The notes under the pieces: model-generated
Told to the model about the DNA's origin: nothing
The model's database searches: none
Seen by the model: the letters and a program-made list of their open reading frames with translations, nothing else
Shown: positions 1-25,830 of the stretch, one piece after another
Position numbering within the stretch: position 1 is the first letter of the stretch
Layout of the letters: the number at the start of each line of letters is the position of its first letter
Program-made: the position numbers and the translations under genes
Source of the DNA: Candidatus Hodarchaeota archaeon
GTDB lineage: Archaea; Asgardarchaeota; Heimdallarchaeia; Hodarchaeales; Hodarchaeaceae
Length of the DNA stretch: 25,830 nt
Direction: 5' to 3'
NCBI GenBank assembly: GCA_016839785.1
Contig: JAEOTQ010000187.1
Location: 1-25,830 of the forward strand

Positions 1-918
1 TATTCGAGCCTTTTCGGTAGTTAAATTTACTGTAACATTTTCAACCCCATTAGCACTGGTGAGCGCTTTTTCAACAGAACTAACACAACTAGCACAGGTC
101 ATACCTTCAATTATTAGATCTAATTGACTTATAGAGTCATCCGCTCTCTCTAGGTTCACTGCTCCATAACCAATACTCTCAACTTCAGTAATTATTTGTT
201 CTAGAGATATTTTATTTGAGTCATAAGTAATACTGGCTTTTTCGGTCATAAGATTAACATTGGCAGTATTTACTCCAACTGTTTGGTTCAATTTCTTTTC
301 TACAGATGCAACACAAGAAGCACAAGTCATTCCTGTTATTGATAGATCTGCACTATTTAGAGAAGTTGAATCATCTAACGATTTTTGTGCCTCGTTGGGT
401 GAAGAGTCGATTACCTCTTTCTCTTTAAACTCAGGGGGATTAGATAGATCATTGCCAACTCCTTCTCCTATAATCATAGGCTTTCCACAATGAGTTGGAA
501 GATCTTTTACACCACACGATGGCCCCATCCAGCATATTAATTGTTCTTTACCTTCAAGTGTCTCAATATGCATTGGTTGCTTACAATGCATAGGAATAAC
601 TTCAGTATAATCGCATTCTTGGCATTCAAGCCGAGATCCGATTTTTTCTTCAACTACCTCATTTAAGGTCGTTTTTTCTACTTTTATTTGGCTAGGATTA
701 CTATCTTCCTGATTATTATCTTGTATCTCCTCTAATAGCTCAATAATCTCCATAGGATTCCCATGATGCTCAGATAATTCTTGAACTCCACATGATGGAC
801 CCATCCAACAGACTAGCTGATTTTTCCCATCAACTGTTTCGATATGCATAGGTTTTCTACAATGCATTGGAACAGGTTCTGTGTAATCGCATTCTACGCA
901 CTTTAAGATTTGTGACAT
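1..918 (-). CDS. copA: 5' part of a heavy-metal (Cu+)-associated protein, probably CopA-type P1B ATPase; runs off the window edge
   Basis: Not in the ORF track. Manual translation from ATG at 918 gives an open frame to base 1: MSQILKCVEC..., two HMA domains with GMTCASCV (~311-333 and ~82-105), ending ...VNLTTEKARI. It lies divergent from a TRASH regulator. The ATPase core is outside the window, so copA is inferred. Confidence 0.8.
   Translation of the reverse strand, partial: MSQILKCVECDYTEPVPMHCRKPMHIETVDGKNQLVCWMGPSCGVQELSEHHGNPMEIIELLEEIQDNNQEDSNPSQIKVEKTTLNEVVEEKIGSRLECQECDYTEVIPMHCKQPMHIETLEGKEQLICWMGPSCGVKDLPTHCGKPMIIGEGVGNDLSNPPEFKEKEVIDSSPNEAQKSLDDSTSLNSADLSITGMTCASCVASVEKKLNQTVGVNTANVNLMTEKASITYDSNKISLEQIITEVESIGYGAVNLERADDSISQLDLIIEGMTCASCVSSVEKALTSANGVENVTVNLTTEKARI
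475..900 (-). repeat. Two 150-bp (50-aa) intragenic repeats encoding Cys/His/Met-rich units
   Basis: 751-900 encodes CVECDYTEPVPMHCRKPMHIETVDGKNQLVCWMGPSCGVQELSEHHGNPM; 475-624 encodes CQECDYTEVIPMHCKQPMHIETLEGKEQLICWMGPSCGVKDLPTHCGKPM; 35/50 residues identical by hand count. Confidence 0.95.
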
Positions 919-960
919 TTTTCTATCGCCTAATTATATTATTGATTTTTATGGAATGAG

Positions 961-970
961 GATTTAAAGG
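961..970 (-). promoter_or_regulatory. Candidate TATA box for copA
   Basis: Minus strand reads CCTTTAAATC about 45 bp upstream of the ATG at 918. Confidence 0.35.
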
Positions 971-1141
971 TAAATTAATTCAAATAAATAGGAAAATTTG
1001 CATTGACTCCTTATTCAAGTCCTCTTACTCATATAATTCCAATCGATATTATCCTTAAAGAATCACGCACTTAAAAATTAAAGGACGAGAAGTGTTCTGA
1101 TTAACAAAGACAGATTATAGATTTCGGTTAATATAAGGGAG

Positions 1142-1169
1142 GAAAATCATTTTTCGAAAATACATTTTC
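1142..1169. promoter_or_regulatory. Tandem palindromes, candidate operator
   Basis: GAAAA-TCAT-TTTTC (1142-1155) directly followed by GAAAA-TACA-TTTTC (1156-1169), in the divergent copA/regulator gap. Confidence 0.35.
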
Positions 1170-1271
1170 TAGAACTAAGCTAGTCAATTTAATCTTCACT
1201 TTAAAATTTCAATATATAGTCTAAAGGAAAGTAACTTAGTTCAAAACTACCAATTTAGTTGAAGTGTAACA

Positions 1272-1886
1272 ATGCCATTAATAGACCTAGATACTTCTGA
1301 TTTAACAATATTAAATCAATTAAATGAAAACGGACGAGTGACCTATTCCCAATTAGCAAAGAAGTTAATGCTTACTGTTCCTACTGTGAAATCTCGCATT
1401 GATAAATTGCTTAAGATGGGTGTAATAAATCATTTCGGGACTTACTTGAACCCTCATAAGTTAACAGGAGATCCTTCTGCTCTTTTCTATTTTCAGGTCA
1501 ATAAAGAGGATGTTCAATCATTTCTTGAGCATTTACATTCCTTAGAAGAAATTAAATCAGTTTTTGAAGTTCTAGATCCATTTAATATACTCGTCATCAC
1601 ACAATTTCAACCTTTAAATATGATACAAATTCTCTATCAAAAACTCCAAGCTCAAAGTTTTATTAAAAACTCACATATTCAGATTGTAATGAAGGAAGTG
1701 TTCTCCAAACCCCACCGAATCCCTCAACACGAGACAATTCTTAATCTAAAATGTGAGTATTGCGGAAAAAAAATCTCAGAAGATTATGAGTCAATAAAAA
1801 TTAAAGAAACTCGTCATTTTTTCTGTTGCCCTATCTGTTTGCGGAATTATACGAAATGGTTAAAGGATCAGAAAACACATGAATGA
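1272..1886 (+). CDS. Lrp/AsnC-family transcription regulator with C-terminal TRASH metal-binding domain (CopR/CopT-like)
   Basis: N-terminal wHTH (DLTILNQLNENGRVTYSQLAKKL...TVKSRIDKLLKMGVI), central RAM-like domain, C-terminal CEYCGKKI...FFCCPIC; divergent from copA. Confidence 0.88.
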   Translation: MPLIDLDTSDLTILNQLNENGRVTYSQLAKKLMLTVPTVKSRIDKLLKMGVINHFGTYLNPHKLTGDPSALFYFQVNKEDVQSFLEHLHSLEEIKSVFEVLDPFNILVITQFQPLNMIQILYQKLQAQSFIKNSHIQIVMKEVFSKPHRIPQHETILNLKCEYCGKKISEDYESIKIKETRHFFCCPICLRNYTKWLKDQKTHE

Positions 1887-1912
1887 TTTTGAGGTCATTT
1901 CTGTTTAAATAT

Positions 1913-3076
1913 TCATAACCCTGCGTTTTCTTTTAAGAGGGGAGCGATATCAGTTTTTTCCCATGTGAAATCTGGATCTTCTCTCCCAAAATGACCATAA
2001 GCAGCAGTTTTTGTGTAAATTGGCCGTTTAAGATCTAATCTTTGTATGATCATTCCAGGTCGAAAATCGAAATGCGATTTAATGAGATCCAGAATTATCT
2101 TTTCAGGAATTCTGTTTGTTCCATTGGTCTCAAGATATATGGATAATGGTTTAGAGATTCCTATTGCATACGAAATTTGTATTTCACACTTTTCTGCTAA
2201 TCCTGCTGCTACAACATTTTTTGCAGCCCATCGAGCAGCATATGATCCAGATCGATCAACTTTTGAGGGATCTTTTCCAGAAAAACATCCACCACCATGC
2301 GAGCCCACTCCACCATAAGTATCTACAATTATTTTTCTCCCAGTAAGCCCAGTATCGCCATGAGGGCCTCCGATCACAAACCTTCCTGTTTCATTTACAA
2401 AGAATTCAGTATTTTCTGAAAGATACACGGAAGGAATTACAGGCCTTATGACATTCTCAATTATCTCTTCTTTAATTTGCGAATGGGTTACATCCTCTGA
2501 ATGTTGGGCGGCAATGACAACAGATTTTACTGCAATGGGTGTATTACCTTTGTATTCAACAGTTACCTGAGATTTTCCATCAGGTCGTAACCAATTAATA
2601 CTTCCATTCTTCCGTACTTCCGCTAGCCGATTGGTAAGGTTATGTGCTAACGTAATCGGTAAAGGCATAAAGGATTTAGTTTCTGCGCAGGCATACCCGA
2701 ACATCATTCCTTGGTCACCTGCTCCTTGTTCTTCAGGAGTGGGCCGTTTTATTCCCTGTGCTATATCAGAACTTTGTTCATGTATTGCATTAAGAACAGC
2801 TACACTATTGTAATCAAAACCCATTTCTGAATTTAAATATCCAATTTCCTTGATTTTTTGACGAACTACTTTTTGAATATCTACATATGTATCAGTGGAA
2901 ATTTCACCACCAACAAGGGCCATACCAGTTGTAAGATAAGTTTCACAAGCAACGTGGGCATCAGGATCTTTAGTTAATATTGCGTCAAGGATGGCATCCG
3001 ATATTGCATCAGCCATTTTATCAGGGTGCCCTTCAGTCACTGATTCAGATGTAAAAAGATGTTCCGTTTGAACCAT
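1913..3076 (-). CDS. metK: S-adenosylmethionine synthetase, bacterial/eukaryotic type
   Basis: Motifs [65 protein letters not shown]. Start placed at ATG 3076 (MVQTEHLF) rather than the track's 3100. Confidence 0.97.
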
Positions 3077-3284
3077 TCTATAAACCTTCCATATCCTCAC
3101 AATTCCGTGTTTTAATTTCTGGAATGATGAGTAATCACTGGGACAGATGAGAAAGGGTTTTTTACTTAAGAGTAGTGTTCTTTATCTCGCTATGCACCAC
3201 AAAGGGTACGGAGGGTTTGTTACTACAACGGGTAGCACATAAGATTTAATCAGGTAGAATTTGTATCCGAGTACGAAAGTGGCT

Positions 3285-4082
3285 TTATTTAGTTATATGA
3301 CTTCTACACGAACATGATTTATCAATGGGAATGAGTTTTATCACATCATTCAGAATTTTTTTGAGTTCAGACGCTCTTTGGTTAAATAGGTCTATAACTT
3401 CTTGATGATTTACCACTTTTTGAAGCCCTGCAGCAAAATTGGTCACTAAAGCTATTGAGCTGTAACATATACCGAGTTCACGACAAAGAATAGCTTCAGA
3501 AGAATTGGTCATACCCACCACATCTGCACCCATTGATTGAAGAGCCTTAATCTCTGCAGGAGTTTCAAATCTCGGACCTGCGGCGCAATAATACGTACCA
3601 GTTAATCGAGAGTGTGAAAACTTAGAAATAACTTCAGAAATATGGTGACGTAAATCTGTACAGTACGGATCAGTCATATCAGTATGAATAACACCCGATA
3701 GTTCGTTCCCATCTGGAAATTTTACACTAAAATCGTCTTCAAAAAAGGTTATAGGACGAATAAAATCAATAAATTGATCCAATAGTACATAACTACCAGG
3801 ATTGATTTTGGTTTGAACACTGCCTACTGCACTTGTTGATAGCACTCTAGAAACGGAAAGGAGGTGCAACGCATATATATTTGCTTTAAAATTAATTCGG
3901 TGGGGTGGAATTGAATGGCCCTTCCCATGCCGGGGCAAGAAATACACATCACGATTCTCTATCACGGAATGATAAAGGAGAATTGCCTCGTTACTAAATG
4001 GAGTTTCCACAGATTTTTCTTGAGGTGAAGGTAAAAAATCATAGAAACCCGACCCACCTATGATACAGAGTGCTTCATTCAT
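3285..4082 (-). CDS. mtnP: MTAP-family purine nucleoside phosphorylase, likely 6-oxopurine/methylthioinosine-preferring
   Basis: IIGGSG, PRHGKGH-x-IPPH-x-IN-x-x-ANI, SAVGS, GPRFETPAEI, DVVGMT; the base-specificity segment is VTNFAAG rather than VTDYD. Confidence 0.9.
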   Translation of the reverse strand: MNEALCIIGGSGFYDFLPSPQEKSVETPFSNEAILLYHSVIENRDVYFLPRHGKGHSIPPHRINFKANIYALHLLSVSRVLSTSAVGSVQTKINPGSYVLLDQFIDFIRPITFFEDDFSVKFPDGNELSGVIHTDMTDPYCTDLRHHISEVISKFSHSRLTGTYYCAAGPRFETPAEIKALQSMGADVVGMTNSSEAILCRELGICYSSIALVTNFAAGLQKVVNHQEVIDLFNQRASELKKILNDVIKLIPIDKSCSCRSHITK

Positions 4083-4117
4083 TCTAATTCATCCTATCAG
4101 GTTAAAGATCAGTTTGA

Positions 4118-5245
4118 TTACCTAGATCTTTTTTTCTTTGCTAAAATTGGTAAAACAATTAAAATTACCATTAATAAAGAAAAACTAGGAGTATTTGATG
4201 CAAGTTTTATGTCTGTTGGAATAACGAGGTCACCTTCTACAATTTCCTCTTTCAATTCAACAATGGTTTTATTCACTGTAAAGGGATCAGACCAGCCATT
4301 AGGATAATAAATATTATCGCTAATACCAAATGTAGCTGAAATACCGCCGAAAAATCCTTGACTATCATTGAAAGATCTGAAAATCTCTGTCAAAACACGA
4401 GTATTGTTTTTCATAACGCTCATAGATTGATTCAGATCCACACAAACCACATTCCCACTTGTGAATGAGTTTACCATAGTCAGAGTATTATTGGCCTGAA
4501 GAGCAGCAAATACTAACTTGATATCTTGATTTTCGAATTCCGTACCTATTACTCGGACTTTTTCTTGATCAATCCAGGTATCAAGATAAGATATCGTTAT
4601 ATCTACATTGGTAGTATTTCTAAAGATCGCACTTTGAAATCCAGCAATCAATTGTCGAGTCCGCGCATCACCTTTCCAAAATCCAACAATTCCAATCTTA
4701 GATGGTAAAGGGTAATATTCCGTGACTGCTAATGCTCCCACTAGGAATGCTTGTTCATTTTCTTTAAAACTTACGACGAAAAGATTCTCAGGGATGCTTC
4801 CACCATCAAAAGAAGGAAATTCTCCTGACAAATCATAAAACAGAAAATCAGTTTCAGGATATGTAGAAACATCAAATGATCGCCTCAATTCGTATCCAAT
4901 GACAACAAATAAATCGTATTGATTAGTTTGAATTAAAGTCTCAATAAGCTGAGTATGATTAGTTATCGAACCGTTGTAAATATAAGAAATTTCATATGGA
5001 TCTGCATTGACAAGAGTATATTCTGTGAGCTGAAAGACGTCATAATCCACCTGATAAGTCCGATTAATGTACCTAAATCCATTGAGAATGTCATCGGTAT
5101 ACGAAGAATGATAGAATTCAGGTGAATCTATTATCACAGCAACTTTTTGAAGGGGTTCGTTCACTGAAGCATTATTTGCTTCAGGTGGTTGAATATTAAG
5201 TATGAAGAAAAACAACACAAATAGAGTAACAACTTGTTTTTTCAT
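4118..5245 (-). CDS. BMP/PnrA-family solute-binding surface protein with C-terminal sorting anchor
   Basis: Hydrophobic N-terminal signal; BMP-like segments YDLFVVIGY, YPETDFLFYD, VSFKENEQAFLVGALA, KIGIVG; C-terminus TPSF + hydrophobic helix + KKKRSR. Confidence 0.75.
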   Translation of the reverse strand: MKKQVVTLFVLFFFILNIQPPEANNASVNEPLQKVAVIIDSPEFYHSSYTDDILNGFRYINRTYQVDYDVFQLTEYTLVNADPYEISYIYNGSITNHTQLIETLIQTNQYDLFVVIGYELRRSFDVSTYPETDFLFYDLSGEFPSFDGGSIPENLFVVSFKENEQAFLVGALAVTEYYPLPSKIGIVGFWKGDARTRQLIAGFQSAIFRNTTNVDITISYLDTWIDQEKVRVIGTEFENQDIKLVFAALQANNTLTMVNSFTSGNVVCVDLNQSMSVMKNNTRVLTEIFRSFNDSQGFFGGISATFGISDNIYYPNGWSDPFTVNKTIVELKEEIVEGDLVIPTDIKLASNTPSFSLLMVILIVLPILAKKKRSR

Positions 5246-5369
5246 TGTGAGACCTCATGAAGATTAATGAAAGATTTTCATTTTTGAATCATTTATGCCT
5301 TTCGATTTGATCGGGAAATATATTTTCTTGGAATCCTAGATTTGAAGGATAAGTGGTTCTCACGATTAG

Positions 5370-6665
5370 CTATTTAGCATAGTTTTTCTGACTCAAGATT
5401 TTTCTAACGACTTGATGAGTGCCATATGCTACACCCTCAGTCATAAACCAACCTGCATTACCTTTAAAACCGTCTCCTACAAAATTCAAGTTCGGAAATA
5501 CCTCGGAGAAATTTTTATTATCTGCTCCTTGCATTGTATTATTCACTGGCCAATCCCGATGGAAAGTATGCACACATAATTCATCTTCCTCCTGAAGAGA
5601 GGGAAATAGTTCAAAAATCTCATCCCTTGCGTGTTTTGTAGCAGTCACTATATTCTTGGATCCAAAAATCTGGTGAGTCAGAAAGAGATGATATCCTTTT
5701 GGTGCTAATTCTGGGGAGATTAAAGTGGGTTCTACAGCTCCTTTTACAAAATTACAATCAGGAAATTGCGCCACAGTAGATTTTTTTAATAAAGAAGCTT
5801 TTGATTTGAAAGCAAATCCTCCTCCCTTTGCAACAGGTGATGAAGGTAAACGAAAATCAAATTTACTTGTGTCTAGAATAGTGTTGATTTGATTGACACC
5901 TAAATTTAGAACAAACTCCTTTGCTTTTACCTCGGTTAATTCATTTGTTCGTGTATTACGAACAACTCCTGCAGTTATTTCAGAACCATTGTTTTCTAGT
6001 GAAATGAGTTCGTGATTTTTATGCAGAATCACGTCATTTCTCTGTGAGAAGCTGATTAAGTTGTCAACTACCCGTTTACAACCTCCAATAGGTACACCCG
6101 CTTTTCCACTCTTGAATAGACGATCTAAGAATTGATACATTGTAGAAACGGTCATTTCTGAGATATCTAAACTTAGTGCGAACCCTGTAACGGCATTGAA
6201 GAACTTGAAGATTTGGGGATCATCAGTTTTTGACGACAGAAACTCATGAAATGTTATTGACTTATTAGGAACCTGATCACGAGTTAATAGTAGCTTCCTA
6301 AACATGAAATACCTTTGCTTCCAGCTTGGAAAGGCACGAAAGATACCCCAGAATCTTCTATGACTTATTGGATTACGGTTGGTCCAATACCATGTAGTAA
6401 AATTATGTGTATCCACAATTTTTACAGGTAAGGTCAAATCTTTTAAGAGTGTTTGACCGAGGATTCCTCTATGAGAATGTGGTATCATATGAACAGCGCC
6501 AGAAGGAATCTCAAACCCATCGAGCTTATGTGTTGTAAATCGCCCACCAAAAAAAGGCAAACGTTCTAACAGATAAACAGATTTTCCCTGTTGAGACAAT
6601 AGTGCCGCAGTTAGTAATCCTCCGAGACCACCTCCAGCAATTACTGCATCGTATTTATGAATCAT
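5370..6665 (-). CDS. FAD-dependent oxidoreductase, phytoene-desaturase-like archaeal family
   Basis: YDAVIAGGGLGGL Rossmann motif, ER-x4-GGRFT, GAVHMIPH, C-terminal VGDG...EG. Start likely ATG 6665, overlapping the ferredoxin stop (TGATG) with GGAGGG upstream. Confidence 0.85.
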   Translation of the reverse strand: MIHKYDAVIAGGGLGGLLTAALLSQQGKSVYLLERLPFFGGRFTTHKLDGFEIPSGAVHMIPHSHRGILGQTLLKDLTLPVKIVDTHNFTTWYWTNRNPISHRRFWGIFRAFPSWKQRYFMFRKLLLTRDQVPNKSITFHEFLSSKTDDPQIFKFFNAVTGFALSLDISEMTVSTMYQFLDRLFKSGKAGVPIGGCKRVVDNLISFSQRNDVILHKNHELISLENNGSEITAGVVRNTRTNELTEVKAKEFVLNLGVNQINTILDTSKFDFRLPSSPVAKGGGFAFKSKASLLKKSTVAQFPDCNFVKGAVEPTLISPELAPKGYHLFLTHQIFGSKNIVTATKHARDEIFELFPSLQEEDELCVHTFHRDWPVNNTMQGADNKNFSEVFPNLNFVGDGFKGNAGWFMTEGVAYGTHQVVRKILSQKNYAK

Positions 6666-6853
6666 CACGAATCCCTCCATGTTGCACGTATTGCATTTAC
6701 TGGACAATTATTGATACAACGACGACATTTATTGCACTTATTTAAAAAATGTGATAACCCTTCAACTTTAAATCCTCTAACAGGACAGATAAGTTCACAA
6801 TAGGCGCAACCTACACATACCTCAATATCAATTTCGATGATTTCTATCACCAA
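6665..6853 (-). CDS. 2[4Fe-4S] ferredoxin
   Basis: CVGCAYCELICP and CNKCRRCINNCP; translationally coupled to the oxidoreductase. Confidence 0.92.
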   Translation of the reverse strand: MVIEIIEIDIEVCVGCAYCELICPVRGFKVEGLSHFLNKCNKCRRCINNCPVNAIRATWRDS

Positions 6854-7126
6854 TATTAATTTTGACTTTTTAAACTACAGAATTCCTTATTAAAATCTAT
6901 TTATAGTTACTTCTATGCTAAAGCTCTAAATCGGCCAATTCTGTAACAATAAATTGGATACCCCAAGTTTACCCTTATACAAAACTGATAAACTATTTTT
7001 TACCTTCTAATACCCATGAAATAGTCAAAATTACTTGTTAAATTCGAAATATTTATTTAACTTCTAAATGAAAACCCAATAGTAAGTATTTAAGTCATAA
7101 AAAAGTCCGGTTTTAACGAGGTATGA

Positions 7127-7960
7127 GTGGTAAAAATGGCGTCGAAATTAAGTGTTCTTGGAATCGGTTTAGCAATTATTGGAATTCTAGTCTTTTCATT
7201 ATTTAATATTGTATGGATCGTTTTTCCGCCTTTTGGGGGAAGAACATCGGACGTTACTAACGAAGTGACAATTTCTGCTGGTACATCCGATGGTGAAGCC
7301 TTAGTAGGTACTGTACCCGCATCTCCGTTAATGTTAAATCTAAAGGTTGTTTTCATCTTCTCTGCAGATAATGCTTACTCATGTGATTTTCAATTATTTC
7401 TAAAAAATGACAATTACCCGCACCCTGGAGCGGCTCTTGAAGGTACACTCAGAAGCTACGATAAACCAGACGGAACATCTGGTAAACAAATTTCTCTGTC
7501 ATTTTTTGATCCTTTGTCCATAGGAGAGTCATTTGATATTTATATCAAAGTTAATAACTATGGATCCTCAACAATCAGAATTTTGACTCGTCGTGTTGTG
7601 GTGGTTCAATTCCTAGGAGTTCTTACACCGATTCTACTCTTGTTAAGTGGAGCTATTGTAGCTGTGGTAGGTTTAAGACAAGGAAAAGCACCAAAGCCGA
7701 AACGTAGAAAAGCTACTCCAGCCAGTGGATGGGAACCCACTCTCCAATGGGGTGGTGGATCGAGTGGAGCCAAACCCAGTACCAATAAGAAAAGACCAAA
7801 AATGGCTATTTCCTCAACAAAACCAAAATCTTCTCAAAAGAAGACTGTTGTGAAAAAAGCAGTGCCGAAAGGAGGAGCCCAAGCTGGATGTAAGTTTTGT
7901 GGAAAATCAGTCCCCAGCAATGCGTTCTTCTGCCCACATTGTTATGGAAAATTACGATAG
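7127..7960 (+). CDS. Two-TM membrane protein with Lys-rich tail and C-terminal zinc ribbon
   Basis: Hydrophobic segments at the N-terminus and ~aa 158-183, beta-rich loop between them, CKFC-x10-CPHC at the end. Start may be ATG 7136. Confidence 0.75.
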   Translation: MVKMASKLSVLGIGLAIIGILVFSLFNIVWIVFPPFGGRTSDVTNEVTISAGTSDGEALVGTVPASPLMLNLKVVFIFSADNAYSCDFQLFLKNDNYPHPGAALEGTLRSYDKPDGTSGKQISLSFFDPLSIGESFDIYIKVNNYGSSTIRILTRRVVVVQFLGVLTPILLLLSGAIVAVVGLRQGKAPKPKRRKATPASGWEPTLQWGGGSSGAKPSTNKKRPKMAISSTKPKSSQKKTVVKKAVPKGGAQAGCKFCGKSVPSNAFFCPHCYGKLR

Positions 7961-7974
7961 AGCGCAAATACAGC

Positions 7975-7995
7975 CCTCTCCCTTTTTTTTCTTTC
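7975..7995 (+). terminator. Pyrimidine/oligo-T archaeal terminator candidate
   Basis: CCTCTCCCTTTTTTTTCTTTC shortly after the 7960 stop. Confidence 0.45.
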
Positions 7996-8091
7996 AAGTC
8001 TAACCCTTGTACCATTTTCTTGAAGAGAGAAGTATTAATTTCTCTAGAAGAAAATCACCTATCTTGTTGAAAGGACTCAATGGATTGATGT

Positions 8092-9273
8092 ATGATGGTA
8101 AAAACAATTGGAATATTAACTGGCGGAGGAGATTGTCCAGGTTTAAATAGCGTGATTTACGGTGTTCTTTTGAAGGCTGCAGATGCTGGTTATAAAGTAA
8201 TAGGTATCGAAAAAGGCTGGAAGGGGTTTTTAGAAAATCGTACACGAGAATTAGATGTCTCTTCCCTTGATGATTTGCATACTGTAGGTGGGACATTGAT
8301 CTACACATCCCGTACAAATCCATACAAAAACGCTAAAGCTATTCAAGAACCTGTGGAAAGAGAAAAAGCGATTAAAGAGACTGCAAAAATGATGGCTTCC
8401 CAAATCAAGACATTAAAACTTGATGCACTCATTACCATTGGAGGAGATGACACATTAGGAGTTGCTGCAGCTATGTATAAGTATGCTGGAGCAAATGTTA
8501 TTGGAGTTCCAAAGACCATTGATAATGACCTATCAAGTACTGATTATACATTCGGTTTTTGGTCAGCAATTCAACTCGCTTCTAATACCATGGATAACAT
8601 CACTACTACAGCCCGTTCACATCAACGCATATTTATTATCGAGGTAATGGGTAGGGATGCAGGGTGGTTAACACTAGTTAGCGGAATATCTGCTGGAGCA
8701 GATATCATATTAATACCAGAAAAACCATTTGATTTACAAAATGACATTATTAATATTCTGAGAGATCGTGTAGACTCTGGACGTAAATATCACATTATTG
8801 CTTGCAGTGAAGGAGCAATTCCGACAAGAGAATCATTTGAACGGGATTTTTCAACAATATCTCAGAATGATATTGATCATCTTCCTAAGGATGATTTTGG
8901 TAACCCTTTACTCGCGAAATTAAACATGTCGAAAGTTCTCGTGAAGGAATTAAATAACCAAAACAAACTTCGAGAGTACTTTATTGAAAAAGATGTAGCT
9001 TATGACATACGTGAGGTGACACTTGGCCATACAATGCGTGCAGGGACACCAAATTCATTTGATCGAATTTTAGGGCTACGTCTAGGGTTACAAGCTATAA
9101 AACTTGTAAATAACAATAATTTTGGTCAAATGGTATGCCTTAATGGAACCGAGATAGGATCAGTTTCGTTAAGTGAAGGGGCTCAAAAGAAATTGGTACC
9201 AAAAACTTCCGATCTTTTGGAAGTTGCAGATTTGATCACCAAAGTCAAGTGTGGAAAACAAAACCATACGTGA
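8092..9273 (+). CDS. pfkA: PfkA-family 6-phosphofructokinase, probably pyrophosphate-dependent
   Basis: TGGGDCPGLN, GGT-x3-TSR, IGGDDT, PKTIDND, EVMGR, LGH-x-x-R-x-G. GGDD together with PKTIDND is the PPi signature. Confidence 0.92.
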   Translation: MMVKTIGILTGGGDCPGLNSVIYGVLLKAADAGYKVIGIEKGWKGFLENRTRELDVSSLDDLHTVGGTLIYTSRTNPYKNAKAIQEPVEREKAIKETAKMMASQIKTLKLDALITIGGDDTLGVAAAMYKYAGANVIGVPKTIDNDLSSTDYTFGFWSAIQLASNTMDNITTTARSHQRIFIIEVMGRDAGWLTLVSGISAGADIILIPEKPFDLQNDIINILRDRVDSGRKYHIIACSEGAIPTRESFERDFSTISQNDIDHLPKDDFGNPLLAKLNMSKVLVKELNNQNKLREYFIEKDVAYDIREVTLGHTMRAGTPNSFDRILGLRLGLQAIKLVNNNNFGQMVCLNGTEIGSVSLSEGAQKKLVPKTSDLLEVADLITKVKCGKQNHT

Positions 9274-9340
9274 TGTTAATCAGAACCTTACTGAAGACTT
9301 TTAATTCCTAAAAAGAGCAGTAGTATAGCAAAATTTCTAT

Positions 9341-11791
9341 TTAAGATTCAATCTTTAGAGATTTTCGCAATTGCAGGAGAAAAATGATTGTAACTGCAAT
9401 TATTGATGCAAGTGGAAGGAGATTGAAAAAAATAAGAGTAAAAGGATTGGAGTCAGATGAGAGAGGATCTGTTCCCATTTGAAATTCGATTCCATCGTTC
9501 CATCCATCGTCATCAGTATCAAAATCCCTTGGATCAGTACCTAAAGTATATTCCTGGAGATTGGACAATCCATCATAATCTAAATCTTTATTTGCATCGT
9601 CAAATCCAGCTAATAGTCCATTTTGGTATTCATAGAGATTTGGCATACCATCAGCGTCTTTATCGTCATAGGAATCATTATGATTTCCATTCAATAAATG
9701 TTGAAATTCATAGTCGTCTGGAATCAGATCACCATCTGTATCCTTGATGCGAGGATTAGTACCAAATACAAACTCAAGAAAATTCATCAAATTATCATTA
9801 TCAGGATCTTCAAATCTATCTTTGAAATAACTTGGATTTAAATTGTATAATCGCTCCCATCGATCAGACATTCCATCAAAATCTATATCAGTAACATTCC
9901 ATAACTTAATAGTTCCATCGGTAGATGAAGAAACAAGTATCTGCCCTGTTGTAGTATAAGAAAGGCTCACAACCGAAGAATTATGGCTTAAAATCCTCAA
10001 CATGAACTGTGTTGTTTCAACATCCCACACAACTATAGTACTATCTTCAGAGCCAGAGGCTAAGGTGAAACCGTCATAATTAAAACTTACAGCTGGAACA
10101 GAGCCACTGTGACCTTGTAATGTTTCTTTCAAAATACCTCTCTCCACTTCCCATAATTTAACGGTCATGTCAAGCGAACCAGAGGCGAGGAGGTTGCCAT
10201 TAGGATTGAAAGCAACATCTAAAACACCAGCAGTATGATTTTGTAGGTTATGGAGTATTTCTCCATTGCTAGTATTCCAGATTTTGATTGTCTTATCGAG
10301 AGAACCTGAGGCTAGGAGACTATCATCAGGATTAAACTCCACAGACTCGACCGAATCAGTGTGGTTAGTCAATGAAAACAGAATTTGACCAGTGGCAACA
10401 TTCCAAAGCAATATTTTTCCGTCAGCAGATCCTGATGCTAATATAATCCCACTAGAACTGATGGATAGGCTTAAAACAGAGGCAGTATGGCCTATGTCAC
10501 TTCTAATTAAATCACCGGAAGTAACATTCCATAAATAGATGTTACCATCTGATGAACCAGCAGTCAGTAAATCTCCTTTAGGGTGAAGTACAACACACAG
10601 GATTGGTTCGGTAAGACCTGTCAATGATTTAATATACAACCCTGTGTCAATATCCCATATACGAATACTTGAATCAGAGGAAACAGATGCTAAAATTTTG
10701 TCGTTTTGTGCGATATCTATGTCCCATACGTGTGAGGAATGTCCTTCTAATGTATAGATTAAAGGATCGGCTATTAACTCATCGAGAGCTGCAGATGCAT
10801 TAATTAAGCCATAACCATACATTGGGTCCATTCCAATATCTCCCAGATCAGTGCTAGTATCATGAAGAATCTCTCTTATTGATTCGATTGGTAAAGAAGG
10901 GTTTATCGAAAGCATAAGAGCAATCACACCTGAAACTAAGGGAGCTGCATAGGAAGTTCCTGAACCATTTACAATTGAAGTATTGTAACCGGTTATAGAA
11001 TAAACATCCTTTCCTGGAGCACAAATCTCATTTTCCGCGCCATATCCAGAAAAATAGGCCAATTTTTGAGAACTGGTTACAGCGGATACAGCAATCACTT
11101 CACTATAATTACCTGGATAAGTAACCTTACCTGAATGATTCCCAGTCACTCCTACAATTATAACGCCAGCTTCATAAGCACGACGGATTGATTCATAAAC
11201 ATAAATTGGTGGAACTCCCCTAGCTTCAAGAGAAAGATTAATGATCTTTGCCCCGTTTAGGACTGCATAATCAATAGCCTCAACAAGTTTCGGCCAGTCA
11301 TCTTCAGTAAAACTGAGGTCGGAACGTAGGAATCTTAAGGACATTATCTTGACATTTGGAGCAACTCCAACAAATATATCATTATCATCATCGGCAGCAA
11401 TTAATCCTGCAATAAATGTACCGTGTTTACTGCCAATTGTATTGGGAGGAGGGAAGGGATTATTGTCATTATCCTGAAAATCCCACCCCATAACATCATC
11501 AACATAACCATTTCCATCATCATCTTTCCCATTACTACTAATCTCACCTAGATTCTTCCAACTGGAATTTATCAAATCTGGATGACCCAAATCGATACCT
11601 GAATCAATAACCGCAACAATAATGTTCGGAGTGCCTTGGGTATACTCCCATGCAGCTGGAATACCCACTTCTTCAATATTCCAATAATAAGATGTAGGTG
11701 AGGCGCAAATAGAAATGGGGTGAATCAATATGCTCAAAAATAATATTGTCCAAATAAAAGAAATTAAATTTCTCCTACAAGAACGGCTCAT
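9341..11791 (-). CDS. Membrane-anchored S8 subtilase fused to a 7-blade WD40 propeller and DxDxDG Ca-binding repeats
   Basis: Triad motifs VAVIDSG, HGTFIAG, GTSYAAP; seven GH...W(D/N/E) repeats; repeated D-x-D-x-D-G-x-x-(D/N)-x-x-E; N-terminal signal and C-terminal TM plus basic tail. Start probably ATG 11791 (GAGGAG upstream); track gives 11812. Confidence 0.9.
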   Translation of the reverse strand: MSRSCRRNLISFIWTILFLSILIHPISICASPTSYYWNIEEVGIPAAWEYTQGTPNIIVAVIDSGIDLGHPDLINSSWKNLGEISSNGKDDDGNGYVDDVMGWDFQDNDNNPFPPPNTIGSKHGTFIAGLIAADDDNDIFVGVAPNVKIMSLRFLRSDLSFTEDDWPKLVEAIDYAVLNGAKIINLSLEARGVPPIYVYESIRRAYEAGVIIVGVTGNHSGKVTYPGNYSEVIAVSAVTSSQKLAYFSGYGAENEICAPGKDVYSITGYNTSIVNGSGTSYAAPLVSGVIALMLSINPSLPIESIREILHDTSTDLGDIGMDPMYGYGLINASAALDELIADPLIYTLEGHSSHVWDIDIAQNDKILASVSSDSSIRIWDIDTGLYIKSLTGLTEPILCVVLHPKGDLLTAGSSDGNIYLWNVTSGDLIRSDIGHTASVLSLSISSSGIILASGSADGKILLWNVATGQILFSLTNHTDSVESVEFNPDDSLLASGSLDKTIKIWNTSNGEILHNLQNHTAGVLDVAFNPNGNLLASGSLDMTVKLWEVERGILKETLQGHSGSVPAVSFNYDGFTLASGSEDSTIVVWDVETTQFMLRILSHNSSVVSLSYTTTGQILVSSSTDGTIKLWNVTDIDFDGMSDRWERLYNLNPSYFKDRFEDPDNDNLMNFLEFVFGTNPRIKDTDGDLIPDDYEFQHLLNGNHNDSYDDKDADGMPNLYEYQNGLLAGFDDANKDLDYDGLSNLQEYTLGTDPRDFDTDDDGWNDGIEFQMGTDPLSSDSNPFTLIFFNLLPLASIIAVTIIFLLQLRKSLKIES

Positions 11792-11798
11792 TAGGAAA

Positions 11799-13130
11799 CT
11801 ATAGCTCCTCAATCTTTATTTGAATTGTTAAATCCTCTGCTTTTCGTTTAATGAAATCAAGACCATAAGTCGGTTTTCGAATAGAGAAAACCATTTGCCA
11901 TGGATCTACAAAAGATTCTTCTTCAACCTTCGTAAACTCATGGCAGAAGGAGCGAAAATTAAAATTTGGATCGTATCTAAGTAAATATCTTTTGGGGGGA
12001 CGAAATTTTTCAATGGCTTTAAGCACGGGTTCGACATTTTCCTCTGCGGAGATGGAAACTAATTTATATTCTGGAAAATGTTTTTTCAGGAGTTCTTTCC
12101 GTATTTTAAGTTGATCCTCTGACAATAAGTCTATTTTATTAATAACTAAAACACGATTATTTTGAGGGATAATTTCATTTACAGTATTAATAGTAACGTT
12201 CAATTTCTGAAGAATTAAATCTAGTGAAGATTCACTACCATCAATAACTATCAAAATAATATCTGCAGCTAAACTTTCTTCTAGAGTGGAACGGAAAGAA
12301 TCTATTAAAAAAGTAGGTAAATCTTCTATAAATCCTACAGTATCTGTAACGAAAATTTTCAAGTCGTCTAATTGAAAACTCCTGATGCGGGTATCTAGTG
12401 TTTCAAAAAGTCGTGAACTGACACTTGCTGCGTCGGTTTTTGTCAAAGCATTCAACAGTGTCGATTTTCCAGCAGATGTATAACCCACAATACTCACATA
12501 CACACTATCGTGATGAAATCTCATGCGGTTAATTCTTCGTTCCACACGTTGTTGTTTCAAAGAGGCTAGCTTTCCCTTTAGGTAAGCCTCACGTTTCTTT
12601 GTTCCTGCATCAAAATCGTGTAATGGATTTTCTCCTGTTCCCCGAAAACCTGCACGCTCTGTATGCCATGCTCCCTCTATGCTTAGCCGATTCATCAATC
12701 TTAATCTTTGTCTTGGACTTTCATATTTTTGCTGAGCTAGTTGAATCTGAATTTTAGCTTCTTCTGTCATTGCTCTAAGTGCAAAAATCTCGAGAACTAA
12801 CTCAAATTTATCAAGTATCAAACATTCCAGTTTCTTCTCCAGATTTATGTGCTGTTTAGCTGATAGATGAACTCCAACAATTATGAAAGTATCAACTAGC
12901 TCTTCAATCTTGGACTTCACTTCAATTAATCTACCTGGTGAAAAGAGATAATTAGGGTTATTTATTCTCAATTGAACCTCTTCTATGATCTTATAATTTG
13001 AGGACTTCACAAGTAGTCGCATTTCATGATTAAGAAACAATTCATTCTTTGTGTTCGGATATGGAAGTAATAATATGCATTCCCCTCTTGGTTCCATTAA
13101 ATCTGTTTCCATTTGTTTTAAAATTTTCAC
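11799..13130 (-). CDS. hflX: Ribosome-associated GTPase HflX
   Basis: LEIFALRAMTEEAKIQIQLAQ, G1 GYTSAGKST, LFETLD, DTVGFI-x-x-LP, F-x-STLEE, NKID. Confidence 0.93.
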   Translation of the reverse strand: MKILKQMETDLMEPRGECILLLPYPNTKNELFLNHEMRLLVKSSNYKIIEEVQLRINNPNYLFSPGRLIEVKSKIEELVDTFIIVGVHLSAKQHINLEKKLECLILDKFELVLEIFALRAMTEEAKIQIQLAQQKYESPRQRLRLMNRLSIEGAWHTERAGFRGTGENPLHDFDAGTKKREAYLKGKLASLKQQRVERRINRMRFHHDSVYVSIVGYTSAGKSTLLNALTKTDAASVSSRLFETLDTRIRSFQLDDLKIFVTDTVGFIEDLPTFLIDSFRSTLEESLAADIILIVIDGSESSLDLILQKLNVTINTVNEIIPQNNRVLVINKIDLLSEDQLKIRKELLKKHFPEYKLVSISAEENVEPVLKAIEKFRPPKRYLLRYDPNFNFRSFCHEFTKVEEESFVDPWQMVFSIRKPTYGLDFIKRKAEDLTIQIKIEEL

Positions 13131-13327
13131 TTCCGATTATAAGTATTCATTCAAAGAAGAATTCCGAGTATTCAGGGAATTTGTTTTGCATGATTCAAGT
13201 AATGTCCTTTTTTACTCTATTTTCGACGGCCTTCTTCTAAAAAGGTTTTTAAATCTGATCTTGACTAGACAAACACGTAATAACGATTGTTAATCTTACT
13301 TTGAAATCCCTTTTGACTTGAAAGACT

Positions 13328-13759
13328 ATGTCGGGTACTAAAACTAATACAAAAACTGGGCCCAAACGGTTGAAAAAACTCGTACAACCCCAAGAGGTAA
13401 TTGTATGGTACGTTCTTCCTGCAATCCGTCGAGTATTAACAAATACACTGATTAATGACCATAGCATGCCTCAAACGGAAATTGCAAAGAAATTTAGACT
13501 CACCGAACCCGCTATCTCACAATATAAAGATAAAGAAGGGAAAAAAAGTACTCGTGGGAACAAAATTGACTTCGAACCAGAGGTAATGAGTGAAATCCTT
13601 GAATCTGCTCGTCGAATTGCAGAGGAAGATAGTTACGCCCCACGTGAAGTCCAACGAATCCTAAAATTTATCGATAACGGTGGATTTTTGTGTAAATTTC
13701 ACCGCCAATATGGAATTACCCACGAAAATTGTAAAATTTGTTTGGATGATGAGAAATAG
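13328..13759 (+). CDS. Archaeal HTH transcription regulator (COG2522-like) with C-terminal Cys/His metal site
   Basis: PQEVIVWYVLPAIRR, HTH QTEIAKKFRLTEPAISQY, C-terminal CKFH...CKIC. Confidence 0.8.
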   Translation: MSGTKTNTKTGPKRLKKLVQPQEVIVWYVLPAIRRVLTNTLINDHSMPQTEIAKKFRLTEPAISQYKDKEGKKSTRGNKIDFEPEVMSEILESARRIAEEDSYAPREVQRILKFIDNGGFLCKFHRQYGITHENCKICLDDEK

Positions 13760-14090
13760 GGGATTAATCGGTTTACTTCAGAAGATACCATATGAATGGT
13801 CTATTTAGAAACGTTGTATCTCTCATTTTAATAATTCTTCATAAATTCGTTTAGGTATCCTTTTTCGGATATTATACTCAATCAATTTTCAGTAAGAATG
13901 CTTTCCTAGAAAATTAATCTCATCGTAACTTTTTACAGATCACTTCTTCTGCTAGACTTACTGGAGATCGTTCTAAATTTGATTTGACTATAGATCTACT
14001 TTTTCGCTAAAACATTTATAAAAACTATAGATTTATATATTAACATTATAATCACATTATTTTCATATATTAAGGATAGATTCTCTAGGT

Positions 14091-14102
14091 ATTTTTATAT
14101 AA
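14091..14102 (+). promoter_or_regulatory. Candidate TATA box for tfb
   Basis: ATTTTTATATAA upstream of tfb; further TTTATA boxes at ~14015 and ~14032 make the choice ambiguous. Confidence 0.35.
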
Positions 14103-14185
14103 GTTGCGAAATACAAATCGCTCACTGAGTAATGTGATACTTAAGAATTGCTTAGTATCAGCAAATTCCTTTGGAGAGTTTTAAC

Positions 14186-15169
14186 ATGGCTTATGAGAGT
14201 TGTAATGAGTGTAATAGTCCCGCTATGGTTTACGATGATCAACGCGGTGAAATTATTTGCGCAGAATGTGGTTTAGTAGCTAATAGTGCGATATTCAGTC
14301 ACGAACCTGAATGGCGAGCCTATAATGCTCAAGAAGAAAAATCAAGAGTCAGGGTTGGACTACCAACAACCTTACTGAATAATAACGAATTGCGAACAAT
14401 CATTGGTGGTAAATCTAAGGACTCCTATGGTAAGTCACTAAACACAGAAACACAAGCAAAATTTGCTCGTTTAACTGTAATGGATGAAAGGATTCAAGAT
14501 CGGACTACAAGAAACTTGAAAAATGCACTAATGGAATTAAAACGTATCAGATCGCATTTGAATTTATCTGATGATACTTGTGAAACAGCTGTCCATATCT
14601 ACAAATTAGCTCTTAAAAAGGACTTGATAAAAGGACGCTCTGTAATTGGTATGATGAGTGCTGCAATATATTTAGCCTGCCGTAAAAAAGGTACAGCTAT
14701 TACTTTGAAAGATACTTCTGAAGTCGCTAATATATCTTCTAAAGAATTAGGTAGATGTATTCGTATTTTCCTTCAAAATGTGAATATGAATAAAACTGCA
14801 ACAGATCCAATAACTCTGGTAAATCGTCTTGGAGAAAATCTAGGTTTAACGATGTATACCCGTAAAATTGCCATTGATATTCTTGTTGAGGCACATGAGA
14901 AAAATTTGACCATTGGGAAAATACCCATGTCACTAGCAGCAGCAGCTATCTACATTGCATCCATTCAGACTGGTGAGCGTCGAACTCAACAACAAATTGC
15001 CGTTCCAGCAAGAACTACACCCGTTACTATCAGAAATCGCTTTAAAGAATTAGCTCGAGGATTAGGGCTTGAAAAGTTTGAAGTGAAACGAGGTGCAGCT
15101 GCAAAACCTGTCATAATAAAAGACCCTACCGCTTGGGTACGCAAAAAAAGGACTTCAATTAAAGCTTAA
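14186..15169 (+). CDS. tfb: Transcription initiation factor IIB
   Basis: Zn ribbon CNEC...GEIICAECG, B-reader PEWRAY...RVG, two cyclin repeats (IKGRS...AAIYLACR; AAAAIYIAS...RTQ...VTIRNRFKEL). Start ATG 14186. Confidence 0.95.
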   Translation: MAYESCNECNSPAMVYDDQRGEIICAECGLVANSAIFSHEPEWRAYNAQEEKSRVRVGLPTTLLNNNELRTIIGGKSKDSYGKSLNTETQAKFARLTVMDERIQDRTTRNLKNALMELKRIRSHLNLSDDTCETAVHIYKLALKKDLIKGRSVIGMMSAAIYLACRKKGTAITLKDTSEVANISSKELGRCIRIFLQNVNMNKTATDPITLVNRLGENLGLTMYTRKIAIDILVEAHEKNLTIGKIPMSLAAAAIYIASIQTGERRTQQQIAVPARTTPVTIRNRFKELARGLGLEKFEVKRGAAAKPVIIKDPTAWVRKKRTSIKA

Positions 15170-15199
15170 ATACCTCATTTTCCGTACACCTGGTGGAGC

Positions 15200-15655
15200 T
15201 TAAGTCTCCACCACTTCTTTTATTTCTAAAATAAAAAATAGCGCGTTGTTGATAAACTCCTTAATGTTCAAGGACAGTAATGATCGAAAACCATATTTAC
15301 CATAGACAAATTTCAGTGTGTCAATAGATTTTTGTAAACGGATGGTTAAAGATAGATCTTTTATTTGAGAATTATTCTCTTCCAGCATTTGCAACTCTGT
15401 AACCCGTTGTTCATATGCAGCCATAGGTAAGAAGAAATTGGAATCCTCTAGATGACTTTGGAATGGTGTATTGCTACTTGTGCCAACAGTCTCCATCAAC
15501 GCATCAACAGCGATGATCATACTTAGTACCACGAGTTTAACGGCAAATAATTTATCTAGTGTAGTGGTTGCGTTTACGTAAACCCTTATAGCGCTATTCA
15601 AGTATCCATGGGCGTCCTCAAACACAGTCACTATTTTAACTATCCTTAAATTCAC
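15200..15655 (-). CDS. Hypothetical helical protein, weakly HEPN-like
   Basis: 151-aa ORF filling the gap between tfb and yjbQ; pattern EDAHGYLNSA...AVDALM and terminal FINNALFFILEIKE resembles HEPN helices; no RxxxxH motif. Confidence 0.55.
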   Translation of the reverse strand: MNLRIVKIVTVFEDAHGYLNSAIRVYVNATTTLDKLFAVKLVVLSMIIAVDALMETVGTSSNTPFQSHLEDSNFFLPMAAYEQRVTELQMLEENNSQIKDLSLTIRLQKSIDTLKFVYGKYGFRSLLSLNIKEFINNALFFILEIKEVVET

Positions 15656-15776
15656 TTAAGTGATTTCTAATGGACGATTTTCTCGTTATCTCCGATTAAC
15701 TTTTACTTGACTAAGTCTGGTTATCTAGGATGTTTTTAAGGCTGTTGATTAAGCTGAAAGATTTCTGGTAGAGAGA

Positions 15777-16196
15777 TCATTCCCCGACAATCGTAACGAT
15801 TAGATGCCTAACACGAGGTTTGTCATCCAATTCGAGAAAAGCTATTTGTTGCCAGGTTCCGTGAATTAATTTCCCTTTATGGATGGGTACAGTCAAGGAA
15901 GGACCCATTAGAGAAGCACGAACATGACTATGGCCATTATTATCATGCCACGTCTGCTCATGCTGATACGTTAACGATTTAGGAATAATTCTTTCAAGAA
16001 AATCAGGAATATCTTTCAGAAGCCCTGGTTCAAATTCCAAAGTTATGATTGCACCAGTAGACCCTGCATTAAATATATTAACTATACCTTCCTTGATTCT
16101 AGATTGATTTACAACGGTTTCTACTCTATCAGTAATATCTATAATATCAGTTTCGTAAGTTTTAGATAATTTAATTTCCAAATGCATAACAGTCAT
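15777..16196 (-). CDS. yjbQ: YjbQ/UPF0047 family protein
   Basis: IIDIT, GST-x3-T-x-E-x-EPGL, NGHSHVRASLMGPS, GTWQQI; start ATG 16196 with GGAGG upstream. Confidence 0.93.
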   Translation of the reverse strand: MTVMHLEIKLSKTYETDIIDITDRVETVVNQSRIKEGIVNIFNAGSTGAIITLEFEPGLLKDIPDFLERIIPKSLTYQHEQTWHDNNGHSHVRASLMGPSLTVPIHKGKLIHGTWQQIAFLELDDKPRVRHLIVTIVGE

Positions 16197-16292
16197 AAAT
16201 TTATCCTCCAAAAATAATTTACTCTTTAAATTTCATCTCAATTTCATGTATATCTTTATTTGGCTAATGTTTGAATCTGTTATCTATCAAAT

Positions 16293-18713
16293 CTATGCTA
16301 AATCAATTTGAATTGTCTTATGGCTTGAGTTCCCAAAAATATCAACGACATTCACCCAGATATTAAATTCTCTAAACTCAGAATATTCATGATGAACAGA
16401 AACAGTTACACTGCTCTCAATTTTTTTTCTTTTTATTTGTCGATTAGAACACCATTCTATCGCTGCGACTGATTTATCGTAATCCCAGTCAATTTCCCAA
16501 TAATCTATTATATCTATAAATGAATAATTCTGTAATTCATGCATGGAAGAAGAATACTGCATGTTTATTAACGTTAATACTATTTCATTTCCTTGGGTGA
16601 GGGGATGTTTCTCAATTTTTATATCGAAATTAAAAATATCCTCTTCTTCCGAATCCTGGTTTCCGTTCTCATCTATTATTCTATGAAACTCAAATGGTGA
16701 CCTATCAACTACCTGTAAGATTCTCTTCCGAATTTCGCTAATGGATAACTTTCCGATGTCAATACCTAGCCATTTTCTTCTAGATTTTTCCGCCATTGCA
16801 AGTGTAGTTCCCGAGCCTGCAAAGAAATCAGCTACGATATCACCTTCTGAAGTACTAATGTCAATTACTCTTTTTAATAACGCCTCAGAATTTTCTGTTG
16901 GGTAGAGAGTTCTTTTTACTTTTTGGTATCCCGCAATGTCAATCCAAAGATTGTCATGTAAGTATTCAATTTCAGCTTTATTTTGGCCTCTTCTAACACT
17001 TTTCTTAATCAAATCATGGTGAAAGTTAGCCTCATTACTTCCACGATAGACGTACAATGAATCAGAATGCACTATTAAGTGAGATTGTTGATTCAACTGT
17101 TTATCTGACAAATTTTTCTTCATACGACGGATTATAAATTCAATTACAAAATTTTCTTGACCAAAAGTATCATCTAAGATTTTCTTCGCGTAATGTCCGA
17201 AATGATAATCAAATCTAACAAAAATAAAACCATCTAGACGTAATAATGGTCTCATCAGGGTAACTCGCCTCCGAAACCAAGTTTTAAAATCATCTATTGG
17301 CGTATTACTCAAAAATAAGTTTTTATAGGCAAACGTTTTAATTGAATTATCCGTAACCTTTTTCTCTATTAAATTTGAGTCACTAATACTCTGAACTGGA
17401 ATATAAATCGATTCATTGTACCCAGTATAAAAGGGAGGATCGATATAGATCAGTTTTATGGCCTGATAGTATTCTTCTTTCAGTAAACGCAAAACTTTTA
17501 GACAATCTCCCTGTATTAACCTATTGTTCAATAAATTCTTAGCTTGAGTCTCTATGTTCCGATCATTTGGATAGAATGAAATAGGTACTAACGTGGAAGA
17601 TTTACTGTTGGAGGAAGGTAGAAATTCCGTTTGGTCTACAGAAAGAGGATTCTTAGTCAATCTTATCTCTGAATCAATAAAATTTCTGTGGAACTTTACA
17701 GAATAACTAATGTTTTCTCTAGAAAGCTCATATTTTATCAATTCGAGGACCTGTTTATCCTGTATCATACATATCCAATTCAAATTATAGTTTGAAGCCT
17801 CTATTAAAGAACTAGTAGTTCTCGGGTTGATCACCATCACAATCTGATTTGAACTCAGTAACACTTTGAATAGTCGTGTATAGTATGAACCTTGGTGCTT
17901 AGACAGTGTTGAATTATCTAAATCGAGCCAGTTAGAGTCTACTATTTGCCCAATTTTGGGGGGTACCCAATATTCAGGGTTCCCTCTCCTATTTAACCTA
18001 ATCTGTCCTTTCTCACATAGTTCTAGAATTGATTTTTGCCTCAATTTCCAGTGTGTCCCACTTGGGGGATCCAATAGCATCTTTTTTCCATTAATTAGAA
18101 AATATTTAGGGGTTCCCTGGCCTTTAGAGACAAACGAGTGCCAGTATCCTCCACTTTCTTTTTCATCGTATACTGGATTTATTTTTCGAGTTTTTGAAGT
18201 ACTATACAATAAGAAATAATCGGTCCTCTCAAAAAAAGCATTTTTTTTGGAATAGTGTATTTTTAGGGGGGAATTTATCAAAACCTCGTTCATAAAATTC
18301 TCCTGATGAAACACTGAATCTAGAATTTGCTTAACATATGCTTTTATTGTACCATTCACTTTAACAGCTAAAAAACCATCCATCCTCAAAATAGAATACG
18401 AGATTTTCAAGATATGAGTGATTTCATTCAAAAATTCGTAAAGAGAGGTTTTATCATGAAATTTAAGTGAGGGATTCAAATTATAAATCTCTTTGACTTT
18501 ACCAATTTGATTTACTTCGATGTCAGGTGGATAATAATGGTGAGAAATGTCATATATAATCAATCTTGGATCCTTTTTCTTTTGTTGAACAAGACTATCC
18601 ACGAGATTAGCTGTTTCTGGGCATATTATTATCCGATTCTCTGAAAAATCATCTGATCCACGTTTTGAATCAGAATCTTCCTTGATTTCACTCGGATTGT
18701 CCATTGAACTCAT
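16293..18713 (-). CDS. Beta-class (type III Mod-like) DNA methyltransferase with a degenerate N-terminal duplicate domain
   Basis: C-half has LIQGDCL, IYIDPPF (D425), YPTE, DFFAGSGTT (D629), WLGID. N-half repeats the scaffold without catalytic or SAM-binding motifs. C-terminal IDYWEIDWDY...VDIFGN domain is typical of Mod-like proteins. Confidence 0.88.
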   Translation of the reverse strand: MSSMDNPSEIKEDSDSKRGSDDFSENRIIICPETANLVDSLVQQKKKDPRLIIYDISHHYYPPDIEVNQIGKVKEIYNLNPSLKFHDKTSLYEFLNEITHILKISYSILRMDGFLAVKVNGTIKAYVKQILDSVFHQENFMNEVLINSPLKIHYSKKNAFFERTDYFLLYSTSKTRKINPVYDEKESGGYWHSFVSKGQGTPKYFLINGKKMLLDPPSGTHWKLRQKSILELCEKGQIRLNRRGNPEYWVPPKIGQIVDSNWLDLDNSTLSKHQGSYYTRLFKVLLSSNQIVMVINPRTTSSLIEASNYNLNWICMIQDKQVLELIKYELSRENISYSVKFHRNFIDSEIRLTKNPLSVDQTEFLPSSNSKSSTLVPISFYPNDRNIETQAKNLLNNRLIQGDCLKVLRLLKEEYYQAIKLIYIDPPFYTGYNESIYIPVQSISDSNLIEKKVTDNSIKTFAYKNLFLSNTPIDDFKTWFRRRVTLMRPLLRLDGFIFVRFDYHFGHYAKKILDDTFGQENFVIEFIIRRMKKNLSDKQLNQQSHLIVHSDSLYVYRGSNEANFHHDLIKKSVRRGQNKAEIEYLHDNLWIDIAGYQKVKRTLYPTENSEALLKRVIDISTSEGDIVADFFAGSGTTLAMAEKSRRKWLGIDIGKLSISEIRKRILQVVDRSPFEFHRIIDENGNQDSEEEDIFNFDIKIEKHPLTQGNEIVLTLINMQYSSSMHELQNYSFIDIIDYWEIDWDYDKSVAAIEWCSNRQIKRKKIESSVTVSVHHEYSEFREFNIWVNVVDIFGNSSHKTIQIDLA

Positions 18714-18743
18714 CTCTCGATCTTGAGCTTTCTACGAATTCGT

Positions 18744-19778
18744 TTATCTTTTGTCATTAGTTCTTTTCTCTAATTTGTAATTCAATGCTGCAAAATAATT
18801 GAATATAAGGCGTAGATTTCCAGAACTCCGGAGAAGTAGTTCTAAGTCATAAACAGAAATTTTTTGATTATTACCTTTTAATTTGTCTAGTATGTCCCCA
18901 ATTTTTGGCAAATTGACTTCAAAATTATCTTTAAGTTGCTTGGGATAATTCTTCACCCTTAAAGACTTATCTAGATTCTCTAACCCTCCACAAAGAGTAT
19001 CTATTTGAGTTAAGACCCTTATCACTACTGCTTTTTCTTCCCCATCTTCAATCCTATGATGGGTTCCCCTCCATTTTGTCTTGTTACCGATTCCCCGTTC
19101 ACCTCCATGAGGAAGCAAAATCATATTGGAGGCAGTAATTCTCCAGCGAGAAGAATCACACCCATCCACAACTGTGAGTACTTCAGGTAAAATACTAGGA
19201 GCTCCAACCCCCAAAGCCCATATTTTACAATTCTCACTAGAAGAATATTCCTTTAATTTAGCTTTAAATTCAGTGAGGGCAGTAAAAAGTCTGATTTTAT
19301 ATCCAGTTCCTCCTCTCATTAGCGGTACAAGACGACCAATGAAGTTCCAGTCAGATAATCCAGATTCTGAAACAATTTGATCCAAAAGATGTAATTGGTT
19401 GTAGGGGATAACTGGTTGGATTTCGTAGGGGAGTAATTCTAAATAGTTCGCTAGGATATCTTCATCAGGATAGTCTAGTGTTATCTTAATTATATCAGGA
19501 TCTTGGTCTGTGAGTTCACGATAATAGACTTTAAGCTGTCCAAGGCTTGTTTTTATCTTCTTCTTCCGATTAATGGCAGAAAAAGCTCCAGAATCACAAA
19601 CTAGTTGACCATCCCATTCTAAATAGTTACGAATTCCTTCTTTCTTTATTGTTTCGAATAAATTTGGACTTTCCATTAAATCTATGGCTGAGATCATTAA
19701 AGCATCAGGTTTTACAATCCAATCATATTTCCATGGTCGTATGCGAGCACTGATGGGAGTTCCTAATGCAAAACTCAT
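18744..19778 (-). CDS. TGT-fold (DpdA-like) base-exchange protein 1
   Basis: VCDSGAFS, TLDYP, WALGVG, GCDSSRW in TGT order and spacing; no CxCxxC Zn motif and no PUA domain. Confidence 0.75.
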   Translation of the reverse strand: MSFALGTPISARIRPWKYDWIVKPDALMISAIDLMESPNLFETIKKEGIRNYLEWDGQLVCDSGAFSAINRKKKIKTSLGQLKVYYRELTDQDPDIIKITLDYPDEDILANYLELLPYEIQPVIPYNQLHLLDQIVSESGLSDWNFIGRLVPLMRGGTGYKIRLFTALTEFKAKLKEYSSSENCKIWALGVGAPSILPEVLTVVDGCDSSRWRITASNMILLPHGGERGIGNKTKWRGTHHRIEDGEEKAVVIRVLTQIDTLCGGLENLDKSLRVKNYPKQLKDNFEVNLPKIGDILDKLKGNNQKISVYDLELLLRSSGNLRLIFNYFAALNYKLEKRTNDKR

Positions 19779-19790
19779 TTTATCTCTTCC

Positions 19791-20264
19791 TCATTTCTCT
19801 AAACTAGAATTAACTATTGAATTAAGAAAATCCAAGAGTTTACGCTGACCAATCCCTAATCCACCCATATTCTCGATTCTCACCTTACTGTTAATGGCAT
19901 CATCCAATCCCTCAACACTTGCTAAATAATCTCTACCCATAAGTACATAAATATGTGAAAAAGATTCAATTTCGTGCCAATTTAGAATTTTCTGGACAAT
20001 TTGGGATTGTAGCTGTTTGGCCAGAAGCTTCGTCATTTTTAAATCATAATTGGTGATTTGATCACTGGATCGTAAGAATCCATATTTTGCTGAAATGATA
20101 CCTAGTTTCAGATTATCTGGCCATCTATTTTCTCTTTTTGCTTTATTTATGACTTGAAACATTGGACCCTTATATGCCTCCTCTGCTTTCAACGCATGAT
20201 ATTTGAGTACCTCTGATTTTTTCTTCCCACAGGATATAATTAGGAGGTATTTCGGCGATGACAT
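19791..20264 (-). CDS. DUF6884/YaaA-like protein (possible DpdC-like partner)
   Basis: LLIISCGKKK...AEEAYKG-x-x-F...IISAKYG...YDLKM...GRDY...GLGIGQR. Confidence 0.72.
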   Translation of the reverse strand: MSSPKYLLIISCGKKKSEVLKYHALKAEEAYKGPMFQVINKAKRENRWPDNLKLGIISAKYGFLRSSDQITNYDLKMTKLLAKQLQSQIVQKILNWHEIESFSHIYVLMGRDYLASVEGLDDAINSKVRIENMGGLGIGQRKLLDFLNSIVNSSLEK

Positions 20265-20379
20265 ATAATTTCACCTTTAATCTCGCACTGTAAAATTTAG
20301 GATAAAATAATATTCGATTACGTTATTATTTATCTAAAAGAAAGTTGATCGATAATAAAGATTTAGGGGAAATTTTCTC

Positions 20380-21318
20380 TTGAGATTATATTTAGGTGTT
20401 GTAAATGGGTTTTTACCTTGGGTTTATGAAGAACGAATCCATCAATACATGCGTAAGAAGGAGTTTGGAATATTATTTTCATTTTGGCAATTTAGAAAAT
20501 ATATTCATAAAATTAAATCAGTTGGATTGCATGACTATTTTTCATTCGATGGCCCAATAATGATTGACTCTGGTGCCTATAGTGCACATCATTCAGGTCA
20601 ACCTATCTCAGTAGAAGATTATCTTAACTTTCTTAAGAATATAGAGGTCAATGACTGCGATTCAATTGTGAATCTTGATATTATCGGACATCGTAGAAAG
20701 TCATATAAGAATTGGTTAACATTGATTCATAGAATTAGGCATCCTATTCTTCCAGTCGTTCATTTTCCCAATATCAACTTATCAGATTACTCAGTTCCGA
20801 ATATTGGATTGGGAGGAATGGTCTCTTCACTTAAAATCAATGAGAAGGGTAGTGTTTATGACGTTGCAGCTTGGGTAGCCAAATTCCGCTCTTTATCTAA
20901 GCAAAAATTTCATGGATTTGGATTAGGGAGTCCCTTTCACCAAATGGCTTTTAAAAAGCATCTAGAGTCAATAGACTGGATTGGATGGAGAAGAAACGCT
21001 GCAATTGGAGATTGTTACACACCAGAAGGTTCGAGATCTGTCCCTAAGGTCAGATTATCAAACAAATCGCGACGATGGTTGACGCTTGAGGTTTTCGATT
21101 CATACAAACCACCTTTCATTGATAAGTTACCTTCGTTACAACTTCCAGGAAATCAAGGATGGATTAACCGGGCTTTATGGAACGTCTGGATGTTTCTTAC
21201 CGCCCAAAATTTCACCCTAACTTCAAAGAAATCATCTTACGTAAGATCAATTGAGAAACGAATGGAGAACTTAATCTCACATGGACATTTAAGAGGCTTT
21301 GATTATTATTTCAACTAA
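20380..21318 (+). CDS. TGT-fold (DpdA-like) base-exchange protein 2
   Basis: MIDSGAYS, NLDIIG, LPVVH, IGLGGMV, FHGFGLG, SIDWIGW; TTG start with GGGGAA upstream; no Zn motif or PUA domain. Confidence 0.8.
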   Translation: MRLYLGVVNGFLPWVYEERIHQYMRKKEFGILFSFWQFRKYIHKIKSVGLHDYFSFDGPIMIDSGAYSAHHSGQPISVEDYLNFLKNIEVNDCDSIVNLDIIGHRRKSYKNWLTLIHRIRHPILPVVHFPNINLSDYSVPNIGLGGMVSSLKINEKGSVYDVAAWVAKFRSLSKQKFHGFGLGSPFHQMAFKKHLESIDWIGWRRNAAIGDCYTPEGSRSVPKVRLSNKSRRWLTLEVFDSYKPPFIDKLPSLQLPGNQGWINRALWNVWMFLTAQNFTLTSKKSSYVRSIEKRMENLISHGHLRGFDYYFN

Positions 21319-21376
21319 TGATATAATTAGAATTCGCAAAAATTCATAAATATATCAATAAAAATTTAACCAGTTT

Positions 21377-24166
21377 CTACATGGATTCGTTGTCTTTTAA
21401 GTCAAAATAATTTTCAATCTGCCTCACAATCGGGGATAACATTATGAGGGTGTATAATTTCTGTAAATTCTCCTCAATTTGTATGATCTGGAAGGCCTTT
21501 TCAATTTTTTTCAATAAACCATTTCTAATGTCAGAAAATTCTGATTTATCAACCGTAGTGGTATTTTCTGTTAGAAAAATGGAATATTGGATTCTTAAAA
21601 ATCGCTCTATATTAATCTGGGGCAGAGATTTATGTAGAAAATCACAGACATCCTTGAAAAGTTGATTCTGATTTGAAGAAGTGAGAATCTGATCCTCAAA
21701 ATAACTCACGTAAACCATAACTTTGGCGACTCTTTCCTCAATGAACATGATGATTGGTTGGAATTCATTTGTAATTTTCTCAAGGGAGTGTAGAAATATT
21801 AAATAATCAGCTATCCGTGCCAGAAGAACATGATTATTCAATATTTTAGGAATGGGAAAATTAGAGAGAGATTCACCAAAAAATTCTAGTTGAGATCCCT
21901 TTTTTTTCCCCATCCAAGAGAACCAATAGAACGAGACTTTTGATTGTAAAAGGAGTAAAAGGGCTTTCAGTTTTGGAGTTGAATTTCTCACTTCTTGAAT
22001 GAAATATACATCCTGAGCTGCAAACCATTCGGTACAACTGTATGCAAAATGAGTTTTTCGTGCCCTTTGAGGAGTAATCAGTTTTGGAGAGAGAAACATT
22101 TCTTTTTTTCTAGGACGATTAATGTAAGGAGGATGATCTAATGAATTTTCCATTGCTATTTGGTAGTGATCAAGATGGTTCTTAATATTTGGAACCATCG
22201 ATAAGTCAACCTCCTTCCTTACCAGATATAAAACTCGTCGCTCAGTATAAACTCTTGTTGAATAAGGTCTTATTGATGAACTTTTGTATAAGGGGCGTAA
22301 ATATTTTTTTTCGTCATTAGTGAAGGTCTTAATGGTATTTTGATCAGTTACATTGTTAAGATCAAACACAAATATTCCACGATTCTCCCATATTGTTGGG
22401 TATCCATATTTCTCAATTTGGCGTTTAGTAATTTTATTTAGGCCTGTAATTAAGCCTTCTTTCACTCTATAAGTTGATTCTCTAATTGGGGTACTAACTT
22501 TTGTTAATTTTTTCAGGATAAAGGATACATCCGCAGGTAGAAAGTGAAAATAATCATCCCAATCATTTAGGGTAAGATTTTTCTGATTAATTTGGTAAAT
22601 GAGTTGATCAGACATTTTATCCAGTAGCTTTTCTCTTTGAGAAATTATGTTGGTATAAAAAACACAATTAATAGAGGGATTTTGCATTTCTAATTTCTTT
22701 ACGGTTAAAATACTGGAGTGTATCCCATGAGCTCCCTCGAATAAGCGATTATCTCCAAAATCGATAAATTCTAATATGAAAGTTTCTTCAAAAATCCTTT
22801 TACGAAGTTTAGAAGCTCCCGAGGCCGTCAACCAATAACTTGTTGCTAAGAATGATACAATCCCTCTTGGTTTAGCTAGATTGATGGCTAGCTGAAAAAA
22901 TAAATACCAAATATCGAGCTTACCTTCATAGTATGTTGGTAGAGCAACAGAGTATTTCCTAAATATCTCTTTATTATCACTTTCTCCAATGTAAGGAGGA
23001 TTTGTTAGGACTAGGGAAAATCGTGGTTTTTTCAACATTTCAGGGAAAAGATTTTCCCAATCCAACAGTAAGGCATCCCCAATTTTTAAATTACACTGGA
23101 ATTTACTATTGTAAGATAAGTTTGTTTTTATTTTTTTTACCCGAAGAGCAATATAAAGAAAAAACCGTGCTTTTGTAAAAGGAATCACAGAGGGATCTAT
23201 ATCCACTCCATACAAAGCTTTTGGAAATATCAAATGCATTAAGATATAGAATTCAATTTCTGCTGTATCTTTGATCTTTGTAAGGTCAATAGTTTCCCAT
23301 ATTTCTTGGGAACGACTGGTATAGAGATCTATTGTAATTGATTCGTCTAAATTTCTAGCTTTCTCTATAATTAGAGAATATAATACTAATAATTCATCAA
23401 CAACGCTTTCTAAGAATTGTCCAGTACCAACAGCTGGATCTAGGACTGTTAAATTCCTTAATGCTTCATAAAGTCTTAAAATGCCATTTTTGTCAAGAGA
23501 TTTAATAAAGGATGTCCAAGTTTCCCGGGAATATGTATCGTTGAGCCCCATTTGATCCATCAGTGCTGTTCTTACTGAATAGCGGGAGATATAAACGGTT
23601 AGTTCAACAGGTGAATAATACACTCCCCCAATCCTTTTTTTTTTGGACGAAATCAACCATTCATATAATGATCCCAAAAAAACTCCATATTTTTCAAACT
23701 TTATTTGATCAAGTACTGTTAACAATCCTGATGATCCGAATATTACATTAGTACTTGAATCGGATAAAGAAAAGAAATTATTGGGAAACCGAGATTTCTT
23801 TTGAAGAAGTTTGATATCAATAAATATCGCTGATTTACATCCTCGTAACCTCCCAAAATGTGAATCAATGCAGATATGATTATCATTCAATGTGGATAGT
23901 CTAAGTAGTAATGAATTCATAAAATTATTATATGTATTGTAAGGAATACGAGGATCTCTTTTTTCAATCAAGTGAAACATCGATGTAAAAAAGTTTTCAT
24001 CATTATTGAAATACAAATTTTTCTGTAATCCCCACAAAACCGATACTTGCATGATATATTGATTTATGAACTCTCTATTAGAACCATCAATGGGAGAACT
24101 GGCTGAGAGAAAATTATCTCTTATTTTGCTCAGTAGAATTAACAGATTTTTCCATTGATCACTCAT
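21377..24166 (-). CDS. Gamma-class N6-adenine DNA methyltransferase (Eco57I/type IIG-like, TaqI-like TRD), apparently without nuclease domain
   Basis: GVYYSP, VLDPAVGTGQF (motif I), LYGVDID, TNPPY (motif IV), C-terminal PKLI...LLQSK...FPIP. Confidence 0.88.
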   Translation of the reverse strand: MSDQWKNLLILLSKIRDNFLSASSPIDGSNREFINQYIMQVSVLWGLQKNLYFNNDENFFTSMFHLIEKRDPRIPYNTYNNFMNSLLLRLSTLNDNHICIDSHFGRLRGCKSAIFIDIKLLQKKSRFPNNFFSLSDSSTNVIFGSSGLLTVLDQIKFEKYGVFLGSLYEWLISSKKKRIGGVYYSPVELTVYISRYSVRTALMDQMGLNDTYSRETWTSFIKSLDKNGILRLYEALRNLTVLDPAVGTGQFLESVVDELLVLYSLIIEKARNLDESITIDLYTSRSQEIWETIDLTKIKDTAEIEFYILMHLIFPKALYGVDIDPSVIPFTKARFFLYIALRVKKIKTNLSYNSKFQCNLKIGDALLLDWENLFPEMLKKPRFSLVLTNPPYIGESDNKEIFRKYSVALPTYYEGKLDIWYLFFQLAINLAKPRGIVSFLATSYWLTASGASKLRKRIFEETFILEFIDFGDNRLFEGAHGIHSSILTVKKLEMQNPSINCVFYTNIISQREKLLDKMSDQLIYQINQKNLTLNDWDDYFHFLPADVSFILKKLTKVSTPIRESTYRVKEGLITGLNKITKRQIEKYGYPTIWENRGIFVFDLNNVTDQNTIKTFTNDEKKYLRPLYKSSSIRPYSTRVYTERRVLYLVRKEVDLSMVPNIKNHLDHYQIAMENSLDHPPYINRPRKKEMFLSPKLITPQRARKTHFAYSCTEWFAAQDVYFIQEVRNSTPKLKALLLLLQSKVSFYWFSWMGKKKGSQLEFFGESLSNFPIPKILNNHVLLARIADYLIFLHSLEKITNEFQPIIMFIEERVAKVMVYVSYFEDQILTSSNQNQLFKDVCDFLHKSLPQINIERFLRIQYSIFLTENTTTVDKSEFSDIRNGLLKKIEKAFQIIQIEENLQKLYTLIMLSPIVRQIENYFDLKDNESM

Positions 24167-24312
24167 AAATTAACCATCTAGGGTTATAGAAGCTGAGAAT
24201 ATTATACTTCTTTCGATAAAATGGAGGAGGAATGATGAAGAGTTTCATCCCTCTTAAAAAAAATATGACTGAGGATTTTAAAATTTGAAAACTCAATAAA
24301 AAAAAGCATGAA

Positions 24313-24335
24313 TCTCTCACATGAAAGGTGAGAGA
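24313..24335. repeat. Perfect 8-bp hairpin
   Basis: TCTCTCAC-ATGAAAG-GTGAGAGA. Confidence 0.7.
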
Positions 24336-24411
24336 ACACCCGACAGGTTTTTTTTCAAGCCTTATTGCGCTTAGGAACGTGTTACACGAAAAAAAGGGAA
24401 AGAGTTACAAA

Positions 24412-24601
24412 GGGTGGGTGAAATGCCAATGAGTGCCGTAATCCAAGTCGTTCTCCTTCTCGAGTGATGTCAATTTGATTTACACTGGAAAAAAAGCGGA
24501 CTGGTGGAAACATAACGCGAAACCCAAGGGTCTCTGAGACCGTGATAAGAAGACGTGTCAGGTTTCCGTATTACGGCACTACAACCACCAAGGTTTTGGC
24601 A
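24412..24601 (+). ncRNA. Candidate IS110 bridge RNA (structured left-end RNA)
   Basis: 11-bp stem AGTGCCGTAAT (24432-24442) / ATTACGGCACT (24570-24580) encloses two hairpins, each with a large internal loop; lies directly upstream of the transposase ATG. Ends are approximate. Confidence 0.6.
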
Positions 24602-25735
24602 ATGAAAGTATGCGGCTTAGATGTTCATAAATCCCGCTGTTGGGTGCATATTCGGGACGAGAATGGTGTAATTTGTGAAACCACCTTTTTACGGACTCCT
24701 GAAGGCCTTGAGACACTATACACATTAGTATCAGACCATCAAGTAACAAAAATTGTGATGGAATCTACCAACAGTTACTGGCTTCCGATTTATCGGTTAC
24801 TACATAAAAATTTTGACTGTTATGTCATTAACGCGTACCAAAGAAAGGTACTCGGCAAACATAAAACAGATACTCGCGATGCAGAAGATCTTGCACGTTG
24901 GGGACTGTTAGATGTCGTTACTGCTTCGTACGTCCCATCTTTAGAAATTCAAGAGCTACGACAACTAGTACGCACTAGAACGAATGTACTCCAAACTAGG
25001 ACGGCCGTTGTCAGTCAGCTCAAAGCTCTACTGGAAGGTCAATGCTCTGGGCTCACTAGTGAATTGAAAAGCCTTGAAAGCAAGTATGCACAACTATATC
25101 TGCATGACTGGCGTAAATCTCATCCACAGCCTTCCTTCCAAGACTGGATTAGTCTGCAATCTCACACCAGTACCCGTGAAGCGCTTCTTAGACGTAAAAA
25201 AGTTCTTAGTTATTGGTGGGAACGACCTTTGTCTTCATCCATGCAAAGTCTAGTAGATCTTCATCTGAGACAGTATGAATTTTACAGTCAAGAAATAAAA
25301 AATTTAGATAAGCTCATTAGTGATGTTGTTAGGAGTTCAGGTCTTCAAAAAACAGTAGATCTTATGCAATCTATACCTGGACTAGGATTCATTACTTGTA
25401 CCACTGTAGCATGCGAGCTAGGTTCTTCTAACAGATTTAGAACAGGTCGTGAAGCAGCTGCAAGCTGTGGTTTAACTCCTCGACTCCATGGGTCAGCAGG
25501 TCGGATCAGATCAGGACGAATCACCAAACATGGTCCAAGTAGTGTACGAAGAGCTCTGTATATCACCTGTAAGACTGTAATTCAGCGTTCACCATGGCAT
25601 CGTGACTTTTTCCAGCGTATTAAGAGTCGACGAGGAGGAATGATAGCATTAGTCGCTCTCTGTCGGAAGTTAGTTGAGTTATGTTGGAAACTCTGGCACA
25701 CAAATACGGCCTATCGATGTAATATTTCTAATTGA
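24602..25735 (+). CDS. IS110-family transposase/recombinase
   Basis: DEDD domain CGLDVHK, VMEST, KTDTRDA; coiled-coil LRQLVRTR; C-terminal SIPGLG and GLTPRLHGSAG (catalytic Ser), RITKHG, ALCRKL. Start ATG 24602. Confidence 0.95.
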   Translation: MKVCGLDVHKSRCWVHIRDENGVICETTFLRTPEGLETLYTLVSDHQVTKIVMESTNSYWLPIYRLLHKNFDCYVINAYQRKVLGKHKTDTRDAEDLARWGLLDVVTASYVPSLEIQELRQLVRTRTNVLQTRTAVVSQLKALLEGQCSGLTSELKSLESKYAQLYLHDWRKSHPQPSFQDWISLQSHTSTREALLRRKKVLSYWWERPLSSSMQSLVDLHLRQYEFYSQEIKNLDKLISDVVRSSGLQKTVDLMQSIPGLGFITCTTVACELGSSNRFRTGREAAASCGLTPRLHGSAGRIRSGRITKHGPSSVRRALYITCKTVIQRSPWHRDFFQRIKSRRGGMIALVALCRKLVELCWKLWHTNTAYRCNISN

Positions 25736-25830
25736 GGTTTCATGACAACTAATCTTTTTGGTGATGTTTTCTGTTAGCGGAGCCTCTCTTTTACCGTTTC
25801 GTTGCCCTTAGAGAAAAAAAAGAAAGAAGA

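Follow-up and report, generated by a model that had tools for sequence, protein, structure and literature searches.

Gene content and organization of the locus

The window analysed in this work, i.e., the whole stretch of 25,830 nucleotides, belongs to a member of the archaeal order Hodarchaeales, and it contains a block of five genes that encode two TGT-like proteins, a DUF6884/YaaA-like protein and two DNA methylases. Three of these genes are adjacent on the reverse strand: those for a Mod-like beta-class N6/N4 DNA methylase (P0134, 806 aa, positions 16293–18713), for TGT1 (P0001, 344 aa, 18744–19778), and for the DUF6884/YaaA-like protein (P0003, 157 aa, 19791–20264). A divergent spacer of 115 bp (20265–20379), where the promoters of the DUF6884 gene and of TGT2 are presumably both sited, precedes the TGT2 gene (P0002, 312 aa, 20380–21318, forward strand), which has a TTG start. 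TGT2 converges on the gene for an Eco57I/MmeI-like gamma-class N6-adenine methylase (P0135, 929 aa, 21377–24166, reverse strand), with 58 bp between them, and an IS110-family transposase (397 aa, 24542–25735, forward strand) is located further on. The original prediction had placed the five open reading frames and the transposase at these positions and they were found there, with gaps of 12 bp between the DUF6884 and TGT1 genes, 30 bp between TGT1 and the Mod-like methylase and 115 bp to TGT2, as well as the convergent arrangement, all as it had described; its family calls for the methylases, the DUF6884/YaaA-like protein and the IS110 element were upheld by Pfam.

The element at the edge of the block carries the expected transposase domains (DEDD_Tnp_IS110, 1.4e-23; Transposase_20, 1.7e-19), and the GC content rises there up to 0.43. 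Its protein was unmatched in all 22 related loci, and in the relatives a profilin-like gene is found upstream of the Eco57I-like gene; IS110 is a local edge insertion that lies outside the conserved block. The claim that the block has no nuclease holds as far as it was tested, given that no nuclease domain was detected in the five proteins by Pfam or PADLOC. Likewise, dpdB, dpdD-K and the que genes are missing from the window, as had been proposed, according to Pfam on the window ORFs and PADLOC on the five block proteins; the remaining ORFs of the window with 80 aa or more, scanned with Pfam, correspond to housekeeping families.

Fold and active site of TGT1 and TGT2

Pfam alone does not confirm the two "TGT-like" labels of the original prediction: the TGT model (PF01702) gave 11.5 bits for TGT1 and 11.8 bits for TGT2, both under the gathering cut-off of 26.3 bits. 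The arcTGT model TIGR00432 gave 14.7 and 25.8 bits, respectively, with a curated cut-off of 350, and PUA and C2 domains were found in neither protein. The labels are borne out by the fold, by PHROG 887 and by profile-profile paralogy. The AlphaFold models of TGT1 and TGT2 have pLDDT values of 83.9 and 90.3, and when compared with VIA-align they match arcTGT 1iq8 (TGT1, Z 18.4, rmsd 4.0, 266 residues aligned; TGT2, Z 24.5, rmsd 3.2, 281 aligned), DpdA 7ui4 (TGT1, Z 16.5, rmsd 4.9, 276 aligned; TGT2, Z 20.2, rmsd 3.5, 266 aligned) and 3unt (Z 16.2 and 19.2), with generic TIM barrels or the next unrelated fold at Z values of at most 12.6 for TGT1 and 12.3 for TGT2. Foldseek also related TGT1 to TGT with an E-value of about 4e-7. 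On these models, both proteins are predicted to have the TGT-type TIM-barrel fold, well above generic TIM barrels. The phage profile phrog_887 detected TGT2 with 5.9e-19, and it barely detects TGT1 (1.3e-3); an hhalign comparison of TGT1 with TGT2 gave a probability of 98% and an E-value of 2.7e-13.

The putative active-site residues of TGT1 are D62 (in DSGAF), D102 (LDYP) and D208 (DGCDS), which are unchanged across 29 TGT1 sequences; those of TGT2 are D63 (DSGAY), D100 (NLDIIG) and D199 (SIDWIGWRRNAA), unchanged across 37 TGT2 sequences. The DSG motif and the nucleophile Asp are both covered by the alignment with arcTGT and bacterial TGT; in the HMM alignment the nucleophile Asp of TGT is matched by D199 of TGT2, and TRNAR by RRNAA. 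The middle Asp (D102/D100) was assigned by its spacing and by hhalign between the TGT1 and TGT2 families. As described in PMC10164549, the triad D95, D130 and D256 is essential in DpdA and invariant in TGT and DpdA, and its members are defined as the general acid/base in the DSG motif, the base-binding Asp and the nucleophile Asp. This triad aligns with D62/D102/D208 of TGT1 and with D63/D100/D199 of TGT2.

A regular-expression search for the CxCxxC zinc motif found it in 5/5 arcTGT sequences and in E. coli Tgt, and in none of 11 TGT1, 12 TGT2 and four viral DpdA sequences. One TGT1 orthologue is entirely cysteine-free.

Phylogenetic position of TGT1 and TGT2

A tblastn search with TGT2 retrieved 76 phage records with 24–28% identity, annotated DpdA genes included. 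In a 60-row tree, obtained by a quick search, with long branches, with unnamed rows picked by similarity to TGT2 and with bacterial DpdA left out, the TGT1 and TGT2 families fall in a clade marked 97* together with the four annotated viral DpdA (4/4), and arcTGT forms a separate clade marked 99*. An AU test rejected the topology in which TGT1, TGT2 and arcTGT are one clade (delta lnL 90.1, p 0.0001). A grouping with arcTGT, which had been set beforehand as the outcome that speaks against the prediction, was not recovered in the tree and was rejected by this test, and the identification of TGT1 and TGT2 as arcTGT was discarded on account of the TIGR00432 scores under the cut-off, the lack of C2 and PUA domains and the AU result. 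The fold, the tree, the AU test and the absence of the zinc motif support the claim that these are TGT-superfamily proteins of the DpdA kind. These results show that the two proteins are ancient paralogues within the virus-type DpdA branch of the TGT superfamily, which is zinc-less; TGT1 is a very divergent member that keeps the fold.

These results also bear on the possibility that TGT1 and TGT2 are a lineage-specific tRNA- or rRNA-guanine transglycosylase that works beside the canonical arcTGT, with methylase neighbours that are unrelated to it. The genes are single-copy, syntenic and conserved throughout the order, as is usual for housekeeping genes of RNA modification, arcTGT tops the structural matches of both proteins, and other Asgard TGT-like genes adjoin ArcS-type DUF5591 ORFs. 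However, a tRNA role is disfavoured since neither TGT1 nor TGT2 carries an RNA-binding extension, be it PUA, C2 or another, and since a canonical arcTGT (TGT+TGT_C2+PUA, 641 aa) and an ArcS-type ORF are already encoded in the genome of the window. In addition, the tree and the AU test put them with viral DNA-acting DpdA, with which they share the zinc-less state, and the protein constantly associated with them is of the YaaA type, for which PMC11701544 describes DNA binding. We therefore consider RNA modification very unlikely.

The DUF6884/YaaA-like protein

P0003 matches Pfam DUF6884 (PF21818) with 49.3 bits (cut-off 30, E 7.3e-13) and, within residues 21–84, the 236-position YaaA profile with 30.2 bits (cut-off 29.6, E 4e-7). 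PADLOC detected PDC-M57A (9.3e-11), whose PDC-M57 models were unmatched by the other four block proteins, and a partial match to DpdC (8.2e-6) that covers residues 16–75 against a profile of 319 positions. With 157 aa and partial DpdC and YaaA matches, P0003 does not have a full-length DUF328 domain; the YaaA-like gene of the original prediction is a DUF6884/YaaA relative with a weak DpdC match. The motifs SCxKxK (CxxxK; C12..K16) and (I/V)SAKYG are invariant in 17/17 orthologues, and they correspond to the CxxxK and LSAxxG motifs defined for DUF6884 in PMC11701544; in that work, DUF6884 and YaaA are described as DNA-binding, and the DUF6884 member YfjM is listed among the interactors of abasic and RNA-base lesions and is predicted to flip bases.

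P0003 is the sole DUF6884 match in this genome, and in 20 of the 22 related loci the DUF6884 gene is immediately upstream of TGT1. The association extends beyond the order: the five Asgard genomes outside it that have a TGT-like ORF of 414–452 aa detected with the TGT1 profile (G014, G016, G045, G317 and G324) all show a DUF6884-type match on the same contig, 0.35–4.5 kb from that ORF.

The properties of YfjM are in line with a role of these genes in DNA repair or base surveillance, where the TGT-fold pair would remove or swap damaged guanines and the DUF6884 protein would handle the flipped base or the abasic intermediate, with no deazaguanine involved. Behaviour as core genes suits maintenance more than defence, QueC and QueE, of which the genus has neither, would not be required, and DpdA carries out guanine-for-guanine exchange in vitro, as described in PMC10164549. 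On the other hand, a TGT-family repair enzyme was not found in the literature examined, the relatives in the tree with an annotated activity are all DpdA of phages that carry que genes, and the base-recognition Asp is kept (D102, D100), like in guanine/7-deazaguanine enzymes. A repair function is, in our opinion, quite unlikely.

The two methylases

P0134 matches the Pfam N6_N4_Mtase domain in residues 419–655 (1.1e-38) and MTase_III of PADLOC (1.2e-53); when residues 1–390 were analysed alone, N6_N4_Mtase was again detected, with 7.5e-4. As read from the translation, the C-terminal half is intact, with DPPF and FAGSGTT, whereas in the degenerate N-terminal half DPPF is replaced by DISH and FAGSG by INPRT; judging by these motifs, P0134 is composed of one apparently dead and one apparently active Mod-like copy in a single chain. 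A Res-like ORF is absent from the window and from the syntenic flanks that were examined.

P0135 shows Pfam Eco57I (4.6e-27) and MmeI_Mtase matches, a TaqI_C specificity domain and the NPPY motif. Its residues 1–220 have no Pfam match; language-model neighbours of residues 1–225 bear MmeI_hel and rarely MmeI_N, which can be taken only as a lead. A nuclease domain was not detected in this protein by Pfam or PADLOC. Eco57I-like orthologues are present in 8/22 loci, and in seven other loci an unrelated SPPY methylase of 446 aa takes the place of this gene, i.e., P0135 sits in a variable slot beside TGT2.

Distribution and synteny of the block

TGT1 orthologues are present in 22 of the 23 other genomes of the order (20/21 of the same genus and 2/2 of the sister family), and none was found in the other 376 genomes scored, for a total of 400 Asgard genomes. 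TGT2 was found in 19/24 genomes of the order, including 5/5 of the high-quality ones, and the dead-plus-active Mod-like methylase in 19/21 genomes of the same genus, with only four partial matches elsewhere among the 400. The homologues that bear names are labelled Hodarchaeales or Heimdallarchaeota. Across the 22 related loci the block is syntenic with TFIIB and HflX, gene order is also kept on its profilin side, and its GC content is 0.32–0.37, versus 0.32–0.40 for the rest of the window. The term "island", used in the original prediction, does not apply to a block without deviating GC that is near-universal in one order, absent elsewhere and syntenic with housekeeping genes. A mobile or defence island was rejected given this distribution, composition and synteny, and because the single IS110 is on one side and is missing in the relatives. 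The block is lineage-specific and vertically inherited in one Asgard order.

The linkage with the Mod-like methylase, also proposed originally, is kept, since this gene is beside TGT1 in 18/22 related loci; the idea of a compact system did not stand. A gene for an MFS transporter is found between TGT1 and the methylase in eight loci, a DUF362 gene between TGT2 and the DUF6884 gene in seven, and TGT2 lies approx. 13 kb from TGT1 in two genomes, so a strict operon reading fails. In the complete chromosome G064 (locus L022), TGT2 and DUF6884 are present together with a TGT1 match that ends at residue 294, and there is no Mod-like methylase.

These observations raise the possibility that the functional unit includes only TGT1, TGT2 and the DUF6884 protein, the methylases being independent orphans in a slowly rearranging region. 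In favour of this are the MFS gene that parts TGT1 from the Mod-like gene, the configuration of G064, the variability of the Eco57I-like slot, and the fact that UPF0047, TFIIB and HflX are as syntenic as the block itself. Indeed, the linkage may reflect shared ancestry alone, since all 22 loci belong to one order and the housekeeping flanks are equally syntenic. Also, the methylases diverge faster than TGT1, as judged by identities across loci of 39–66% and 29–65% for the former, versus 56–78% for the latter. Nevertheless, the Mod-like methylase shares the narrow phyletic range of TGT1 and TGT2, and pairs of a TGT-like gene with an N6_N4 methylase gene occur in two other loci of the Heimdall class. 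Orphan methylases are considered somewhat unlikely.

The methylases would have a different role in a restriction-like defence, the speculative alternative of the original prediction. In this scenario, foreign DNA that does not carry the methyl marks of the neighbours would have bases excised by a protein of the TGT fold, in replacement of a nuclease. The five proteins show no nuclease domain, TGT2 is always flanked by a methylase, be it of the Eco57I-like or of the SPPY family, and more distant TGT-like genes of the Heimdall class are located in defence-like loci with methylases and nucleases. Nonetheless, the core-gene distribution, the synteny and the composition are unlike those of defence islands, and both paralogues retain the nucleophile and the general acid/base Asp of TGT/DpdA transglycosylation. 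Moreover, the family of the flanking methylase is swapped and TGT2 is unchanged, which is hard to reconcile with an effector that senses methylation. This mechanism is considered highly improbable.

Supply of preQ0

The original prediction assumed that the system draws on a host pool of preQ0. De novo synthesis does not sustain this assumption: QueC was above the cut-off in 1/24 genomes of the order, a full-length QueE match was present in 2/24, and neither was found in the genus of the window, even in genomes that are 96–99% complete. Salvage is the only plausible route, by means of a transporter of the YhhQ family; a YhhQ/Vut_1 match of 123.6 bits was detected in the genome of the window, to which this search was directed, and a PTPS/QueD-like ORF is also present. 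Given that the genus keeps arcTGT and ArcS and does not have QueC or QueE, it must scavenge preQ0, a dependency of this uncultured lineage that can be put to the test.

A proposed DNA-marking system

From these results, we propose, with a probability of about 0.45, that the block encodes a resident, restriction-less system of DNA guanine exchange and methylation fed by salvaged preQ0, the substrate and the product being putative. In double-stranded DNA, TGT1 and TGT2 would replace guanine with a 7-deazaguanine, for which preQ0 is the most likely candidate. The cell would import preQ0, a step that is needed because QueC and QueE are missing from the genus and for which the YhhQ-family transporter is available. 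Binding of the modified site and processing of the base flipped there would fall to the DUF6884 protein, through a DpdC-like conversion of preQ0 to the amide, and the Mod-like methylase and the variable-slot methylase beside TGT2 would add m6A or m4C. As the block has no linked restriction partner, its marks would act as a constitutive modification of the chromosome, either protective or epigenetic, instead of being one half of a restriction-modification pair. The block looks like a built-in DNA-marking system rather than a mobile defence island.

Several observations count against the DNA-modification reading: de novo synthesis of preQ0 is missing, G064 does not have the Mod-like methylase, the top structural match of TGT1 and TGT2 is arcTGT and not DpdA, and the match between P0003 and DpdC is partial. 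To our knowledge, marking of self versus non-self is also unusual for near-universal, slowly evolving genes.

A bolder version of the DNA-modification reading, which we regard as unlikely, is an order-wide constitutive hypermodification of chromosomal DNA by a domesticated, virus-derived DpdA pair that would exchange part of the guanines for a 7-deazaguanine derived from scavenged preQ0, with finishing by the Cys-Lys of DUF6884 and co-marking by the methylases. If true, it would be the first lineage-wide, non-island and restriction-less deazaguanine modification of DNA in cells, in an order proposed as the sister group of eukaryotes.

Comparison with known systems

ArcTGT (TgtA, 1iq8), the best structural match of TGT1 and TGT2, shares with them the DSG motif and the nucleophile Asp; however, it has a zinc site and the C2 and PUA tRNA-binding domains that they lack, and it forms its own clade. 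The subunits of the eukaryotic heterodimeric TGT, QTRT1/QTRT2 (PDB 6fv5), are also two paralogues with the TGT fold, and QTRT2 is among the top five matches of both proteins (Z 13.5 for TGT1 and 18.3 for TGT2). The PDB title of 6fv5 calls QTRT2 non-catalytic, whereas TGT1 and TGT2 both keep the three Asp residues, and a specific kinship of these proteins to QTRT1/QTRT2 was not seen; TGT1 and TGT2 might form a heterodimer. Regarding the methylases, P0134 resembles the type III Mod subunit (EcoP15I Mod2), a beta-class N6_N4 methylase, and its dead and active copies, joined in one polypeptide, could imitate a dimer of Mod. Unlike type III Mod, P0134 appears to unite both halves of a pseudo-dimer in a single chain, no Res subunit is encoded nearby, and it is conserved as a core gene of one genus.

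The Dpd system of Salmonella Montevideo, in which DpdA, DpdB and DpdC are responsible for the modification and DpdD-K for the restriction (PDB 7UI4; PMC10164549), has, as the block described here, a partner of the YaaA superfamily and a DNA transglycosylase that adopts the TGT fold and bears an identical Asp triad. The differences are that no DpdB ATPase, DpdD-K or zinc motif was found here, that the partner is a DUF6884 protein of 157 aa and not a DUF328 protein that matches the DpdC profiles of 312 and 319 positions, and that there are two transglycosylase paralogues instead of one. In addition, in contrast to the Salmonella island, this block belongs to the chromosome, is passed on vertically and spans the order.

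The viral DpdA proteins, from Queuovirinae phages and the Sulfolobus virus STSV1, are small single-domain TGT-fold proteins of approx. 270–320 aa that do not have CxCxxC, like TGT1 and TGT2; they share the starred clade with them and are 24–28% identical to TGT2. The three phage dpdA genes are located amid queC, queD, queE and folE, and the STSV1 gene is not. Unlike the viral case, the chromosome of a cell holds here, as fixed genes, two paralogues that have diverged, beside DUF6884 and methylase genes, and in contrast to the phages that carry DpdA with que genes, the genus has neither QueC nor QueE.

According to PMC10164549, bioRxiv 10.1101/2023.04.13.536721 and PMC6884629, the known occurrences of 7-deazaguanine in DNA are those of phages and of bacterial Dpd islands with a patchy distribution. 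Our literature search found no report that ties Asgard archaea to DpdA, or Hodarchaeales to a transglycosylase. In this order, genes of the DpdA clade act as core genes, without a linked nuclease. If they modify DNA, these archaeal genomes would have a fixed non-canonical base, with consequences for how viruses, restriction systems and sequencing chemistries see this DNA, and the block would clearly exemplify the capture of viral genes for DNA modification to serve a function of the cell.

Organization and conservation of the block

The gene map of the original prediction was reproduced by the ORF list, and Pfam matches back its methylases, the DUF6884/YaaA protein and the IS110 element. The minus strand carries the Mod-like methylase (16293-18713), TGT1 (18744-19778) and the DUF6884/YaaA protein (19791-20264); TGT2 (20380-21318, plus strand) has a TTG start that agrees with the MKLYLG start of its homologues, and is followed by the Eco57I-like methylase (21377-24166, minus strand) and the IS110 transposase (24542-25735, plus strand). 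The gaps between the genes of the block are 30, 12, 115 (divergent) and 58 bp (convergent). A bacterial-type scan of the window for promoters and terminators gave no more sites than shuffled sequences, its consensus being bacterial and the host archaeal. On the minus strand of the window at 1913-5245, approx. 11-15 kb away from the cluster, lie genes for a SAM synthetase, for a member of the purine/uridine phosphorylase family and for a nucleoside-binding ABC substrate-binding protein of the PnrA/Bmp type.

For TGT1 (68 clusters) and TGT2 (63 clusters) alike, every homologue with a name is annotated as a hypothetical protein and comes from an Asgard MAG with a Heimdall-, Hod-, 'Prometh-' or 'Thor'- label; a synteny scan with one genome per species yielded 22 loci, all from such MAGs. 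DUF6884 immediately precedes TGT1 in 20 of these loci, the other two being contigs of 2.6 and 1.9 kb, and the Mod-like methylase is downstream of TGT1 in 18, so that the expected linkage to a methylase is kept in other genomes. Three of the loci without this methylase are too short, and in the fourth, L022, it is missing even though the flank spans 10 kb. TGT2 is divergent and nearby in 15/22 loci; in the rest the contig ends early (three), TGT2 is about 13 kb distant (two) or the locus is short (two). Past the methylase the order is constant, i.e., UPF0047, a 151-aa protein, TFIIB, a 143-aa protein, HflX and a subtilase. Identities across the loci are 56-78% for TGT1, 49-70% for TGT2, 52-76% for DUF6884, 39-66% for the methylase and 72-97% for TFIIB. 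The subtilase of the window (9341-11812, minus strand) is an 823-aa protein that also has a seven-blade WD40 propeller fused to this domain; the WD40 part is variable, since most related loci match no further than the first ~350 residues, i.e., the subtilase part.

Among 400 Asgard genomes searched, TGT1 had strong matches (E 1e-125 or better) in 20 of 21 genomes assigned to the same genus and in both genomes of the other family of the order; elsewhere no strong match appeared, the best (2.4e-19) being to other TGT-like genes or arcTGT. TGT2 is present in 19/24 genomes of the order, including all five of high quality. The full-length Mod-like methylase occurs in 19/21 same-genus genomes, with only four partial matches in the remainder of the 400. 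GC is flat over the block and deviates only at IS110 (0.43), whose protein is matched in none of the 22 related loci. The idea of a mobile island is therefore contradicted by the order-wide presence, the conserved synteny, the flat GC and this lone insertion. IS110 sits where relatives have a 122-aa ORF preceding the Eco57I-like gene; this ORF matches Pfam Profilin in three loci (L018, L020 and L021) and has no Pfam match in L005.

These genes do not make up a strict operon. In eight loci TGT1 and the methylase are separated by an MFS transporter gene, with an additional 533-aa ORF that has no Pfam match at this position in L016; in seven loci a DUF362 gene separates TGT2 from DUF6884. In L022, located on a complete chromosome (G064), the TGT1 match ends at residue 294 within a 577-aa open frame, and the 10-kb flank is devoid of the entire downstream syntenic block as well as of the methylase, which has the appearance of a rearrangement breakpoint within TGT1.

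TGT1 and TGT2 are diverged relatives of viral DpdA

The proteins TGT1 and TGT2 are TGT/DpdA-like on several independent grounds, and the label originally given to both is backed by their fold, a phage-family match, their paralogy, the conserved aspartates and the loss of the zinc motif. Their scores against Pfam TGT are 11.5 and 11.8 bits, below the cut-off of 26.3; no PADLOC model matches either at E up to 1, and Pfam DUF6610, which the phage DpdA paper equates with DpdA4, is absent from both at E up to 10. Sequence searches of the PDB with either protein, or with the profile of TGT1 homologues, gave nothing significant, and the TGT2 profile reached arcTGT at only E 0.0035.

Structure models built from alignments of 29 and 37 homologues (pLDDT 83.9 for TGT1 and 90.3 for TGT2) were compared with 48,161 PDB representatives, and the top five matches were identical for both: arcTGT 1iq8 (Z 18.4 for TGT1 and 24.5 for TGT2), DpdA 7ui4 (16.5 and 20.2), bacterial TGT 3unt (16.2 and 19.2), Cap10 9ntn_B (14.0 and 17.7) and QTRT2 6fv5 (13.5 and 18.3); unrelated TIM barrels did not exceed 12.6 and 12.3, respectively. 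Foldseek with the TGT1 model was concordant with the TGT fold (E about 4e-7). The phage family phrog_887, named 'queuine tRNA-ribosyltransferase', is matched by TGT2 at 5.9e-19 and by TGT1 at 1.3e-3, and tblastn with TGT2 recovered 76 phage records at 24-28% identity. Four of these were inspected: three are phage genes amid queC/queD/queE/folE, one of them annotated as a DpdA 7-deazaguanosine-inserting enzyme, and the fourth is STSV1 ORF18, with no adjoining que genes. TGT1 and TGT2 are paralogues of each other (BLASTP 25% identity, E 8e-8; hhalign probability 98%, E 2.7e-13).

Three aspartates are described as invariant in TGT and DpdA, and the substitutions D95A and D256A each abolish DpdA activity (PMC10164549). 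These aspartates correspond to the invariant D62, D102 and D208 of TGT1 and D63, D100 and D199 of TGT2; in the HMM alignment, the TGT2 stretch svDWiGWRRNAA falls on mfDcvmPTRNAR of bacterial TGT. The catalytic triad is thus kept and the zinc motif is lost: CxCxxC is present in 5/5 arcTGT catalytic domains and in E. coli Tgt, and in none of 11 TGT1, 12 TGT2 and four viral DpdA sequences.

The kinship of these proteins was addressed with a tree of 60 rows (IQ-TREE quick mode, LG+C20, SH-aLRT support) that included 11 TGT1, 12 TGT2, nine other Asgard TGT-like ORFs, five arcTGT catalytic domains, four viral DpdA, 18 unnamed profile-search representatives and E. coli Tgt as the root. It has long branches, came from a quick search, contains unnamed rows picked by similarity to TGT2 and has no bacterial DpdA. 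Within this frame, arcTGT forms a separate clade (SH-aLRT 99), and another clade (97) takes in TGT1, TGT2 and all four viral DpdA; TGT2 groups with the DpdA of Queuovirinae (97), with TGT1 as the sister of that group (81). Constraining TGT1, TGT2 and arcTGT to one clade cost 90.1 log-likelihood units (p-AU 0.0001). On this evidence, the kinship is with viral DpdA rather than with arcTGT, whose fold nevertheless gave the highest Z for both models; a role of TGT1 and TGT2 in the modification of RNA is considered improbable.

The DUF6884 partner

Within the order, the adjacency of DUF6884 and TGT1 could be due to shared ancestry. Independent evidence that DUF6884 is tied to TGT-like genes comes from five Asgard genomes outside the order, belonging to three families (G014, G016, G045, G317 and G324), in which a TGT-like ORF of 414-452 aa was hit by the TGT1 profile; all five have a DUF6884-type match on that contig, at a distance of 0.35-4.5 kb. 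At the one such locus that was inspected, both ORFs are divergent neighbours and the DUF6884 score is below the cut-off. In G324, which belongs to another Asgard family, L055 (1582-4193) encodes a 243-aa DUF6884-like ORF, a 393-aa TGT-like ORF with the zinc motif and a small DUF5591-like ORF, next to genes of an A-type ATP synthase; many genomes of this family have DUF6884-like ORFs of 230-280 aa.

According to PMC11701544, which defines the CxxxK and LSAxxG motifs, DUF6884 is YaaA-like with a positively charged cleft, and one of its members was retrieved on abasic and RNA-base lesions. The two motifs are invariant in 17/17 DUF6884 orthologues of the block. A search for longer, fused forms of the 157-aa protein found none, which is weak evidence. 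Repair or base surveillance by TGT1 and TGT2 is regarded as unlikely, if slightly less so than a role in RNA modification.

The methylases

The 806-aa Mod-like methylase is a single-chain pseudo-dimer restricted to one genus. Its intact C-terminal half has the DPPF and FAGSGTT motifs, and its N-terminal half is a decayed copy of the same N6_N4 fold, with DISH in place of DPPF and INPRT in place of FAGSG; residues 1-390 alone match Pfam at 7.5e-4. The Eco57I-like methylase has an NPPY motif and a TaqI_C domain. Its first 220 residues have no Pfam match, and language-model features liken them to the helical domain of MmeI and not to its nuclease domain, which is a lead only.

The slot convergent with TGT2 is variable. 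It is occupied by an Eco57I-like NPPY methylase in eight loci and by an unrelated 446-aa SPPY (N4-cytosine type) methylase, with 67-76% mutual identity, in seven (L009, L010, L011, L013, L016 at 6068-7408, L022 and L025). Therefore, both sublineages flank TGT2 with some methylase. A Sir2-family gene separates the Eco57I-like methylase from TGT2 in L018 and L021, in the former together with helix-turn-helix genes. That the methylases are mere neighbours is a doubtful proposition, although clearly the least improbable of the alternatives, and it is compatible with the reading favoured below.

Possible supply of preQ0

A canonical arcTGT is present in 23/24 genomes of the order. In the window's own genome it has 641 aa and TGT, C2 and PUA domains (C227:13421-15346), and the same genome encodes an ArcS-type DUF5591 ORF (675 aa; C155:10735-11208), a PTPS/QueD-like ORF and a YhhQ/Vut_1-family protein (123.6 bits; C150:7018-7551); a YhhQ gene is annotated as a preQ0 transporter in one inspected phage record. 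Of the 24 genomes, one had a QueC above the cut-off and two had a full-length QueE-like match (E about 1e-30), all in the sister family, where QueE is clustered with two QueC-like ORFs. Neither QueC nor QueE was detected in the window's genus, even though some of its genomes are 96-99% complete; a QueC candidate on contig C220 was rejected as a ThiI-family protein. The presence of YhhQ and a PTPS/QueD-like ORF, together with the lack of QueC and QueE in the genus, makes preQ0 salvage plausible, and the gene content indicates that this lineage probably scavenges preQ0 for archaeosine.

TGT-like genes in other Asgard loci

In other families of the Heimdall class, the TGT1 profile gave weaker matches to genes of 375-410 aa, most of which pass Pfam TGT and occur in typical defence contexts: UvrD, a PD-(D/E)xK nuclease, TGT and an N6_N4 methylase; AIPR, a methylase, two TGT genes and a PLD nuclease; TGT with GmrSD; and DUF5591 with TGT. 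Pfam-TGT-passing genes accompany UvrD and PD-(D/E)xK, AIPR and PLD, or GmrSD in L035, L036 and L039; two of these three loci have N6_N4 methylases and L036 has a tandem TGT-like pair. These are loci of the island type imagined in the original prediction, and the block of the window is different in kind: TGT1 and TGT2 are co-inherited with DUF6884 and the pseudo-dimeric methylase, and neither a nuclease nor que genes are linked to them. A defence in which methylation guides base excision is judged highly improbable.

A third family of zinc-less paralogues (P0138, P0139 and P0140; 280-307 aa) shares about 30-32% identity with TGT1 and with TGT2 alike, and because of this similar identity it bridges them. 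Its members were named from Hodarchaeales, 'Promethearchaeota' and 'Thorarchaeota' MAGs; the window's genome and 83 genomes of the class yielded none, and a search of the latter with P0139 returned TGT2 orthologues only. No relatives were detected in viral contigs scanned with the TGT2 profile, or in metagenome contigs scanned with P0139.

Proposed function and comparison with known systems

From these results, a tentative reading can be put forward, to which we assign a probability of roughly 0.45. DNA would be the substrate of TGT1 and TGT2, which may act together, possibly as a heterodimer, and salvaged preQ0 would be the incoming base. The Cys-Lys pair of DUF6884 might then act on the flipped base, as DpdC does in converting preQ0-DNA to ADG-DNA, and the resulting marks would be constitutive, instead of being one half of a restriction pair.

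No description of the block was found in the papers searched, although the DpdA surveys (PMC6884629; bioRxiv 10.1101/2023.04.13.536721) may include archaeal homologues in their supplementary tables. Its parts fall in known superfamilies, and the nearest known kind of system is DpdA-based DNA modification. The block differs from it in having two highly diverged DpdA-clade paralogues that are missed by standard models and are fixed as core genes of an archaeal order; likewise, it has a DUF6884 partner instead of DpdB and DpdC, a methylase that combines a dead and an active copy in a single chain, and no restriction genes.

What the first reader, a model, noticed from the sequence alone, without database searches (positions are those of the whole stretch)
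24412..24601. Two-loop bridge-RNA-like structure upstream of an archaeal IS110 recombinase
Seen: a perfect 11-bp closing stem (24432-24442 / 24570-24580) encloses two hairpins. Hairpin 1: CCA(A)GTC 24443-24449 / GACTGG 24499-24504, inner stem AGTG/CACT, loop strands CTCCTTCTCG and GGAAAAAA (these could partly pair). Hairpin 2: GGAAAC 24506-24511 / GTTTCC 24562-24567, apical GGTCT/AGACC, loop strands CGAAACCCAAG and GTGATAAGAAGA. Established: IS110 elements such as IS621 encode a bridge RNA with target- and donor-binding internal loops in the non-coding end. Inference: this is such an RNA, with an outer stem clamping both loops into a three-way junction.
Basis: partly seen in the sequence, partly recalled or inferred. 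Interest (0 to 1): 0.7.

Follow-up and report, generated by a model that had tools for sequence, protein, structure and literature searches.

The report
Asgard archaeal IS110 bridge RNA
The folded stretch is very likely the guide ("bridge") RNA of a jumping gene in an Asgard archaeon, built as a three-armed junction whose first loop spells out the DNA site where the element inserted.

Summary
It is a perfect 11-bp stem (24432-42/24570-80) around two internally looped hairpins, 21 nt upstream of an IS110-family recombinase gene (24602-25735). The stem and the fold energy are at chance level on their own. The support is comparative. A model built from this RNA finds the same three-way junction, with different sequences, directly upstream and on the same strand of 9 further IS110 genes among 17 other loci. 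An empty-site contig sets the element ends at about 24305 and 25826-28. The 3' strand of loop 1 repeats the element's own left flank for 9 nt or more in 9 of 11 relatives, against 0 of 100 unrelated pairs, and changes together with the flank in two pairs of close relatives. The 3' strand of loop 2 repeats the right-end junction for 6-9 nt. The 5' strand of loop 1 pairs plausibly with the right flank, but a general scan does not beat controls. The 5' strand of loop 2 is unexplained. The RNA lies upstream as in IS110, but its guide order is the one described for IS1111. I file it as a new variant of a known kind. No expression data exist.

The parts
24305..25828 (+). Whole IS110-family element: 1522 bp plus one copy of the 2-bp crossover. 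The left end is 297 nt and the right end 91 nt.
   Evidence: An empty-site contig in run X3 joins 24304 directly to the right flank. Homology to the G003 copy runs 24298..25841 with unrelated flanks. The ends are uncertain by 1-2 nt because of the A/G-rich repeats.
24303..24306 (+). Left crossover zone: AA by strict alignment, or AG if the A-run differs by one base between alleles.
   Evidence: Comparison of the left junction, the right junction and the empty-site contig.
25827..25829 (+). Right crossover zone (AA or AG). The window ends at 25830, and the right flank continues on contig C90.
   Evidence: In run X4 a near-identical copy diverges after 25829.
24313..24336 (+). Hairpin in the left end (TCTCTCAC / GTGAGAGA), upstream of the bridge RNA. 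Its role is unknown.
   Evidence: Read from the sequence. It is conserved in L004.
24348..24356 (+). TTTTTTTTC, an inverted copy of GAAAAAAAA at 25813-25821. A sub-terminal inverted repeat.
   Evidence: L014 has a 17-bp inverted repeat in the corresponding places.
25813..25821 (+). Right partner of the sub-terminal inverted repeat (GAAAAAAAA).
24405..24411 (+). TTACAAA, a possible archaeal TATA-like box about 27 nt before the outer stem. Inference only.
   Evidence: Lies in a block conserved between the window and L004. No transcript data.
24432..24580 (+). Bridge RNA core, 149 nt, a three-way junction.
24432..24442 (+). Outer stem, 5' strand. It pairs with 24570-24580.
   Evidence: All 11 pairs show two or more pair types among the 11 relatives.
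24570..24580 (+). Outer stem, 3' strand.
24443..24504 (+). Arm 1, the target-binding arm: basal stem 24443-49/24499-504 with bulged A24446, an internal loop, and apical stem-loop 24463-24486.
24450..24462 (+). Loop 1, 5' strand (S1). The polypyrimidine guide UUCUCCUUCUC is at 24451-61, and the polypurine right flank is its proposed partner on the top strand.
   Evidence: L004 version: 8 Watson-Crick pairs in a row, starting at the junction. L014: 9 in a row next to the junction. The window's own site is weaker. A general scan is no better than controls.
24487..24498 (+). Loop 1, 3' strand (S2). AAAAAAAGC at 24489-97 has the same sense as left flank + crossover + first bases of the element.
   Evidence: In run X4 the RNA A-run and the junction A-run are both 9.
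24506..24567 (+). Arm 2, the donor-binding arm: basal stem 24506-11/24562-67, second stem 24515-19/24554-58, and apical stem-loop 24529-41.
24520..24528 (+). Loop 2, 5' strand (S3), AAACCCAAG. No partner found.
24542..24553 (+). Loop 2, 3' strand (S4). AAGAAGA at 24547-53 has the same sense as right-end tail + crossover + first bases of the right flank.
24602..25735 (+). IS110-family DEDD recombinase, 377 aa.
   Evidence: Pfam PF01548 + PF02371. NCBIfam NF033542, 241.5 bits. PDB ISCro4 and IS621.

Best explanation
Window 24432-24580 encodes the bridge (guide) RNA of a 1.5-kb IS110-family insertion sequence (about 24305-25828) in an Asgard (Hodarchaeales-type) archaeon.

The RNA folds into a three-way junction. 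An 11-bp closing helix holds two arms, and each arm has a basal stem, a large internal loop and an apical hairpin.

Arm 1 reads the target. Its 3' loop strand has the same sense as the left flank, the crossover and the first bases of the element, so it pairs with the bottom strand. Its polypyrimidine 5' loop strand pairs with the polypurine top strand on the right of the crossover.

Arm 2 reads the element's own joined ends. Its 3' loop strand matches the right-end tail, the crossover and the first flank bases, like a guide followed by 'handshake' bases.

By analogy with IS621, recombinase tetramers loaded with this RNA would bring the excised circle's end-to-end junction together with an A-run/purine-rich target and exchange strands at an AA (or AG) dinucleotide.

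Shown here: the element ends, the conserved fold, and the match between loop 1 and the flank with co-variation. Inferred: transcription, protein binding, the exact pairing register, and the chemistry.
For: 1. The gene is an IS110 'RNA-guided transposase'. It is related to the solved bridge recombinases at E about 1e-21. D7, E54, D90 and D93 are invariant among 12 relatives.

2. The element is mobile and its ends are set. The copy in G003 has unrelated flanks, the syntenic G003 locus lacks the element, and an empty-site contig exists.

3. Model R1 finds the same architecture directly upstream and on the same strand of 9 of 17 further IS110 loci, ending 22-178 nt before the start codon in the 8 of them whose start codon was mapped. 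Of the 41 pairs, 38 show a change on both sides among the 11 RNAs. On the 4-sequence alignment 95.6% of cells pair, against 29-45% when partners are slid.

4. The loop 1 3' strand matches its own left flank for 9 nt or more in 9 of 11 elements and in 0 of 100 unrelated pairs. Close relatives do not cross-match: L014/L097 give 5-6 nt and L100/L103 give 4-6 nt, while each matches its own flank for 9-10 nt.

5. The RNA core is 93% identical between the window and L004 (10 differences in 149), against 83% for the whole element. Four of the 10 differences fall in the loop 1 5' strand.

6. G-U pairs occur in the stems, so the fold holds only on the + strand as RNA.
Against: No RNA run holds the sequence, so expression is untested. 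The fold energy and the 11-bp stem are at chance level by themselves.

The percentage of paired cells does not discriminate on model-fitted alignments. Six off-place hits are 94% paired too.

The loop 1 5' strand against the right regions is no better than unrelated pairs in a general scan: own mean 6.8 nt, unrelated 6.57 nt. Its register on the window's own flank is ambiguous because of GAA repeats.

The loop 2 5' strand has no convincing partner in any element. The loop 2 3' strand exceeds cross-controls only in L103.

No Rfam family matched. Seven of the 17 further IS110 loci gave no hit and one gave a doubtful hit. With default filters 84 loci gave none: 78 more distant metagenome loci, and 6 of the 8 loci just named that gave no clear hit, searched again.
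Confidence: 0.85

Rival explanations
1. A target-only guide, like a seekRNA. Arm 1 guides target choice, while arm 2 is mainly a protein-binding scaffold, and the element's own ends are recognised by the recombinase through the sub-terminal inverted repeats rather than by RNA pairing.
For: The loop 2 5' strand has no partner. The loop 2 3' strand matches only 6-7 nt in most members and is not above cross-controls except in L103. Sub-terminal inverted repeats of 9 and 17 bp exist. Siddiquee et al. describe 70-100-nt seekRNAs carrying only the target matches (passages read).
Against: The loop 2 3' strand match sits on the independently mapped right junction in the window, L004 and L014, 88-91 nt after the stop codon. 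It has AA at the same loop position in all four aligned subfamilies. In L103 the 9-nt match tells the right junction from the near-identical left junction.
Confidence: 0.2
2. A cis-acting 5' leader of the recombinase mRNA that controls translation or stability, not a trans-acting guide.
For: The structure ends 21 nt before the start codon. The minimum-energy fold can extend the outer helix with TGCCAA/TTGGCA next to the ribosome-binding region.
Against: A leader has no reason to copy the DNA outside the element and to change with it. In L006 the RNA ends 178 nt before the gene.
Confidence: 0.05
3. A chance inverted repeat, or a DNA-level cruciform or binding site.
For: An 11-bp inverted repeat is expected about 2.6 times by chance in such a window. 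The fold z-score is -1.27.
Against: The architecture recurs at the same place in 9 further loci with compensatory changes. G-U pairs would be C-A mismatches on the other strand. The minus strand of the same stretch scores 11.4 bits against 188.6, though the plus strand is a training sequence.
Confidence: 0.03

Closest known systems
IS621 / ISCro4 bridge RNA (IS110 group; Durrant et al. 2024, Hiraizumi et al. 2024)
   Same: Both are encoded in the long left end, upstream of and on the same strand as a DEDD recombinase. Both have two internally looped hairpins. Each arm has a basal stem with a bulged A, a G after the stem, a guide, a short linker, an apical hairpin and a second guide. Both guides point their 3' ends at the crossover. 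Extra bases after the 3'-strand guides match the partner DNA, like handshake guides. The proteins are related (E about 1e-21).
   Different: [quoted passage not shown] Here the strand that pairs with the bottom-left is the 3' side. IS621 has a 5' stem-loop and a flexible linker between the arms, and its two loops in one complex come from two RNAs. Here the arms are 1 nt apart and clamped by an 11-bp helix. The crossover here is AA or AG, not CT. No partner was found for the loop 2 5' strand. The host is archaeal.
IS1111-group seekRNA / bridge RNA (Siddiquee et al. 2024; Durrant et al. 2024, section 12)
   Same: The complement of the top strand comes before the match to the bottom strand. Sub-terminal inverted repeats of 9-17 bp are within the 7-17 bp range quoted for IS1111. 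A multi-loop junction is mentioned for many IS1111 RNAs.
   Different: IS1111 RNAs lie downstream of the gene in a long right end. Here the RNA lies upstream, and the left end (297 nt) is longer than the right end (91 nt). The left inverted repeat is 33-43 nt from the end, not a few bases.
Archaeal C/D-box sRNA with Nop5 (proposed distant relatives of IS110 systems; Vaysset et al. 2024 preprint)
   Same: Both are guide RNAs with two bulged guide regions, bound by a protein with a Nop-like domain (passages read).
   Different: No C/D boxes or kink-turn were identified in this RNA. It guides DNA recombination, not RNA methylation.

Membership tests
Bridge RNA of IS110-family elements | Encoded in a non-coding end of an element with a DEDD_Tnp_IS110 + Transposase_20 recombinase | tested here: met
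   for the protein. The RNA lies inside the mapped element, 21 nt upstream of the gene.
Bridge RNA of IS110-family elements | Conserved fold with two internal loops, kept through compensatory changes | tested here: met
   Eleven RNAs; 38 of 41 pairs have changes on both sides. Slid controls pair at 29-45% against 95.6%. Caveat: the alignments are fitted to the model. Placement upstream of the genes is the independent support.
Bridge RNA of IS110-family elements | One loop carries guides to both strands of the target, flanking the crossover | tested here: inconclusive
   3' strand: met (9 of 11 own flanks at 9 nt or more, against 0 of 100 unrelated pairs). 5' strand: matches at the expected position in L004 (8 nt) and L014 (9 nt), but the general scan is not above controls.
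Bridge RNA of IS110-family elements | The other loop carries guides to both halves of the joined element ends (donor) | tested here: inconclusive
   3' strand: 6-9 nt across the right-end tail and crossover. 5' strand: no partner.
Bridge RNA of IS110-family elements | The crossover dinucleotide is repeated in the guides | tested here: inconclusive
   AA is present in the 3' strands of both loops in all aligned members, and UU at the 3' end of the loop 1 5' strand in 9 of 11, but not in the window or L004. The crossover in the window is AA or AG.
Bridge RNA of IS110-family elements | Transcribed and bound by the recombinase | not testable with these tools
   No RNA run listed.
Bridge RNA of IS110-family elements | Match to a curated RNA family model | tested here: not met
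   No Rfam 15 hit on the + strand over 24412-24601 at E up to 10. I did not check whether Rfam holds a bridge RNA family.
IS110 group (as opposed to IS1111 group) | RNA upstream of the gene; left end longer than right end | tested here: met
   Left end 297 nt, right end 91 nt.
IS110 group (as opposed to IS1111 group) | The guide that pairs with the bottom strand comes before the guide that pairs with the top strand | tested here: not met
   The bottom-strand guide is the 3' strand of loop 1.
IS1111 group | Sub-terminal inverted repeats of 7-17 bp | tested here: met
   9 bp in the window and L004 and 17 bp in L014, but the left copy lies 33-43 nt inside the element.
IS1111 group | RNA downstream of the gene in a long right end | tested here: not met

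The most novel reading that the evidence does not exclude
Asgard and other archaea carry a distinct class of bridge recombinase systems. A compact, roughly 150-nt RNA clamps the target and donor arms in a closed three-way junction. It uses the IS1111-type guide order from the IS110-type upstream position, recombines at AA, and aims at oligo-A/purine tracts such as the complement of archaeal oligo-T terminators. This would be an intermediate or third architecture between the two described groups. Because the arms are only 1 nt apart, the way one RNA serves a synaptic complex must differ from IS621 or be more constrained.
Probability: 0.4. Interest if true: 0.65.

Novelty: new variant of a known kind. 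Interest (0 to 1): 0.55.

Why it matters
Bridge and seek RNAs have so far been characterised in bacterial elements. My two literature searches listed no paper that describes an archaeal bridge RNA. Vaysset et al. count 662 archaeal IS110 recombinases but, in the passages I read, do not describe their RNAs.

This locus and its 10 relatives give a concrete archaeal RNA model with mapped ends and a readable target code. It mixes features used to separate the IS110 and IS1111 groups, which bears on how the RNA moved between element ends during evolution. It also offers a compact, closed RNA scaffold that could be tested as a programmable recombinase.

It is a natural place to look for links between IS110 systems and archaeal C/D-box guide RNPs. 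NCBI already names these proteins 'RNA-guided', so that such an RNA exists is expected. What is new is its form.

Tried and rejected
- **Rfam:** the scan of 23500-25830 at E up to 10 found nothing on the + strand in the region.

- **Further copies:** the own genome has no second copy, only a 127-nt contig-end overlap with C90. The syntenic intergenic region in G003 is too diverged to give a base-exact empty site.

- **Expression:** no RNA holder is listed for the stretch.

- **First boundary models:** I first took the A8G repeat at 24298-24306 and 25814-25822 as the crossover. I rejected this when the empty-site contig showed 7 more bases belong to the element. For L014 I first read a palindromic target centred on TCGA. 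I rejected it when loop 1 matched sites 45-50 nt further out on the left and about 20 nt further out on the right.

- **IS621-order guides:** the 5' strand with the same sense as the left flank does not fit.

- **Antisense RNA:** it does not restore the IS621 order (reasoning only).

- **Loop 2 5' strand:** local alignments to 75 nt of each end, both strands, in three elements gave only 5-9-nt hits at non-corresponding places.

- **L009:** its left flank also holds good sites for the loop 1 5' strand and the loop 2 3' strand. I could not explain this, and the contig ends 107 nt upstream of the RNA.

- **General scans:** loop 1 5' strand against right regions, and loop 2 3' strand against right regions, are not above cross-controls.

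- **Model searches:** R1 with default filters found nothing in 84 loci. Default filters lose weak hits, so this does not show absence.

- **Supplements:** supplementary files of the papers were not opened. Durrant's supplementary data on thousands of predicted bridge RNAs may already contain archaeal members or this architecture.

Full report
**The observation.** RNAfold returns the same three-way junction and adds a 5-bp helix ACGCG/CGUGU inside hairpin 2. My 41-pair structure for 24432-24580 contains only standard pairs.

Taken alone this is not remarkable. The fold z-score is -1.27. Perfect 11-mer inverted pairs within 160 nt occur 6 times in the window, against a mean of 2.6 in 100 random sequences of like composition. 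Whether the feature is real therefore depends on comparison.

**The surroundings.** The ORF 24602-25735 (+) carries DEDD_Tnp_IS110 and Transposase_20. It scores 241.5 bits on NCBIfam NF033542, 'IS110 family RNA-guided transposase'. Its nearest solved relatives are the ISCro4 and IS621 bridge recombinases, at E about 1e-21.

Upstream lies an Eco57I-like methylase gene on the other strand. The window is a whole contig of a 248-contig genome. Its last 127 bases overlap the end of contig C90, which continues the right flank. The same-genus genome G003 is titled Candidatus Hodarchaeota in its record, so the host is an Asgard archaeon.

**The element and its ends.**
- G003 has a copy that is 86% identical in protein. 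DNA homology runs from 24298 to 11 bases beyond the window end, and the flanks are unrelated.
- The locus in G003 that is syntenic to the window's flanks has no element.
- Laying Logan contigs of four runs on the window gave the decisive piece. In run X3 a contig follows the left flank to 24304 and then continues with the window's right flank. This is the empty site, CTCAAT-A7-GAAGAAGGG.
- Strict comparison with the two junctions leaves an overlap of AA. The element is therefore 24305-25826 plus AA, with a left end of 297 nt and a right end of 91 nt.
- If the A-run differs by one base between alleles, the overlap becomes AAG and the crossover could be AG.
- Run X4 adds a diverged copy with another left flank, and a near-identical copy whose right flank diverges after 25829.
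- A 9-bp sub-terminal inverted repeat (24348-56 / 25813-21) is present. The 50%-identical relative L014 has a 17-bp one in corresponding places.

**Is the fold conserved?**
- I built covariance model R1 from the window and L004 with my structure and searched the other IS110 loci with filters off.
- Among 17 further loci, R1 found a full-length match directly upstream and on the same strand of the recombinase gene in 9. These are L014, L097, L009, L006, L096, L007, L101, L103 and L100. The match ends 22-178 nt before the start codon in the 8 of them whose start codon was mapped; in L097 it was not.
- One further hit (L104) is doubtful, and 7 loci gave none.
- The sequences are quite different (G+C 0.39-0.63), but the plan is the same. 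There is a closing helix, then arm 1 with a basal stem, a G, a U-rich strand, a hairpin, an A-rich strand and the basal stem again. A 1-nt linker leads to arm 2, and 2-4 nt lead back to the closing helix.
- On the 4-sequence alignment 95.6% of cells pair, and 32 of 41 pairs change on both sides. With the partners slid by 1-3 columns only 29-45% pair.
- On all 11 RNAs, 38 of 41 pairs change on both sides.
- A caution applies. These alignments are fitted to the model, and six off-place hits are 94% paired as well. The independent evidence is therefore the placement of the hits and the guide matches below.
- With default filters R1 found nothing in 84 loci: 78 more distant metagenome loci, and 6 of the 8 loci above that had given no clear hit, searched again. 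This does not show absence.

**Does loop 1 read the target?**
- The 3' strand of loop 1 (24487-98) contains AAAAAAAGC. This has the same sense as the left flank, the crossover and the first bases of the element.
- For the 11 elements, the longest same-sense match between this strand and the 300 nt upstream of the element's own RNA is 9, 9, 10, 9, 9, 6, 9, 10, 7, 9, 9 nt. Among 100 unrelated pairs the maximum is 8 and the mean 5.9.
- The matches lie 49-125 nt upstream of the RNA, at the element's edge.
- Close relatives do not cross-match. L014 and L097 differ by U/C in the RNA and T/C in the flank. L100 and L103 differ by C/G in both.
- In run X4 the RNA A-run and the junction A-run are both 9.

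**The 5' strand of loop 1 (24450-62)** is polypyrimidine in all members.
- In L004 it gives 8 Watson-Crick pairs in a row with the top strand, starting at the junction.
- In L014 it gives 9 in a row next to the inferred junction.
- On the right flank seen in X4 the window's version could form 8 Watson-Crick and 3 G-U pairs. This was counted by hand, assuming that copy's RNA is the same.
- On the window's own flank several registers give 7-9 pairs of 10-11.
- A general scan of the regions downstream of the genes does not separate own from unrelated pairs (6.8 against 6.57 nt), because all these strands and flanks are low in complexity.
- I therefore call this guide plausible but not shown.

**Does loop 2 read the donor?**
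- The 3' strand (24542-53) contains AAGAAGA. This is the right-end tail, the crossover and the first flank bases, and it sits 88 nt after the stop codon at the mapped junction. L004 gives the same, and L014 gives 6 nt at 91 nt after the stop.
- In L103 a 9-nt match picks the right junction rather than the nearly identical left junction, which loop 1 matches instead.
- Across five elements only L103 exceeds the cross-controls.
- AA stands at the same position of this strand in all four aligned subfamilies, and UU ends the loop 1 5' strand in 9 of 11, though not in the window or L004. This fits a family-wide AA crossover.
- The 5' strand of loop 2 (AAACCCAAG) found no partner in 75 nt of either end, on either strand. 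It remains unexplained.

**Comparison with what is known.**
- Durrant et al. [quoted passage not shown] They also state that IS110-group RNAs lie in a long left end and IS1111-group RNAs in a long right end, with 7-17-bp sub-terminal repeats.
- Hiraizumi et al. (passages read) describe the arm layout, the flipped-out A, the syn G, the handshake guides, and a linker that lets the two loops of one complex come from two RNAs.
- Siddiquee et al. (passages read) state that in IS1111 seekRNAs the top-strand complement comes first, while in the IS110 type the order is reversed.
- The present RNA sits upstream as in the IS110 group, but its bottom-strand guide is on the 3' side, which is the IS1111 order. 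It also has sub-terminal repeats in the IS1111 length range.
- Both guides still point their 3' ends at the crossover, and the bases after the 3'-strand guides match the partner DNA as handshake guides would. The chemistry inferred for IS621 can therefore apply with left and right exchanged.
- The arms are 1 nt apart and closed by a helix, which differs from the IS621 layout.

**Novelty and limits.**
- That an IS110 element has a guide RNA is expected, and NCBI's family name already says so.
- My two searches listed no paper that describes an archaeal bridge RNA. Vaysset et al. count 662 archaeal recombinases (passages read). I could not see supplementary tables, which may already hold such predictions.
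- I rate this a new variant of a known kind.
- Not shown here: transcription, processing, protein binding, the exact register of the guides, whether the crossover is AA or AG, and any role for the loop 2 5' strand.

Noticed in passing
window 24231-24273: A C/D-box-like stretch lies in the left flank. It has AUGAUGA at 24233-39 and CUGA at 24270-73. The Rfam sR55 hit scores 20 bits, E 0.081, below the gathering score of 35. It is too short for a full archaeal C/D sRNA and may be chance.
   Followed up: no
window 21377-24166 (-): A 929-aa Eco57I/MmeI-like type IIG restriction-modification methylase gene lies directly upstream of the element. G003 has a diverged homologue at the syntenic place without the element.
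   Followed up: partly
window 25829-25830 and L002 (C90) continuation: The target is an A7 run followed by GAA repeats, about 30 nt beyond the stop codon of a convergent gene. On that gene's strand it reads as oligo-T tracts, like an archaeal terminator. The element may aim at such tracts.
   Followed up: no
window 25704-25830 = end of contig C90: The contig breaks within 2-4 bases of the element's right end, with a 127-nt overlap to C90. This fits an assembly-graph branch caused by alleles or copies with other right flanks, as seen in runs X3 and X4.
   Followed up: partly
L009 reverse complement 26-60 (G023:C752): The 60 nt left of this distant element hold near-perfect sites for three of its own guide strands in a row: loop 1 5' strand, loop 2 3' strand and loop 1 3' strand. 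The stretch also resembles the element's own right end. It could be a relic of an earlier copy or a tandem junction. It is unexplained.
   Followed up: partly
left junctions of L100, L103, L014 and the window: In several members the left flank resembles the element's own right-end tail. An example is TTTTTCATGG[G/C]AAA at both junctions of L103. The 3' strands of loops 1 and 2 are therefore near-copies that differ at the discriminating bases.
   Followed up: partly
L097 (G085:C52) and L005 (G042:C20): These are decayed copies of the closer subfamily. Only C-terminal gene fragments are detectable (52-61% identity). In L097 the RNA and both junction-like sequences are still recognisable.
   Followed up: partly
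window 24542-24601: The longest ORF begins at GTG 24542, inside arm 2 of the RNA. Relatives align from ATG 24602, giving MKVCGLDVHK, so gene callers that take the longest ORF would hide part of the RNA.
   Followed up: yes
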